Part shown: positions 1 to 64,000 of the stretch, one piece after another | Position numbering within the stretch: position 1 is the first letter of the stretch | Layout: each line of letters opens with the position of its first letter | DNA from: Planctomycetota bacterium | GTDB lineage: Bacteria > Planctomycetota > UBA1135 > UBA2386 | Direction of reading: 5' to 3' | Assembly: GCA_965228735.1 (NCBI GenBank) | Contig: OZ245838.1 | Span: 2,560,001 to 2,624,000 of the forward strand | DNA: 64,000 nt | The notes under the pieces: generated by a model | Seen by the model: only the letters and a program-made list of their open reading frames with translations | Database searches by the model: none | What the model was told of the DNA's origin: nothing | Program-made: the position numbers and the translations under genes

Positions 1-1
1 C

Positions 2-595
2 GTCGTCGTGCTCGTCGACTACACCGGCTCGGTCGGCTACGGCGAGGCGTTCGCGCGCGCGATCCAGGGCGACCCGCTGCGGACCCCGGGCCACGACCTG
101 CTGCACGCCGCCAGGGCCGCGGCCGAGAAGTTCGCGTTCGTCGACCTCGAACGCCAGGCCGCGCTCGGCGCGAGCTACGGCGGCCACCTCGCGAACTGGA
201 TGCTCGCGACGACCGACCACTTCCGCTGCCTCGTCGGGCACGCCGGCCTCGTGTCCCTCGAAGGGCAATGGGCAACGAGCGACGTCATCCACCACCGCGA
301 GCTCAACAACGGCGGCCCGCCCTGGGGCGACAGCACGATCTGGCGCGAGCAGAGTCCGTCGACGTTCGCCGCGAACTTCAAGACACCGACGCTGCTGACC
401 GTCGGTGAATCGGACTATCGCGTGCCGCTCAACCAGACGATCGCCGCGTGGTCATACATGCAGCGCCAGCAGTGTCCGGGCCGCCTCATCGTGTTCCACA
501 AGGCCAACCACTGGATCATGCGCGGCGCCGACGCACGCTACTTCTGGAACGAGGTGCACGCCTGGCTCGCGCAGCACCTCGCCGCCGGGCGGTAG
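2..595 (+). CDS. S9 family serine peptidase (prolyl oligopeptidase/acylaminoacyl peptidase), C-terminal part; 5' end lies outside the window
   Basis: Nucleophile elbow GASYGG, GESDYRVP (catalytic Asp), NHW (catalytic His), and DYTGSVGYG typical of S9C peptidases. Confidence 0.9.
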   Translation, partial: VVVLVDYTGSVGYGEAFARAIQGDPLRTPGHDLLHAARAAAEKFAFVDLERQAALGASYGGHLANWMLATTDHFRCLVGHAGLVSLEGQWATSDVIHHRELNNGGPPWGDSTIWREQSPSTFAANFKTPTLLTVGESDYRVPLNQTIAAWSYMQRQQCPGRLIVFHKANHWIMRGADARYFWNEVHAWLAQHLAAGR

Positions 596-607
596 CCGGT
601 TGCCGGC

Positions 608-1540
608 TCAGGTCAGCGACGCCGAACCGAGCAGCGAGTTCACAAGCTGCAGCACGCCGAACGCGACGGCCCCGAAGCCGAGCAGCACGGCCAGCGCGAC
701 GAACGCCTGGCTGTTGGAGACCCGGTGCACCGCGCGGTAGAGCACGAGCGCGAAGATCGAGTTGCCGGCGATCATCACGCCGGTCGCGGCGTTCGTGTCG
801 GGCACGGCCGCGATCTGCACACCGGCGAGGATCATCGTGACGACCGCGAGGCCGACGCTGCGGCCGAAGGCCGGATGCTCCGCGCCCGCTACGAGCACCG
901 AGCTCTGGATCATCAGCGACAGTCCCGAGAACAGCAGCAGCCCGAGGCTGATCCACTGGAACGGGCTCGTCGGCCGGAGCCATGGGTACTGGCGTTCGAC
1001 GGCTTCGATTCGGCGACCGAACCGCGTCGTCGCGGCCGGCTTCGGCGTCGCCGGTTCGTTGGTCGGACGCGCAGCCGCGCCCTTCGCAGGATTCTTCGCC
1101 GCAGGATCACCCGCGGCAGCCGCGTCGGACTCCGACTCGGAGCCGTCCGACCCGTCGGCCTCGGTCGCCGGGTCATCGCCCTCGCCCTCACCTTCACCCG
1201 CCGGCACGGCGACCTCGCCGGCAGGCGCAGCCGGTGGCTGCGCCGCAGGATCGGTCGCGGGCCGCGGATCCTGAGAGCCGGACGGTTCGGCGGTCTCGGC
1301 CGCCGGGTCCGCTCCCGCCGCCGGCGCCGGCATCGGTTCGAAGCGGCACTGCTTGATGTCGCCCGCCGGGATCGTGACGATCTTGTTCCCGACGACGAGT
1401 TCGAGACCCTTCAGGTCCATGCCGACGACGCGGCCGACGACCTCGTTGCCGTTCTCGAGCAGTACATGAGCCCGGCGTTCCTGGGCTACCGCAGGCAACG
1501 ACAACCCGAGCAACATCGCGAACAGGATCCAGGCGCGCAT
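608..1540 (-). CDS. Hypothetical membrane protein: signal peptide, small beta domain, long Pro/Ala/acidic linker, ~4 C-terminal TM helices
   Basis: ATG at 1540 starts MRAWILFAMLLGLSLPAVAQ; hydrophobic C-terminal segments; coding-like codon usage. Confidence 0.75.
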   Translation of the reverse strand: MRAWILFAMLLGLSLPAVAQERRAHVLLENGNEVVGRVVGMDLKGLELVVGNKIVTIPAGDIKQCRFEPMPAPAAGADPAAETAEPSGSQDPRPATDPAAQPPAAPAGEVAVPAGEGEGEGDDPATEADGSDGSESESDAAAAGDPAAKNPAKGAAARPTNEPATPKPAATTRFGRRIEAVERQYPWLRPTSPFQWISLGLLLFSGLSLMIQSSVLVAGAEHPAFGRSVGLAVVTMILAGVQIAAVPDTNAATGVMIAGNSIFALVLYRAVHRVSNSQAFVALAVLLGFGAVAFGVLQLVNSLLGSASLT

Positions 1541-1595
1541 GTCCACAATTTCGGCAGATACCCCAACCAGCCTGAGCGCCTTGCGCTTGGACCCC

Positions 1596-2510
1596 ATGCG
1601 AACGTTCTTTGCGACCCTGATCTCCGGCCGCCTATGTCCGGGTCTCGTCCTTCTGGGCCTCGTCCTGGTGGGCGGCCTCGCGGCGCCGATGGCGGCGCAG
1701 GAACAGGGCCCCGAGAAGCCCGCCGATCTGGCCGCGCTCGCAGCCCTCGTCGACCGCGCCCACCACCCCGACGGGCCGGTCGAACCGATCGTCGGGTTCA
1801 AAGCCGCGTTGTCGATCGAGCTCGTGGCCGCCGAAGCGGAACAGGCCGGCCAGGTCGACCTCGGCGTGCGCTACCTGCGCCACCAGAGAGAGGGCCGCAA
1901 GCGCGCCACGCACTTCATCCGCTATGACGTGAAGGGCACGGACCGCGAGATCGAGCGCGGGTTCGACGCCTATGGCCCGTGGCAGCTCGAGCAGGGCAAA
2001 GCCGCGAACATCACGGAGGCCGACACCGAGGACCGCGCGGCATTGCGCGAGCACACGATGCTCGCGCGTCAGCTCGTGCGGTTCCTCGATCCGGCCGCGG
2101 TGCTGCGGTCGCTCGGTGACCCGACGCCGATCGCTGCTGGCGAGTACACCGTCGGGCGCCGGCAGGGGATTCCGTGCTGGGTCGTCGAAGGCAGCCTCGA
2201 GCGCTTCCCGCTGCAGCGCCTCGGCGGCGCCGAGCAAGCGGTCCGGCTCGAGGTCCTCGTGCGACAGAGCGACGGCCGCCTCATCGCCGTGCGCGCCACG
2301 CCCGTCGTGGCCGGCAAGCCGATCCCGGCGCAGGCCGAGATGGTACGGTTCGACAACTACAAGCCGAAGAACGGCCTGCTCGTGCCGAAGGGCCTCCTCG
2401 TGTCGCACCTCGATGCCGCCGGCAAGTGGCGATCGCAGTCGCGGGTGCTCGTCACGGAACTCGACCTTCGCCCCGAGCTCACGCCGGACGACTTCGCGCG
2501 GCCGAAGTAG
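1596..2510 (+). CDS. Secreted hypothetical protein (beta-rich, possibly LolA-like fold)
   Basis: Signal peptide ending ...GGLAAPMAAQ; divergent from the previous gene; the fold is a guess. Confidence 0.7.
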   Translation: MRTFFATLISGRLCPGLVLLGLVLVGGLAAPMAAQEQGPEKPADLAALAALVDRAHHPDGPVEPIVGFKAALSIELVAAEAEQAGQVDLGVRYLRHQREGRKRATHFIRYDVKGTDREIERGFDAYGPWQLEQGKAANITEADTEDRAALREHTMLARQLVRFLDPAAVLRSLGDPTPIAAGEYTVGRRQGIPCWVVEGSLERFPLQRLGGAEQAVRLEVLVRQSDGRLIAVRATPVVAGKPIPAQAEMVRFDNYKPKNGLLVPKGLLVSHLDAAGKWRSQSRVLVTELDLRPELTPDDFARPK

Positions 2511-2527
2511 CCCGATCCTCGCGCGGG

Positions 2528-4396
2528 TCAGCAGCGCCGTCGGAAGTAACGCTCGAGCTCGGCGCTGCTGAACGTGAGCACCGTCGGCCGCCCGTGCGGG
2601 CAGTTGTGCGGGTGCTCGAGCGTCGCGGCTTCGGCGAGCAGCGCCTCGATCTCGGGCTGCGTCAGGCGATCCCCGCTCATGATCGCGGAGCGGCAGGCCA
2701 TCGAGTGGAAGCGTTCGTGAATCTGGTCGTCGAGCTTGTTGCGGCCCTCGCCCGGCTCACCGTCGAGCAGTGCGCGCACCAGCTTCTCCGGGTCGGCGCG
2801 GTGCAGCACGGCCGGCAGCCCGTAGACCCCGACCGCGGCCGGGCCGAGCTGGTCGAGCAGCAGACCCGATTCGGCGAACGCGTCCTTGCACTCGAGCAGC
2901 CACTGCAGCTCGGTCGGTGAGACCTCGACGGGAGCTGGCGTCACGAGCCGCTGCACCGCGACGTTCTGCTCGGCGTGCGCGCGCTGCAGGCGTTCGTACA
3001 TCACGCGTTCGTGCAGCGCGTGCTGGTCGACGACCATGAGGCCGTCGGGGCCCTCGAGCAGCACGTAGAGGTCCATGATCTGCAGGAATCGCTGCACGCC
3101 GTGCTCGAACGGGTTGGGGCGGGCGGACTCCGCGCCCGGCGCCGGAGCCGCGGCCCCACCGCTCGCAGCCCCACCGCCAGCAGCGCGGTGCAGCGGCCGC
3201 TCGGCGGCCGCCGTCTCGCGTACGGTCGCCGCGCCGTCCGCGCCCGCGCCGGGACTCGACGCCGAACGCGACGGCATCGCCGGGTCGCCGAAGAGCCCGG
3301 CCGGCAACGGCCCAGGCGGAGACGTTGCGGCCGGCAGCTGCCCGCGGGGGAAGCCGGAGTGCGCGCGCGGCCGATCGGCATCGAGCACGACGCCGCCGGC
3401 CGACTGATGCAGACCGCGATCGGCGAGCGCTGCGCGCACGGTCTCGTGCAGGCACCCGGCGACGGCGCGCGAGTCGACGAAGCGCACCTCGGCCTTGCGC
3501 GGATGGATGTTCACGTCGACCTGCTCGGGCGGCAGCGTCACCTGCAGCGCGTAGATCGGGAAGCGCCCGCCCATCAGGTACTCGCGGTAGGCCTGCCGGA
3601 TCGCGAAGAACGCGCTCTTCTCGCGCGCGAGTCGGCCGTTGACGTAGCACAGCTCGAGCTTGCTGTCGCGGCGCGCGAGGTCGGGCTCGCCGATGATGCC
3701 CTCGACGGACAGCTGCGAGAACTGGCGCGACACCGGCAGCAGGCCCTTGCCGAGCCGCTGGCCGAAGCATCGCGTGAACCGTTCGGCGAGCGTCGCGTCG
3801 GCCGGCAGCCGCAGCACCTCCTTGCCCTCGACGACGAGCGTGAAGCCGACGTCGAGGCGCGCGAGCGACACCTCGGCGAGCATCTCCTGGACGCGCGCCT
3901 TCTCCGCGCCGGCCGTCTTGAGGAAGCGTCGTCGGGCCGGCACGTTGAAGAACAGGTCGCGGATCTCGATCGTCGTCCCGGTCGGGCAACCGCACGGCGC
4001 GGGCTCGGTCTCGCGCCCGCCCTCGGTGCGCACCTCCCACCCTTCGTCGTTGTCCGCGCGCCGGCTGCGGATCGTGGCGCGCGAGACGGCGCCGATCGAC
4101 GCGAGCGCCTCGCCGCGGAAGCCGAGGCTCGCGATGTGATCGAGGTCGTGCACCTCCGACAGTTTGCTCGTCGCGTGGCTCGCGAACGCGAGCGGCATGT
4201 CCTCCGGCAGAAAACCGTGCCCGTCGTCGATGATCCGGATGAGCTCCGCACCGCCTCCGGCGATCTCGATGCGCACCGACCGCGCGCCGGCGTCGAGCGA
4301 GTTCTCGACGAGCTCCTTCACGACGGAGCTCGGCCGCTCGACGACTTCGCCCGCCGCGATCTGGTTCACGACGGCCGTTGGCAGCTTCCTGATCAC
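2528..4396 (-). CDS. mutL: DNA mismatch repair endonuclease MutL
   Basis: IAAGEVVERP..VVKELVENSLDAGA, HATSK, LGFRGEAL, DVNIHPRK; C-terminal DQHALHERVMYE, ACR and CPHGRP endonuclease motifs; QRLVTP clamp-binding-like motif. Confidence 0.98.
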   Translation of the reverse strand: MIRKLPTAVVNQIAAGEVVERPSSVVKELVENSLDAGARSVRIEIAGGGAELIRIIDDGHGFLPEDMPLAFASHATSKLSEVHDLDHIASLGFRGEALASIGAVSRATIRSRRADNDEGWEVRTEGGRETEPAPCGCPTGTTIEIRDLFFNVPARRRFLKTAGAEKARVQEMLAEVSLARLDVGFTLVVEGKEVLRLPADATLAERFTRCFGQRLGKGLLPVSRQFSQLSVEGIIGEPDLARRDSKLELCYVNGRLAREKSAFFAIRQAYREYLMGGRFPIYALQVTLPPEQVDVNIHPRKAEVRFVDSRAVAGCLHETVRAALADRGLHQSAGGVVLDADRPRAHSGFPRGQLPAATSPPGPLPAGLFGDPAMPSRSASSPGAGADGAATVRETAAAERPLHRAAGGGAASGGAAAPAPGAESARPNPFEHGVQRFLQIMDLYVLLEGPDGLMVVDQHALHERVMYERLQRAHAEQNVAVQRLVTPAPVEVSPTELQWLLECKDAFAESGLLLDQLGPAAVGVYGLPAVLHRADPEKLVRALLDGEPGEGRNKLDDQIHERFHSMACRSAIMSGDRLTQPEIEALLAEAATLEHPHNCPHGRPTVLTFSSAELERYFRRRC

Positions 4397-5589
4397 AGTT
4401 CGAGGTCCTTGCTGGTCGGAACGGGCGTGCCTTCGAACCAGTGCGACAAGAACCGCTCCAGCACGATCTCGGGGTCCTCGCCCTGCATGCGGATCATGCG
4501 CTGGCCGTGATGCAACGCGAGCAGGCCGCGGCGCAGCTGCGCGAGATCGTTCTTCTTCACCCCCGCGACGAAGCGCTCCTGGAACGCGCGCACGCCCATT
4601 CGACCGGCGAGGTCGCGCGACGACACGCCGCCGTCGAGCATCACGCGGCCCTCGTAGGTCTGCGCGAGCTGCTGGTAGAGCCAGCTCGACGCGAACGGGA
4701 ACAGGCCGCCGGCCTCCATCTTGCTGCCGTCGCGGCTCTTGACCCCGCGTGCGAACATCGCGGTGAGCGACCGCTGCGCGGCGCGGCGATCGCCTGCGAG
4801 CACCGCCTCGGCGAACTCGAACGGCGTCGATTCGAAGCCGATGTTGAGGTGCGCCTTGAGGTCGTCGGGCCGCAGCGCCGGCCGATTCTTGTCGCTGCCG
4901 AGCACGTCGCGCAGGCGGTGCAACTCGGCCACGAGTTCACCGGGCTGTTTGCTCACGCGGGCGACGATCGTCCACGCCGCCTCGGGCGTCAGCGGAATCC
5001 CGAGCCGCTTCGCGCGCGTCTCGACCCAGCCGCAGAGTTCGCCCTCGAGCGGGCCGCGCGCGCGGTCGTACGGCATCTCCCAGAGGTCGCGGAACTCGAA
5101 CACCGACCCCTTCTCGGTCCAGTGTTTGAGGAACGCCGAAACGGCGCGCTTGCGCTTCTCGAACTTGGGTGCTTCGAGGATCACGCCGCAACCCTCGCCG
5201 AACGTGTCGGCCTGTTCGACGAGCGTCGTCGCGAACTTGCCCCACCAGTTCTTCGCCCGCCGGACGCAGAGGAAGGCGCGCTTGGCGAAGAGGCCGCCAC
5301 CGCGGAGATCGAGCAGCTCCGGGCAGTCGCCGATGCCGACCTCGCCCGCGCTCGTCGCCGGCGCGTCGTCCTCGGCATCGTCGTCGTCGCTGCCGCCACG
5401 CGCCGGCCGCAGCTCCTGCGCATCGATGACGCGGAGGTCCGCTTCCTCGCCGACCGATGCGAGCAGGAGGTCGAGGGCCTCGCGGCGGAAGAAGTCGTTG
5501 CTGCCCATGATGACCGTGACCGCGGGCAGCCCCTGCTTGCCGAGCCGGGCAACGCGTTTCAGGACTTCTTCGGGGTGCGGAACGGCCAT
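4393..5589 (-). CDS. holA: DNA polymerase III delta subunit (HolA-like)
   Basis: ATG at 5589 overlaps the ubiA stop; VTVIMGSNDFFRREA, GLFAKRAFLCVR and WVETRAKRLGIPLTPEAA..ELHRL follow the delta-subunit pattern; 4-nt overlap with mutL. Confidence 0.8.
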   Translation of the reverse strand: MAVPHPEEVLKRVARLGKQGLPAVTVIMGSNDFFRREALDLLLASVGEEADLRVIDAQELRPARGGSDDDDAEDDAPATSAGEVGIGDCPELLDLRGGGLFAKRAFLCVRRAKNWWGKFATTLVEQADTFGEGCGVILEAPKFEKRKRAVSAFLKHWTEKGSVFEFRDLWEMPYDRARGPLEGELCGWVETRAKRLGIPLTPEAAWTIVARVSKQPGELVAELHRLRDVLGSDKNRPALRPDDLKAHLNIGFESTPFEFAEAVLAGDRRAAQRSLTAMFARGVKSRDGSKMEAGGLFPFASSWLYQQLAQTYEGRVMLDGGVSSRDLAGRMGVRAFQERFVAGVKKNDLAQLRRGLLALHHGQRMIRMQGEDPEIVLERFLSHWFEGTPVPTSKDLEL

Positions 5590-6512
5590 CAGCGGAGCGG
5601 GGCGACGACGTAGAGATCGAGGCAGGCCGTGAGGAACAACACGACCGCGATCGCACCGTTGGCCGTGAAGAACGCGGCCTGGATGCGAGAGAGATCCGTC
5701 GGGCGCAGCAACCGATGTTGCCAGACGAGCAGGCCGGCGCCAAGCAGCAGCCCGACCGCGTAACCCGGGCCGAGCGGCGCCTGGTAACCGAACGCCGCAA
5801 ACAGCGCGAACGCCACGACGTGGAGCGCCCGACTGATCCACATGGCCCCGCGCGCGCCGAGGCGGGCCGGGATCGAGCGCAGCCCGTTCCGCTGATCGAA
5901 CGCGAGGTCCTGGCACGCGTAGAGGATGTCGAAGCCCGCGACCCAGAGCGCGACCCCGCCGCCGAGCATCACGGCGAGCCAGGTGGCTTCCGAGAGTTCG
6001 CCGGTGACCGCGACCCATGCCGCAACCGGCGAGATCCCGAGGGCGACGCCGAGCCACAGATGGCAGAGCGCGGAGAAGCGCTTCACATGGCTGTAGGCGA
6101 GCAGCCAGCCGAGCGTCGGGATCCCGAGCCAGAAGCACAGCGGCGCGAGCAGCCAGCAAACCGCGAGGAACACCGCGCCACTGACGAGCGTGAGCAGCAG
6201 CGCCTGCCGCGGGCGAATCACCCCGGCCGGAATCTCGCGGCCGGCGGTGCGCGGGTTCGCCGCGTCGATCGCACGATCGGCGTAGCGGTTGTAGGCCATG
6301 GCAGCCGTGCGCGCACTGACGACGGCGGCGACGACGAGCAGGAGCGTGCGAAAGCCCGGCGCCCCCGCCGATGCCACGAGCAACGCGAGCAACGCGAATG
6401 GCAACGCGAAGATCGAGTGCGAGAGCTTGACCAGTGACGCGTAGTCGCGCAGGCCGGGCCGACCCGACCCCGCACGCTCGTTCTGCGCGACGTTCGAATC
6501 GGCAGCGCTCAC
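5589..6512 (-). CDS. ubiA: UbiA-family polyprenyltransferase (MqnP-like, menaquinone pathway)
   Basis: SLVKLSHSIFALPFA, ARTAAMAYNRYADRAIDAANPRT, GFDILYACQD..FD...GLRSIP; GTG start overlaps the ubiX stop. Confidence 0.93.
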   Translation of the reverse strand: MSAADSNVAQNERAGSGRPGLRDYASLVKLSHSIFALPFALLALLVASAGAPGFRTLLLVVAAVVSARTAAMAYNRYADRAIDAANPRTAGREIPAGVIRPRQALLLTLVSGAVFLAVCWLLAPLCFWLGIPTLGWLLAYSHVKRFSALCHLWLGVALGISPVAAWVAVTGELSEATWLAVMLGGGVALWVAGFDILYACQDLAFDQRNGLRSIPARLGARGAMWISRALHVVAFALFAAFGYQAPLGPGYAVGLLLGAGLLVWQHRLLRPTDLSRIQAAFFTANGAIAVVLFLTACLDLYVVAPLR

Positions 6513-7177
6513 TCGTCCTCGCCCTCCTGGAACGGCGAACCATCGCGCGCGGTCGGGGTCTTCCACCGCCGGAACAGCTCGTGTTCGAGACCCAGGCGAT
6601 CGAGGATCTTGCCGACGACGAAATCGACGAGCTCGCCGATCGACTGCGGCCGGTGGTAGAAGCCCGGCATCGCGGGGAGCACGACGACGCCGAGCCGCGC
6701 GAGCTTGAGCATGTTCTCGAGGTGGATGACCGACAGCGGCGTCTCGCGCGGCACGACGACGAGCGGTCGCCCTTCCTTGATCGCGACGTCCGCGGCGCGT
6801 TCGACGAGGTTGCTCGACCAGCCGTGCGCAACGCGCGCGAGCGTGCCCATGCTGCACGGCACGATGACCGTGGCGTGCAGCCTGGCGCTGCCCGACGCCG
6901 GCGTCGACTCCACGGCTCCGAGGGCGTGGACGGTGAGCCGCGACCGCAACGCGGCCGGGAAGAGCGCCGCGAGGTCGTGGACGTCCTCGACGCCGGCTTC
7001 GTGACGCAGCACCCGCCGCGCGGCGCCCGTCGCCGTGAGGTGCACCTCGTGACCGAGCTCGAGCAGGGCCTCGACGAGGCGCTGGCCGTAGGCGACGCCG
7101 CTGCCGCCGCTCCAGCAGACGGCGAAGCGCTGCGGGCTCGCCGCCGGTCGGTCGGTCACGTTCGTATCGTCGACCAT
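6509..7177 (-). CDS. ubiX: Flavin prenyltransferase UbiX (MqnL-like)
   Basis: SGGSGVAYG, ASGS, VPCSMGTLA, SNLVERAADVAIKEGRPLVVVPRETP, PAMPGFYHRP. Confidence 0.96.
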   Translation of the reverse strand: MVDDTNVTDRPAASPQRFAVCWSGGSGVAYGQRLVEALLELGHEVHLTATGAARRVLRHEAGVEDVHDLAALFPAALRSRLTVHALGAVESTPASGSARLHATVIVPCSMGTLARVAHGWSSNLVERAADVAIKEGRPLVVVPRETPLSVIHLENMLKLARLGVVVLPAMPGFYHRPQSIGELVDFVVGKILDRLGLEHELFRRWKTPTARDGSPFQEGEDE

Positions 7178-7182
7178 TCGAC

Positions 7183-8001
7183 TCACGCGGGCTGGGTCAG
7201 GTAATAGTGCACGTCGTAGAGCGTGTGCGTGTAGACGCAGACACCGTAGCCCCGGAACCACATGAGCAGGCCGAGCAGGATGCCGGCCATCGTGCGGAAC
7301 ACGAAGCGTGTCTGGTCGAACGGCTCGCCGCACAGGTGGTGGAACCACGAGAACACGAGCGCGCTGCCCAGCACGGCGAGGACGCCGACGATCCACTTCG
7401 GCAGGCTCCACGCGCGGATCGCGCGCACGCCGATCCACACGAGCACGGACATGAGGCCGAGTCGGAACACCAGTTCTTCGAAGATGCCGGCGCCGAGCGA
7501 TCCGACCAGGTCGAGCACGAGCTCGTTCGAGTCTCCGATCGGACCGGGGACGGCTGCGTTCCCGAACGGGGCGCCGATCTCGAGCAACCGAACGGCAGAC
7601 GACGTCATCGCGGCCGCACTCGGGCCGAGCAGCAGGCCGTAGACGGTGCCTTCGAGCGCGAGCACGGCGGCGACGCGCAGCCATGGCACGTTCCGGCGCA
7701 GCAACGAGCGCGCGGCGAGGAACAGCAGCACGGCGAAGCTCACGCGCAACGCGAGCAGTCCGTACCAGCCGAGCCGACCGACCTCCTGCAGGAGCAGGAC
7801 CTCGGCGCCGTTGCGATCCTGTGGCGCGAGCCAGAGGCGCAGGCTCTCGTAGAGCACCCACAGCGGCAGCACCGCGAAGAGCCCGACCGCCGGGTCCGCC
7901 GACCAGGCGAGGTAGCCAGTCGCTGGCCGGGCAATCTGACCCTTGCCCTTGGCCTTGGCGCGGCCACCCGTCGCCTGCTTGTCAGCGCGTGACTTCGCCA
8001 C
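7183..8001 (-). CDS. CPBP/Abi (CAAX-type) intramembrane glutamic endopeptidase
   Basis: EELVFR (EExxxR), FSWFHH (FxxxH) and HTLYD (HxxxB) motifs in a multi-TM protein. Confidence 0.88.
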   Translation of the reverse strand: MAKSRADKQATGGRAKAKGKGQIARPATGYLAWSADPAVGLFAVLPLWVLYESLRLWLAPQDRNGAEVLLLQEVGRLGWYGLLALRVSFAVLLFLAARSLLRRNVPWLRVAAVLALEGTVYGLLLGPSAAAMTSSAVRLLEIGAPFGNAAVPGPIGDSNELVLDLVGSLGAGIFEELVFRLGLMSVLVWIGVRAIRAWSLPKWIVGVLAVLGSALVFSWFHHLCGEPFDQTRFVFRTMAGILLGLLMWFRGYGVCVYTHTLYDVHYYLTQPA

Positions 8002-8701
8002 GGTAGAGGGCCGCGATGCCGCCCGTGAGGATCGACTGCCGCGGCGCCGAGAGTCCGGCGGCGGTCATGAGCTCGAGGAACCGTTCACGTTCGGGGAACG
8101 CCTGCACCGAGTCGTGCAGGTACTGATACGCATCGCACCGCGCCCCGGAGATCCAGCCGCCGAGCTTCGGCAACACGCGGTTGAAGTAGAACGAATAGAC
8201 CGAGCGGAACACGGGCGCCTTCGGCCGACAGAACTCGAGCACGAGCACGCGCCCACCGGGCTTCACCACCCGCGCCATCTCACGCAGCCCGGCCAGCGGA
8301 TCCGCCACGTTCCGGATCCCGAACGCCACGGTCGCGAAGTCGAACGTCGAATCGCCGAACGGCAACGCCAGCGTGTCCGCCGCGAGAAACTCGGGCGGCC
8401 CCGCGACCACCGAACCGGCAGCCGCACTGCGCACCACCCCCCGCTTGTCGTGCGCCCGCACCAGCATCGGCGCACAGAAGTCCGTCGCGATCACCCGAGC
8501 GCCGGCCCGCTCCAGAGCGAACGCCAGATCCCCGGTCCCCGAACACGCATCGAGTCCCAGCTCCCCCGCCTTCGCCCCGACGAACCGCACCGCCCGCCGC
8601 CGCCAATACCGATCGACCCCGAACGACAGCGCCAGATTGGCCCGGTCATACCCCGGCGCCACCTCGGCAAACATCCGCTGAATCGTCCCGCCATCCGGCA
8701 T
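7982..8701 (-). CDS. ubiE: Ubiquinone/menaquinone biosynthesis C-methyltransferase UbiE/MenG
   Basis: MFAEVAPGYDRANLALSFGVDRYWRR, LDACSGTGDLA, AFGIRNV, AYQYLHDSVQAFP. Confidence 0.95.
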   Translation of the reverse strand: MPDGGTIQRMFAEVAPGYDRANLALSFGVDRYWRRRAVRFVGAKAGELGLDACSGTGDLAFALERAGARVIATDFCAPMLVRAHDKRGVVRSAAAGSVVAGPPEFLAADTLALPFGDSTFDFATVAFGIRNVADPLAGLREMARVVKPGGRVLVLEFCRPKAPVFRSVYSFYFNRVLPKLGGWISGARCDAYQYLHDSVQAFPERERFLELMTAAGLSAPRQSILTGGIAALYRGEVTR

Positions 8702-8822
8702 CGTCGAACCACCATAAGCCGAGACCAAACCCGATCCCAGGCACCCCCGGACAACCCGCAACCACCCCCCGAATTCCGGGGGCGGGCGGGCGGGACGGAA
8801 AGAGAGGAGGCCAAACCAACAG

Positions 8823-8863
<41 letters not shown>

Positions 8864-9110
8864 TGGCCACGCCCCGTAAGCCTCCTACTCCCCCCGGCGC
8901 CTGCGCCGCAGCCTCCTGCCGCGCGCGTTCCACGAGCCCCCCACCCGCGCCCCGGCCCGCCAAAACCCAAAGCGCGCGCCCACCCGCAAGCAAGGTGGAA
9001 CGCGCGCACCCGTCACTGCGTGCGGGCGCCAGTTGCTCTAGCTCCCCGCCGAGTGGGCATTCGCCCAGCAGTGACGACAATCGCAGTAACGATCGCGCGA
9101 AGCGCGAGCG

Positions 9111-12100
9111 TTACTGCCGCCAGTAGTCCGCCACCACGCGAACACCCGGCACATCGATCGTCGCGATGCGCGTGCCGGTCTCGACCTCGATGACGTCGAC
9201 CTTGCCGACGTCCGAGAGCGCGATGAACAGGAACTGCGGGACGTTCGCGATGATGGCTGCGTTGATGCCCTGCTTGACCACGTGCTTACCCGAGTGGTTG
9301 TACGGGGTCGTCGTGAACGCTGCCGAGAACGGCGTCGTCTGACCGAGCAGGCCACCGCTGTTGAACAGGTTGTCGGTCCCGATATCGATGATCGAGTTGC
9401 CGCTGAGGAACTGCCCCGAAGCGACGGTCGAGTTGCTGCCACCGAACCGCTGCGTGACGGTCCATTCCTTCTGGCGATACGTCGGCGGCAGGATGAAGCC
9501 ACCGATGTTCGGGTTGAGCGGCTGCTGACCGACCGGCGTGCTGGTCAGCCACAGACGCGACACCTGACCGAGGCCGGTGTCGTCGATGTGACCGACGAGG
9601 ACGCCGCCCTGCGTGGCCTGGTGATCGAACTGCAGCGCGCGCGCCCGCGGGAACGAGACGTTGGTCACGGCACCGACGATGTCGTTGAACCCGTAGCCGT
9701 TGATGCCGTCCGGGCCGGACTCGTAGATCGCGACCGTGCCGGTCTCGTTGAGGATGTAGGCGTAGTAGACGCCCGACAGGTTGCCGGTCAGCTGGTAACG
9801 CTCCGTCGCGACGATGTCGATCGGGCGATTCATGAAGCCCGACACCGTGCGCCTGACCGTGAAGTCGAACGCACTGATGACGGTCATCGCGTTGGCGTCC
9901 GTCGAGACGACGAGAATGTCCTCGCCATCCGGCTGCCAGGCCACGGCCGTCGGGCCGCGCTCGACGGAGGTCTCGGTGACCACCGTGTTGAAGTTCTGGC
10001 TCAGCGGGTTGATGTCGATGAAGCTGACCGACGCGCTCGCGAAGTTGGTGACCGCGAGGCGAGTCATGTTCGGCGACATCGCCATGCTGACCGGGTCCGA
10101 CAACGGGATCGTGTCGAGCACCGTGAAGCGGTTGCTGTTCACGACGACGACCTGGCGGTTGTCGCGATCGAGCACGTAGAGGAAGTGACCGATCTGCTGC
10201 CGCGCGGTGAACGGGCAGAACGGCGGCGGCGGCGGCGGCGAGCCGGGCGGCGGCTGCGGGCCGACGAACACGCCGGTGAACTGCGTGCCGAAGATGCCGA
10301 CCTGCCCCTGCTGGTTCGCGAACGGGTTGCCCACGACCAGTGAGTTCAGCGGCGAGACGATGCAACCAGCCGGCGGACCACCGGTCACGAGCGTGCCGAT
10401 CGGGCCCGTCGCCGACGCCGTCGTCGGCTCCTCACCGAAGATCGCGCGGTTGGGGTTCGGCGGCGGGAACACGAGCCGCGGCGGGTTCGGGATCGGCGGC
10501 TGGTGGATCGTGTTGCCCGGCTCCTGCGTGCCCAGCAGCTGGTTGATCTGGTTGAAGCGGGCCGCGTTGCGGTTGATGTTCTCGTTGTTGAACACGAGAT
10601 CGAGCGGCGCACCGATGTGGATGTCGGTCACGTCACCGACGACCGGATCGCGCAGCAGACGCGTCTCGCCGTTGGTGTCCTGCGTCAGCGTGAAGACGCC
10701 CGCACTGCCCGCGTCGAGGTTGCTCGTGCCCGGAGCCAGCGGCGGCGTGACGCCCGTGATGCCGATGTTGGGGTTGAGCGGGAACCGCGTGTTGTTGATG
10801 TCACCCGTGCCCTGGCCGAGGCCGTTGAGGTCGATGACCGACACGCCCGGCTCCGCGCCGCCGATGCCGACGTAGACCGCCTCGGGCGCGACCGGCGCGT
10901 TGACGATGCCCGGGCCGGTGCCCGTCGTGAACTGGGTCGTCACCGGCTGACCGACGGTCATGCCGGTGAGGCTGTTGATCGTCGTGTTCTGGACCTGGAT
11001 GTCGACCGGCGAGTTGCCCGGCAGGCTGTAGGCCGGCGTGATGTTGTAGTTCATCAGGTCGCCGAAGCTGACCGGATCCGCGTGATAGAGCACCGCGAAG
11101 GTGTTCGCCGCGGCGGTCACCTGCAGCGTCAGGCCGCCCGTCGCCGGGGTGAACTGCGCGGGATCGAAGAACGAGCCGACCTCACCCGGCTGCACCGGCT
11201 TGTTGAACCGGACGAGGATCGTCGACGTCGGATCGATGCCCGTCTGGCCGTTGCCCGGGATGATCTGCGGCGTGTTGAGGAAGCCGAGCACCTGCGGCGG
11301 GTTGGTGTCGACACCAACCGTCGTGGCGACACCGACCTCCGCGTCGAGGATGTCGTTCTCCGTGTCGCGCACCGCGTTGGTGACGACGATGCGGATCAGC
11401 CGGTTGGCCGGGAACGTCTCGATGGACGTCAGATCGTTGTTGGTGTCCGCGACGAACACGAACGACTTCTTGCCGACGAGGTCGGCCGCGCCCGCGTAGG
11501 ACGGGAAACCGTTCGCCCGCGCATCGAGCACCCGGATACCGCTGCCGTCCGCCTCGACCGCCTGGACCTTTTCCAGCACGCCACCCACGTTGTAGTAGGT
11601 GAAGCCGTTGACGAAGCCACGGCCCCGGAGCGTCGTCGACGTCTCGGTCGCCGGATCGTAGGCCAGCAGGTTGAGCGCACCCGTCAGCCCCGAGTTGCTC
11701 TGGTTGGCGAGCAGGTTGCTGAGGATCGAGTCCACGTCGAGCTTGTGGCTGAACGTGAAGTGCAGGAAGTGGTTGCCGGGGTTGCCGTCGGGCAGCAGCG
11801 CGGTCGTCGCGAGCGCCGCGACCGGGAGCACGCCGTTGCTGCCGTTGACGTTGTCCTGCAGCTGCGTCTCGGTCTCGATGTTGATGACGTTGGTCGTCGG
11901 GTTACCGAACGAGTCGACGGTGCGGATGCGGTACGGATACACCGCGCCCGTGCCCGTGCTGATGCTGACAACTTTGAAATCGCCGCGGTTGTCCGGGTCA
12001 CCCTTGGTGCCGCCTTCACAGCCGCCGAGGGCGAGCGGCAGCGAGAGCGAGGCGAACAGGGCCAAACCGGCGAGAGAGCGCGCGGGCGATCTGGATTGGG

Positions 12101-12113
12101 AAGGTGCGTTCAT
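9111..12113 (-). CDS. ~1000-aa surface lipoprotein with Big_5-like Ig domain(s) and a YVTN-like beta-propeller (paralog A)
   Basis: Lipobox LALGG-C; GQTGIDPTSTILVRFNKPV (Ig-like); DPVSMAMSPNMTRLAVTNFASASVSFIDI (propeller blade); Thr/Asn/Gly-rich. Confidence 0.85.
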   Translation of the reverse strand: MNAPSQSRSPARSLAGLALFASLSLPLALGGCEGGTKGDPDNRGDFKVVSISTGTGAVYPYRIRTVDSFGNPTTNVINIETETQLQDNVNGSNGVLPVAALATTALLPDGNPGNHFLHFTFSHKLDVDSILSNLLANQSNSGLTGALNLLAYDPATETSTTLRGRGFVNGFTYYNVGGVLEKVQAVEADGSGIRVLDARANGFPSYAGAADLVGKKSFVFVADTNNDLTSIETFPANRLIRIVVTNAVRDTENDILDAEVGVATTVGVDTNPPQVLGFLNTPQIIPGNGQTGIDPTSTILVRFNKPVQPGEVGSFFDPAQFTPATGGLTLQVTAAANTFAVLYHADPVSFGDLMNYNITPAYSLPGNSPVDIQVQNTTINSLTGMTVGQPVTTQFTTGTGPGIVNAPVAPEAVYVGIGGAEPGVSVIDLNGLGQGTGDINNTRFPLNPNIGITGVTPPLAPGTSNLDAGSAGVFTLTQDTNGETRLLRDPVVGDVTDIHIGAPLDLVFNNENINRNAARFNQINQLLGTQEPGNTIHQPPIPNPPRLVFPPPNPNRAIFGEEPTTASATGPIGTLVTGGPPAGCIVSPLNSLVVGNPFANQQGQVGIFGTQFTGVFVGPQPPPGSPPPPPPFCPFTARQQIGHFLYVLDRDNRQVVVVNSNRFTVLDTIPLSDPVSMAMSPNMTRLAVTNFASASVSFIDINPLSQNFNTVVTETSVERGPTAVAWQPDGEDILVVSTDANAMTVISAFDFTVRRTVSGFMNRPIDIVATERYQLTGNLSGVYYAYILNETGTVAIYESGPDGINGYGFNDIVGAVTNVSFPRARALQFDHQATQGGVLVGHIDDTGLGQVSRLWLTSTPVGQQPLNPNIGGFILPPTYRQKEWTVTQRFGGSNSTVASGQFLSGNSIIDIGTDNLFNSGGLLGQTTPFSAAFTTTPYNHSGKHVVKQGINAAIIANVPQFLFIALSDVGKVDVIEVETGTRIATIDVPGVRVVADYWRQ

Positions 12114-12540
12114 GGGATGAGCTCCGTCCAGCCGACTGCCCCTGGCATGGTTCCCAGTGAGGCGGGAACCAGCGAGGGCGGCGACCATCGACGGCATAGG
12201 GTCTGCTCCGGAAGCGTCCAGTCTCGGGAGACGCAGCACGTTACAGCGTGCGGAGATCCATTCAACGCCGGAGAAAGCGTGAAGGGCCGATGCCGTGAAG
12301 GGTCGATGCCATCGACCCGCCATCGGCCCACCACGCTCCACCCCCGACGAGGGAGCGGATCTTGCGTCCACCGACACGGAGCCGGCAGTTGTCCAAGGGC
12401 CCGCAAACAGAGTACCTCGGGCGCCTCAGGCCGGCCATTTTCTTCAAACGCCGGGCGGGCGCGGTCGCCTTCGCCCCATGGATCAACTCAAATCACTGCA
12501 ATAGCGAGTCTTCCGCATGTTTCTGCTCTTCCGCAACAGA

Positions 12541-12577
12541 GCCGTGCGCATCCGCTCGTCGAGCGGATGCGCACGGC
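12541..12577 (-). terminator. Perfect 17-bp GC-rich hairpin downstream of paralog B (probable terminator or RNA-stabilising stem)
   Basis: GCCGTGCGCATCCGCTC-gtc-GAGCGGATGCGCACGGC, ~55 nt after the stop at 12632; only a weak U-tract on the minus strand. Confidence 0.6.
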
Positions 12578-12631
12578 GGTCTGCACAGCGCAGCGAACGC
12601 GGCCGGGACGCTGGCCCGGCCGCGAGCCAGG

Positions 12632-15600
12632 TCACTGCCGCCAGTAGTCGGCGACGACCCGGACTCCGGGCACGTCGATGCTGGCGATCCGGGTGCCGGT
12701 ACCGATCTCGAGCACGTCGATCCGCCCGGCGTCGGACAGCGCGACGAACAGGAAGCGCGGCAGGACCGCCGGGGCGACCGTGGTCGTCACCTGCTTCACC
12801 GTGTGCTTGCCGGAGTGGAAGTACGGCGTCGTCGCGAACGGCGACGAGAACGACGTGATCTGCCCCGGCAGGCCGCCGTAGTTCGTCAGGTTGTCCGTGC
12901 ACAGATCGATGACGGAGTTGCCGCTGAGGAACGGCGCGTTCGCCGCCGTCGAGTTCGTGCCGCCGATGCGCTGCGTGACGGTCCACTCCTTCTGGCGGTA
13001 GGTCGGCGGCAGCACGAAGCCACCGATGTTGGGGTTGAGCGGCGAGACGCCGAGCGGCGTGCTCGTGAGCCCGAGCCGCGAGACCTGCCCGAGACCGCTG
13101 TCGTCGATGTGGCCGATCATGACCCCGCCGAACGTCGCGCCGTGATCGTAGATCATCGACTTGCTGCGCGGGAACGCGACGTTGGCGACCGTGCCGATCA
13201 CGTCGTCGAACCCGATGCCGTTCACGCCGTCGGGACCCGATTCGTAGATCGCGACCGTGCCGTTGTCGTTGAGGATGTAGGCGTAGTAGACGCCGGCGGC
13301 GTTGCCGCTCGTCTGGTAGCGCTCCGACACGATGATCTCGACCGGGCGGTTGAGGAATCCGGCGACCGAGCGCCGGACCGAGAAGTCGAGCGCCGAGATG
13401 ATCGTGACGACGTTGGCATCGGTCGACGCGACGAGCACGTCCTCGCCATCGGGCTGCCACGAGATCGCGGTCGGCCCCTGTTCGACGGTCGTCTCCGCGA
13501 CGACCTGGTGGAACGTCGGACTCAGGGGATCGATGTCGATGAAGCTGACCGTCGCACTCGCGAAGTTGGTCACCGCGAGGCGGGTCATGTTCGGCGACGT
13601 CGCCATGCTGATCGGGTCGGACAGCCGGATCGTGTCGAGCACCGTGAAGCGGTTGCTGTTGACGACGACGATCTGCCGGTTGTCGCGATCGAGCACGTAG
13701 AGGAAGTGACCGATCTGCTGCCGCGAACTGAACGGGCAGAAGGGCGGCGGCGGCGGCGGTGAGCCCGGCTGCGGCTGGGGGCCGACGAACAGACCCATGA
13801 ACGCCGTGCCGAACACGCCGACCGTGCCGATGGAATTGGCGAACGGGTTGCCGACGACCAGCTGGTTGAGCGGCGAGACGATGCACCCGGCCGGCGGCCC
13901 GCCCGTCACGAGCGTGCCCGTGGGGCCGTAGCTCGACGTCGTCGTCGGCTCGGCGCCAAAGATGGCGCGATCCGGGTTCGGCGGCGGGAACACGAGCGGC
14001 GGCGGGTTGGGCACGGGCGGCACGGTGATCGTGTTGCCCGGCATCGCGGACCCCGTGAGCGGGTTCACCTGGTTCGCGCGCGACGCGTTGCGGTTGATGT
14101 TCTCGTTGTTGAACACGAGATCGAGTGGCGCGCCGATGTGGATGTCGTTGACGTCGCCGACGACCGGGTCGCGCAGCAGTCTGGTCTCACCCGTCGTGTC
14201 CTGCGTCAACGTGAGCGCACCCGCGCTGCCCGCATCGAGGTTGCTCGTGCCGGGCGCCATCGGCGGGTGGAGACCCGTGATCTGCAGGTTGGGGTTGAGC
14301 TCGAACCGCGAGGTGGCGAGATCGCCCGTGCCCTGACCGAGACCGTTGAGGTCGATGACGCCGACCCCGGGGGTCGCGCCACCGAACCCGACGTAGATCG
14401 CCTCGGGCGCGACGGGCGCGTTGACGATGCCCGGCCCGCGGCCGGTGCGGAAGTTCGTCGTCACGGCCGTGCCGAGCCGGTCGCCGGAGAGGCCACGGAT
14501 CGTCGTATCGAGGATCGCGATCTCGATCGGCGAGTCCCCGGGGAGGCTGTAGGCCGGCGTGATCACGTAGTTCATCAGGTCGCCGTAGCTCACGGGATCG
14601 GCGTGGAACGGCACCGGGAACGTGCGCGCGGCCGCGGTCGCGGACAGCGACAGACCGCCGGCGGGCGGCGTGAACTGCGTCGGATCGAAGAACGAACCGA
14701 CGTCGGCCGGCTGCACCGGCTTGTTGAAGCGCACGAGGATCGTCGTGCCCGGGTCGATGCCGGTCTGCGAGTTGCCCGGGATGACCTGCGGCGTCGTGGA
14801 GAAGCCGAGCACCTGCGGCGGATCCGGGTCGACGCCGACCGTCGTAGCCGTCGAGACCTCGGCTTCGAGGATCCCGCCTTCGCTGTCCTGCACAGCGTTG
14901 GTCACGACGAGCCGCAGCAGACGGTCGCTCGGGAACGTCTCGATCGTCGTGAGATCACCGTCACTGTCCGCGACGAACGTGAACGACTTCTTCGAGACGA
15001 GGTCCGCCGCCCCGGCGAACGCGGGGAAGCCCGCGGCGCGCGCGTCGACGACTTCGATGCCGTCGCCGCTCGGGCGCACGGCCTGGACCTTCTGCAGCTG
15101 CCCACCGTCGTTGAAGTAGGTGTAGCCGTTCACGAAGCCGCGACCCTTGACCGTCGTCGCGGTCTCGGTCGCCGGATCGTAGGCCAGCAGGTTGAGGGCA
15201 CCCGTCAGACCCGAGCTGCTCTGGTTGGCCAGTTGATCGCTGAGGATCGAGTCGATGTCGAGCTTGTGGCTGAACGAGAAGTGCAGGAACTGGTTGCCCG
15301 GGTTGCCGTCCGGCAGGATCGCCGTCGTCGCGAGCGTCGCGACCGGCAGCACGCCGTTGGTCCCCGAGACGTTCGCCTGCAGTGTCGCGGTGCTCTCGAT
15401 GTTGAGCACCTGGTTGGTCGGGTTCCCGAGCGGATCGACCGCGCGGACGCGGTACGGATAGACCGCGCCGGTGCCCGTGCTGATGCTGACGACCTCGAAG
15501 TCACCGCGGTTCTCGGGATCACCACCGGAGCCGCCGGCACACCCCGCGAAGGCGGCGAACGCCGTCGTGAGAAGCAGCGTGGATCCGGGCAGCGACCGCG

Positions 15601-15679
15601 GGATGGAGAGCAGGCAGGCCGGATCGCGGCTGCGATCGGCGGGCCCCTGGCGTGGGAGTCTGTTCATGACGACCCGCAT
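12632..15679 (-). CDS. ~1010-aa surface lipoprotein, tandem paralog B (alternative start 15667)
   Basis: Lipobox FAAFAG-C; collinear with and highly similar to 9111..12113; identical C-terminus IDVPGVRVVADYWRQ. Confidence 0.85.
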   Translation of the reverse strand: MRVVMNRLPRQGPADRSRDPACLLSIPRSLPGSTLLLTTAFAAFAGCAGGSGGDPENRGDFEVVSISTGTGAVYPYRVRAVDPLGNPTNQVLNIESTATLQANVSGTNGVLPVATLATTAILPDGNPGNQFLHFSFSHKLDIDSILSDQLANQSSSGLTGALNLLAYDPATETATTVKGRGFVNGYTYFNDGGQLQKVQAVRPSGDGIEVVDARAAGFPAFAGAADLVSKKSFTFVADSDGDLTTIETFPSDRLLRLVVTNAVQDSEGGILEAEVSTATTVGVDPDPPQVLGFSTTPQVIPGNSQTGIDPGTTILVRFNKPVQPADVGSFFDPTQFTPPAGGLSLSATAAARTFPVPFHADPVSYGDLMNYVITPAYSLPGDSPIEIAILDTTIRGLSGDRLGTAVTTNFRTGRGPGIVNAPVAPEAIYVGFGGATPGVGVIDLNGLGQGTGDLATSRFELNPNLQITGLHPPMAPGTSNLDAGSAGALTLTQDTTGETRLLRDPVVGDVNDIHIGAPLDLVFNNENINRNASRANQVNPLTGSAMPGNTITVPPVPNPPPLVFPPPNPDRAIFGAEPTTTSSYGPTGTLVTGGPPAGCIVSPLNQLVVGNPFANSIGTVGVFGTAFMGLFVGPQPQPGSPPPPPPFCPFSSRQQIGHFLYVLDRDNRQIVVVNSNRFTVLDTIRLSDPISMATSPNMTRLAVTNFASATVSFIDIDPLSPTFHQVVAETTVEQGPTAISWQPDGEDVLVASTDANVVTIISALDFSVRRSVAGFLNRPVEIIVSERYQTSGNAAGVYYAYILNDNGTVAIYESGPDGVNGIGFDDVIGTVANVAFPRSKSMIYDHGATFGGVMIGHIDDSGLGQVSRLGLTSTPLGVSPLNPNIGGFVLPPTYRQKEWTVTQRIGGTNSTAANAPFLSGNSVIDLCTDNLTNYGGLPGQITSFSSPFATTPYFHSGKHTVKQVTTTVAPAVLPRFLFVALSDAGRIDVLEIGTGTRIASIDVPGVRVVADYWRQ

Positions 15680-15905
15680 TTCGCAAACGCGGTGCCCGAC
15701 CGCCGAACTTTGGCAAACGACCCGGACCGCCCCGCTCCGGGCTCGGGCATCGCGAATCTCGAACCGTGCAAGCCATTCCCCTCGTTTGGTTTAGGATGGC
15801 GCGAGCGAGTTCCGCCGGATCCCGAGCGATGTCGCTCTGGAGCGGAGGCGCTCGCGATCGCTCGCAAACCGCGGCGGTTTCGGGCCGCTGCGCGACCGCG
15901 CCACG

Positions 15906-17942
15906 ATGACCGATCCGCTCGAGCAATACCGCGACAAGCGCGACTTCGACAAGACGCCGGAGCCGGCCCCGAAGCCGCTGCGGCCGGGCGTCGATCGGGT
16001 CTTCGTCGTGCACCGTCACGAGGCGCGCAACCTGCACTACGACCTCCGACTCGAGCGCGCTGGCGTGCTGTGTTCGTGGGCCGTGCCGCGCGGGTTCAGC
16101 TACGACCCGAGCGAGAAGCGACTCGCGGTGCGCACCGAGGACCATCCGATCGAGTACGAGCACTTCCACGGTCGCATCCCCAAGGGCGAGTACGGCGCGG
16201 GCACGATGACGATCTGGGACCGGGGTCACTACGAGCTCGTCAAGATCACGGACTGGGACGAGGCGATCGCGCGCGGCGAGGTGAAGGTGCGACTCTACGG
16301 GCGCCGGCTGCGCGGTGAGTGGCACCTGGTTCGCACGACGCAGAGCAAGAACAGCTGGCTCCTGTTCAAGTCGCGCGACCTGTTCTCGGGGCCCGCGCGC
16401 GACAGCGCCCTGGGCGTCGATCTGACGACGGCCGGACGGGCGGGCGCGACCGACGAGCTGCAGCCGATGCGGGCCGGCGCCGAACCTCGCCAGGTGTTCA
16501 CCGACCCCGCGTGGGTGTTCGAGATGGAGTTCGCCGGCCAGCGCGCGTTCGCGAGCAAGACCGATGACGCGGTCGGACTGCATGGCGTTCCCGACGTGCC
16601 GGCGCCGCTCCTCGACGCGCTCCGGCAGCTGCGCTGCGACCGCGCGGTGCTCGATGGCGTGCTCGTCGCTCTCGGCGACGACGGTCGCCCGGATCGCGAA
16701 GCACTGACGCAAGCGCTGCATGGCGGCAACGCCGACCGGATCGCCTACTACGCGTTCGACCTCGTCCACTGGGAGGAGTTCGACCTGCGGACATTGCCGC
16801 TGTTCGACCGCAAGGCCGCGCTGCGCACGCTCGTGCCCGACGATCCGCGACTGCTCTACGCCGATCACGTCGCGGGCAACGGCCCCGCCCTGCTGCAGGC
16901 GATCCGCGACGCCGGCCTGCCGGCGGCGATCGGCAAGCGCGGGGCGAGCCCGTACTCGGGCGGAGAGTCCGAGGACTGGGTGCGCATTCCAGCGGACGGC
17001 GCAGCCGCTGCGCCGAACGAACCGGAGTCATCGAAGGAGTCCCGCCCGCTCAACGTGCGCTTCCGGCCGACCAACCTCGCCAAGGTCTACTGGCCGGCCG
17101 AGGGCCACACCAAGGGCGACCTGCTCGCCTACTACCAATCGATCGCGGACGTGCTCCTGCCCCACCTGCGCGACCGACCCGTGCACCTCAATCGCTATCC
17201 CGACGGCATCGACGGCAAGTCGTTCTACCAGCGCGAGGCCAAAGAGGGCACGCCGGACTGGGTGCGCACCGTGCCCATTCCGCACGACGACGAGACGGTG
17301 CCGCATCACGTCATCGACGACGTCGAGACGCTGATCTACTGCGCCAACCTCGGCAGCATCGATCTGCACCCCTGGTTGTCGCGGTATCCGACCATCGACA
17401 CGCCCGACTACGCCGTCCTCGACATCGACCCGAAGGAGGCGCCGTTCACCCACGTCGTCCGCATCGCGAAGGCCGCGGGGCGCCTGCTGCGCGGCATCGG
17501 CCTGCGCCCGGTGCTCAAGACCTCGGGCAAGAACGGCATGCACGTCTTCGTGCCGCTGCTGCCGCAGTACACCTACGACCACGCGCGGATGTTCACCGAA
17601 GCCGTCGCCCGCGTCCTCGCACGCGAGCTCCCCGACATCGCGACGACCGAACGCGTGCCGAGCCAACGCGACGGCAAGGTCTACCTCGACTTCCTGCAGA
17701 ACCGGAGGTCACAGACGATCGTGCCGGTCTACTCCGTTCGCCCCGTCCGCGGCGCCACCGTGTCGACGCCGCTGATGTGGGACGAGCTCGAGAACGGCGA
17801 CCTGTCGCCGAAGAACTTCACCATCCACACCGTCCCCGAACGCGTGATGCAACACGGCGACCTCTTCCGCAACGCGCTCGAGGACCACCAGGACCTGATG
17901 GCGGCGATCGGTGCGTTGGAGGACGTGCTGAAGAACGGGTGA
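15906..17942 (+). CDS. ligD: LigD-type NHEJ protein: phosphoesterase, degenerate (inactive-looking) ligase NTase domain, primase-polymerase
   Basis: PE: YRDKRDFDKTPEP, HEARNLHYDLRLE, SWAVPRG, EDHPIEY. POL: TNLAKVYWP..TKGDLLAYY, RYPDGI, LDIDP, KTSGKNGMHV, YLDFLQN. Ligase motifs are substituted and there is no OB domain. Confidence 0.93.
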   Translation: MTDPLEQYRDKRDFDKTPEPAPKPLRPGVDRVFVVHRHEARNLHYDLRLERAGVLCSWAVPRGFSYDPSEKRLAVRTEDHPIEYEHFHGRIPKGEYGAGTMTIWDRGHYELVKITDWDEAIARGEVKVRLYGRRLRGEWHLVRTTQSKNSWLLFKSRDLFSGPARDSALGVDLTTAGRAGATDELQPMRAGAEPRQVFTDPAWVFEMEFAGQRAFASKTDDAVGLHGVPDVPAPLLDALRQLRCDRAVLDGVLVALGDDGRPDREALTQALHGGNADRIAYYAFDLVHWEEFDLRTLPLFDRKAALRTLVPDDPRLLYADHVAGNGPALLQAIRDAGLPAAIGKRGASPYSGGESEDWVRIPADGAAAAPNEPESSKESRPLNVRFRPTNLAKVYWPAEGHTKGDLLAYYQSIADVLLPHLRDRPVHLNRYPDGIDGKSFYQREAKEGTPDWVRTVPIPHDDETVPHHVIDDVETLIYCANLGSIDLHPWLSRYPTIDTPDYAVLDIDPKEAPFTHVVRIAKAAGRLLRGIGLRPVLKTSGKNGMHVFVPLLPQYTYDHARMFTEAVARVLARELPDIATTERVPSQRDGKVYLDFLQNRRSQTIVPVYSVRPVRGATVSTPLMWDELENGDLSPKNFTIHTVPERVMQHGDLFRNALEDHQDLMAAIGALEDVLKNG

Positions 17943-18025
17943 ACATACCGAACCCGGCATCTTTGTCTCACCCCAGCGCCTCCGGCGCTGGGGTGAGACA
18001 AAGATGCCGGGTTCCGTATGTTCAC
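17939..18025. repeat. Long palindrome (42-bp arms, 1 mismatch, 3-nt loop)
   Basis: GTGAACATACCGAACCCGGCATCTTTGTCTCACCCCAGCGCC-tcc-reverse complement; contains the ACCGAACCCG core shared with the REP-like repeats at 19909 and 46410. Confidence 0.93.
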
Positions 18026-18028
18026 GGC

Positions 18029-19897
18029 ATGCGCTTCCTCTTGCTGCTGTTCGCTGCCACCCTCGCCGGCACCCTCAGCGCCCAACGCACGGATCACCTG
18101 GTCCTCGTCGAGGCCGAGTCGTTCCACGACACGGGCGGCTGGGTCGTGGACCAGCAGTTCATGGACTTCATGGGCTCGCCGATGCTGCTCGCGCACGGGC
18201 TCGGCATTCCGGTCGAGGACGCGGTCACCGCGGTCACGTTCGACCATCCCGGGCGCTATCGCGTCTACGTCCGCACCCGCGACTGGGTCGCGCCGTGGAA
18301 CGCGCCGGGCGCGCCCGGCCGCTTCAAGATCCGCGTCGACGGCGTCGAACTCAGCACGACGTTCGGCATCGAGGGCGCGGACTGGCACTGGCAGAGCGGC
18401 GGCAGCGTCACGGTCGGCGAACGCGCGACGGTCGCGCTGCACGATCTCACGGGCTTCGAAGGGCGGTGCGATGCGATCCTGTTCGTGCACGGCGACTCGC
18501 AGTTCACGCCGCCCGACGGCGGCGACGAGCTCGCCGAGCTGCGCGGCAAGCTGCTCGGTTGGGACCGGGCGCCGGAGGACGCCGGCCCGTTCGACCTCGC
18601 GGTCATCGGCGGCGGCATCGCGGGCACGGCCGCGGCGATCACGGCCGCGCGCCTCGGGCTCACCGTCGCGCTGATCCAGGACCGGCCCGTGCTCGGCGGC
18701 AACGGCAGCTCCGAGGTGCGCGTCTGGCCCGAGGGTCACACCAACCACGAGCCCTACCCGCACATCGGCGACGTCGTGCGCGAGCTCGTGCGCAAGAAGG
18801 GCCGCGGCGACGGCAACGCACGAAACGCGGACATCTACGAGGACCGCCGCAAACTCGACCTCGCGCGCGCCGAACCCAACCTCACGCTGCTGCTCGAGCA
18901 TCGTGCCAACGCGGTGACCGGCAGAGACCGCGAGCACATCGACGCGGTCATCGCACAGCACACGCGCAGCGGCCGACGAAAGCGCGTCGCGGCCCGCTGG
19001 TTCTGCGACTCGACGGGCGACGGCGTGATCGGCGCGCTCGCCGGGGCCGCGTTCGACATGACCGAGACCGGTCACATGGGCGTCAGCAACCTGTGGAACG
19101 TCGGCAACGTCGAGAAGAACGAGTATCAGCTGCGCTGCGAGTGCGAGGACCCCGACGACCCGCTGTCGCTCAACTTCGTCACGTCGAACGAGCCCGCGCC
19201 GTTCCCGCGCTGTCCGTGGGCCGTCGACCTGTCGGACAAACCGTTCCCCGGCCGCAAGGACGGCAACCTCGGCCAGCTCGGCGGCTGGTTCTGGGAGACC
19301 GGCTTCGACCGCCACCCGATCACCGATCTCGAACGCATGCGCGACCAGAACCTGCGCGCGATGTACGGCGCCTGGGACGCGCTCAAGAACGTCGACGGGC
19401 GCCACCCCAACCATCGGCTCAAGTGGGCCGCGTTCATCGCCGGCAAACGCGAGTCGCGTCGCCTGCTCGGTGACGTGTTGCTCACGGGCGAGGACTTCCA
19501 CGATCAGAAGGAATGGCCCGACGCCGCGTTCCCGTGCACGTGGCACATCGACCTGCACTTCCCGAAGGCGGCCTACGCGGAGGGCCACGCTGGCGACGAG
19601 TTCATCTCCGACTACACGCGCGGCAAGGGCTACAAGTACCAGGGGCCGTACTGGGCGCCCTACCGCGCGCTCTACAGCAAGAACATCGACAACCTGTTCA
19701 TGGCCGGCCGCGACATCAGCGTCACGCACGAGGCGCTCGGCGCGGTGCGCGTCATGCAGACGTGCGGGATGATGGGCGAGATCGTCGGCATGGCCGCGAG
19801 CCTCTGCAAGACGCACGACTGCAGTCCGCGCGCGGTCTACGCCCAGCACCTCGACGAACTGAAGGCGCTGATGCGGCGCGGCGCGGGCCGCCAGTAG
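18029..19897 (+). CDS. Secreted FAD-dependent oxidoreductase (FAD_oxidored family) with an N-terminal beta domain
   Basis: Signal peptide MRFLLLLFAATLAGTLSAQ; DLAVIGGGIAG..AAITAARLG, DRPVLGGNGSSEVR, DSTGDG, KRESRRLLGD, PYRALYSKNIDNLFMAGR. Confidence 0.9.
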   Translation: MRFLLLLFAATLAGTLSAQRTDHLVLVEAESFHDTGGWVVDQQFMDFMGSPMLLAHGLGIPVEDAVTAVTFDHPGRYRVYVRTRDWVAPWNAPGAPGRFKIRVDGVELSTTFGIEGADWHWQSGGSVTVGERATVALHDLTGFEGRCDAILFVHGDSQFTPPDGGDELAELRGKLLGWDRAPEDAGPFDLAVIGGGIAGTAAAITAARLGLTVALIQDRPVLGGNGSSEVRVWPEGHTNHEPYPHIGDVVRELVRKKGRGDGNARNADIYEDRRKLDLARAEPNLTLLLEHRANAVTGRDREHIDAVIAQHTRSGRRKRVAARWFCDSTGDGVIGALAGAAFDMTETGHMGVSNLWNVGNVEKNEYQLRCECEDPDDPLSLNFVTSNEPAPFPRCPWAVDLSDKPFPGRKDGNLGQLGGWFWETGFDRHPITDLERMRDQNLRAMYGAWDALKNVDGRHPNHRLKWAAFIAGKRESRRLLGDVLLTGEDFHDQKEWPDAAFPCTWHIDLHFPKAAYAEGHAGDEFISDYTRGKGYKYQGPYWAPYRALYSKNIDNLFMAGRDISVTHEALGAVRVMQTCGMMGEIVGMAASLCKTHDCSPRAVYAQHLDELKALMRRGAGRQ

Positions 19898-20005
19898 GCC
19901 CAGCTGACGGCGGTACCGAACCCGCTTCGTTTCCGCCACCGCCGATCCAGCGCAGGGCCTGGATGGACGCCAGGATGCCACCCACACGTGTGGCGGATTC
20001 GAAGC

Positions 20006-21997
20006 GCCGGGTGGCCCTGGGGGTCTCCCCCCAGGGCTCCCACAGATCCGGACGTGCGCGGCTAACGCATCCGGCTCGTCAGCGACAAGGGCTCGCTGCG
20101 TAGACCGACCGGGTCAGCCGGGGCGGAGGAAGCGGGTATGCACGCAGCAGTTGCTCGAAGCGGGCCCACGACATGTAGGCCGCCCGCGAGCGCCGGCTCA
20201 GCCACCGATGCCAGATGCGACGGGCCTCGTACCATACGCGACGTAACGCAGCAGAGTTGCCGGTCACGCCGAAGTAGAGGTAGTGCCCCCGTAGCTTCGA
20301 GCACAGGGTGGAGTACTGGACGCGGACCTTGTCGTGCCGATTGCGACGGCACCAATCCCGTAGCCCAGTCAGGGTACGGGTCACGACGTGTCGTGTGGTG
20401 CGCCGCTGCACGGTCCATCGGCCGCGCCGGGAGCGTGACCAGTGATGGGTGAAGCCCAGGAAGTCGAAAGTGCCGCTCCCCGCCGCGCCGTCTTCGGGCG
20501 GTTGGAAGCGGACTAACCGGGTCTTGTCCGGATGCAGTGTGAGGCCGAAGCGCCCGAGCCTTTGGGCCAGGATCGACGACATCGCACGTGCATCGGCTTC
20601 GACGGCAAACAGGATCACGAAGTCGTCCGCATAGCGGACCAACTCCGCGCGACCGGCAAGCCTCGGCTTGACTTCCTCGACAAACCAACGGTCCAGCACT
20701 GCGTGCAAATAGATGTTCGCCAGCAGCGGCGAAATCACGCCTCCTTGTGGGGTGCCTTTGCGAGAGCGATGCAGCGCACCGTCCTCCTGCACCCCCGCCT
20801 TCAGCCACTTGTCGATCAGTCGACGGAACACTCCGTCGCGCACCCGCTGGTCGAGGATCGCTCGCAGATGGGTCGGCTCCAGGTTGTCGAAGAAACCTTG
20901 GATGTCGACTTCCAACAGCCAGCCGCCACCCATCGACATCGCATGCTTCCAAAGCGATTCCAGTGCCGTGTGCGGCGAGCGACCGGGACGGAAGCCGTGC
21001 GAGCAGTCCAAGAAGTCCTGCTCATATACCGCCTCCATCACTTGCGTCACCGCCCGCTGCAAGACCTTGTCCTCCAGCGTCGGCACTCCGATTGGACGCG
21101 TGCCACCCTTCCCTTTCGGGATGTGCACGCGCCGGACCGGTGGTGCGCGATAGCGCCCTGACTTCGCGCGTTCGTGCAGGTCCGCGAGGTTGCCCTCGAG
21201 ATCCTGCTCGTAGTCGCGAGCCGTGACGCCGTCGACACCAGGAGCTTTGGACTTCTGCGTGCGGCGATACGCCTCCCGCAGAAGCGCGATGTCCATGTGG
21301 TGTGCCAGTGTGGTCAGGACCAGGTCTGGTCGCTGCCTCGCCAGCTCCGCTACCCGCCGGAGTTTCGTGGAGACCTGCTCGGAGCCCGTCGTCTCCGTGG
21401 TCGGTCCGTCCAGCGGTTCCTTGTCGCCGGTGACGCCCTTCCCTCCGCCGGGTCCCCGTGGGGCGGGTTCCCCGGACTCTTTGGTACTATGACGCACTCC
21501 GACTCCCTCGTTGGCGTCCCGCGTCGCTTCGTTTCCTTCGCTCGGCGGTACCGGCCGTGTGTCCGGATTCCTTGACGGCACCGACGCGGACACGACGTCG
21601 CGGCCCTGGAGAGTTGGTTTCCGGGCCCCAGCCGGAGTTGACGATCGGACCAATCGAGGGGATCCCAGGTTCCTGGGGAGTCCGATGGATGCGTGCGGTC
21701 GTTCTCAGGACCCCGGAGAGACTTCCGGGCCAAGCCGGTTGCGGCCCTTCCATGTTGCCTTCCGATGAACCCACCACGTCGGCTCTCTCGCTGTCGGTAC
21801 TTTCGGGGCTCAGTCGCGCCGCCCACATCCTCGCTGTCTACGCTTCGCAGCGGCGGTTACCCGGTCGCCACGCAAGACTCGCTTCCGGCTGGTGGCTAGC
21901 CTTCGCCGGGCGGGTTTCGTCACCCGCGGGACTCCAATACGGGGTTCTCATTCCTGTCAGGTCATGATTTCTCCCGTCCAGGCTTCGCCTGGCGCAA
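20006..21997 (-). mobile_element. Complete group II intron (1992 nt, IIB-like with EBS1/EBS2, IEP resembling bacterial class E)
   Basis: 5' end TTGCGCCAGG; domain V GAGCCGGATGCGTTAGCCGCGCACGTCCGGATC at 20045..20077; domain VI with a candidate branch A, ending ACCCGGC; EBS1 GGGTTC (21767..21772) and EBS2 GTACCG (21795..21800); removing the intron restores the repeat arm. Confidence 0.95.
20079..21401 (-). CDS. ltrA: Group II intron reverse transcriptase/maturase (no endonuclease domain); start codon uncertain
   Basis: APGVDG, RRVHIPK..RPIGVP..DKVLQ, SHGFRPGRS, DIQGFFD, GTPQGGVISPLLANIYL, RYADDFV, HPDKT, FDFLGF, followed by an X/thumb domain. Confidence 0.95.
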   Translation of the reverse strand, partial: TTETTGSEQVSTKLRRVAELARQRPDLVLTTLAHHMDIALLREAYRRTQKSKAPGVDGVTARDYEQDLEGNLADLHERAKSGRYRAPPVRRVHIPKGKGGTRPIGVPTLEDKVLQRAVTQVMEAVYEQDFLDCSHGFRPGRSPHTALESLWKHAMSMGGGWLLEVDIQGFFDNLEPTHLRAILDQRVRDGVFRRLIDKWLKAGVQEDGALHRSRKGTPQGGVISPLLANIYLHAVLDRWFVEEVKPRLAGRAELVRYADDFVILFAVEADARAMSSILAQRLGRFGLTLHPDKTRLVRFQPPEDGAAGSGTFDFLGFTHHWSRSRRGRWTVQRRTTRHVVTRTLTGLRDWCRRNRHDKVRVQYSTLCSKLRGHYLYFGVTGNSAALRRVWYEARRIWHRWLSRRSRAAYMSWARFEQLLRAYPLPPPRLTRSVYAASPCR

Positions 21998-22017
21998 GGG
22001 TTCGGTACCGCCACTCT

Positions 22018-22893
22018 CTACGACGTCGGCTGCTCGCCGTTGATCTGCAGGTAGCGGCGGACCTGATCGGCCCAGCGACTGTTCGGATCGAACGACAGGT
22101 AGGCCCGCCAGTGGCGGCGCGCCCTTTCGAGGTCCCCGGCGACGGCGAGCGCCTCGGCGAGGTTGTAGTGCGCGTCGGCGTAGTGCGGCACGAGCGCGAG
22201 CGCGCGCTCGAGCGCCGCGATCGCGCCTTCGCGATTGCTCAGCTCGCCGCGCACGACACCGAGGTTGTTCCACGCCTCGGCGTAGTCCGGGCTGATCTCG
22301 ACCGCGGCCTCGAAGCACGCGCAGGCTTCGCGCCGGCGCCGCAACGTGTAGTAGCAGTTGCCGAGATTGAAGTGCGCCTCGGGGTTGTCCGTCTCGACGG
22401 CGTGCTGATACGCGCGCACGGCGTCCTCGATGCGACCCGCGGCCTCGGCCTCGACGGCGATCGCAAACCACGCCTTCGGCGACCGCATCGTCGGCAGCTT
22501 GTCGCCGCCGTGACGCTCCACGAGCTGGTCGAAGTCGAACAGCATCTGACCGCCCGGTTCGACGAGCCGGCCCTCGGACGTCCGCACGGTGACGCGACGA
22601 CGACCGATGCTCGCGAGCAGACCGGTCAGCGCTTCGTCGGGATCCTCGACGACGGTGCGCGCGAGGCGCCACGCGTGCGCGATGCGCGGCGCGGTCCAAC
22701 CCGCGCGCCACAGCTTGGCCAACGTGCGCGCGCGGCCGAGCGCCGAGAACGCGAACTTGCCGACGCTGCCACGCTGCGGCTCGATGAACTCGCGGTCGAT
22801 CCAGCGCTTGACCACCGTGCCCGGCAACCCGCACAGTTCAGCGAGTTCTTTCGCCGTGAACGAGCGTTGGGTCGCGCTGAATTCGATCGTCAT
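22018..22893 (-). CDS. MerR-like HTH plus TPR repeat protein, translationally coupled to the NHEJ ligase
   Basis: N-terminal FTAKELAELCGLPGTVVKRWIDREFIEP (MerR-type HTH); TPRs EAHFNLGNCY, AEAWNNLGVV, ADAHYNLAEA; ATGA overlap with the ligase stop. Confidence 0.85.
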   Translation of the reverse strand: MTIEFSATQRSFTAKELAELCGLPGTVVKRWIDREFIEPQRGSVGKFAFSALGRARTLAKLWRAGWTAPRIAHAWRLARTVVEDPDEALTGLLASIGRRRVTVRTSEGRLVEPGGQMLFDFDQLVERHGGDKLPTMRSPKAWFAIAVEAEAAGRIEDAVRAYQHAVETDNPEAHFNLGNCYYTLRRRREACACFEAAVEISPDYAEAWNNLGVVRGELSNREGAIAALERALALVPHYADAHYNLAEALAVAGDLERARRHWRAYLSFDPNSRWADQVRRYLQINGEQPTS

Positions 22894-23822
22894 ACGCCGT
22901 CGGGGTCGACCAGCCCTTGGAACACGGGTGCGCGCAGGGCGCCGCTCGCGGTCTGCTCGACGAAGCTGACGGTACAGAAGAGCCCAGGCGTGATCCAGCA
23001 ACCGTTGAGGTCGGTTTCGACGAGCGGTCGGTCGGTGCGGCGCGCGAACATGAGCTCGCGCAGCTGCTGTTTGCTGCTCTCCGTGAGTCCCGACCCGACC
23101 CTGCCGACGCACCGCAACGTGCCGTCTAGATCCGTCGCGACGATGAGCGACTTGAAGTCCTGTTCGCCGCGCTCGTCGTCGGGTTCGTAACCCATGACGA
23201 CACAATGCACGGAACGCACCGGCTTGATCTTCTGCCACGCATCGCCGCGATCACCCGGCCGATACGGTGCGTCGATGCGCTTGCTCACGATGCCCTCGAG
23301 CCGCTGCTCGACCGCGGCTTCGAACAGGTCGATGCCGTTCGTCGCAACTCCGTCCGACAGCACGAGTCGCGCGTTTCCGACGGACTCGACCAGGGTCGCG
23401 AGCCGGGCGCGCCGCTCGAGGAACGGCAACGGCATCGTGGCCTCGAAGTCGCGATAGAGCAGGTCGAAGACGACGTAGACGACCGGACTCATCTGCGATC
23501 GACGTAACGCGTCGCCCGGACTCGCGTTCTCGCGGGACAGGATCGCGCGGAAGTCGGGCCGGCCGGCGTCGTCGAGCACGACGAGCTCACCGTCGAGCAC
23601 GGTGCCGGCGGGCAGGTCGGCCAGGAACTCGAGCTCAGGATAACGCCCGCGCAGGTCGCGGCGGCGGCGACCGTGGATTCTATGTTGACTGTTCTCCACA
23701 TAGGTGACCGCGCGCACACCGTCCCACTTGATCTCGAAGAAGTGGTCCGCCGAGTCGAACGGCTTGCCGATGCGGGCCAGCATCGGCTCGACGTGCTCCG
23801 GCAGTCGCGGCGAATCGGTCAC
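22890..23822 (-). CDS. Stand-alone ATP-dependent DNA ligase (LigD-LIG/LigC type)
   Basis: Motif I EIKWDGVR, III VLDGELV, IIIa VFDLLY, IV LEGIVSK, V WQKIK; OB fold VGRVGSGL...LRAPVFQGL. Confidence 0.93.
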   Translation of the reverse strand: MTDSPRLPEHVEPMLARIGKPFDSADHFFEIKWDGVRAVTYVENSQHRIHGRRRRDLRGRYPELEFLADLPAGTVLDGELVVLDDAGRPDFRAILSRENASPGDALRRSQMSPVVYVVFDLLYRDFEATMPLPFLERRARLATLVESVGNARLVLSDGVATNGIDLFEAAVEQRLEGIVSKRIDAPYRPGDRGDAWQKIKPVRSVHCVVMGYEPDDERGEQDFKSLIVATDLDGTLRCVGRVGSGLTESSKQQLRELMFARRTDRPLVETDLNGCWITPGLFCTVSFVEQTASGALRAPVFQGLVDPDGV

Positions 23823-23841
23823 GCGCGGGGCGCCCCGCCGG

Positions 23842-24756
23842 TCAGTTGCCCGACGCCTTGCGCGACTTCTTCTTCGCGCCGGCACTCGGCGCGAGCTTCT
23901 TCGGCGCGTCGGCCTCGCCTTCCGCCCCATCGTCGCCACCCGACTCGCCGTCGCCCGAAACGAGCTTCGTCTGCGCCTCTGCGACGCTCTTCTTCAGCGC
24001 GTCCATGAGGTTGAGGATCTTCGGTTCCTCGTGGTCCGGCGCCTGCACGAGCTCCTCGCCCTGCACCTTGGCCTCGATCACCTTGCGGAGCTTCGCGACG
24101 TATTGATCGGTGTACTTGCCGAAGTCGAACTCCTCGATCTTGCTCGCGCCGATCAGCGTGTTGGTCAACGCGATCTCCTCGGGCTTGAACTCGATCTCGT
24201 CGACCTCGTCCTCGTAGTCGGCGGGGTTCTTGACCTTCTTCTTGTAGTGCAGGCCGGTCATCACGATCAGCTTGCCCTTGGGTCGGATCATCACGAGCTG
24301 CTCGCGTCCCGACATCACGACCTGCGCGATCGCGCAGACCTTGTTCTCGACCATGCCGTGGTGCAGCAGCGCGTACGGCCGCTCACCCGCCACGCCGTCG
24401 GGCAACAGGTAGTGCGTCTTGCCCGCGTAGTAGAGCCCGTCGATCTCGTCCTGCGGGATGAAGCCGTCGATGCCGATCGCGCGGTCCGTCTTGGTGCGCA
24501 GCTTGTCGAGCTCCTCGGGGTCGACGACGACGTACTGGTCCTTGCTGTGCTCGTACCCGCTGACGATGTTCTCGCTCTTGAGCTCACCGTGCTCGGGGCA
24601 GACCTTCTGGTACTTCACCCGACTGTGGCAGTCCTTGTGCAGCTGGTTGAGCCGCACCTCCGACGAGCTGTCGTTCGCGGTGAACGCCTTGACCGGGACG
24701 GAGACGAGGCTGAGCTTGATGAAGCCCTTCCAGGAGGTGCGTGAGGGGACGGCCAT
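23842..24756 (-). CDS. ku: NHEJ DNA end-binding protein Ku
   Basis: RTSWKGFIKLSLVSVPVKAFTA, LNQLH, IVSGYE..KDQYVVV, LNLMDALKKSV, basic C-terminal tail. Confidence 0.97.
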   Translation of the reverse strand: MAVPSRTSWKGFIKLSLVSVPVKAFTANDSSSEVRLNQLHKDCHSRVKYQKVCPEHGELKSENIVSGYEHSKDQYVVVDPEELDKLRTKTDRAIGIDGFIPQDEIDGLYYAGKTHYLLPDGVAGERPYALLHHGMVENKVCAIAQVVMSGREQLVMIRPKGKLIVMTGLHYKKKVKNPADYEDEVDEIEFKPEEIALTNTLIGASKIEEFDFGKYTDQYVAKLRKVIEAKVQGEELVQAPDHEEPKILNLMDALKKSVAEAQTKLVSGDGESGGDDGAEGEADAPKKLAPSAGAKKKSRKASGN

Positions 24757-24922
24757 GCGGGTCCGGGGTCTCTGGGGAGCCGGTGACGGAAGCGGGGAAA
24801 CGATACCATGACGGCCCCACCAACCTGGAATCGACCGGAATCCGGCCGATCTTGACCCGCGGGCGTTCGTCGTTTGTTCGATGCCACGGCCAGCTCGGAC
24901 CGTCGGCCGAACGGCGCCACCC

Positions 24923-25621
24923 TCAGCCGAGCGCGAGGAAGCGCCGCGCGAGCGCCGGACCCGCGCACGAGTCCTCGTGCTTCATGAACACGAACGCGTC
25001 GGAGAACCCGCGTTCGACCATGCGGTCGCGCCAGCGGCGCAAGTCGTCGTCCTCGTAGCCCTCGCGCCGCAAGCGCACGTAGCACCACGACGCCGTGTCC
25101 AAGAGCTCGGGCTCGGGCTCGCCCTCCTTGTCACTCGTGACGAGCGCGACGTCGTGCTCCTTCAGCACGGCGAGCGCGTCGTCCTCGAGCCAGCTGTCGT
25201 GCGCGAACTCGAGCGCGACCTTGATGCCTGCCTGCTGGTGCGAGAGGAAGTCGCGCAGCACGTCGACGTCCTTCCGCACGTACTTCGGCACCTGGTAGAA
25301 GACGCAGCCGAGCGTGCCCTCGAGCGGCGCGATCGACCGGAACAGCCACTCGCACAGCTCACCACAGTCGACGAGCTTGGCGCTCCACGTGATGCGCTTC
25401 GTCGCCTTGACCGCGAAGCGGAAGTCGTCGCCGACCTGCCCCTTCCACTTGGCCACCGTCTCGGCCTTGGGCATGCGATAGAACGTGTTGTTGAGCTCCA
25501 CCGCCGGCAGCTGGCTGGCGTAGTACGTGAGGTAGCCGTCCTTCTTGAGGTCCTCGGGGTAGAACGCAGGCCGCCACTCGTCGTAGCTGAACCCGCTCGT
25601 GCCGACGTGGAACTTCGTCAT
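24923..25621 (-). CDS. DUF72 (YecE-like TIM barrel) protein
   Basis: VGTSGFSY.EW...FYP, VELNNTFYRMP, FRFAVKA, YVRLR, VFMKHE. Confidence 0.92.
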   Translation of the reverse strand: MTKFHVGTSGFSYDEWRPAFYPEDLKKDGYLTYYASQLPAVELNNTFYRMPKAETVAKWKGQVGDDFRFAVKATKRITWSAKLVDCGELCEWLFRSIAPLEGTLGCVFYQVPKYVRKDVDVLRDFLSHQQAGIKVALEFAHDSWLEDDALAVLKEHDVALVTSDKEGEPEPELLDTASWCYVRLRREGYEDDDLRRWRDRMVERGFSDAFVFMKHEDSCAGPALARRFLALG

Positions 25622-25658
25622 CTCGACCTCTCGATCACCCGTCTGGCCCAGAACACTC

Positions 25659-28600
25659 TCAGGCCCAGAGCACCAGCCCGCGCACCTTGGCGTCGTGCGG
25701 GCCGTGACCCGGGATCCGAACGCGCATGCCGTAGCTGTACTGCCCCGAGTGCTCGACACGATACCCGCCGTCGAAGCCGTGCACCCGCGCATCGCTCTCG
25801 CCCGAGCCGTCCGGCCTCACGAGTCCGGCGTGCTGCATCGGCACGACGACCACCGCGGGGTCGTCGCCGGACCGCGTGACGACGAGCTCGACGAGCACGT
25901 CCTCCGGCGTGAGCCCCGCGAGATCCGCTTCGAGCCGGACCTCGAGGTGCTGCCCGACCTTGAAGCTCAGCAGATCGACCGTCGTCGCCGCGGTGATGCG
26001 CACCTTGTCGAACGCCGACCGCAGGCGCGCGAAGTTCTTCGCGGCCTCGCGCGCGGGCCGCTTGCGCTCGCCCTGCTCGACGAAGTAGTTCGCGGCCAGC
26101 GGTCGATACGCCCGTTCGAGGTAGTCGCCCACCATGCGATCGGTGCTGAACATCGCCGGCACGGTCGCGAGCGTGTGTCGCATCCGCTTCGCCCACTCGG
26201 TCGGCACGCCAGCGCCGTCACGATCGAAGTAGGTCGCGACGACGTCCTCCTCGAGCAACCGGTAGAGCGCCGTCGCGTCGGCTTCGTTCTGCAGCTCCTG
26301 CCGCTCGTAGACCCTGGGGCCGGCGATCGTCCAGCCGTTCTCGCCGTCGGCCGCTTCGGGCCACCAGCCGTCCGCGATCGACAGGTTGAGGACGCCGTTG
26401 GCCGCGGCCTTCATGCCCGACGTGCCGCTGGCCTCCTCCATCCGGGTCGGCGTGTTGACCCAGACGTCGACGCCCTGGACGAGCGCGCGCGCGACCGCCA
26501 TGTCGTAGTTGTCGACGAAGAACACCTTGCCGATGAACTCCGGCGACCGCGCGATCTGCACGATCGACTTCAGGATGTCCTGCCCGCGTTCGTCGCGCGG
26601 GTGCGCCTTGCCGGACACGACGATGCGCACGGGGCGCTCGGGGTCGGAGAGAATCCGCTGCAGCCGCTCCGGATCGGAGAACAGCAGATGCGCGCGCTTG
26701 TAGGGCGCGAACCGCCGGGCGAACCCGAGGTAGAGCGCGTCCTCCGCGAGGCCGGCGAGCATCGAGCTCAGGACCGTCGGACTGTCGCCGCGCGACTGGA
26801 ACGTGGTCGTGAGCACGTTGCGCACCGCGGCCAGCATGCGCGACTTGTTCTGCCGGTGCGCAGCCCAGAGCTTCGGAAGCGCGATCGACTCGGCGGCCTC
26901 GAAGTGCTGCGGCCGCACCGCGCCCACGTCGCCGCCGCGCACGAGCCGGCCGATGTCCGGGTGCGTCCACGTCGAAAGGTGCACCCCGTTGGTCACGGCC
27001 GCGACCGGGATCTCGTCCTGCAGCAGACCCGGCCAGAAGTCCGCGAGCAGCTTCTGCGACGCCACGCCGTGCAGCTGGCTCACGCCGTTCACGAAGCCCG
27101 CGAAGTTCATCGCGAGATACGTCATGTTGAAGTCCGCCGCGGAGCTGCCGCCCGTCGCCTGGCCGAGCGCGAAGAAGCGCTCCCACGGCAGCCCGACCCA
27201 CTCCTCGGCGTCGCCGAAGTAGCGTCGCACGAGATCCTCGCCGAAGCGGTCGTGGCCCGCGGGCACGGGCGTGTGGGTCGTGAACAGCGTCGTGCGCGCG
27301 ACGTACTCGCGCGCCGCGTCGAACGGCAGGCCCTCGCCGCGCACGAGGCGGCTGACCCGCTCGAGCGTGAGGAACGCGGCGTGCCCCTCGTTCATGTGGT
27401 AGACCGCCGGCCGCACGCCGAGACCGCGCAGCAGTCGCACGCCGCCGCGGCCGAGCACGATCTCCTGCTGGATGCGCATCTCCGAGTCGCCGCCGTAGAG
27501 GTTGCGCGTGATGTCGCGGTCTTCGGGACGGTTCTTCGGCAGGTTGGCATCGAGCAGATACAGCGTGACGCGGCCGACCTGCGCCTTCCACGCCTGCAGG
27601 AAGACCTCGCGCCCGGGCAACGGCACCGAAGTTTCGAACGTGTTGCCGTCCGCGTCGCGCACCGGATCGAGCGCGAGCTGCCGCGGCAGGTTCTCCTTGT
27701 CGACCGCGACCTGCTGGCCGTCGCTCGACACCTGCTGGTGCATGTAGCCGAAGCGATAGAACAAACCGACGCCCACGAGCGGGATGCCGAGATCGCTCGC
27801 GCTCTTCAGGTGGTCGCCGGCGAGGATCCCGAGCCCACCGCTGTAGACGGGCAGCGAATGGTGGATGCCGAACTCCGCCGAGAAGTACGCGACCGGGCGC
27901 TCCTGGGACAGCGCCGCGTTCCGGCCGTTCGAATCGCCGTCGTGCCCTACGGTCAGCGGCTCGTCGACCGTCGCCATGTAGTCGTCGAAGCGGGCGACCG
28001 TCGCGCGCAGCCGTTCGAGATAGTCGGCATCGGCCGCCTTGCTCTCGAGCGCCTCGAGGCTCGCCCCCTGCAGGAACGCGACCGGGTTCTCGCCACCGGC
28101 CGCAAACCCGTCGGCGAGCTCTTCGAACAGGTCACGCACGCCCGGGTTCCAGACCCACCAGAAGTTGCGCGCGAGGCGTTCGAGACCGCGCAGACTCTCG
28201 GGCAGCGTCGCGGCCGCCTCGAACGTCGACAACCGCGGCGTCTTGCTCGCCCCGATCGACGGCAGCGCGCGGCGCGGCATGCGAAACTGCACGACCCCGG
28301 CCACGCTGCGCCGCTGCACCGCGGCGATCGCCTCACCGTAGGCGGTCTCGTAGTGCGCGAAGAAGTGCTGCCACTCGGTGCGTCCCGCCGCCGCGATGCA
28401 GCGCTCGCGCAGCGCGTCGCCTGCGCCGTGCTCGCCGTCGAGGTAGGCCCGCATCGTCGTGAGGAAGGACTCCACCACCTCCGCGTACGGCGCCCGTTCG
28501 CGCGCGAGCACCGCGATGCCGTCGGCCGGCGAGAGGCCCTCCGCGGTCGCCCACCGACCGAAACCCGCGAGGTCCGTCGTGATCGTCGGCACGCCGACGG

Positions 28601-29945
28601 CGAGCGCCTCCTGCGGCGTGTAGCCCCACGGCTCGTAGAACGACGGGTAGACCCCGAGGTCCATCGCGGCGAGCACGGCCTCGTACTCGCGCCCGAACAA
28701 TCCGTCGTCCGGCCGCAGGTAGATCGGCAGCTGCACGACCAAGGCATGCGACCCGCGCGCGTTCTGCAGGCCGAGGCGTTCGCAGTGCTTGATGGTCGCG
28801 TCGTTCTCCTCGTCGAAGAGGTTGTGCGTACAGATGCCGATCGGCTCGGCGTCCTGCGCGAGGTCGCCCTCGGCGAGCCGGTCCAGCAGCTCCGCGCGAA
28901 TGCCGGAGTTGCCGGCCGGAACCAGCAGGAACGCGACGATCTTGCGGCCCGCCTTCTGCTCCTCGACCTTCGCGAGCGCGTCGAGCAGGAGCTGGATGCC
29001 CTTGTTGTGGAACTCGTAGCGCCCCGCGATCGCGACGAACGCGAAGTCGCTCACGTCCTCGCCCGCCATCGCGCTCGCGATGCGCGCGAGGTCCTGCCGC
29101 ACGGCCGCGCGGTCGTCCCCCGCGAGCTCGCCGATGACCTCGAGGTCGATGCCATTGGGCAGCAGCGGCGCGGGGCGCCGTTCGTGCAACAGCTCGGCTT
29201 CCTTGCCGGTGATCGCGCTGACGGTCGTGAACACGTCGGCCTTCCGCGCGGCAACGCCCTCGAGCGAATGCTTGGCCTGGACGTTGTGCGTCGCCGCGAG
29301 CTCGGCCGGCGTCCGACCTCCGAGGCCGTTGTCGTCACTCCCTGGGTCCGGCGTGATGCCGAGCGACGCGAGCGCGCGGCCGAGCATCGTCGCGTGCGTC
29401 GTGAACACCGTGCCGATGCTCGGGATCCGATCCTGCAGGTAGAGCAACGCCGCCGCCGTCATCCACTCGTGGGCCTGCACCACCGCGCGCTTGCGGAACG
29501 GCGCGAGGTACTCCTCCCACCAGCGCTCGATGACCATCGCCGCGGCCGTCGCAAACAGCACGGGCTCGATGTAGTCCCAGCCGCCCGCGATCGAATCGAC
29601 ACCGTGGCGCTCCCAGAGTCCGGACAGGATCCCGTCCTTTCGGTCGTAGAGCCCGGAGAACCCGACGAGGATGCAGCGCGGTCGCCCGACGATGCGCCAG
29701 CGGCCGACGCGCACGGGCACGCCGAGGTCGCGGCACGATTCGATGAATGCCTCGTGACCGGGTTCGTCGTCGAACGGCGGCTGACCGCCCGTGCCGGACA
29801 GCACCTGCGGACCGATCGTCAGGTAGTCGTCGCCGTAGCGCCTGGCGGCGGTGACGGCCTTGCTCGACAGGACGGTGTGGATCCCACCGACCTTGTTGCA
29901 GACCTCCCAGCTGATCTCGAAGAGTTGGAACGAAACGTCGGGCAT
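25659..29945 (-). CDS. glgP: Fusion of GT3 glycogen synthase (N-terminal) and alpha-glucan phosphorylase GT35 (C-terminal)
   Basis: GT3: FEISWEVCNKVGGIHTV, FTTHAT, GRYEFHNKG, PSFYEPWGYTPQEA. GT35: AYFSAEFG..SLPVYSGGLGILAGDHLKSASD, HMNEGH, FARRFAPYKRA, EASGTSGMKAAANG (PLP lysine). Confidence 0.95.
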   Translation of the reverse strand: MPDVSFQLFEISWEVCNKVGGIHTVLSSKAVTAARRYGDDYLTIGPQVLSGTGGQPPFDDEPGHEAFIESCRDLGVPVRVGRWRIVGRPRCILVGFSGLYDRKDGILSGLWERHGVDSIAGGWDYIEPVLFATAAAMVIERWWEEYLAPFRKRAVVQAHEWMTAAALLYLQDRIPSIGTVFTTHATMLGRALASLGITPDPGSDDNGLGGRTPAELAATHNVQAKHSLEGVAARKADVFTTVSAITGKEAELLHERRPAPLLPNGIDLEVIGELAGDDRAAVRQDLARIASAMAGEDVSDFAFVAIAGRYEFHNKGIQLLLDALAKVEEQKAGRKIVAFLLVPAGNSGIRAELLDRLAEGDLAQDAEPIGICTHNLFDEENDATIKHCERLGLQNARGSHALVVQLPIYLRPDDGLFGREYEAVLAAMDLGVYPSFYEPWGYTPQEALAVGVPTITTDLAGFGRWATAEGLSPADGIAVLARERAPYAEVVESFLTTMRAYLDGEHGAGDALRERCIAAAGRTEWQHFFAHYETAYGEAIAAVQRRSVAGVVQFRMPRRALPSIGASKTPRLSTFEAAATLPESLRGLERLARNFWWVWNPGVRDLFEELADGFAAGGENPVAFLQGASLEALESKAADADYLERLRATVARFDDYMATVDEPLTVGHDGDSNGRNAALSQERPVAYFSAEFGIHHSLPVYSGGLGILAGDHLKSASDLGIPLVGVGLFYRFGYMHQQVSSDGQQVAVDKENLPRQLALDPVRDADGNTFETSVPLPGREVFLQAWKAQVGRVTLYLLDANLPKNRPEDRDITRNLYGGDSEMRIQQEIVLGRGGVRLLRGLGVRPAVYHMNEGHAAFLTLERVSRLVRGEGLPFDAAREYVARTTLFTTHTPVPAGHDRFGEDLVRRYFGDAEEWVGLPWERFFALGQATGGSSAADFNMTYLAMNFAGFVNGVSQLHGVASQKLLADFWPGLLQDEIPVAAVTNGVHLSTWTHPDIGRLVRGGDVGAVRPQHFEAAESIALPKLWAAHRQNKSRMLAAVRNVLTTTFQSRGDSPTVLSSMLAGLAEDALYLGFARRFAPYKRAHLLFSDPERLQRILSDPERPVRIVVSGKAHPRDERGQDILKSIVQIARSPEFIGKVFFVDNYDMAVARALVQGVDVWVNTPTRMEEASGTSGMKAAANGVLNLSIADGWWPEAADGENGWTIAGPRVYERQELQNEADATALYRLLEEDVVATYFDRDGAGVPTEWAKRMRHTLATVPAMFSTDRMVGDYLERAYRPLAANYFVEQGERKRPAREAAKNFARLRSAFDKVRITAATTVDLLSFKVGQHLEVRLEADLAGLTPEDVLVELVVTRSGDDPAVVVVPMQHAGLVRPDGSGESDARVHGFDGGYRVEHSGQYSYGMRVRIPGHGPHDAKVRGLVLWA

Positions 29946-29957
29946 TGGCTGTGGAAC

Positions 29958-31382
29958 TCAGGATGAAGCGTCGCCGCCACGCGATCGTTTGGCGGGCGGC
30001 GTCTTCTTCGCGGTGCGCTTCCGGGCCTTCTTCGCGGCCCCTTTCTTCGTGGCACCCTGCGGCGGTGTGCTTTGCTGCGGTGTCTTCTGCGGTGGTGTCT
30101 TCTGCGGCGGTGTCTTCTGCGGCGGTGTCTTTCGCTGGCGCGACGGCTCGACCGTGGCAGCGACGTGCACCGGCGCCGCTTCCCCGGCCCGCGCGCGGCG
30201 GACGGCGGCGCGCAGCTCGTCGACGGCGGTCATCACCGTGACGAACGCGGCGTGCGGCGTGTCGTACGGGCTGAAGTAGTCGTGCACCTCGGCGTCGCTG
30301 TGGTGCTTCGTCGCGACGTAGTAGACGTGGTCCGATGTCGTCAGTCGGCGCCAGGCGACCAGCAGATCGGGCCGCCGGTCGGCAACGGCCAACACGTCCG
30401 AACGCAGCGCGTAGATCGCCGCGTGCGCGGCCTCCTGCATCGGGTTGCCGAGCCACGCCGTGAGATTGCGCTCCTCGTCGGCCCACGACACGTGGGTCGG
30501 GATGTCGAGTTCGGCCGCGGCCGCGCGTTCGGCCGCGACCTGGGCCGGCGTGCGGAACCGGAACTGCGAGTCGTCGAGCACCTTGTTCGGCAGATGCCGC
30601 ATGAACTCGAGGATCCCCGTGTCCTCCGCCTGGTGCTCGCCGAAGGTCTCGTAGTCCATGAAGAGACCGACGAACTGGGCGGGCGACGGCACGTCGTGCA
30701 ACCACTCGGCGAACGTGTCGGCGAACAGCGGATAGCCCGGCCACTTGCGGTTGCTGAAGCGGAACGCGATGTCGTCGGACAGCGAGTAGCTGCGCAGCAG
30801 GAGCCGCAGCCGGTCGCAACCGCGCGGCCGATACGGCACCTGCGGGCTGCGCCAACCGAGGAGCCGATCGGCGCCCTCGCCGAGCATGCAGTCGAAGCCG
30901 AGGTCCTCGACCCGCTTGCAGATCGCGTTGTCGAGGATCAGCTCCGTGTTGCGGAACGTGGTCGGCTCGCCGAACAGCTCCGTCACGACCGCCTTCTGCG
31001 CCTCGACCTGCGCGACGAACTCGTCCGGGTCACCGATCGCCGCGAGGCTGTGGTGACTGGTCTCGCATAGGAACTCGACGTTCCCCGACTCGGCGAGGGC
31101 GACGAACGTATCCAGCGCGGCCGGCACCCAGTCGCGCAGCTGCGAGATCAGCGTGCCCGACAGCGAGAACGCGCAGCGGAACTGGCCGTCCGTGCGATCG
31201 ATCTGCTCGAGCAGCAGCTCGTTCATCGGCACGTAGCAGCGTTCGGCGACGCGCTCGGCGACCAGCCGATTGAGCGGCTCGTCGTAGTAGTCCTCGCCGT
31301 GGTGGCCGATGCGATCGCCGGGCCGCCACTTGTTGAGCCGGTACGGTTGATGCGCCTGGAAGTAGAAGACGATGTCGATCAC
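29958..31382 (-). CDS. Glycoside hydrolase family 57 (alpha-amylase-like) with a Lys/Pro-rich C-terminal tail
   Basis: FYFQAHQPYRL, ETSHHSL, FRNTELI, LSDDIAFRFS, FMDYETFGEHQ, SWADEERNLTAWLGN, LTTSDH; GTG start overlaps the upstream stop. Confidence 0.93.
   Translation of the reverse strand: MIDIVFYFQAHQPYRLNKWRPGDRIGHHGEDYYDEPLNRLVAERVAERCYVPMNELLLEQIDRTDGQFRCAFSLSGTLISQLRDWVPAALDTFVALAESGNVEFLCETSHHSLAAIGDPDEFVAQVEAQKAVVTELFGEPTTFRNTELILDNAICKRVEDLGFDCMLGEGADRLLGWRSPQVPYRPRGCDRLRLLLRSYSLSDDIAFRFSNRKWPGYPLFADTFAEWLHDVPSPAQFVGLFMDYETFGEHQAEDTGILEFMRHLPNKVLDDSQFRFRTPAQVAAERAAAAELDIPTHVSWADEERNLTAWLGNPMQEAAHAAIYALRSDVLAVADRRPDLLVAWRRLTTSDHVYYVATKHHSDAEVHDYFSPYDTPHAAFVTVMTAVDELRAAVRRARAGEAAPVHVAATVEPSRQRKTPPQKTPPQKTPPQKTPQQSTPPQGATKKGAAKKARKRTAKKTPPAKRSRGGDASS
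30059..30131. repeat. 15-nt tandem repeat encoding (Q/R)KTPP units in the GH57 tail
   Basis: GGTGTCTTCTGCGG(C/T) repeated ~3.5 times plus a degenerate copy. Confidence 0.85.
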
Positions 31383-33553
31383 GTCGTCCCTCGGGCAGGG
31401 CCGCGCGCCTTGCGGCCGGCACGGGCCTTCGGCTCGGCGGCCTCGGCCGCTGCCGAACGGACGAGCGCGAACGCGCGCAGCAGCTCGCCCGTGTTCCACG
31501 CCTGCGCGAACGTGCCGCCGGGGCGGTGCGGAGCGTCCCCGTCGAACACCTCGCTGACGTGCTCGAGCCCGGCGCGGTCCAGCTCGGTGGCGAAGCCGTC
31601 GAGCCAACGCGACAACTCGGCAACGACGTCCGCGCGTTCCCCCGGGGCTGCCGCCTGCAACGCGGCCTCGACGTAGAACCCGCCGGGCCACGGCCAGACG
31701 GTGCCCTGGTGATATGCCGCGTCGCGCGTCTCGATGCCGCCGCGGTAGCGCCCGCGGTACTCCGCGTCCCGCGGCGACAGCGTCCGCAGCCCGCACGGCG
31801 TGAGCAGCTCGGCGCGCGCCTTCTGCACGACGCCGGCGCGTTGCTCCGCGGTGAGCGGCGAACGCGCGAGGGCCGCCGCCATGAGCATGTTCGGGCGCAC
31901 CGCGGGGTCCGCGGCGCCTGCACCACCAGAACCATCGGCCAGCAGTCGATCCGCGAGGTAGCGATCCTCCGCGAGCCAGAACCGGTCGCGCAGAATCTCG
32001 CCGCACGCGGTCATCACCTCGCGGTATCGCCCGGCACCTTCGACGTCGCGTTCGACGAGGAACGCCAGCAGCGCGTACCACAACGCCTGGATCTCGATCG
32101 GATACCCGGCGCGCGGCGTGACCGGCCCGGCACTCGTCTGCGCGTCCATCCAGGTCGCGTTGAGGTCCGGACCGCCGGCCGCGAGCAGACCGTTGGTCTC
32201 GACGTGCAGGCCGAGGTCGGTGCCGGCGAGATAGGCCTCGGCGATCTGCACGAGGGCCGGCACGTAGTCGCGCTGCAGGAGCTCGTCATCGGCGGTCTCC
32301 GCGTCGGCGTAACGCTGCACGGCGAGCGCATACCACAGCGCCGCGTCACAGCTGCCGTAGTCACTCGCCGCGACGGTCGCAGCGTAGATGTTCGGCAGCA
32401 GCCCGTGCTGCAGGAACGGCAACGCCTCGCTGAGCACGCGCTCCATGAGATCGACGCGGCCACGCGCCAGCGCGAGTCCGGGCAGCGCGAGGAAGACGTC
32501 GCGCCCCCATTCGCCGAACCACGGAAAGCCCGCGAGCACGCCGAGACGGCCGCCCGGCCCCTCGTAGAAGAAGTCGTCGGCCGCGGCCGCGAGCCGCGCC
32601 GTCACGCCATTGCCCGGATCCAGATAGCCCGGATCCAGATGGCCCGGATCCAGATAACCCGGATCCGCGGCGGCGGCGTCCGCGGCGGCGGGATCGACGG
32701 CACCCGCCAGAGACCCGCTCGCGAACGCGCGCGCCCGCGTCATCCGCACGCCGCCGGCGCGTTCGTCCGCGGTCCACTCGGCGAGCGGATCGGCGCACGG
32801 CTCACCGAGCCGGAACGCGACCGTCGCGCTCGCGCCGACCGGGATGTCGAGTTCGAGCTTGCCGGGCGTCCACCGATCGCCGACGTGGTCGTAGCCACGC
32901 TCACGATCGATGTCGTACTCGAAGCCGCGATACCAGTCGGGCTGGCTGGTGAACGCCGCGACGCCGGCGGCCGTGAGCCAGAGCGGCGGCAGCGAATCGT
33001 CGGGGCGGAAGCCCCAGCTCGCCCCGCGCGCGTGCACTGTGGCGTCGAACTCGAGCGCCTTCGCCGAGCGCGGCGCGCCGCTCCGAACGAGATGGTTGGC
33101 GTTGCACCATCCGAGCAGCGGCCGCACGACGAGCCGGATCGGTCCGTCGCCGCGGTTGTGCCAGCGCACGAGCAGCGTCGGGCTCGCGTCCCCACGGCTG
33201 CCGCCGCCGTCGAACCCACCGCGCAGGCGGAGCGAGCGCGCGAGCGTGAACGCGCCGTGCCGGAACGTGTAGGTCGGCTCCGGCCAGCGCGCGAACGTCA
33301 CGTCGACCGGCGGGCGCATCGGTTCGACCAAACCGGACCAGCGCGCGTGCAGCAACGAGACCACCTCGCCTCCGACCGCGAGCTGTTCGTCGAACCCGGC
33401 GACGAGGCAGTAGCGCTGCGCCGTCGCGGTCGCGCGGGCGATCCACGCCGCGTGGTACCGCCGCCGCGCCCGGTCGTCGGCCGCCCCGCACGCGTAGCCG
33501 CCCTGACCGTCGGTCAGCAACCACTCGGCGTCGGCGGGCATCGAGAAGGACAT
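31379..33553 (-). CDS. Glycogen debranching enzyme (GDE N-terminal domain plus amylo-alpha-1,6-glucosidase)
   Basis: EWLLTDGQGGYA, RRYHA, LAGFPWFGEWGRD, TWMDA..PVTPR.G.PIEIQALWY, GLRTLSP, AYHQGTVWPW, SEVFDGDAPH.P.G..AQAW. Confidence 0.93.
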   Translation of the reverse strand: MSFSMPADAEWLLTDGQGGYACGAADDRARRRYHAAWIARATATAQRYCLVAGFDEQLAVGGEVVSLLHARWSGLVEPMRPPVDVTFARWPEPTYTFRHGAFTLARSLRLRGGFDGGGSRGDASPTLLVRWHNRGDGPIRLVVRPLLGWCNANHLVRSGAPRSAKALEFDATVHARGASWGFRPDDSLPPLWLTAAGVAAFTSQPDWYRGFEYDIDRERGYDHVGDRWTPGKLELDIPVGASATVAFRLGEPCADPLAEWTADERAGGVRMTRARAFASGSLAGAVDPAAADAAAADPGYLDPGHLDPGYLDPGNGVTARLAAAADDFFYEGPGGRLGVLAGFPWFGEWGRDVFLALPGLALARGRVDLMERVLSEALPFLQHGLLPNIYAATVAASDYGSCDAALWYALAVQRYADAETADDELLQRDYVPALVQIAEAYLAGTDLGLHVETNGLLAAGGPDLNATWMDAQTSAGPVTPRAGYPIEIQALWYALLAFLVERDVEGAGRYREVMTACGEILRDRFWLAEDRYLADRLLADGSGGAGAADPAVRPNMLMAAALARSPLTAEQRAGVVQKARAELLTPCGLRTLSPRDAEYRGRYRGGIETRDAAYHQGTVWPWPGGFYVEAALQAAAPGERADVVAELSRWLDGFATELDRAGLEHVSEVFDGDAPHRPGGTFAQAWNTGELLRAFALVRSAAAEAAEPKARAGRKARGPARGTT
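32612..32666. repeat. 15-nt in-frame tandem repeat (DPGYL/DPGHL) inside the debranching enzyme
   Basis: GCCCGGATCCAGAT(A/G) x3 plus a partial fourth copy. Confidence 0.9.
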
Positions 33554-33690
33554 GGCAGAAAGGCGACGGGCGCGAGCCCCGGCAGCGACCAAAGACAGTA
33601 CGGGGCCCCGCCCCGGGATCAACGTTCGGGGAATCGGCGGCTCGGCCTTCATCCGGACGCGGTCAACCTGCATTCTTGACGCACCTCGCC

Positions 33691-34941
33691 ATGGTTCCCC
33701 TCGACCTGCAGAACACCATCACGTTCATCCTCGCCGGGGGCGAAGGCTCACGCCTCAAGCCGCTGACGGAGCAGCGCGCGAAACCCGCGGTGCCGTTCGG
33801 CGGCAGCTACCGGATCATCGATTTCACGCTGAGCAACTGCATCCACTCGGGCCTGCGGCGCATCCACCTGCTGACGCAGTATCAGGCGCGGTCGCTCGAG
33901 GAGCACATCCGCTTCGGCTGGAACTTCCTGCCGCGGCGCCTCGAGCAGTGGATCACGTGCCGGCCGCCGCTGCACGGCTCCGTCAGCAAGTGGTACCGCG
34001 GCACGGCCGACGCGATCTACCACAACATCGACGCGATCGAGGACTGGAGCCCGTCGAACGTGCTCGTGCTGTCGGGTGATCACATCTACCACATGGACTA
34101 CCGCGACATGTTGCGGGAGCACGTGGAGCACAGCGCCGCGCTGACGATCGGTGCGGTGCGGATTCCGGTCGCGGAGGCGCACGCGTTCGGCATCCTGCAG
34201 ATCGCGGCCGACGGTCGCGTCACGGGCTTCGCCGAGAAGCCGAAGGAAAACGCGCCGGAGATCCCGGGCGACCCGGGCTACTGCCTCGCGTCGATGGGCA
34301 TCTACGTCTTCGAGACGGTCGAGCTGATCAAGCGACTCAGAGAAGACCACGAGCTGCCCGAGGGCGAGGGCGGCGACTTCGGTCATCACGTGATCCCGCG
34401 GATGCTCGACGAGGTGCCGATCTACGTGCACTTCTTCCGCGGCCCGGGCGGTGAGGACGACGACAACGTCACGCCCTACTGGCGCGACGTCGGCACCATC
34501 GAGGCGTATTTCGACGCCAACATGGACCTCTGCAACGTCAAGCCGCAGCTCAACCTCTACCGCCAGGACTGGCCGACCTACACGCTGTGGCACAACGACC
34601 CGCCGGCCAAGACGGTGTTCTCCGAAGAAGGGGACGGCCGCCGCGCCGAAGTGCACGACTCGCTGCTCTCACCAGGCGTCGTCGTGTCCGGCGCGAAGGT
34701 CCACCAGTCGCTGCTGAGCAACCGCGTCTACGTCGACGAACACGCCGAGGTCGAGCAGTCGATCGTGATGCGCGGCGCGACGATCGGCAAGCGCTGCCGG
34801 CTGCGCCGCGTCATCGTCGACAAGTGGACGAAGATCCCCGACGGCACCGAGATCGGCTACGACGAGGAAGCCGACCGCGCCCGCTTCACCGTCAGCAGCA
34901 CCGGCATCGTGGTCGTGCCCCACGGCTACCGCTTCGAGTGA
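33691..34941 (+). CDS. glgC: Glucose-1-phosphate adenylyltransferase
   Basis: ILAGGEGSRLKPLT..RAKPAVPFGG.YRIIDF.LSNC, WYRGTADA, LSGDHIY.MDY, FAEKP, ASMGIYVF, YWRDVGT. Confidence 0.98.
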   Translation: MVPLDLQNTITFILAGGEGSRLKPLTEQRAKPAVPFGGSYRIIDFTLSNCIHSGLRRIHLLTQYQARSLEEHIRFGWNFLPRRLEQWITCRPPLHGSVSKWYRGTADAIYHNIDAIEDWSPSNVLVLSGDHIYHMDYRDMLREHVEHSAALTIGAVRIPVAEAHAFGILQIAADGRVTGFAEKPKENAPEIPGDPGYCLASMGIYVFETVELIKRLREDHELPEGEGGDFGHHVIPRMLDEVPIYVHFFRGPGGEDDDNVTPYWRDVGTIEAYFDANMDLCNVKPQLNLYRQDWPTYTLWHNDPPAKTVFSEEGDGRRAEVHDSLLSPGVVVSGAKVHQSLLSNRVYVDEHAEVEQSIVMRGATIGKRCRLRRVIVDKWTKIPDGTEIGYDEEADRARFTVSSTGIVVVPHGYRFE

Positions 34942-34949
34942 AGCATCTT

Positions 34950-35056
34950 TGCCGTACGGTACCTTGCCGTACGGTACCTGGTTCATGCTGCCGGCCGCGA
35001 GGGCGGCTCGCAGGTGGCGTTGCGGCGGCCGGCAGCATGAACCAGGTACCGTACGG
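34950..35056. repeat. Perfect 32-bp inverted repeat with a 26-nt spacer between convergent genes, preceded by a 15-nt tandem duplication
   Basis: 34967..34998 CCGTACGGTACCTGGTTCATGCTGCCGGCCGC equals the reverse complement of 35025..35056; TGCCGTACGGTACCT occurs twice at 34950..34979. Confidence 0.92.
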
Positions 35057-35707
35057 TCACTCCTGCTCGATGCCGCGGCTCTGCACTTCGCGTAGGGTGA
35101 ACCACGTGCGGCGCTGGAGCGGCTGCAGGTAGACGTCGACCTCGACGAGCACCTCGACGCCGCCTTCGCGAACGGGCAGCAGCAGCTGCAGGGTCTCGGC
35201 CGCGAGATCGAGCGGCGGGCCGGGGTGGCCGATATCGCTCACGGGTTCGACCTCCGCGCCACCCTCGTCGCCGCCGGTGTCGAACTGGACGTCCTCGAAC
35301 CCGGACGCGGCCCAGAACTCGTCCTCGTCGGCGAGCACGCTGCCGGCCTCTTCGTTCGCTTCGCCCTCGTCGCCCCAGTCGATGGCGTCGACGTCCGGCT
35401 CCGGCGGTGCGACCTCGGCGACGGGTGCCGGGGCGGCCGCGAGCGGCCGGTAGAACGCGCGCACCTCGTCGATCGGCGCCTTCGTCCAGAACGTCCACGT
35501 GCGGCCCTGGAAGCGTTCGTAGCCGCGGTCGACCTCGAGCCGGTAGCTCACGTTCACCATGGAGTCGAGCGTCGCGGGCAGAAAGACCGGGATGTCCGAC
35601 CGCTCGGCGCCCTCGAGCCCAACCGGCTCCTCGCCGCCGCCGCACGCCGCGAACGCCACCGCAACGGTGAGGATGGAGACCATGCGGACGACGACTCGAC
35701 GGATCAC
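35057..35707 (-). CDS. Acidic hypothetical lipoprotein
   Basis: Lipobox AFAA-C-GGG; Asp/Glu-rich centre; GATAAT 6 nt upstream of the GTG. Confidence 0.75.
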   Translation of the reverse strand: MIRRVVVRMVSILTVAVAFAACGGGEEPVGLEGAERSDIPVFLPATLDSMVNVSYRLEVDRGYERFQGRTWTFWTKAPIDEVRAFYRPLAAAPAPVAEVAPPEPDVDAIDWGDEGEANEEAGSVLADEDEFWAASGFEDVQFDTGGDEGGAEVEPVSDIGHPGPPLDLAAETLQLLLPVREGGVEVLVEVDVYLQPLQRRTWFTLREVQSRGIEQE

Positions 35708-35850
35708 ATCGGAATTATCGGCAGCGGCCCGGGGCGCCGTTGAGCCGGTCCCGGAATCGGTCCCGCTGGCCTCGAACCCCCGCCGTCATGGGCAGGGCGC
35801 CGCGCCTGGCCGATGGCACCCGCCCACCCGATCTGGCACCCTGGCGGGCG

Positions 35851-37356
35851 ATGCGCTGGCACCCCGCCGTCCCGATCCTCGCCAATCGGCTGCTCGCACT
35901 GCTCGTTCTCGCCCTGCTGGCCGGCTGCGCGACCGCGCCGCCCCGCGCGGAACGACCGAACATCCTGTTCCTCTATGCCGACGACCTGCGGCGCGACGCC
36001 GTGGGTGCGTTCGGCGGCGAGAACGTGATGACCCCGGCCATCGACGCGCTCGCGGAGCGCGGCACCGCACTCACCGACGTCTACTGCATGGGCTCGCGCC
36101 ACGGTGCGGTCTGCATCCCGTCGCGCGCGATGGTGCTGTCGGGCCGCGTGCTCACGCGCGCGCCCGACGACATGGCGGGCCTCGTGACGCTGCCCGAGCT
36201 GCTGCGCGACCAGGGCTACACGACGTTCATGACGGGGAAGTGGCACAACGGCGACGCGGCGCTGCGGCGTGCGTTCCCGAACGGGCGCGCGATCCTGCGC
36301 GGCGGCATGGCGAACCACTTCGCGATCGACCTCTGCGACGTCGAGGGCGGCGTCGTCAAGAACCAGGGCGTGCGCCCGGGTCACGCGACCGACCTGTTCG
36401 CCGACGCCGCGATCGACTTCCTCGCGAGCGACGCCGCCCAGGCCAGGCCGTTCCTGGCCTACGTTGCGTTCACTGCGCCGCACGATCCGCGCGACCCGCC
36501 CAAACAATGGCTCGACCGCCTGGCTCGCGATCTGCCACCGCCGGACCTGCCGCCGAACTTCCGCGGCCAGCACGGCCTCGACCTCGGCAAGCCGACGATG
36601 ACGGTGCGGGACGAGAACCTCATGGGCTGGCCGCGCGACGAACATCCGCTGCGCGATCAGCTCGCGGAGTACCGCGCGTTGATCGCGCATCTCGACCAGC
36701 GCATCGGCGACATCCTCGTCACGCTCGATCGCCACGGCCTGCGCGACAACACGCTGGTCGTGTTCGCGGCCGACCACGGCCTCGCGATGGGCAGCCACGG
36801 CCTGCTCGGCAAGCAGAGCGTATACGAACACTCGATGGCGTCCCCGGTCGTGCTCGCCGGCCCGGGCGTCCCCGCCGGCGCGCGCCGCGCGGGGCTGACG
36901 TATCTGCTCGACCTCATGCCGACGATGCTGGCGGCGGCCGGCGCGGCCGCGCCCGCCGAGATCGAAGGGCGCGATCTGTGGCCGTTGATCGAAGGTCATG
37001 GCCCCGGCCGCGAAGCGCTCCTGCTGGCCTACGCGACGACGCAACGCGCCGTGCGCGTCGGCGACCACAAGCTGATCCGGTTCCCGCAGATCGACCGCAC
37101 GCTGCTGTTCGACATCGGGCGCGACCCGCACGAGATGAACGACCTCGCCGACTCCCCGGAGCACGCCCCCTTGCGCCAGGCACTCGAAGCGCGACTCCGC
37201 GCGGAGCAGCAGAACGTCGACGACGACCTGCCGTGGACCGCCGCGGAGGTGCAGCCCGCGACGATCGACCTCTCGGGCAAGCGCTTTCGCCCGGACCGCT
37301 GGCAGCCACGCTGGATCGTCGAGAAGTACTGGCCCGAAGAACTCTGGCGCCGCTAG
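35851..37356 (+). CDS. Cys-type sulfatase, lipoprotein
   Basis: LLAG-C lipobox; RPNILFLYADD, CIPSRAMVLSG (CxPxR), TGKWHNG, APHDP, ADHG...GSHGLLGKQSVYE. Confidence 0.93.
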   Translation: MRWHPAVPILANRLLALLVLALLAGCATAPPRAERPNILFLYADDLRRDAVGAFGGENVMTPAIDALAERGTALTDVYCMGSRHGAVCIPSRAMVLSGRVLTRAPDDMAGLVTLPELLRDQGYTTFMTGKWHNGDAALRRAFPNGRAILRGGMANHFAIDLCDVEGGVVKNQGVRPGHATDLFADAAIDFLASDAAQARPFLAYVAFTAPHDPRDPPKQWLDRLARDLPPPDLPPNFRGQHGLDLGKPTMTVRDENLMGWPRDEHPLRDQLAEYRALIAHLDQRIGDILVTLDRHGLRDNTLVVFAADHGLAMGSHGLLGKQSVYEHSMASPVVLAGPGVPAGARRAGLTYLLDLMPTMLAAAGAAAPAEIEGRDLWPLIEGHGPGREALLLAYATTQRAVRVGDHKLIRFPQIDRTLLFDIGRDPHEMNDLADSPEHAPLRQALEARLRAEQQNVDDDLPWTAAEVQPATIDLSGKRFRPDRWQPRWIVEKYWPEELWRR

Positions 37357-37404
37357 CCAGGCCACGGCACGGCTACTGCCCGGGCCACTCCGCTGCGAGC
37401 GAAC

Positions 37405-38163
37405 TCAGTCCGAACCGGCTTCGGCCTTCTGCGGCAGCAGCTCACCGAGGAACTGCGGCAGCATCTTGCGCCACGTCACCCAGTCGTGACGCCACTCCTT
37501 GCCCCACGCGTCGACACGGTTGGGGATGCCCTTCGGACCGAGCACGCGTTCGACCTTCCAACTCTGCTCGGGCTCCTCGTAGTCGCCCTGGCCGTGCGCC
37601 AACAGGATGAAGCGTTCCTTGAGCAGCTGGAGGTGCTTGCCCTCGAGATCACCGACGAAGTCGAGCGGCGAGCTCGCGTAGTAGTCGCGCGTCTTCTGCC
37701 CGGGCAGGAACTTGTCCATGTTGTAGGTCCCGCTCATGCAGATCGCGGTGCCGAACACGTCCGGGTGGCGACACGTGAGCGCGAGCGCGTTGAACGCGCC
37801 GATCGACGCGCCCGCGGTCCAGATGAGACCGGCGTCGCCGCCGCAATCGCGATGGATCGCCGGCGCGACCTCGCGGTAGAGACACTCGTCGAAGCGGTTC
37901 TGCGCGCGCGCCGCATCCGCGAGCGTCTCGCACTCCTTGACCCAGGCCTGCCCCGCGACCGAGTCGACGCAGTAGACCTTGAGGCGCAGGTCCTTGATGA
38001 AGTCGCCGACCGCGTCGATCAGGTGGAAGCGCTCCGGCTCCTCCGCGTCGCCGCCGGCCGTCGGGAACAGCAGGAGCGGCGTCCCCTCGATGCCGTACCG
38101 CGCGAACGTGATCTCGCGGCCGCCGAGGGCCGGGGACCGCCAGGTGATCTTGTGCTTGCTCAC
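37405..38163 (-). CDS. Alpha/beta-hydrolase esterase
   Basis: PLLLFPTAGGD, nucleophile GASIGA, WRHDWVTWRKML; GTG start overlaps the ATP-grasp stop. Confidence 0.88.
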   Translation of the reverse strand: MSKHKITWRSPALGGREITFARYGIEGTPLLLFPTAGGDAEEPERFHLIDAVGDFIKDLRLKVYCVDSVAGQAWVKECETLADAARAQNRFDECLYREVAPAIHRDCGGDAGLIWTAGASIGAFNALALTCRHPDVFGTAICMSGTYNMDKFLPGQKTRDYYASSPLDFVGDLEGKHLQLLKERFILLAHGQGDYEEPEQSWKVERVLGPKGIPNRVDAWGKEWRHDWVTWRKMLPQFLGELLPQKAEAGSD

Positions 38164-39404
38164 GACTGCGTCTTCTCCATGTCGTCGACCGACTGCCGCA
38201 CCAACCCGACGAACTTGTCGGTGAACTCGTCGACCTCGTGCTCGGGGAACAGGTGGGCGACCTTCTTGCGCGCGGCCTCGACCAGTCGGTCGCTGCGATA
38301 CCACGCGTTGGCGGCCTCTTCGAGCGGCCCCAGGTGCTTCTCGGAGAACTCCTCGAACTCGTCGGCCTGCAGCCGCTTCCTCGCGATCGCCCCGTAGCGC
38401 TCGAGTTTGTCCTCGTACGACCCCTTCTCCGCCGCGATCTTGTAGTAGGGCGCGAAATCGAGGTTCTTCGGCATCTTGCGCCGCTTGGCCGCGCAGAACA
38501 CCGCCCACTTGAGGTTGGCCGTGAGATACCACGGCCAGTGGTAGTGGATCGAGTTGATCTGGCTGTCCGGGCACGGGTTGGCGAAGTCGATCGGGTAGAA
38601 CGTGCCGTCCTTGCGCAGCGCCTCGCAGCTGTTGAAGTCCCAGCCGAAGAACGTGTTGATCGTCAGGCAGGTGTCGATCAGTGTCTGCTGGTCCGCCGCG
38701 CTGCAGAAGTCGCGCTCGATCGTGTAGCGCTCGTGCAGCGGCTGCTCCGGGTCGTACTTGATGAGCCGCACCTGCGGGCCGATGCCGATCGCGCGCACGA
38801 ACAGATCCGAGCCGTCGACGGCCCGCTGCACGTGCATCAGGTACTTGTCGCTGTCCTCGTAGTTCTGCTGCAGGCCGTCCTCGTCGTCGGCCTTGCTGAC
38901 CCCCTTCCAGCCGCCGCCGTCGTACGGCTTCATGAACGACGGGAAACCGAGGTCACGACCGATCGACTTGACGTCGAACATGTCGGCGTAGGCCGACAGC
39001 GTGTAGTCGAGATCGTCGGCCCCGTCGTAGTTCTTCTGCGGCAGCATGACCGTGGGCGGCACCGGCATGCCGAGCGCGATCATCGCGCAGTACGAGCTGT
39101 GCTTGGTGTAGCTCTGGACCGACCACGGGTTGTTGTAGACGTAGAGCCCGTCCATCAGGATCGCCTTCTTGATCCACTCGCGCTGCAGCGTGAGCCAGTG
39201 CGTGAGGCGATCGACGACGACGTCGTACTTGCAGCCCTTCGTGAGCTCGAACGGCTTGATGCGGACGCGTTCGCACGCGAAATCGACGATCTCGCGCCCG
39301 AGCGGCAGCTCGAGTTTGGCCGCGGCGAGGATCTCCTCGAACGCGATCGGCCAGCAGATGTCGGCCCCGAGGGAAAGGCCGATGTGACGGGTGGCGTTGG
39401 GCAT
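38160..39404 (-). CDS. ATP-grasp (RimK/glutathione synthetase-like) peptide ligase
   Basis: YDVVVDRLTHW, NNPW..K...Y, LGMPVPPTVMLP, FMKPYDGGGWKGV, DFNSCEAL.KDG..YPIDFANPCPD. Confidence 0.88.
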   Translation of the reverse strand: MPNATRHIGLSLGADICWPIAFEEILAAAKLELPLGREIVDFACERVRIKPFELTKGCKYDVVVDRLTHWLTLQREWIKKAILMDGLYVYNNPWSVQSYTKHSSYCAMIALGMPVPPTVMLPQKNYDGADDLDYTLSAYADMFDVKSIGRDLGFPSFMKPYDGGGWKGVSKADDEDGLQQNYEDSDKYLMHVQRAVDGSDLFVRAIGIGPQVRLIKYDPEQPLHERYTIERDFCSAADQQTLIDTCLTINTFFGWDFNSCEALRKDGTFYPIDFANPCPDSQINSIHYHWPWYLTANLKWAVFCAAKRRKMPKNLDFAPYYKIAAEKGSYEDKLERYGAIARKRLQADEFEEFSEKHLGPLEEAANAWYRSDRLVEAARKKVAHLFPEHEVDEFTDKFVGLVRQSVDDMEKTQS

Positions 39405-39443
39405 GGGCGAGCGGCGTAGCTTAGTGGGACGTCGGCTCCAAAC

Positions 39444-40580
39444 CTACTCGTAGACGAGCCAGAGCGGCCCGGGGAACAGGAACGACAGCCCCTCGCGTAG
39501 CTGGTCGCGCCAGTTCTCCCAGTTGTGGCCGTCGTTGGCCTCGGTGAGGCGGACCTGCATCCCGGTCTCGGTCAGGAGCGGCAGCAGCGAGCGGTTGTAG
39601 TAGATCAGCGACTCGTAGACGCCGCAGCTCATGAACACCTGGTCCGCGGGCCGACCGGGGTCGTCGCGGAAGCGGTTGACGAACTCCACGACGGGATCGA
39701 ACACGGGGCCGCGGTCGTGCTCGCCGATGTCGGTGAACACGAACGAACCGGACTGCAGCAGCAGCTTGCCGAAGAAGCCGGGATGACGCCAAGCGGTCGA
39801 CAGCGACGCGACCGCGCCGAAGCTCGCGCCCGCGAGCGCGCGCGCCGCCGGATCACGGACGAGCGGCAGCAGCTCCTCCATCGCGGGCACGAGGTCCTGC
39901 ACGATGAAGTCGCCGTGCCTCGGATCGGCGGCGTACTCGTTCATCCGATCCTCGGATTGGGTCATCACGGCTACGAGCGGCGGGATCTCGAGCCGATGGA
40001 TCAGGTTGTCGAGCACGTGCTGCAGGTTGGCGAACGACAGGTAGTCGAAGCCGTCGTGCACGACGAGCAGCGGATAGCGCCGAGTCTCGCGGAATCGCGC
40101 CGGGCGGTAGATCTTGATCTCGCGCCAGTCAGAGAAGACCTTGCTCTCGACGTGGCGGTCCTCCACCGTTCCGGGCCGCGCCTCGTCGTCGGGCATCGAC
40201 CAGTCGGGCGGCTCGTAGCCTTCGCCGTAGACGACCGAGTTGGCGCCGAACGGATCACGCGCGAGGTGCGTGTTGAGCGGATCGCGGATCAGCCGGCCGC
40301 GGCCGCGCACCGCGACGCCGAGCTTGTACTCCATGCGCGAACCGCGCGGCAGGTCGATCTGCAGCACCCAGAGGTCACTGCGCTCGATGCGGCGGAACGG
40401 CATCGAACCCGGCAGACCGTGGATCCAGTGGTGCAGCGTGACCTCGTCGGCGCGCCCCTGGAACAGGAACGTCACCTGACGCCCCTGCACGCACGGGAAC
40501 TCGGTCTCGGCGAGCAGCGCCTCGACCGCGACCTTGCCCGTTGCCACGGCGCGTTCGATGTCGGCCAGCACGACGCTCAT
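39444..40580 (-). CDS. Fes-like esterase with an N-terminal Ig/CBM48-like domain
   Basis: VTFLFQG, LWVLQIDLPRGSRMEYK..RDPLN (early-set domain), YPLLVVHDG, GASFGA, GHNWENWRD. Confidence 0.88.
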   Translation of the reverse strand: MSVVLADIERAVATGKVAVEALLAETEFPCVQGRQVTFLFQGRADEVTLHHWIHGLPGSMPFRRIERSDLWVLQIDLPRGSRMEYKLGVAVRGRGRLIRDPLNTHLARDPFGANSVVYGEGYEPPDWSMPDDEARPGTVEDRHVESKVFSDWREIKIYRPARFRETRRYPLLVVHDGFDYLSFANLQHVLDNLIHRLEIPPLVAVMTQSEDRMNEYAADPRHGDFIVQDLVPAMEELLPLVRDPAARALAGASFGAVASLSTAWRHPGFFGKLLLQSGSFVFTDIGEHDRGPVFDPVVEFVNRFRDDPGRPADQVFMSCGVYESLIYYNRSLLPLLTETGMQVRLTEANDGHNWENWRDQLREGLSFLFPGPLWLVYE

Positions 40581-41515
40581 GCCTTCACCTCGATCGTCGT
40601 GCCCGTCGGTGACAAGACCAGCGAGTCGGCCGCTGCCGCCCAGGCCTTGCCGTCCCAATTGAAGCGCGAACCGCCGACGAGCAGCGCCGCGAGCGCGGGT
40701 GCGAAGCGGCGCGCGAGCACCTCCATGCTGCGTTCGTCGTCGAGCTGCAGCCGATGACGCGCATGCGGCAGCGCGACGAAGCCGGGGAGGCAACCGAAGC
40801 CGCGCTCCATGACCTCGGGGTAGTTGCTGCCCTGCGGCGGCGCGTCATGAAACAGCACGATCCGTTCCGTCAGCACCATCGCGCCGGCCGACCACGCGAT
40901 CACGGGCCGATCGCCCCACAGCCCCATCACGTCGAACAGCCGCATCCGATGCAGCAGCACCGCGACGTGACCGCCGGCGACGAGCAGGCAGGACGCGTCG
41001 CGCAGGATCGCGTCGAGCTCGCGACGGTGCTTCACGACGGCGTCACGTTCGCCGGGCTTGATGCGCGACTCGAACTCCTCGTGCACGGCGGCGACGCGCG
41101 TCTCGTGCCCGCGGTCGAGCGTGCGGACGAGCTCCAGCGCCGCCTGCCGCTCGGGCTCGAGCAGATCGGGATCGTCCTCGCGCCGATGCAGTTCGCAGAG
41201 CGGGTCCATCAGCCCTTCGAGGCGCATGCGATACAGCGCCTGCATCTTGCGCAAGCGCGCGTGCCGTTCGCGAATCGCGGTCAAGAGCTCCGGATCGGCG
41301 GCGAAGATGCGCTCGACCCGACTCCAGATCGCGAGGTTTTGCACGGGCCGCCCGACGTGATCGCAGAGCTCGTCGTCCTCGGCCTCGCGTTCTTCCCAAC
41401 CCGCAGTGATGGCGACGACGGCGCCGCTTTTCTGGTCGGGTACGAGCGCGTCGACCGCGTCACAGACGGTCTTCACCCGGCGCTGGGGTCCGAGAACGAT
41501 GGCGGTGCTGAGCAT
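40577..41515 (-). CDS. Peptidase S51/cyanophycinase-like class I GAT-fold protein
   Basis: ITAGWEERE, LVAGGHVAVL, nucleophile WSAGAM, ALPHARHRL. Confidence 0.8.
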   Translation of the reverse strand: MLSTAIVLGPQRRVKTVCDAVDALVPDQKSGAVVAITAGWEEREAEDDELCDHVGRPVQNLAIWSRVERIFAADPELLTAIRERHARLRKMQALYRMRLEGLMDPLCELHRREDDPDLLEPERQAALELVRTLDRGHETRVAAVHEEFESRIKPGERDAVVKHRRELDAILRDASCLLVAGGHVAVLLHRMRLFDVMGLWGDRPVIAWSAGAMVLTERIVLFHDAPPQGSNYPEVMERGFGCLPGFVALPHARHRLQLDDERSMEVLARRFAPALAALLVGGSRFNWDGKAWAAAADSLVLSPTGTTIEVKA

Positions 41516-41757
41516 TTTGGGGGCGAATCTCGTATCCGAGGGCCCGGCCAGAAGGAAGGGTCGCGTTACGCGGTTCGGGCCAAGGGCCGGATCCCGGCAC
41601 GAGACCGACCGCCCCGACGCTGCTCGGGCTCGAAGCATTCACCCAGGGCGCTGCGGTCAATCCGCCGAACAGCACGTTCTCGGGGTCACGCTGACGCGCG
41701 GACTCCGCGTCACCATCGGCCGCTGAGCGTCGATCGCGGCCGGAGCGCCGGTGCGCT

Positions 41758-43299
41758 ATGGTCGGGGCTCCCCACCGCCCCGCCGGAGACCTCGTGCCGA
41801 GACGATCGCCTTCCGTTCCGCGACTCAAGTGCGTCGCGGCCACCGCCCTGCTCGCGTTCGCCGCGCCGGCTCTCGCCGTCGCCCAGGACCTCGACGTCGC
41901 CAAGACGAAGCTGCAGCATCGCATGGAGGCCGAGGTCAGGAACGGCGTCAGCACGTGCGTGCAGGCCGACAGCGTCGAAGCCGTCGAGCTGCTGCTCGAG
42001 ATGTTCGAGCAGGAGACGCGCCGGACCCGCGTCCACCTGTCACCGGGTCACTACCGCGACATCTCGTGGGAGGGCTTCATCAAGATCAAGGACCCGTACG
42101 CGCGGCGGCGCGTCGAGCTCGAGCTCAAGAAGGGCAAGAACCCGCGCGTTCGGCAGTGGTGCGCCGAGGCGCTCGGCATCTACGGCGACCGCGGCTTCGG
42201 GAGCACCCTGGAGAAGGCGCTGTCCGCGCGTGAGCCCTACATCATCCAGTGGGCCGCGCGCTCGCTCGGGATGCTGAAATACGACGCTGCCAACAAGAAG
42301 CTGCAGACGCGCACCAAGCACAAGGACGACTTCGTCCGCGCCAACGCGATCGAGGCGCTCGCGCGCATCGACGACAGCACCTACCTCGTGCCGTTCCTCG
42401 TGTCGATCCGCGAGGACAGGAGCGGCGGCGTGCGATGCGCGCTGCTCGGTGCCGCCCCCGAGGTCTGCCCCGATCGCGTCGAGGAGGCCAGCACGACGGC
42501 CCTGCAGGATCCGGACTGGCGACCGCGCATGCAGGCCGTGCAGAACCTCGGGAAGATCCGCACGAAGACGGCAGTCGACGCGCTCGTCGAAGGGCTGAAG
42601 GACGGCCGCCCCGTCGTCGCCGCGCGGGCGCTGAAGGAGCTGCAGGAGCTCACGGGTCAGCCGATCGAACAGCCCGACGTCTGGCGCAGGTGGTGGGCCG
42701 ACAACCGCGAGTCGTTCGCGTTCCCCGAAGGCCGCAGCAAGGCGCAGAAGAAGTCGACGGGCACGGTCGCCTACAACGGCGTGCCGGTCGACAGCGACCA
42801 CGTCGCGTTCCTCATGGACAAGTCCTACCTCATGAAGGAGGACCTCACGAGCAAGGGCACGAGCAAGGAGGAGGCCGCCGTTGCCGAACTCGACCGCGTG
42901 CTCTCCGTGCTGCCCGAGGGGCTCGTCTTCAACGTCTTCAACTACGACACCGAGCTGCGCCCCTTCCGCAAGAAGCCGGCAGAGCTGAGCCCCAAGGTCC
43001 GGAAGCGCGCGGTCGCGTTCGCCAGCGCCGAGAGCGACGGGCGCGAGAAGGACATCTGGAACGCGCTGTCGACGGTGATGCAGGACGAGACGCTCGACAC
43101 GATCTACCTGCTGTCCTCGGGCGAACCCGACACCGGCCTCTACGTGCACTGGAACCGGGTCACGCGTCACATCGCCGACCTCAACCGCTTCCACAAGGTG
43201 ACGGTCCACAGCGTGGCCTACACGGACAACAAATGGTATCGCGACCAGCTCGAGAAGATCGCGCAGGTGACGGACGGCACGTTCGTCTGGTTCGAGTGA
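41758..43299 (+). CDS. Secreted HEAT-repeat protein with a C-terminal vWA domain (start uncertain)
   Basis: Signal peptide ...ALLAFAAPALAVAQ; HEAT repeats VRQWCAEALG, VRANAIEALA, DWRPRMQAVQNLG; vWA region AFLMDKS...DTIYLLSSGEP...LEKIAQVTDG. Confidence 0.85.
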   Translation: MVGAPHRPAGDLVPRRSPSVPRLKCVAATALLAFAAPALAVAQDLDVAKTKLQHRMEAEVRNGVSTCVQADSVEAVELLLEMFEQETRRTRVHLSPGHYRDISWEGFIKIKDPYARRRVELELKKGKNPRVRQWCAEALGIYGDRGFGSTLEKALSAREPYIIQWAARSLGMLKYDAANKKLQTRTKHKDDFVRANAIEALARIDDSTYLVPFLVSIREDRSGGVRCALLGAAPEVCPDRVEEASTTALQDPDWRPRMQAVQNLGKIRTKTAVDALVEGLKDGRPVVAARALKELQELTGQPIEQPDVWRRWWADNRESFAFPEGRSKAQKKSTGTVAYNGVPVDSDHVAFLMDKSYLMKEDLTSKGTSKEEAAVAELDRVLSVLPEGLVFNVFNYDTELRPFRKKPAELSPKVRKRAVAFASAESDGREKDIWNALSTVMQDETLDTIYLLSSGEPDTGLYVHWNRVTRHIADLNRFHKVTVHSVAYTDNKWYRDQLEKIAQVTDGTFVWFE

Positions 43300-43303
43300 G
43301 GAG

Positions 43304-46300
43304 ATGACGAGCCAGCCCGACGATCCGATCGACGCACTCGTCGAGGCGTGCATCCTCGCGCTCGAGGACGGCAACGACGACGCGATCGACGACATCGCGC
43401 GGGCCAACCCCGAGTTCGAAGCGGCGTTCCGCGAGCGCATCGAGCAGCTGCGTGCGGTCGGGCTGCTGCATCGACCCGAACCGGACGACCTGATCCCCGA
43501 ACGGCTCGGCGAGTTCCGGCTCGGGCGCCAGATCGGCCACGGCGGCATGGGCGCCGTCTTCCTCGCGCGCCAGGAATCGCTCGAACGCGACGTGGCGCTC
43601 AAGCTCATCCGACCGGAGCACGTGATGTTCGCGGGCGCGCGCGATCGGTTCCGCCGCGAGATGCTCGCCGTCGCGCGACTGTCGCATCCGGGAATCGTGC
43701 CGATCCTGACGACGGGCGAGGCCAGCGGCGTGCCCTACTACGCGATGGAACTGGTGCACGGCGCGAGCCTGGCCGAGGTGCTCGAAGAGCTCGCCGGCGA
43801 GGCGCCGGCCGCGCTCGATGGTCACGCGCTGCGCCGCGCACTGACCCGCCGGATGCGAGGCCACGGCGACAGCACGCCCATCGACGACGCGCCGGTGTTC
43901 TCGGGGTCGTGGGTGCAGGTGTGCTGCCGGCTGCTGCACGACGTCGCGAATGCGCTCGCTCACGCACACGAACGTGGCGTGCTGCATCGCGACCTCAAGC
44001 CGTCGAACATCCTGCTCACGACCACGGGCGAAGCGCGGCTCATCGATTTCGGTCTGGCCGCGGCCGAGGGCGATCGCCGCCTGACGCGCACGGGCGCGTC
44101 GTTCGGATCCGTGCCGTACATGGCCCCCGAACAGATCCGCGGCGACATGCAGAAGGTCGACGCCCGCACCGATGTCTACGGCCTCGGGGTCACGCTCTAC
44201 GAGCTGCTGACGCTCGTGCTGCCGTTCGGCAACAGCGCGTCGACCTTCGAACGGGTGGTGCAAGGCGTCGTCGAGCCGACGATCCACCACAACCCGCACG
44301 TGCACCCCGATGTCGACGCGATCTGCCTCAAGGCGATGGACGTCGATCGCGCGCGGCGATACGCGACCGCCGAAGAGTTCGGCGACGACCTGCTCGCGTT
44401 TCTCGAGCAGCGCTCGGTCCGGGCGCGGCGGCCGTCGACGTTCTTGCGGCTGCGGCGTTGGGCCGCACGCAACCCACGGCGCGCCGCCCTCACCGCGATC
44501 GCGTTCGTCGTGCTCGTGCCCGGCCCGCTGCTGTTCGCCTGGCAACGTCACGTGGCCGCGGCGGAGGTTCGCGACGCGCTGGCCATCGCCGAGGCGAACA
44601 TGGATCAGGCGCTCGCCGCCGTCGACCAGATGCTCGTGCGCACGGCCGAGGCCAGGCTCGCCGAGATCCCGCGAACGGCGCAGTTGCGCGAACAGCTGCT
44701 GCAGGACGCGGTCGCGTTCCATGAACGTCTCGTCGATCTCGCGAACCGCGCGGGTGACACGCGGCGCGCGCGCATCGCCCGCGCCCGGTCGCATTGGCGG
44801 CTGGGATCGTTGCAGAGCGACCTCGGCAACCTCGACGCGGGCGTCCGGCTGCTCGAGACCGCCCGCGCGGAACTCGGTGACCTGCTCGCGACGACCGCCA
44901 GCAACGAAGGGGCGGGAGCGCGCGTGGAGCTGATCACCGAGCTCGCGCGATGCTGTGAGCGCCTCGCTGCGGGCTACGGACTCACGGCGAGACCCGAGCC
45001 CGGTGAGCCGGCCTTGCGCCAGGCAACGCGGCTGTACCGCGAAGCGGACGCCCTGGACGACGACCCGAGGTGGCGCCAGGGCGCGCTCGGCGCCGAGATC
45101 GCACTCGCGATCGCCGTCGGCCGCCAGGGTCGGTTCGATGACGCGGCCGTCCTGCTGTCGGACCTCGAGGAACGCCTCGCCGACGCCGAATCGACCCGCA
45201 TGCCCGAGCCAGCGAGGCTGCAGCTGTGGGCCCAGGTCGCGGACAGCCGCGGCATGCTCGCCGCGCGCACCGGCGACTCGCAGGACGCCCTGACCTTCTT
45301 CGAGCTCGCCGTCGAGCGCCTGGAGCGCATCCCGGCCGCGGAAGACGTGGATGACGGCGGCCGCGATCCACGCGTCTACGTGGATCTCCTCGCGCGGCTC
45401 GCGAAGATGCACGCGCAACGGCGGCAGTTCCAGCGGTCGAACGAGTTCGCGAACCGCGCGCTGACCGAGTACGAGCGGCTCGCCAGGCGTGAGCCCGACC
45501 GCCCACGCTGGCTCGGAAGAACGGCCTCCATGCTCGCCACGCGCGCCAGCAATCAGCGGCAACTCGGTGACCCCGCCGATGCGCTCCCGGACTACGATCG
45601 GGCGATCCGTCTGCTCGTCGACGTCGTGAAGAGGGAGCCCGGCAACCCGCAGCACCGGACGGTGCTCGCGCTGACCCACGCAACGCGGGCCGACGCCCGA
45701 CTCGGGGTGCGCGACCATGACGGGGCACTCGCCGACTTCGCCGCTGCCACCGCGCTGCTCGAGGCCGCGCTCGAAGAACTCCCGGACAAGGGCATGGTGC
45801 GCTCCAACCTCATGGCGCTGCGCGGCAACCACGCGCAGGCCCTGGTCGAGACCGGTGATCTGGAAGGCGCGCGCGGACTCCTCGACGTCGCGATGGGCGA
45901 GGCCGAGACGCGCACCGACCCGGAAGGGCGCCGTCACCACATCGAACTGCTCGATCGCGCGAGCGACCTCGCCTCGCGGACAGGCGACAACGAACGCGCC
46001 GAAGAACTGGCCGAGGAAGCCACCGAACGCGCGCGCAAGCTGCTTGCGGACCGCCCGGACGACCCCGTGCGCCAGATCACCTTCACGTTGATGTCGCTCA
46101 ACCACGGCATCTTCCTCGCCGCGCGCCAGCGCTCCGACGAGGCGCGCGAACTATGGGAGATCGCCCTCCCGGTCGCGCGTCAGGCGGCCGAGAAGGTCGG
46201 CTACGGCCGCCGCCTGCTCGGCCTCACGATGCTGCGACTCGCGCTCGACCGCTGGCGCGCCGACGACCTCGAAGGCGCCAAAGAGTGGTTCGTCACCGCG

Positions 46301-46405
46301 CTGCAGGAAAGCGGCATCGAGAAGGCGAGCCTGAGCCTGCACCCCGAGATCGTCGAGATGTGGGAGTCGAGCGACTTCCGGGACGTGCGCCCCCCAGCGA
46401 AGTGA
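43304..46405 (+). CDS. Hanks-type Ser/Thr protein kinase with a TM segment and a TPR-like C-terminal region
   Basis: IGHGGMGAVF, VALKLI, HRDLKPSNILL, DFGLA, YMAPEQ, DVYGLG; TM AALTAIAFVVLVPGPLLFAW. Confidence 0.95.
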   Translation: MTSQPDDPIDALVEACILALEDGNDDAIDDIARANPEFEAAFRERIEQLRAVGLLHRPEPDDLIPERLGEFRLGRQIGHGGMGAVFLARQESLERDVALKLIRPEHVMFAGARDRFRREMLAVARLSHPGIVPILTTGEASGVPYYAMELVHGASLAEVLEELAGEAPAALDGHALRRALTRRMRGHGDSTPIDDAPVFSGSWVQVCCRLLHDVANALAHAHERGVLHRDLKPSNILLTTTGEARLIDFGLAAAEGDRRLTRTGASFGSVPYMAPEQIRGDMQKVDARTDVYGLGVTLYELLTLVLPFGNSASTFERVVQGVVEPTIHHNPHVHPDVDAICLKAMDVDRARRYATAEEFGDDLLAFLEQRSVRARRPSTFLRLRRWAARNPRRAALTAIAFVVLVPGPLLFAWQRHVAAAEVRDALAIAEANMDQALAAVDQMLVRTAEARLAEIPRTAQLREQLLQDAVAFHERLVDLANRAGDTRRARIARARSHWRLGSLQSDLGNLDAGVRLLETARAELGDLLATTASNEGAGARVELITELARCCERLAAGYGLTARPEPGEPALRQATRLYREADALDDDPRWRQGALGAEIALAIAVGRQGRFDDAAVLLSDLEERLADAESTRMPEPARLQLWAQVADSRGMLAARTGDSQDALTFFELAVERLERIPAAEDVDDGGRDPRVYVDLLARLAKMHAQRRQFQRSNEFANRALTEYERLARREPDRPRWLGRTASMLATRASNQRQLGDPADALPDYDRAIRLLVDVVKREPGNPQHRTVLALTHATRADARLGVRDHDGALADFAAATALLEAALEELPDKGMVRSNLMALRGNHAQALVETGDLEGARGLLDVAMGEAETRTDPEGRRHHIELLDRASDLASRTGDNERAEELAEEATERARKLLADRPDDPVRQITFTLMSLNHGIFLAARQRSDEARELWEIALPVARQAAEKVGYGRRLLGLTMLRLALDRWRADDLEGAKEWFVTALQESGIEKASLSLHPEIVEMWESSDFRDVRPPAK

Positions 46406-46409
46406 ACCC

Positions 46410-46526
46410 ATGGCGGTACCGAACCCGTTTCGAATCCGCCACCCTCTCGACCTCAGAACCGCGACTGCTTCAGCGTGTTCCGCAGTGTCGAGCGTGGCGA
46501 ATTCGAAACGGGTTCGGTAGCGCCAT
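46410..46526. repeat. Intact REPIN-like element (33-bp inverted arms) between convergent genes; same family as the intron target
   Basis: 46410..46442 ATGGCGGTACCGAACCCGTTTCGAATCCGCCAC versus the reverse complement of 46494..46526 (2 mismatches). Confidence 0.92.
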
Positions 46527-47548
46527 CACGCGAGGTCGCTGTCGCCGAGCATGTACCACCAGTCGCGCTCGAGAACGTCGGCCGTCAGCGGTGAGCCGGT
46601 GATCAGGTAGACCATGCGCCGCTGCAGCCAGTTGGCCGACGGCGTCTTCTCGAACCCGCGCGCCTCGAGCGCCTGCCATTCGACGGACCACTCCGGGAAC
46701 ACCGTCATCAGCAGTTCTTTCTGCTCCTCGCGGAGGCGGCGCACGGCGATGTGTACGAGCGCGTCGATCGCCTGCTCGTCCCGTTCGCTCACGACCCAGT
46801 CCGCGATCGTCGCGCTGTCGGGGGCGAGGCCCATCGTCGGCTTGAGGACGACGAAGCCGACGAGCTTGCCCGTATCCGTCCGCCGCGCGGTCCAGAACTC
46901 GTAGTCGTCGCGCTGCGGGTTCTGTCGGTAGCGCCAGTCGAGGTAGCGGTAGTCGCGCCGCAGCAGGAGCCGTTTCTCGCTGCGCATCACGTCGTAGAGG
47001 CCGCCGATGTCGGGCGGGATCACGTCGACGCGTTCGATCCGGATGCCTTCCGGCGCCGGGTGTTCGCCCGCCTTGGCGTTGCGGATCAGATAATCGATGT
47101 CACGCAGGAAGTGATACTCGAGGTAACGCTTGCCGATGCGGAACGCCGCGTCGACCGGGAAGCCGTAGAGCACGGCGTCCGAGATCCGGCGGCTGTGCGC
47201 CGAGAACGGCCAGCCCGTGATCACGAAGATGCCCGGGCGCTTCAGCCCCTTGCGCCACGCGGGGTGCGTCATCGAGTCGACGCAGTGGATGAAGCGCTGT
47301 TCGCCGAACGGCGTGTCGGCGAGCACGGGCACGCCCGCGTATTGCGACACCACGGTCCCGTCCGGCGCCACCGCGAGCGAGATGCGGTGGCCCATCGGGT
47401 TCATGTGATACTGCCAGCGCCACTGCGTCATCGTGCGGTCGACGAAGTCGTCGCCGCAGACCTCGCGGAACACGAGGTTGAACGTCGCGAGAATCTGGTC
47501 TTCGTCGCCCGGCCGATACGGGCGGATCGTGAGATCTTCCTGGCTCAT
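46526..47548 (-). CDS. GNAT-family acyltransferase (tandem GNAT fold)
   Basis: IRPYRPGDE..I...FN.VF, WRWQY..NP, DSMTHPAWRK, LYGFP, RRDYRYLDWRY, YMLGDSD. Confidence 0.85.
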   Translation of the reverse strand: MSQEDLTIRPYRPGDEDQILATFNLVFREVCGDDFVDRTMTQWRWQYHMNPMGHRISLAVAPDGTVVSQYAGVPVLADTPFGEQRFIHCVDSMTHPAWRKGLKRPGIFVITGWPFSAHSRRISDAVLYGFPVDAAFRIGKRYLEYHFLRDIDYLIRNAKAGEHPAPEGIRIERVDVIPPDIGGLYDVMRSEKRLLLRRDYRYLDWRYRQNPQRDDYEFWTARRTDTGKLVGFVVLKPTMGLAPDSATIADWVVSERDEQAIDALVHIAVRRLREEQKELLMTVFPEWSVEWQALEARGFEKTPSANWLQRRMVYLITGSPLTADVLERDWWYMLGDSDLA

Positions 47549-48393
47549 AGCCGACCGCAGAAGTCGGTCACCACGGCTTCGAGCGTCGCCGCTGCAGCGG
47601 CGCCGGCCTCGACCACTTCGTCGTGCGACAGCGGCACGGCGCTACGACCGGCGGCGAGGTTCGTGATCAGCGAGAGGCCGGCGAGTTCGGCCCCCATCGC
47701 GTTGAGCGCAATCGCTTCGTGCACGGTGCTCATACCGACTGCATCGGCACCGAACGCGCGGCACATGCGCACTTCTGCCGGCGTCTCGTAGGACGGGCCG
47801 AGCAGCCCCGCGTAGACGCCGCTCCCGAGCTTCGCGCCGTGCCGGCTCGCGCACTCCCGCAACAGGTCGCCGAGTGCCGTGCTGTAGACCGAGCTCTGGT
47901 CGGGGAAGCGCGGGCCGAACGCTTCCACGTGATCCCCGAGCAGCGGCGAACTGCCCGTGAGGTTGAGGTGATCCGTGATCACCATCAGGTCGCCGGCAGC
48001 CATGCCGTCGGCCGCGCCGCCGGCCGCGTTCGTGAGCAAGAACCGCGGCACCCCGAGCCGCCGCAGCGTGCGCACGACGCGCACGACCTCGTTCGGCGAC
48101 CAGCCCTCGTAGAGATGCACGCGCCCGCTCAGGCAGGCGACCGGCACCCCGGCGAGCCGCCCCAGAACGAGCGCGCCGCCGTGGCCCTCGACTTTGGGGC
48201 TGGGCCAGCCCGCCACGTCGCCGAACGGGATCTCGATCGCGTCCTCGACGCGCGCCGCCAGCCCCTTGAGGCCGCTGCCGAGCACGATCGCGATCCGCAG
48301 ATCCGCGAGGCGTTCGCCCGCGCGCTCGCGCAGGGCACTCACGGCCTGATCGACGAGAACGAGCTCGTCGGCAGAGGATTCGCTAGCGGACAA
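47545..48393 (-). CDS. punA: Purine-nucleoside phosphorylase (trimeric type)
   Basis: IVLGSGL, VEGHGG.L, GRVHLYEG, LTNAAGG, GPRFPD, GPSYETPAE, GADAVGMST..E, ITNLAAG..LSHDEV. Confidence 0.95.
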   Translation of the reverse strand: MSASESSADELVLVDQAVSALRERAGERLADLRIAIVLGSGLKGLAARVEDAIEIPFGDVAGWPSPKVEGHGGALVLGRLAGVPVACLSGRVHLYEGWSPNEVVRVVRTLRRLGVPRFLLTNAAGGAADGMAAGDLMVITDHLNLTGSSPLLGDHVEAFGPRFPDQSSVYSTALGDLLRECASRHGAKLGSGVYAGLLGPSYETPAEVRMCRAFGADAVGMSTVHEAIALNAMGAELAGLSLITNLAAGRSAVPLSHDEVVEAGAAAAATLEAVVTDFCGRL

Positions 48394-50167
48394 CGGGCAC
48401 CTCGATGCGAACGGTCGCGGTATCGGTCGCGGTCACTCCCCCGGCGCGCACCTGCACCTCGAACTCGAGCTCGATCGGGGCCGCAGCCGCCGGCGCGGTG
48501 AACGAAGCGCGGACCGTCGAAGCGTCGCGCAGCTCGACGCGCGGGCCGCCGACCTGCCGCCAGCTCCAGGCCACCTCACCCGCGCCGGTCTGCGATCTGC
48601 CGGCGTCGAGGATCACGGTCGAACCGGGCCCGACCTTCTGGTCCGAGCCGGCATCGGCGAGCGGCGGCGACACCGTCACGGACGCGGTGTCGACCACCGG
48701 CTCGCTCCCGTCGCTCCACGTCGCCTCGAACGTGAGCACGTGCGCGCCCGCGACGTCCGGCGCCCGGAACGTCGGCCGCGCGCCGTCCGCCCCGGCGAGC
48801 GCCACCTGGATCCCGCCGATCTGGCGCCACGCGTGACTCGTCGCGCCGGGCATCGCTGCCGGGTCTCCGAGCGTGACCTCGACGCCACCGACCACGGCCT
48901 GATCCGCGCCGGCGATACGCGGCGACGCGTGCCCGATCATCAGCACGCCGGCGACGCAGGCCGTCATGCACGTCGCCAGCGCCCCGGCGAACATCGCGCG
49001 CAGACCGATCCGCGCGAGATCGCTGCGACGCTCGGGCGCCATCGCGCCGAGCCCGCCGATCTGGATCGCGACGCCGCCGAAGCTCGCGAACCCGCAGAGC
49101 GCGAAGCTCGCGATCATCTTCGTTCGCGGCGAGACCTCGCCGGCCGTGACCATCTCACCGAGGTTGCTGTAGGCCACGAGCTCGGTGGCCACGAGCTTGG
49201 TGCCGATGAGCTGCGCGAGCACGTTGATCTCTTCGCCGGGAACCCCCATCAGCGCCGCGATCGGCCAGAACAGCCAACCGAGCAGCTCCTCGATCGTGAG
49301 CGTGCCCGGGAAGATGCCGAGCGCCGCGTTGATCACCGCGATCAGCGCGAGGAACGCGATCAGCATGCCGCCGACGTTGAGCGCGAGCTTGAGCCCATCG
49401 GACGCGCCACCGGCCGCTGCCTCGACGGTGTTGCTGTACGGCGACTTCTCGGTCCGCGCGACCGTGCCCATCGTCTCGCTCTGCTCCGTCTCCGGCCAGA
49501 GCAGCTTGCTGCAGACGAGACCGGCCGGCACGGCCATGACGCTCGCGACCATGAGGTGGCCCGCGATCTCGGCGCGCGCGACCGGGTCGTCGCCGCCGAC
49601 GAACTGCACGTAGAGCGCGAACACGCCGCCCGCGATCGTGCAGAAGCCGCCGACCATCACGGTGTGCAGCTCGCTCATCGTCATGTTCTTGAGGAACGGC
49701 TTCACGAGCAGCGGCGCCTCGGTCTGGCCGACGAAGACGTTCGCGCACGCGGACAGCGATTCGCTGCCCGACGTGCCGAGCACGCGCACCATGACCCACG
49801 CCATGCCGCGCACGACGAGCTGCATCACGCCGAGGTGATAGAGCACGGCCATGAAGCTGCTGAAGAAGATCAGCGTCGGCAGGATCTGGAACGCGAACAC
49901 GAAGCCGAGGTCGTTGTTCCCCGTCGCGAGCGGACCGAACACGAACTCGCTGCCGGCCTGGCCGAGCTGCAAGAACCAGTCGAAGCCGCGCCCGACCGCC
50001 TGCAACGCCGCGTTGCCGCCGCTCCAGAACAGGAACGTCACCCCAAACAGCGCCTGCAGCAGAACGCCCACGCCAACGAGCCGCCAGGAGATCGCGCGCC
50101 GGTCCCGCGAGAGCAGGAAACAGATCGCGAGGATGGCGACGATTCCGATCACCGAGACGAACCGCAT
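48383..50167 (-). CDS. nupC: Concentrative nucleoside transporter NupC/CNT fused to two C-terminal PKD-like domains
   Basis: FAFQILPTLIFFSS, GSESLSACANVFVGQTEAPL, GGFCTIAGG, FALCGFASFGG..IQIGG; C-terminal ADAGSDQKV..VILDAGRS..WSWRQVGGP...SFTAP, in two related copies. Confidence 0.93.
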   Translation of the reverse strand: MRFVSVIGIVAILAICFLLSRDRRAISWRLVGVGVLLQALFGVTFLFWSGGNAALQAVGRGFDWFLQLGQAGSEFVFGPLATGNNDLGFVFAFQILPTLIFFSSFMAVLYHLGVMQLVVRGMAWVMVRVLGTSGSESLSACANVFVGQTEAPLLVKPFLKNMTMSELHTVMVGGFCTIAGGVFALYVQFVGGDDPVARAEIAGHLMVASVMAVPAGLVCSKLLWPETEQSETMGTVARTEKSPYSNTVEAAAGGASDGLKLALNVGGMLIAFLALIAVINAALGIFPGTLTIEELLGWLFWPIAALMGVPGEEINVLAQLIGTKLVATELVAYSNLGEMVTAGEVSPRTKMIASFALCGFASFGGVAIQIGGLGAMAPERRSDLARIGLRAMFAGALATCMTACVAGVLMIGHASPRIAGADQAVVGGVEVTLGDPAAMPGATSHAWRQIGGIQVALAGADGARPTFRAPDVAGAHVLTFEATWSDGSEPVVDTASVTVSPPLADAGSDQKVGPGSTVILDAGRSQTGAGEVAWSWRQVGGPRVELRDASTVRASFTAPAAAAPIELEFEVQVRAGGVTATDTATVRIEVPVVR

Positions 50168-50264
50168 CGCCGCGGGACTCTATCCGCCGGCACTGCTTGA
50201 CGCCCCCACGGATCTGGCCGAGCATCGCGGGGTCGACCACACCTCGCCCGACCGTAGACCAACC

Positions 50265-51437
50265 ATGATCCGCGTTCCCCACCCCGTTCTTTCCCTCCTG
50301 GCAGTGGCCGCCACGTTCGCTGCCGCCGCCGCCGCCCAGGGCTGCGCGACCGCGTCGGACACCTGGTGGCAACGCGACCGCCTGCCGCAGTCGCCGCAGA
50401 ACCCGACCGGGGTGAGCGTGATCCAGGGCCTCGACGAGGGCGAGAGCATCGGCGTCGTATTCGAGATGCCGGCCACCATGGCGCCGCAGCTCGTGACCCA
50501 GGTCGTCGCGCCCTGGGGTGCCACGGGCGGCATCCCGGGCTTCCAGGCGCTGCTCGACCTCGAGGTCTACGACGGCGTGAGCTTCGCCGGCGGCGCGGTC
50601 AACATGGGCAACCTCGTGTTCAGCCTGTCGCAGAACGCGGCGGCCAACATGCAGGTCCAGAGCCACGGCCTCAACGTGCTCGACACGAGCTCGTTCGGCA
50701 TCGTCGTCGGCACTGCGCCGCCGAACGGCACGCCCGCGATGCGGCGCTTCGCGATCTGCTTCACGGTCGACATCAACCTGCACCCGACGGGCTCGTGCCA
50801 GACCGGCTGGGCTGCGAACTTCTTCACCGACAACAGCTCGTTCAACATCTTCTGCGACCCGGTCGTCACGCCGCCACGAACCAGCCTGCTCCGGTATCGC
50901 AACGGCTGCGGCGGCGCCAACCTCGGATGGCACGATGTCACGACGGCGACGGTGTCGGGCATCCCGCTGTGCGGTCCCTACTACCAGGGCATCTGGGCCA
51001 TCCGCTGCTGCACGCGCGACGCATTCCCCGCGTCGTACGCGACGTTCGGCGTCGGGTGCGCGGGCACGATGCCGGTGAGCACGCTGCAGCCCGTCGGCCT
51101 GCCTCGCATCGGCACCACGATGAACGTGATCGTGAACAACCTGCCCGACAACGTCTGCCTGTGGCTCACGGGCTTCAGCAACACGTCGTCGTCACTCGGC
51201 CCGCTGCCGTTCAGCCTCGGCCCGCTCGGCGCCGTCGGCTGCGATCTGCGCGTGAGCCCGGACTCGACGCAGCTGCTGTTCGCGAACAACAACGTCACGC
51301 TCACGAGCCTCACGCTGCCGAACGTGCCGGGCCTAATCGGCCTGCCGCTCTACCAGCAGGCGCTCGCCTCCGACACCGCGGGCAACGCGCTCGGCGCCGT
51401 CGCGTCCGACGCGGCGGCCGGCGTCGTCGGCCAGTAG
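50265..51437 (+). CDS. Secreted Cys-containing hypothetical protein with a distinct C-terminal domain
   Basis: Signal peptide ...AATFAAAAAAQ; C-terminal ~125 aa FGVGCAG...PRIG...LGPLGAVGCDLRVSPD...LYQQAL. Confidence 0.8.
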   Translation: MIRVPHPVLSLLAVAATFAAAAAAQGCATASDTWWQRDRLPQSPQNPTGVSVIQGLDEGESIGVVFEMPATMAPQLVTQVVAPWGATGGIPGFQALLDLEVYDGVSFAGGAVNMGNLVFSLSQNAAANMQVQSHGLNVLDTSSFGIVVGTAPPNGTPAMRRFAICFTVDINLHPTGSCQTGWAANFFTDNSSFNIFCDPVVTPPRTSLLRYRNGCGGANLGWHDVTTATVSGIPLCGPYYQGIWAIRCCTRDAFPASYATFGVGCAGTMPVSTLQPVGLPRIGTTMNVIVNNLPDNVCLWLTGFSNTSSSLGPLPFSLGPLGAVGCDLRVSPDSTQLLFANNNVTLTSLTLPNVPGLIGLPLYQQALASDTAGNALGAVASDAAAGVVGQ

Positions 51438-51451
51438 CGAGAACCACGATC

Positions 51452-52255
51452 TTGCGCGACGACCCGCAGCACGGCGCAGCGAAGCGGCGACTCGCCGACG
51501 GCCGCGACGACCTGCTCGTGCAGGAAGAGCCGCTGCTGCTCGTCATCGGCGACCACCAGCTGCTCACGATGCGCACGCCGGGCCGCGACGAGGACCTCGC
51601 GCGCGGCTTCCTGCTCGCGGAGGGGATCGTGCGAACGACAGCCGATGTCACGGCGATGCGCGCCGTCCCCGGCGACCGCGAAGCGCAGCGCGCCGACGAG
51701 CTGCACGTGACGCTCAGAGAGGCGCCCGCCGGTCTCGCGAGCGCCCGCCTCGCGCGCACGCACGAGATCCGCAGTTCGTGCGGCGTCTGCGGCGTCGCCG
51801 ATCCCGCAGCACTGCTCGACGATACGCCGCCGCTGCTACCCGGCATCCCGCGCATCGAGCGCGCCACGCTCACCGGGCTCGTCGCCGAGCTGCGCCGTCG
51901 CCAGCCGTTGTTCGAGAGCACGGGCGGCAGCCACGGCGCGCTGCTCGCCGACATCACCGGCACCGTGCTCGCGACCGGCGAGGACGTCGGCCGCCACAAC
52001 GCGCTCGACAAGGCCATCGGCCAGGCCGCGGCGAGCGGCGCCGACCTCTCCCACGCCGTCGCGCTGCTCTCCGGCCGCGCGGGCTTCGACCTCGTGATCA
52101 AGTGCCTGCGCGTGCAGCTCCCGATCATCGTGTCGGTCTCGGCCCCGAGCGCGCTGTCGTTCGACCTCTGCCACGCCGCCGGCGCGACGCTCATCGGCTT
52201 CGCGCGCGAGGATCGGCTCGAGATCTACTGCGGCCCGAGCCGGGTCGTCGACTGA
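51452..52255 (+). CDS. fdhD: Formate dehydrogenase accessory sulfurtransferase FdhD
   Basis: EEPL, TMRTPG.DEDLARGFLLAEG, SSCGVCG, QPLFESTGGSHG, EDVGRHNALDK, SGRAGF; TTG start is tentative. Confidence 0.94.
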   Translation: MRDDPQHGAAKRRLADGRDDLLVQEEPLLLVIGDHQLLTMRTPGRDEDLARGFLLAEGIVRTTADVTAMRAVPGDREAQRADELHVTLREAPAGLASARLARTHEIRSSCGVCGVADPAALLDDTPPLLPGIPRIERATLTGLVAELRRRQPLFESTGGSHGALLADITGTVLATGEDVGRHNALDKAIGQAAASGADLSHAVALLSGRAGFDLVIKCLRVQLPIIVSVSAPSALSFDLCHAAGATLIGFAREDRLEIYCGPSRVVD

Positions 52256-52262
52256 GTTCGTC

Positions 52263-52946
52263 TCAGCCCACGGCCACGCGCACCACGATCGCGCCGTCGT
52301 CCGTCATGCCGTCCTCGACGGCCTCGGTGCGGATCGCCGCGAGCTCGGCGCGTTCTTCGGCCGTCGCGAGTTCCAGGTGCTCTGCGCTCTCGGCGTCGAA
52401 CCAGTCGAGGTCGACCGGGGCGAGGTGGAGCCAGTGGCGGAACTCGAGGCGGGCCATCGGCACGTTCGGCAGCGCGGCGACGAAGTCGGCGACCGTCAGG
52501 GTGTCATTGTGCACGCGGCCCTGGCGGCGGTCGATGATCTTGAACCAGCGGTCCCAGCGCTGCATGAGCCGCTGCGATGCGAGGCTCTCGTCGTACCACG
52601 GATCGAGCAGCCAGACCGCGCGGCGCGCGACGCGCTGCGCTTCGGCGAGATGCAACGCGAGGTCGGCGAAGTGATGGGCGCAGAACTCGCTCGCGACGAC
52701 GTCGAACGTGTCGTCCGGGAACGGCAGGCGCTCGCCCTCGACGAGCTGCGCCTCGTAGCCGCGATCGCGCAGCTCGGTGACGTGCGTCGCGTCGGCCTCG
52801 ACGCCGGTCGTCGCCACGCCGGCCTTCACGAGGTGCTGCAGCATCGAACCCGTGCCGCACCCGACGTCGAGCACGGAGTCCGGGCGGTCACCGAGCAGCA
52901 GCTGGCGAAAGTCCGCGCGGTATCGACGCTGGGGACGCGCGTTCAC
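52263..52946 (-). CDS. Class I SAM-dependent methyltransferase
   Basis: VLDVGCGTG, LPFPDDTFDVV, HHFAD; GTG overlaps the FGE stop. Confidence 0.88.
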   Translation of the reverse strand: MNARPQRRYRADFRQLLLGDRPDSVLDVGCGTGSMLQHLVKAGVATTGVEADATHVTELRDRGYEAQLVEGERLPFPDDTFDVVASEFCAHHFADLALHLAEAQRVARRAVWLLDPWYDESLASQRLMQRWDRWFKIIDRRQGRVHNDTLTVADFVAALPNVPMARLEFRHWLHLAPVDLDWFDAESAEHLELATAEERAELAAIRTEAVEDGMTDDGAIVVRVAVG

Positions 52947-53983
52947 TTTGCCGCCGGAGGAGGCGCATCCGACACGCAGCGGAAGCCCGTGTGACAGAGC
53001 GACGTATCGGGCGTCGACTTCATCCGCGTGCCGGGCAGGTAGCCGAGGCAGTAGACGTCGCTGCAGAGGAACGACCCGCCCCGCATCACGTGCTTGGTCG
53101 CGCCGGGCTCCTGCGGGTCGAAGCTCTGGCGCGGGCCCTGCGGGTTCTTCGCGAGGCGCGTGGGATCGCCGTAGCCGCGCGGGTGGTAGAGGTCGCTGCA
53201 CCACTCCCAGACGTTGCCCGACATGTCGACGAGGCCGTAGCCGTTGGGCGCGAACGTCCCGACGGGTGCCGTGGTGGCGAAACCATCCTGCTCGAGGTTC
53301 TCGCGCGGGAACGTGCCCTGCCAGATGTTGACGCGCCAGCCGCCGGCACCGGGCGACTCGTCACCCCAGACGTAGCGTTGCTGGTCGAGCCCACCGCGCG
53401 CGGCGAACTCCCACTCGGCCTCGGTCGGCAGCCGCTTGCCTGCCCACTCGCAGTAACGCTGCGCGTCGCGGAAGCTCACGTGCACGACAGGGTGATCGTC
53501 GCGCCCGTCGATCGACGAGCCCGGCCCCTCGGGACAGCGCCAGTTCGCTCCCGGCACGAAGCTCCACCAGCGCCAGAACTCGCGCAGGTCGACCGCCGCG
53601 GGCGGCGGCAGGAACACGAGCGAGCCCGCGACGAGCGACTCCGCGGGCACGCCCGGAAGCTCGGCGGCCGTGGGCGTGCGCTCCGCGTCCGTCACGTAGC
53701 CCGTCGCCTGGACGAAGCGCGCGAACTCGGCGTTGGTCACCTCGGTCCGATCGATCCAGAAGCCGTCGAGCTCGACCTCGTGCAGCGGCGCGTCGATGTC
53801 GCCCTCCTGGCTGCCGAGCGTCGCGCGGCCACCGGCGATCCAGACCATCCCGGCGGGAGCCGCGGTCGGCTGACCGGCTGCGCCACCCGGGTCCGCGGGC
53901 GACGCCTCCGCCGACCCGCACGCAGCCAGCGCGCCCACGACGAGCAGGACGACGATGAACACGGGGCGATGGCGGCGGAGCAT
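52943..53983 (-). CDS. Formylglycine-generating enzyme family lipoprotein
   Basis: ALAA-C lipobox; EVTNAEF, HPVVHVS..DA..YC.WAGKRLPTEAEWEFAARGG, DMSGNVWEW, RGGSFLCSDVYC, HTGFRCV. Confidence 0.93.
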   Translation of the reverse strand: MLRRHRPVFIVVLLVVGALAACGSAEASPADPGGAAGQPTAAPAGMVWIAGGRATLGSQEGDIDAPLHEVELDGFWIDRTEVTNAEFARFVQATGYVTDAERTPTAAELPGVPAESLVAGSLVFLPPPAAVDLREFWRWWSFVPGANWRCPEGPGSSIDGRDDHPVVHVSFRDAQRYCEWAGKRLPTEAEWEFAARGGLDQQRYVWGDESPGAGGWRVNIWQGTFPRENLEQDGFATTAPVGTFAPNGYGLVDMSGNVWEWCSDLYHPRGYGDPTRLAKNPQGPRQSFDPQEPGATKHVMRGGSFLCSDVYCLGYLPGTRMKSTPDTSLCHTGFRCVSDAPPPAAK

Positions 53984-53991
53984 CGCACGCG

Positions 53992-54000
53992 AGTGTACCA
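53992..54000 (-). promoter_or_regulatory. Putative extended -10 promoter element (TGGTACACT) 8 nt upstream of the FGE start codon
   Basis: TGn-TACACT on the minus strand; no Shine-Dalgarno between it and the ATG. Confidence 0.5.
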
Positions 54001-54041
54001 CCTTCACCGGCCACGCCCGAACGCCCTGACCGAACCCCGGA

Positions 54042-54087
54042 CAGAACGACGGCCAGAACGACGAACAGAACGACGAACAGAACGGCG
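54042..54087. repeat. 12-nt intergenic tandem repeat (CAGAACGACGAA) x~4
   Basis: CAGAACGACGGC CAGAACGACGAA CAGAACGACGAA CAGAACGGCG. Confidence 0.85.
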
Positions 54088-55518
54088 CTACTCGCGAAGC
54101 GCGGCCAGAACCGCGGCGACGAGCCGTTCGCGCGCGCTCGTCGACACCTTGCCCTTGCCCTTGAGCAGGTTGCGCATCGCCGCGTCGAGCTCGTCGCGCA
54201 CGCTGGCCGGGAGATTCGCCACGACGCCGGCTTCGCCGCCCGGCCCGGCGTCCTGCTGCCCGTCGACGACGAGTTCGTCGCGCCGCGCGTGACTGCGCCC
54301 GCGGACGGCGCGGAAGTGCACGATCGCGCGATCGAGCAGCACCCACGCGTAGCGCGGGCTGCTCACCGGCCCCATCGCGACGAAGCGGCCGGTCTCGCCG
54401 GGCCACAACGACTTCGCGAGCGAACTCGACGACGACCACACCCGCGCGAGCCGCCGCCCGCCGAACCAGCCCGCCGTCGCCCCGACGCCGGCGCCGATCG
54501 CCGCGCCGAGCAGGAACGACGCACCGCCGACGGCGAGATCGATGCCACCGCCGATCACGGCACCCCACGTGGCGCCGTACTTCGCGAGCTGTTCACGCGT
54601 GAGGCCGAACGCGCGCCACGCCGTCTCGGAGAACAGGTCCTCGCGGAGCACGCCGGGCACGGCATCGGCGCGTTCGAGATCGGGGTGGCGGTAGACGCGT
54701 TCGACCGCGTCCCGGGTGCGGGTCTCGTAGTCGCGTTGCGCGTCGCGGAACCGGCGCTCGAGATCTTCGCGCACCTCGGCGTCGTCCGCGCCCTCGGCCA
54801 CGGCGCGCTTCTCGACGTGCGACAGCGCATCCGCGAGCATCGAGCCGATGTGGGTCGCGGCCCGCTGCTCGCGCTCGCGCCACTCGCTCTCCATGGCCGC
54901 GACGGCCTCGTCGATCACGGCGCTCCACTCGGGCCGGATCTCGCGGAAGCCACGCAGGAGCGCCGTGCGATCGGCGAACCCCGCGCCGTGCGCGTCGAAC
55001 TCGCGCACGATGTGGAAGAACTGCGTCAGCGTCGGGCGCCACTCGGCGACGTGGTCGCGCTGCCGCACGCGGTTGACGAGCGCCATCGCGGGCTGCCCGG
55101 TCCAGCGCAGGATCTCCATCTCGGCCTCGTTGCTCGGCTCGAGATGGCTCGACGCGTCGACGACGTAGAGGATGCCGGCGCCATCGAGGATCGGCCGCAG
55201 CAGCTCGACCTCGTCGTGGAACTCGCCGCTGCTGCCGTGCGTCTCGACGAACGCGCGCACCGCGCCGGGCCGGGCCGCGGCGTTGTCCGCGTGCTGCCGC
55301 AACCACTCGAGCGCCTGCCGCGCGCGCTGGAAGCCCGGGGTGTCGACGATGCGAAACAGCTCGCGGTCGCCGACGCGAAAGACGTAGATCCCCGCGCGCG
55401 CCGTCGTGCCGGGGTAGGTGTCGATCGGGATCGTCTCGTTCTCCGAGAGCGCCGCCACGACGGACGACTTACCCTGGTTGACGTTGCCGACGACGACGAA
55501 GACCGGGGCGTCGCTCAC
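54088..55518 (-). CDS. GTPase with DUF3482 domain
   Basis: G1 GNVNQGKSS, PGTT, G3 DTPGF, YVVDAS, EMEILRW, C-terminal GAVIGGGIDLAVGGASFLLGAAIG hydrophobic hairpin. Confidence 0.88.
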   Translation of the reverse strand: MSDAPVFVVVGNVNQGKSSVVAALSENETIPIDTYPGTTARAGIYVFRVGDRELFRIVDTPGFQRARQALEWLRQHADNAAARPGAVRAFVETHGSSGEFHDEVELLRPILDGAGILYVVDASSHLEPSNEAEMEILRWTGQPAMALVNRVRQRDHVAEWRPTLTQFFHIVREFDAHGAGFADRTALLRGFREIRPEWSAVIDEAVAAMESEWREREQRAATHIGSMLADALSHVEKRAVAEGADDAEVREDLERRFRDAQRDYETRTRDAVERVYRHPDLERADAVPGVLREDLFSETAWRAFGLTREQLAKYGATWGAVIGGGIDLAVGGASFLLGAAIGAGVGATAGWFGGRRLARVWSSSSSLAKSLWPGETGRFVAMGPVSSPRYAWVLLDRAIVHFRAVRGRSHARRDELVVDGQQDAGPGGEAGVVANLPASVRDELDAAMRNLLKGKGKVSTSARERLVAAVLAALRE

Positions 55519-57041
55519 GTCCGCGCCCCCATCGGCTCGACCCAGAGGTAGGGGTCGTCGAGCGCGCCAAGCGAACGGCGCCAGGCCTCGAGCTCGTCGG
55601 GTTCGGCGTCGTGGAAGGTGCCATCCGCGCTGAAGTCGACGAGCCCGACGACGACCGGGGTCGAGCCCTGCAGTTCGGCCCGCAGCAGCCGCAGGAACGC
55701 GAGCACGTCGGCCGTCGGCTGGTGCCCGGCCGCGGCGACGAACGCGACCCGCGCGACCTTCGCCTGCCCGACGGCCCGGACCGCAGCCCGATCGGCGTCG
55801 AGGTCCGCCGTGCCCGCCGCTGCGAGCGTCAGCTTCGCGGTGCCGAACCGCCGCTCGGCGAGCGCGCGGATCCGGTCGCGCTGCCGCGCCATGCTGCCCC
55901 ACATCACGGCCGCCGTCGGGGCGCCGGGCAGTTCGGGCGCGTTCGCCGCCGCCGGCCCGCTGCCCTCGACAGGCGCAGCTCCGACGACGTCCGCAGGTCG
56001 CGGGCCCTGCCAGACGGCGCTCGGCGGCAACACGCGGTCGTAGAGCTGCTGATAGCCCGCGTGATCGAGCGAGGCGGTGCGCAGCGCGCGGCGGGCGAGA
56101 CCGGCGCCGAACAGCCACGCGACGAGCCGCGGCAGCAGGCCGTAGGTGACGAGGCCCGCGACGAGGAACCGCCACCAGGTGTCGGCGATCGTGAGGGCCG
56201 CCTCCGGCTCGGTCTGCTCCACGAACTCGCCCGGCATGCGGGCCCATTGACTCGCCGCGACGGCATCGAGCGGCACGACGGCAGAGTCGACGTAGGCGAA
56301 CGGCAACGCGAGCCACGTCACGATCGCGTGCACGGTCTCGGACTCGAGCTTGAGCGTCGTCGACCACGAGAACACGAGGTCGGTGAAGAAGATCGCGTAG
56401 AGCGCCGCGAGCAGGGCGCCGACGTTGAACGCGACACCGAAGCGCTGCGCCAGCGCGAACAACGTCCACCGTTCTGCTTCCGAGTAGGCCCCGCCCCGTG
56501 CTTTCGGACCGTGGAGCACGCGCAGGAGCCCGAGCAGGTCGTGCCCCTTGCCGCCGAGGCGGTGCGCGAGCCAGGCGATCGGCCGGTGCAGCAGCCCGAC
56601 ACCCGCGCCGCTAGAGCGCGCGCGCACGACGAATACGACGAGCGCGACGAGCAGCACGATCTGCAGCAGGCAGAAGCACGCGACGAACGGCAGCACGTTC
56701 ACCGGCACCGAGCCGTCATACGCGAGCAGCGTGCTCGCCGCGCCACCGCCGAGCAGCAGGCCGAGCCCGGTGAGGGCGAGGCCGGCGAACCACAACCCGC
56801 GCTCGAGCCACGAGCCGGGCAGGTCGGGCTGGCGCTGGCGAACCGCGGCGAGCCACGCGACCGCGAGCTCCTGGCGGAACTGGCGATCGTCGTCGACGAG
56901 CCGCCGCGCCGCAGCCGCGTCGACTCCGCGCGCGGCCGTGACGGCCTGGCCGACCGCGCGTTCGTCGGCGCGCGAAAGCACGGCGCCGTCCTCGCGCAGC
57001 AACCACTCGAGATCGGCCAGGGCAGCGAGGGAAAGCGTCAT
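55515..57041 (-). CDS. DUF2868-domain membrane protein
   Basis: YDGSVPVNV, DLVFSWSTTL, WWRFLVAGLVTYGLLPRL; 4-nt overlap with the DUF3482 GTPase (known gene pair). Confidence 0.85.
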   Translation of the reverse strand: MTLSLAALADLEWLLREDGAVLSRADERAVGQAVTAARGVDAAAARRLVDDDRQFRQELAVAWLAAVRQRQPDLPGSWLERGLWFAGLALTGLGLLLGGGAASTLLAYDGSVPVNVLPFVACFCLLQIVLLVALVVFVVRARSSGAGVGLLHRPIAWLAHRLGGKGHDLLGLLRVLHGPKARGGAYSEAERWTLFALAQRFGVAFNVGALLAALYAIFFTDLVFSWSTTLKLESETVHAIVTWLALPFAYVDSAVVPLDAVAASQWARMPGEFVEQTEPEAALTIADTWWRFLVAGLVTYGLLPRLVAWLFGAGLARRALRTASLDHAGYQQLYDRVLPPSAVWQGPRPADVVGAAPVEGSGPAAANAPELPGAPTAAVMWGSMARQRDRIRALAERRFGTAKLTLAAAGTADLDADRAAVRAVGQAKVARVAFVAAAGHQPTADVLAFLRLLRAELQGSTPVVVGLVDFSADGTFHDAEPDELEAWRRSLGALDDPYLWVEPMGART

Positions 57042-57112
57042 CCGAGCCGACGATCCTATGGCCCGGCTCGCGGATTCGAAGCGTTAGATCGCCTCCCGCG
57101 GCGACGGCCGCG

Positions 57113-57697
57113 TCAGACTTCGAGGTGGCGCGGGCCGGTCGTCCCGGCGATCTGCAGCGCGCCGATATGGGCGGCGAGCACCGACTCGAGCACGTTCAGC
57201 GCCTTGCAGTCCGGCACGAGGTTCTCGCGCGCCGAGTCGAAGATCGTGGCCGTCAGCGCGCCGCGCAGGAACTCGACGATCCGCAGCGCCGGGCCGATGC
57301 AGTGCTCGATCTTCGGCCCCGTGCCGCAGAGCAGCGGCAGCCACTGGCTCGCGACCGCGTGACACGTGCTGGCGTCGGTCTGGCCCGCGAGGATCGCGTT
57401 GAGCCAGGCGCGCGCAGCGCGCCGGCGGCGGTTGAGCACGGACACGGCGATCGGCTGGACGTTGCCGTGTTCGAGCGCGCGCCGGTTCTGCAGCGCGATA
57501 GTGAAGTTGACGACCGAGCGCACGATCGCGGGCACGACGGGTGAGGCGCGCTCGTTGAGCAGCTCGATGTCCGCCGCCGGCAGATCGATCGGCCGCGTGC
57601 TGACGCTGCGCGGCTCGAGGAACAGGAACGGCCGCGGCGCCTTGGTCTCGATGGTGCCGGCGGGGATCTCGGTAGTCGATTCGGCGGACTTCGTCAT
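57113..57697 (-). CDS. Hypothetical protein with a protoglobin/sensor-globin-like pattern
   Basis: LPAADIELL....PAIV..VVNF...L, then LNRRRRAARAWLNAILAGQTD, resembles sensor-globin helices; no proximal His at the expected position. Confidence 0.6.
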   Translation of the reverse strand: MTKSAESTTEIPAGTIETKAPRPFLFLEPRSVSTRPIDLPAADIELLNERASPVVPAIVRSVVNFTIALQNRRALEHGNVQPIAVSVLNRRRRAARAWLNAILAGQTDASTCHAVASQWLPLLCGTGPKIEHCIGPALRIVEFLRGALTATIFDSARENLVPDCKALNVLESVLAAHIGALQIAGTTGPRHLEV

Positions 57698-57794
57698 GGC
57701 CGTGCTATCGGCCCGACGCCGGCGTGGCCTCGAGCGAATCGTCGGCAACCCGAACGCCGGGAGGCCGGCTGTCGAGAATCCCGACAGCGCGTCG

Positions 57795-58580
57795 TCACGA
57801 CGCGCGCCAGAGCGCTCCCAGCTCCCGATCGACCAGCTCCCGATCGGGCGGCCCCGCATCGAGCAGGGCCGCCGCGCGCGGGCCGTAGACCGCGTTGCTC
57901 GTCGCGAGCGCCTCGGCGCGATGCACGTCACCGAGGTCGACGGCGCGTTCTTCGAGCAGTTTGCCGCCATCCCGTTCGAGCAGCACCTGCCGCGCGATAC
58001 CGGGCAGCACACGACCGTCGAGCGGCGGCGTGACCCAGCGGCCGTCGAGCCGCAGCCACAGGTTCGCGACCGCGGTCTCGAGCACCGCGCCGTCACTCGC
58101 CACGACGATGCCGTCGTCCGCGCCGCCGTCCTGGGCCTGTTGCAACACCTGGTCGTAGAACGTGCGTGGCTGCCCCTTGAGGTCCGCCGGCGGGATCGCG
58201 CCGGTGCGCTCGACGACCGTCGGGAGCAGCGATACGCGACTGGCCGGGCTGCGCGGGCGCGTCGTCATCGCGACGTGCGTGCGGTCGCCGACCGGCAGCA
58301 GCGCGAGCCGCAGCACGCCGTCCGTGTTGCCGGTCTGCACGAGCAGTTCGCCCGCCGCGGCGCGCCAATCAGCCGTCGGCCAGTCACCGTCGTCAGGCGA
58401 ACGATCACCGACGACCAGACCGGCGCGCTGCGCCGCGTTGGCCAACCGCTGCAGGTGACGGTCCCAGAGCGGCACCTGCGCCGCCTTCGCCCCCATCGTT
58501 TCGAACGGCGCGATCACGTCGGGATCGGGCCGCGGCAGCCGCGCGGTCGTCACGAACTCGCCATCGAGCCAGGCCATCAT
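57795..58580 (-). CDS. pabC: Class IV aminotransferase/4-amino-4-deoxychorismate lyase
   Basis: FETM, WDRHLQRL, DLKG (PLP Lys), ETAVANLW, TPPLDGRVLPGIAR, TSNAVYG; coupled to pabB. Confidence 0.82.
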   Translation of the reverse strand: MMAWLDGEFVTTARLPRPDPDVIAPFETMGAKAAQVPLWDRHLQRLANAAQRAGLVVGDRSPDDGDWPTADWRAAAGELLVQTGNTDGVLRLALLPVGDRTHVAMTTRPRSPASRVSLLPTVVERTGAIPPADLKGQPRTFYDQVLQQAQDGGADDGIVVASDGAVLETAVANLWLRLDGRWVTPPLDGRVLPGIARQVLLERDGGKLLEERAVDLGDVHRAEALATSNAVYGPRAAALLDAGPPDRELVDRELGALWRAS

Positions 58581-59839
58581 GTCGCGTTCTCCTCGTCGCC
58601 GTCGCCGGGCAGGCGGATGCGGGCGCCGAGCGCGTGCCGGAGTCCCGCCATCTTGTCGAGCGACTCCTGCCACTCGGCCGCCGGATCGCTGAGCGCCGTG
58701 ATGCCGCCGCCCGCGTTGCCGCGCAGTCGACCGGCCCGGTGCACGAGCGTCCGGATCGCGATGTTGAGGTGCATCGTGTCACCGGGGCCGAACCATCCGA
58801 TCGCGCCCGTGTAGACGCCCCGCCGCGCGACCTCGAGCGCCTCGATGATCTCGAGGCAGCGCAGCTTGGGGCAGCCCGTGATCGAGCCGCCCGGCAGCGT
58901 CGCGCGCAGCAGATCGACGGCGCTCGTTCCCGGCTGCAGCTGCGCGGTCACGGTGGCAAACAGGTGATGCACCTGCGCGAACGAGTCGTGCTCGGGGAAC
59001 GGCCCCACCGCGACCGTTCCCGTCGCCGCGACCTTCCCGATGTCGTTGCGCAGCAGGTCGACGATCATCGCGAGCTCGGCCTGGTCCTTCTCGCTCGTCA
59101 GCAACTCCGCGAGCAGCGCGCGGTCCGCGGCCGGATCGGTGCTGCGCGGCCGCGTGCCCTTGATCGGCCGCGCCCGCACCGCGTCGCCATCGCGCCACAG
59201 GAACTCCTCGGGCGAACTGCTGAGCACTGCCGTGCCCGCGCCGTCCTCGACGTAGCAGCAGAACGGCGCCGGGCTCGCGGCGCACAGCTGCCAGAACAAC
59301 GCGCGCGGGTCGCCGTTCCAGTCGGCGGTGAACGGCTGCGTGAGGTTGGCCTGGAAGATGTCACCCGCGCGGATGTGCTCGATGACCGCCTCGACCCGCC
59401 GTTCGTAGTCGCGGCGCGGCACGCTGCCGACGAGTTCCGCGACCTCGGCGCGCAGCTGTTGCGGCGGCGACGGCGCCGCGGGTGCTAGGGCGAACTCCCG
59501 GACCGTGCGATAGGCCGCCACGTGCAGCACGGGCACGGCGAAGTCCTCGGGGATCGATCGCGGCCACGCCTCGATGTCGAGGCCGAGGTCGTAGCCGAGC
59601 CAGCCGACGACGCGCCGCTCGCGGTGCTCCCGCAGGAACCCGTCGAGCGCCGCGAGCGCGCCGGCCGGCTGCGCGACGGTCAGCTGCGCGACCGGGTCGA
59701 CGAAGAGCGTCGCCGGCCCGCGCCCGCCGCTGTGCAGCATCGCGATGGGCCCAGCCCGCGCGGCGTCGAGCAACGCCTCGAACGGCGCCGAACCGACCGC
59801 GTCGGCATCGACCCCATCAGCGCGCGCGTTGCCGGCCAC
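58577..59839 (-). CDS. pabB: Aminodeoxychorismate synthase component I (chorismate-binding enzyme)
   Basis: IRAGDIFQANL, SSSPEEFL, RPIKGTRPR, SEKDQAELAMIVDLLRND, PGGSITGCPK, RGVYTGAIG, NIAIRT. Confidence 0.9.
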   Translation of the reverse strand: MAGNARADGVDADAVGSAPFEALLDAARAGPIAMLHSGGRGPATLFVDPVAQLTVAQPAGALAALDGFLREHRERRVVGWLGYDLGLDIEAWPRSIPEDFAVPVLHVAAYRTVREFALAPAAPSPPQQLRAEVAELVGSVPRRDYERRVEAVIEHIRAGDIFQANLTQPFTADWNGDPRALFWQLCAASPAPFCCYVEDGAGTAVLSSSPEEFLWRDGDAVRARPIKGTRPRSTDPAADRALLAELLTSEKDQAELAMIVDLLRNDIGKVAATGTVAVGPFPEHDSFAQVHHLFATVTAQLQPGTSAVDLLRATLPGGSITGCPKLRCLEIIEALEVARRGVYTGAIGWFGPGDTMHLNIAIRTLVHRAGRLRGNAGGGITALSDPAAEWQESLDKMAGLRHALGARIRLPGDGDEENAT

Positions 59840-59845
59840 CGCGGC

Positions 59846-60628
59846 CTACTCGCGGATCCAGGACGGCTTGCGCTTCTCGAGGAACGCGGCCATCCCTTCC
59901 TTCATCTCGGCGGTGCTGCTGATGATGCCGAACAGATCGGCCTCGACCTCGAGCGCGTCATCGAGCGGCAGGTGCGCCCCGCGGCGCACGCTCTGCTTGG
60001 CCATCGCGACCGCCGTCCTGCCGCGCGAGATCGCCGCCGCCGCGATCTTGTGGCAGTGCGCCAGCAGGTCGCCCTGCTCGACGACCGCGTTCACGAGGCC
60101 GATCCGGAGCGCTTCGTCGGCGCCGATCGGGTCACCCGTGAGGATCATCTGCATCGCGACGCCGGAGCCGACGAGCCGCGGCAGACGCTGCGTGCCGCCG
60201 TAGCCCGGGATGATGCCGAGCGAGACCTCGGGCAACCCGAGTTTGGCGTTGGTCGACGCGAAGCGCATGTCGCACGCGAGCGCGATCTCGAGGCCGCCGC
60301 CGAGCGCGAAGCCGTTGATGGCCGCGATCGTGGGTTTGCCCATCGTCGACAGCCGATTCATCATCGCCTGCCCCTTCTGCGCCGTCGCCTTGCCATCGAC
60401 GACGCCCTGGTTCGCGAGCTCGCCGATGTCGGCGCCCGCGACGAAGAACTTCTCGCCCGCGCCCGTGAGCACGACCGCGCCGACACCGTCGTCGTCCGCG
60501 AGGGTCGCGAACGTCTCGTCGAGCTCACCGATGAGCTCGGCCGACAGCGCGTTGGCCTTCGGGCGGTCGATCGTGACGGTGGCGATGTGCCCGGCGCGTT
60601 CGACCCGCAGGTGTCGCGGCTCACTCAC
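59846..60628 (-). CDS. Enoyl-CoA hydratase (crotonase)
   Basis: FVAGADI, KPTIAAINGFALGGGLEIALACD, LGLPEVSLGIIPGYGGTQRLPR, EGMAAFLEKR. Confidence 0.95.
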   Translation of the reverse strand: MSEPRHLRVERAGHIATVTIDRPKANALSAELIGELDETFATLADDDGVGAVVLTGAGEKFFVAGADIGELANQGVVDGKATAQKGQAMMNRLSTMGKPTIAAINGFALGGGLEIALACDMRFASTNAKLGLPEVSLGIIPGYGGTQRLPRLVGSGVAMQMILTGDPIGADEALRIGLVNAVVEQGDLLAHCHKIAAAAISRGRTAVAMAKQSVRRGAHLPLDDALEVEADLFGIISSTAEMKEGMAAFLEKRKPSWIRE

Positions 60629-61226
60629 CGGCCTGCTCCTCGCCTTCGCCGGCCGTCGCCTCACCAGCGTCACCGGCGTCGCCGGCGTCACCGCGCTGCT
60701 GGCGCTCGCGCAGCTCGATGCCGCGGATCTCGACGCGCTCCGTCGGCAGCGACTTCTCGCCGCCCGGACCGTACTCACATTCGATGCTCGCGATCTCGTC
60801 GAGCACGTCGAGCCCGTCCTCGACCTTGCCGAACACGGTGTACTGCCCGTCGAGGAAATCGGCGTGCTCGCTGTGCACGATGAAGAACTGCGACCCTGCG
60901 CTGTTGGGATCCTGGGCGCGCGCCATCGACAGGATGCCGCGGGTGTGCGGGACGTCGTTGAACTCGGCCTCGATGTTGTAGCCCGGGCCGCCCGTGCCGG
61001 GCGCGCCGGACGCCCCCGCCTTGCTGTTGGGGCAGCCGGTCTGGATCATGAAGTTGCGCACGATCCGGTGCACGGCGACGCCGTCGTAGAAGCCGTCCTG
61101 CGCGAGCTTGAGAAAGCTGCTGACGTGCTTGGGGGCGTGCTCGGGGAAGAACGTGACCACCATCGTGCCCTTGTCCGTGACGAGGGCGGCTTCGATCGTG
61201 GCGGGGTCGGTCGTATCGAGGTCCAT
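60621..61226 (-). CDS. Cyclophilin-type peptidyl-prolyl isomerase
   Basis: APKHV.SFLKLA..GFYDG..HRIVRNFMIQTGCP, LSMARAQDPNSAGSQFFI, LDGQYTVFGKV. Confidence 0.95.
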   Translation of the reverse strand: MDLDTTDPATIEAALVTDKGTMVVTFFPEHAPKHVSSFLKLAQDGFYDGVAVHRIVRNFMIQTGCPNSKAGASGAPGTGGPGYNIEAEFNDVPHTRGILSMARAQDPNSAGSQFFIVHSEHADFLDGQYTVFGKVEDGLDVLDEIASIECEYGPGGEKSLPTERVEIRGIELRERQQRGDAGDAGDAGEATAGEGEEQAGE

Positions 61227-61344
61227 CGCGAGGCATCGTCCAGCCCGACGCGCCGCTATCAATCCGCGAGTGCCGTTTTCTGCCCGTTCGGAGCGTGGCG
61301 CTTGCCGCCACCGGACTGCGTGGAGGCTGGCCCTCTCAGCTCAT

Positions 61345-62340
61345 CTACTTGCGCACGGGCAGGATGACGACCGCGTGCAGGATGACGGGCTCGATCGGCG
61401 TCTCGTTCTTGCGGCCCGAGCACGGCGTCGTCGCGATGCTGTCGAGCGTGTCCGCGCCGGCCTCGAGGTGGCCGAACGCCGAGTACTGGCCGTTCAGCTG
61501 CGGCGAGTCGCGGTGCATGATGAAGAACTGCGAACCCGCCGAGTTCGGATCGTTGCTGCTCCGGGCCATCGACAGCACGCCGCGGACGTGGCGCAGATCG
61601 GAGAACTCGGCATCGACCTTGTAGCCCGGGTTCCCAAACCCCCACTCGGCGCGTTTGCCGTCGTCCTTGGTGTGCGGGCAGCCGCCCTGGATCATGAACC
61701 CACGCTTCACGCGGTGGAACTTGGTGCCGTCGTAGAACCCCTTCTGCGCGAGCGAGAGGAAGTTGCGGACGTGGTTCGGCGCCTTGTCCGGACGGAAGGA
61801 CAACGTCATCTCGCCGTGGTTCGTGAGCAGCACGACCTTCGTCTTGCCGTGATCGAGGTCGTCGATGTCGGTCCTGCTCACGTCGGGCGCGACCTTGAAC
61901 ACGCAATTGGCGCCGAACACCCCCGGCCACTTGACGCCGACGTTGGCGAAGTCGGTCTCGCTCGGGTTCGGCACGAAGCGCTGGACCGGCAGCTCGAGCC
62001 GGCGCTCGATCCGCGTGCCCGCGACGAGATCGACGGTGCCGTCCTTGCCGGCCTCGCGAATCGCCCGGTCATCGCGGCCTGCGACCGAGACGTCGAGCTC
62101 GACACCCGTGAGCAGCGAGAGCGGCAGCCGCGCCGGCCCGTCGACGATGATCGTGAGCACGAGCTCGACGTTCCCGGTCGCCGAAACGACGCTCTGCGGC
62201 GTCGTCAGCACGGCCGAGTATCCGGTCTGCATCGCTGCCGGCTGCCGGGCCGCCGGCTCCTGGGCCGCCAGATTCGAGAGGAGCGGGGACGCCGCCAGCG
62301 CGGCAACGCCGGCGAGAACGATGGAACGGAGTGGGGTCAT
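61345..62340 (-). CDS. Secreted cyclophilin-type PPIase with an N-terminal beta domain
   Basis: Signal peptide MTPLRSIVLAGVAALAASPLLSNLAAQ; APNHVRNFL, FHRVKRGFMIQGGCP, SMARSSNDPNSAGSQFFI. Confidence 0.93.
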   Translation of the reverse strand: MTPLRSIVLAGVAALAASPLLSNLAAQEPAARQPAAMQTGYSAVLTTPQSVVSATGNVELVLTIIVDGPARLPLSLLTGVELDVSVAGRDDRAIREAGKDGTVDLVAGTRIERRLELPVQRFVPNPSETDFANVGVKWPGVFGANCVFKVAPDVSRTDIDDLDHGKTKVVLLTNHGEMTLSFRPDKAPNHVRNFLSLAQKGFYDGTKFHRVKRGFMIQGGCPHTKDDGKRAEWGFGNPGYKVDAEFSDLRHVRGVLSMARSSNDPNSAGSQFFIMHRDSPQLNGQYSAFGHLEAGADTLDSIATTPCSGRKNETPIEPVILHAVVILPVRK

Positions 62341-62461
62341 GGGAACTCGGTCGCGCAGCTGGCGGGGACCACTGGCTCGGGCCTTCATAGCGTCCGAAGG
62401 ACGGTCGGGTAACGCCAAGCCTCCCCGTTCCTGATTCCCCCGCCGCGACAGACCACCACGA

Positions 62462-62899
62462 TCATGCATCGACGTCGACGAACCGCGGCCGGGCGCGCGG
62501 ATCGAGCAGATCGCCGATCCGCCCCTGCCGCACGCGTTCGAGGATCAGATCCGGTCCGAACCACAGAGCACAGCCGGGGCGTTCGCTCGCCGTGAGGTCG
62601 AGCTCGAACTCGGCGTTCGCGAAGTCGGTCACCGGCAAGCTCACGTCGAGCGACCAGTCATCGGTGTCCTGCCAGGTCCACAGGAGCACCATCCCGTCGA
62701 TGCGGTACTCGAACACGTGGACCGGCGCGCCGAGATGCGACAGGCACTGCCCGAGGTCGTCGACGCCGGGGCGCAGCGCTTCGATCCGCTCGCGCTCCAG
62801 CGGCTCGTTCTCGCGGAAGCGCAGGTAGCCGACGCAGCTCGGCAGCAGCGCGAGGCCGACAGCCGCGATCCCGCGACCCAGCCACCGATCGGATCTCAT
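62462..62899 (-). CDS. Lipoprotein, BamE/SmpA-like
   Basis: LLPS-C lipobox; IEALRPG....CLSHLGAP; similar to the adjacent gene. Confidence 0.7.
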   Translation of the reverse strand: MRSDRWLGRGIAAVGLALLPSCVGYLRFRENEPLERERIEALRPGVDDLGQCLSHLGAPVHVFEYRIDGMVLLWTWQDTDDWSLDVSLPVTDFANAEFELDLTASERPGCALWFGPDLILERVRQGRIGDLLDPRARPRFVDVDA

Positions 62900-63336
62900 T
62901 GCCCGGAGACCCCGGGCCGCCCCGCGTCGCGGGCGGCGTTGTCCGCCGGCTCGTGCACGTCCTCCCACGGCAATGCGTACTGGGTCCGATGCACCCCGTA
63001 GGTCGCGCCGTAGTGCGTGAGCACGTCGTTCTGGTCGAAGAACACCCAGACGCGGTCCTGGCGACTGTCCTGGTTGCCCATGTTGAGCACGACGAGAATC
63101 AGCACCGCGGTCTTGGCCGTCGTGGCGTCATACAGGTAGGCCGACCGCCGGCCGAGCTGCACGACGTTGGTCGGCGCGCCGAGCAGCTCGACGACCTCGC
63201 GCGCCGTCGTCGTGCCGGGCCGGAGCTGGCTCACCCTCTGCGCATCGAGCGGCTCGTTCGTGTCCTGGCGCGCGATGCCGCACGCCGAGAACGGCAACGA
63301 CAGCGCGAGAACGAGAGTCGGGGCGAGGTATCGCAT
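62896..63336 (-). CDS. Lipoprotein, BamE/SmpA-OmlA-like
   Basis: FSA-C lipobox; VSQLRPGTTTAREVVELLGAP, VWVFFDQNDVL. Confidence 0.78.
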   Translation of the reverse strand: MRYLAPTLVLALSLPFSACGIARQDTNEPLDAQRVSQLRPGTTTAREVVELLGAPTNVVQLGRRSAYLYDATTAKTAVLILVVLNMGNQDSRQDRVWVFFDQNDVLTHYGATYGVHRTQYALPWEDVHEPADNAARDAGRPGVSGQ

Positions 63337-64000
63337 CAGCGTTCGAACTCCATGGCCATGCCCATGCCGCCGCTCATGCACAAGGTCGCGAGACCGCGCT
63401 TGCCGCCGCGCCGCTGCAGCTCGTGCAGCAGCGTGACGACGATGCGCGCGCCGGTCGCGCCGATCGGATGACCGAGCGCGATCGCGCCGCCGTTGACGTT
63501 GAGGCGATCGCGATCGATCGGCAGATCGTGCAGACACGCGAGCATCTGCGCGGCGAACGCCTCGTTGAGCTCCACGAGGTCGTAGTCGTCGAGCGCGCGC
63601 CCGGTCCTCTCGAGCAGGCGCCGCACGGCCGGCACCGGACCGATGCCCATGATGCGCGGCGCGACGCCCGCAGTGGCCGCAGCGCCGAGCCACGCGAGCG
63701 GCTCGAGCCCGCGGCGTTCGCATTCGGCCTCGCTCATGAGCACGACGGCCGCGCCGCCGTCCGTGATGCCCGAGCTGTTGCCCGCGTGCACCGTGCCGTT
63801 CTCCTTGCGGAATACGGGCGGCAACTTCTGCAGGTCCCGCAGCTCGACGCCGGCCCGGATGTGCTCGTCGGTATCGACGACCGTCTCGCCCTTCCTCGTC
63901 TTGATCGTGACGGGGGCGATCTCGTCCCGGAACTTGCCGGCCTGCTGCGCGGCCTCGCCGCGGCGGTGCGACTCGAGCGCGTACTCGTCCTGTTGCAGCC
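63336..64000 (-). CDS. Acetyl-CoA C-acyltransferase (thiolase), C-terminal part; 5' end lies outside the window
   Basis: [52 protein letters not shown]. Confidence 0.95.

Follow-up and report, generated by a model that had tools for sequence, protein, structure and literature searches.

The window analysed here, a stretch of 64,000 nucleotides from a Planctomycetota bacterium (contig OZ245838.1), carries two NHEJ loci about 5 kb apart (Table 1). One consists of ligD*, which encodes a LigD-like protein with a 3'-phosphoesterase (PE) domain, a ligase NTase domain with replaced catalytic residues and a polymerase (POL) domain. The other is an operon on the opposite strand, in which a stand-alone ligase gene starts 19 nt after ku and is followed by a gene for a helper protein with a MerR-like HTH and TPR repeats. 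The gap between the loci holds an FAD oxidoreductase gene and a group II intron, without counterpart in several relatives. Both the helper gene and the contents of the gap were overlooked in the preliminary description of this DNA.

Table 1. Features of the ligD* locus and the ku-ligase operon, with positions in the window and residue numbers of the encoded proteins.
Feature	Position	Strand	Remarks
ligD*	15906..17942	+	678 aa; PE / dead ligase NTase / POL, without OB fold
PE domain	15906..16376	+	H38, H44, D46, R48, H80, Y84 intact
Dead ligase NTase domain	16452..16991	+	residues 183-362; ligase fold kept; omega 0.20
Motif I lysine position, Glu208	16527..16529	+	GAG codon; covaries with position 360
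Motif III Glu position, Val252	16659..16661	+	Glu in 0/81 and 0/79 homologous domains
Predicted Ku-tail groove, main part	16854..16919	+	residues 317-338 (with M207, Y282); prediction only; family-specific residues
Motif IV metal-ligand Glu position, Pro339	16920..16922	+	replaced
Motif V lysine positions, Arg360 and Pro362	16983..16991	+	replaced
AEP polymerase (POL) domain	17064..17885	+	D506, D508, H546, D595 intact
LigD* C-terminal helix	17895..17936	+	residues 664-677; resembles Ku tail motif; predicted packing on POL
MerR-like HTH + TPR helper gene	22018..22893	-	start overlaps ligase stop codon (ATGA); in ku-ligase operon
Stand-alone ATP-dependent ligase	22890..23822	-	NTase + OB; all six catalytic residues intact; K32 codon 23727-23729
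ku	23842..24756	-	TIGR02772 above cut-off
Ku minimal C-terminal helix	23971..24018	-	residues 247-262; predicted ligand of dead domain; conserved in Ku proteins of this system

The ligD* frame is uninterrupted. Pfam matched PE (LigD_N, residues 36-143) and POL (402-654) in its product, no ligase family and, after the NTase, no OB domain (PF04679); OB matches were found in none of the 79 dead-type loci. The NTase was recovered by NCBIfam TIGR02779 at residues 195-361, below the cut-off (88.6 against 227.75 bits), and the match spans profile positions 9-183 of 302, which is the NTase only, without OB. Motif V is separated from POL by only about 30 residues in LigD*, and the distance from W358 to N390 has a median of 33 and a maximum of 53 residues across 171 homologues. 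LigD* also stays below the cut-offs of NF004628 (547.5 vs 895 bits) and TIGR02776 (352.3 vs 373.2 bits). Public sources call proteins of this type NHEJ ligases. The AF2 model of the full-length protein has a pLDDT of 91 and a pTM of 0.84, the latter of which suggests a fixed domain arrangement. No sigma-70-type promoter was found. Contigs from four runs of four studies covered the ligD* ORF, three of them identical and one with nine differences, none at catalytic codons, which ruled out assembly error as the source of the substitutions.

None of the six ligase catalytic residues (K-D-E-E-K-K) is kept in LigD*. Motif I reads EMEFAGQR, with Lys replaced by Glu208 and Asp by Ala210; motif III reads DGV, motif IV PAAIGK and motif V WVRIP. 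The loss is shared, as 150 of 180 homologous dead domains keep none of the six, 29 keep one and a single domain keeps two. For Mtb LigD, the accessible part of PMC8656161 reports that E613A or K637A singly abolishes nick sealing. The motif I Lys is retained in 4 of 79 dead domains; at these four loci, the Glu of motifs III and IV, the two motif V Lys and the OB domain are all missing, and three of the four have Glu at position 360. Positions 208 and 360 are oppositely charged in 113 of the 115 sequences in which both are charged, and they form the third-ranked DCA pair; we infer that a Glu208-Arg360 salt bridge would occupy the former active site. The ligase fold of the domain is recognizable by phmmer against the Mtb LigD ligase domain (1VS0; E 4.7e-7) and by Foldseek, where the predicted model matched 6NHX (E 6.3e-10, rmsd 3.3 Å, 191 columns) as well as 1VS0 and archaeal ligases (E about 1e-9 to 1e-10). 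Mutual information calculated over the whole protein revealed no clear contacts between the domains of LigD*.

The catalytic residues of the two flanking domains are conserved. The PE set listed in Table 1 corresponds to H42/H48/D50/R52/H84/Y88 of Pseudomonas aeruginosa, with roles taken from the accessible part of PMC8656161, and shows no variation among the aligned rows (161-164 of 172, the others being gaps). The POL set is present in 166-169 of the 172 rows, TIGR02778 matches above its cut-off, and POL folded alone reaches a pLDDT of 96. Both domains are known as stand-alone solved proteins (5DMP and 5DMU).

The stand-alone ligase carries the motifs EIKWDGVR, DGE, LEGIVSK and WQKIK followed by an OB domain, with PF01068 and PF04679 above cut-off, and all six catalytic residues are found in 51 of its 54 orthologues. 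It scores 215 bits with TIGR02779 and 118.7 bits with NF006078 (PRK08224; cut-off 296, not reached), which we take to be the LigC model. All 22 relatives with LigD* have both this ligase and Ku, and each of the two was found in 32 of 35 further genomes. An intact ku-linked ligase is present in 10/10 further Planctomycetota as opposed to 0/16 genomes with a canonical-type LigD. In one genome (G023), a remnant of ligD* is left, the ligase gene is broken into two frames and no Ku was found. Because the intact ku-linked ligase strictly co-occurs with LigD*, it likely supplies ligation in trans. The HTH-TPR helper, seen in 38 of the 40 loci showing the ligase and in 3/16 canonical-type genomes, may be a further component; it did not appear beside ten Acidobacteriota-linked ligase loci (L181-L190), for which the flanks are short. 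Some distant helper orthologues have an N-terminal BRCT domain.

The dead domain was found in Planctomycetota, Acidobacteriota, Spirochaetia and three other groups, with frames intact across all six. Its maximum-likelihood omega is 0.20, compared with 0.08 for PE, 0.08 for POL and 0.10 for the active NTase; its constraint is relaxed, the value being twice that of the active NTase. Nevertheless, omega = 1 was rejected (0.198; lnL -9748.5 vs -10156.4). Pairwise Nei-Gojobori estimates gave larger ratios for the dead domain (about 0.33-0.72), which high GC has probably inflated, and we therefore used the maximum-likelihood values. With this rejection and the family-wide substitutions, neutral decay was discarded. 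The origin of the domain can be read in two ways: the quick free tree separated the dead-domain and stand-alone-ligase clades, with 92/90 support for the dividing branch in the careful tree, whereas the AU test left their sisterhood unrejected (p 0.659), the constrained tree exceeding the quick free one by 6 lnL. The dead domain may have arisen by duplication of the stand-alone ligase. The preliminary description had reported an uninterrupted LigD with substituted ligase motifs, no OB domain and intact PE and POL, together with an intact ligase beside ku some 5 kb away, and the motif, Pfam and NCBIfam evidence agrees with it. It had also proposed a retained pseudo-enzyme with ligation in trans. 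The former is supported by the omega value and by orthologues that share the substitutions rather than being intact or decaying neutrally, and the latter by the gene co-occurrence.

In Mtb, the Ku C-terminus contacts the ligase domain (PMC13717202); for Bacillus subtilis, the accessible part of PMC13201618 describes this contact as the modelled primary Ku-LigD interface, which lets POL act. In our complex predictions, the Ku C-terminal helix and the isolated dead domain gave an ipSAE of 0.74, as opposed to 0.01 for the best of three controls; of 157 solved complexes, 116 reach the ipSAE mark, as do 2 of 215 mismatched pairs, although near relatives of genuine partners can also do so. At least 86% of the contacts agreed between runs, with a partner pLDDT of at least 60. 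The helix is predicted to lie in a hydrophobic groove formed by M207, Y282, L317-V322, L329, A332, I333 and A336. Four groove features, picked after the profiles had been viewed, occur together in 108/144 dead domains, 0/48 stand-alone ligases and 1/112 active LigD-type ligases, and the nine core positions have an entropy of 1.04 compared with 1.81 for the remaining domain. This groove differs from the published Mtb Ku site D522/R567/K579/L580 (245/292/304/305 in LigD*), a surface which is conserved but altered in dead domains, position 292 being aromatic in 141 of 144. Since the domain was folded excised from its protein, PE or POL may cover the groove in the complete chain. OB-less dead NTases that do not have the groove residues of LigD* have persisted in at least three independent cases. 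A Ku- or DNA-binding scaffold had been suggested earlier for the dead domain. The Ku part of that suggestion is strengthened by the controlled prediction, which places the Ku helix on the dead domain. DNA binding looks unlikely, since the dead domains have neither an OB domain nor the motif Ia Arg loop, lack the conserved Phe that follows the 'PD' motif, and have a median net charge of -4 (vs +2).

LigD* ends in a helix of its own, and similar C-terminal helices end many canonical LigDs. Its pLDDT is about 88 with POL alone and 93/88 in the full-length models, where extra contacts beyond POL are possible. Its couplings were not enriched at the groove (p 0.92); they were enriched at a POL site (p < 0.001), chosen after the ranks had been seen, and weakly at the Mtb-type site (p 0.009), at an effective depth of about 110. 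The idea that this helix fills the predicted groove was dropped, as the groove couplings are unenriched and the helix holds its pLDDT on POL alone. It would lie above the published Ku sites or close to them.

We hold it as highly probable that the ligase domain of LigD* is dead yet under selection and that ligation has been outsourced. It is moderately probable, judging from the complex models, that Ku docking would be the main job of the dead domain: the Ku C-terminal helix would dock in the groove and recruit PE and POL to the break, LigD* would serve as the end-processing protein, and the separate ku-linked ligase would seal the ends. In its widest form, the proposal is that a multi-phylum NHEJ system splits the work of LigD. 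A charge-swapped salt bridge would lock the ligase domain dead, a new groove for the Ku tail would make LigD* a Ku-tethered end-processor, and a dedicated ligase with a BRCT/HTH-TPR factor would form the sealing arm; OB-less dead LigD ligase domains, having arisen at least four times, would then imply that the ligase domain generally contributes to bacterial end joining without catalysis. As a whole, this extended scheme is tentative and rather doubtful.

The dead domain may have a purely structural spacer role, acting as a scaffold which positions PE and POL only, with Ku bound elsewhere, for instance on POL. Such a scaffold would fit the pTM of the three-domain model, the many invariant dead-domain residues at core positions, the survival of OB-less dead NTases without groove residues, and Mtb ligase-domain mutations that alter polymerase activity even without Ku (PMC13717202). 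However, POL folds confidently by itself, PE and POL exist as separate proteins, the groove varies less than the remaining domain, and the Ku-tail prediction passes its controls; we regard the scaffold as unlikely. Retention of another activity that does not need ligase function, such as 5'-dRP lyase, is improbable. This activity of the B. subtilis ligase domain is reported, in the accessible part of PMC4770248, to survive K24A, E184A, K189A, K206A and K208A, and K303 of LigD* is Lys in 142/144 dead and 112/112 active LigD-type domains compared with 4/48 stand-alone ligases, but the aligned Mtb residue is Arg, and the dead domains have lost DNA-binding features and are negatively charged.

Docking of the stand-alone ligase or the HTH-TPR helper in place of Ku is quite improbable, albeit compatible with a ligase that co-occurs as strictly as Ku and a helper present in nearly all ligase loci. 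The Mtb-type Ku site is different in the ligase, with position 305 hydrophobic in 19/48 stand-alone but 96/112 active LigD-type ligases, so that another recruiter may be needed; for the helper, its absence from the Acidobacteriota-linked flanks and its occurrence in canonical-type genomes speak against this role. An adenine-nucleotide sensor regulating PE or POL appears very improbable. Residues matching the adenine and ribose contacts of Mtb LigD (E479, K618, R486, as given in the accessible part of PMC8656161) are kept, with E206, R213 and F284 each in 79/79 and K344 in 77/79 dead domains; yet every phosphate and metal ligand is lost, the 208/360 charge pairing suggests a self-filled pocket, and the retained residues may be structural. 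Finally, neutral decay, or an active ligase with displaced motifs, is hardly credible: the raised omega and the four retained motif I lysines could be cited for it, but omega = 1 is rejected, the frames are intact in six groups, and the lysine-keeping loci lack the other residues named above.

How LigD is engaged by the two tails of Ku, and how POL and ligase alternate at one DNA end, are questions raised in the accessible parts of PMC13717202 and PMC13201618. The LigD* system naturally divorces the catalytic from the non-catalytic roles of the ligase domain, so that recruitment could be tested with small proteins. If Ku-tethered end processing with separate sealing is correct, this bacterial NHEJ would have three or four components, among them a DNA-ligase pseudoenzyme. 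The dead domain of the window protein escapes Pfam, and domain-count surveys would consequently misclassify proteins of this type. An Atlas search returned ordinary ligase clusters only, and our literature search found no natural dead-ligase LigD with a trans ligase.

With PE-LIG-POL LigD proteins that work with Ku (P. aeruginosa and Agrobacterium type; NF004628, TIGR02776), LigD* shares the domain order, the PE and POL sites, the NTase fold and Ku; it differs in six replaced ligase residues, the absent OB domain, sub-cut-off scores and an obligate-looking separate ligase. The split NHEJ of Methanocella paludicola is a four-protein system. There too, end processing (PE 5DMP, POL 5DMU) and ligation are placed on separate polypeptides, whereas LigD* keeps PE and POL fused around a dead ligase domain. 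In mycobacterial Ku-dependent NHEJ, K484 of M. smegmatis LigD is presumably the active-site lysine. The accessible reports describe a K484A laboratory mutant that kept repair with lower fidelity (PMC12848934) and a LigC that can substitute for LigD sealing (PMC8068969), by a minimal NTase-OB ligase (PMC1920237, PMC8068969), as is likely for the LigD* system. This is a backup or engineered state, while LigD* is a fixed natural state of a multi-phylum clade, and its stand-alone ligase is nearer to the LigD ligase domain (TIGR02779, 215 bits) than to LigC (NF006078, 119 bits). Similar to the docking proposed here is the B. subtilis LigDom-Ku model, which, in the accessible part of PMC13201618, likewise puts the minimal C-terminal helix of Ku on the ligase domain, recruiting for POL; the B. 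subtilis domain is active and has an OB domain, whereas the LigD* domain is probably inactive and is not followed by one.

The ligD* gene encodes a 678-aa protein in which Pfam recognizes PE and POL domains and nothing else, and the NCBIfam ligase match covers only the nucleotidyltransferase (NTase) part (residues 195-361) at a score far under the cut-off. In an alignment with M. tuberculosis LigD, the catalytic residues K481, D483, E530, E613, K635 and K637, whose roles are described in PMC8656161, correspond to E208, A210, V252, P339, R360 and P362 of LigD*. The substitution of catalytic motif positions in the preliminary description was thus confirmed for all six residues; two further features, the R501 loop and R629, have likewise been lost. 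The missing OB domain was confirmed as well because the stretch from motif V to POL is only about 30 residues long. LigD* therefore falls outside LigD on both its ligase motifs and the OB domain. The confident AF2 model (75 sequences; pLDDT 91, pTM 0.84) has a middle domain, hereafter the dead domain, resembling known structures of ligase NTases (rmsd 3.3 Å with 6NHX, E 6.3e-10). Contigs from four runs in four studies cover the ORF with unchanged catalytic codons. Other ligases in the genome are an NAD-ligase and one further ATP-ligase of 535 aa.

The protein search with LigD* residues 165-385 returned 90 proteins from 7992 scored candidates, of which 81 were counted (the query and P0004-P0083) after removal of a fragment and of eight ligases that were active-type or partial. 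Of these 81, one keeps the motif I Lys; none has the Glu of motif III, that of motif IV or either Lys of motif V. A genome-collection scan confirmed 413 stretches; among the best 80, which were analyzed, 79 are dead-type without OB, and the remaining one, from Nitrospirota, is active. By record title, with lower-rank names placed in their phyla, the dead-type loci belong to Planctomycetota, Acidobacteriota, Spirochaetia, Eisenbacteria, Gemmatimonadota and Krumholzibacteriota. In 180 pooled domains, from overlapping sets gathered by similarity to the dead domain itself, 150 keep none of the six catalytic residues, 29 keep one and a single domain keeps two; the substitutions run through the whole family.

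Neutral decay, the alternative raised earlier, does not fit the codon models of 21 of the 22 LigD* orthologues (the partial one from G060 was omitted): the dead NTase had an omega of 0.199, PE one of 0.077 and POL one of 0.082, and fixing the dead-NTase omega at 1 lowered lnL by 408. The stand-alone ligases gave 0.103 (n=19). Of the 115 non-redundant sequences with charges at both positions 208 and 360, 113 have opposite ones, including reversed K/R-E cases, and the pair ranks third in DCA, from which we infer a salt bridge that would span the former active site. The dead-domain family is conserved and not decaying.

The tree of 60 rows united the dead domains in one clade (100/100) and the stand-alone ligases in another (100/99); both clades recurred with 209 rows, and the AU test did not reject their being sisters (p 0.659). 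Four other OB-less LigDs, all with degenerate motifs, appeared among the best 150 matches when 1.84 billion representatives were searched with a profile; they nest in three separate active clades (starred support), which suggests repeated independent inactivation. Three of them are clusters with just one or two members, and recent decay is therefore possible for these. Six LigD-like proteins outside the main dead clade (P0164, P0161, P0239, P0241, P0153 and P0217), whose ligase motifs are degenerate and which gave no OB hit, are candidates for independent inactivation.

LigD* is present in 22 of 61 relatives, and all 22 carry both the stand-alone ligase and Ku; the genomes in these and the following partner counts are related and hence not independent samples. 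The sole other relative with the stand-alone ligase, G023, has it split over two frames beside a short ligD* remnant, and Ku was not found there. A four-part LigD without the stand-alone ligase is found in G021 and G048. For the 39 dead-type loci without a ligase inside 8 kb, 35 genomes of ungiven completeness were searched, and the ligase and Ku were each found in 32. The LigD* search matched 29 of 301 Planctomycetota-level genomes, which a score gap, rather than motif reading, divides into 13 at E ≤4e-59 and 16 at E ≥5e-46. A separate ligase orthologue occurs in 10/10 high scorers not already among the counted relatives, as against 0/16 low scorers. This gene distribution supports the earlier proposal that ligation would be supplied in trans. 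It is very probable that the domain is dead and under selection, with ligation outsourced.

The order ku, ligase, HTH-TPR gene (the helper) is kept in 17/17 fetched relative ligase loci and 38/40 loci of a wider set. BRCT scored in two of five distant helper proteins tested and is absent from the window copy. The helper also occurs in 3/16 canonical-type genomes and so is not confined to the split system. G005 (contamination 6%) has the split system and, on a different contig (L193, G005:C66), a canonical four-part LigD, and at L079 of G021 two tandem ku genes face a canonical four-part LigD.

Features surrounding the split system in the window
Feature	Position	Strand	Remarks
Tandem paralogues, ~1000 aa	9111-12377, 12632-15679	-	lipoprotein-like N-termini
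ligD*	15906-17942	+	
Long inverted repeat	17948-17999		right behind ligD* stop
FAD-dependent oxidoreductase (PF12831)	18029-19897	+	between ligD* and helper; signal-peptide-like start
Group II intron	20079-21918	-	RT/maturase looks intact, TIGR04416 above cut-off; begins close downstream of helper
Group II intron D1-D4	21700-21918	-	Rfam match
Helper	22018-22893	-	
Stand-alone ligase	22890-23822	-	
ku	23842-24756	-	
DUF72 gene	24923-25792	-	directly upstream of ku
1428-aa fusion	25659-29945	-	glycogen-synthase-like and glycogen-phosphorylase-like regions; adjoins further probable glycogen genes

The FAD oxidoreductase and the group II intron are later or variable additions, because ligD* directly faces the helper gene in five relatives. 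Among 20 fetched relative regions, an RT hit occurred in none, the oxidoreductase at the same place in two (L061, L067) and the DUF72 gene near ku in seven. An orthologue of the tandem paralogues, whose second copy had almost no Pfam match, flanks ligD* in seven close relatives. Contigs from 4/4 runs break at the inverted repeat.

The DNA-binding scaffold role proposed earlier for the dead domain found little favor: loss of OB, of the motif Ia Arg and of the Phe conserved at 264, together with a negative net charge, makes DNA binding look poor. Ku docking fared better. In published work, the C-terminal helix of Ku is placed on the ligase domain of LigD, for M. tuberculosis from mutations and modelling (PMC13717202; bioRxiv 10.64898/2025.12.16.694593) and for B. 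subtilis from modelling (PMC13201618). The dead domain folded with Ku 228-266 scored 0.74 (best control, 0.01), past a mark passed by 116/157 solved complexes and 2/215 mismatches; the runs shared at least 86% of contacts, with partner pLDDT of at least 60. In this model, which supports binding without demonstrating it, Ku L250-V258 would lie in a groove formed by M207, Y282, 317-322, L329, A332, I333 and A336. Four groove features, picked after the profiles were viewed, occur together in 108/144 dead domains, 0/48 stand-alone ligases and 1/112 active LigD-type ligases. In most Ku proteins of the split system, a basic stretch follows a conserved K(L/M)APS motif in the extended tail (23842-23910, minus strand, in the window).

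However, the predicted groove differs from the M. tuberculosis site and is missing in the independent dead NTases, and the dead domain was folded out of context and was the only ligase domain folded with the Ku tail. The last helix of LigD* itself resembles the Ku motif and folds on POL alone; it couples weakly with POL and the M. tuberculosis-type site, not with the groove, a weak signal that would be in keeping with Ku having required a new site. On balance, we lean slightly toward Ku docking as the role of the dead domain.

Full-text literature searches, whose scope leaves out subscription papers, turned up no paper with a natural ligase-dead LigD in its title or abstract opening, and a Planctomycetota-directed search returned none. 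The survey PMC7719229 sorts by domain presence, and its supplements may include such architectures. In mycobacteria, LigD sealing is replaceable by LigC, according to PMC8068969 and PMC1920237. The split system is real, conserved and coherent, a new form of bacterial NHEJ in which LigD* and the stand-alone ligase would work like LigD plus a LigC-like sealing ligase.
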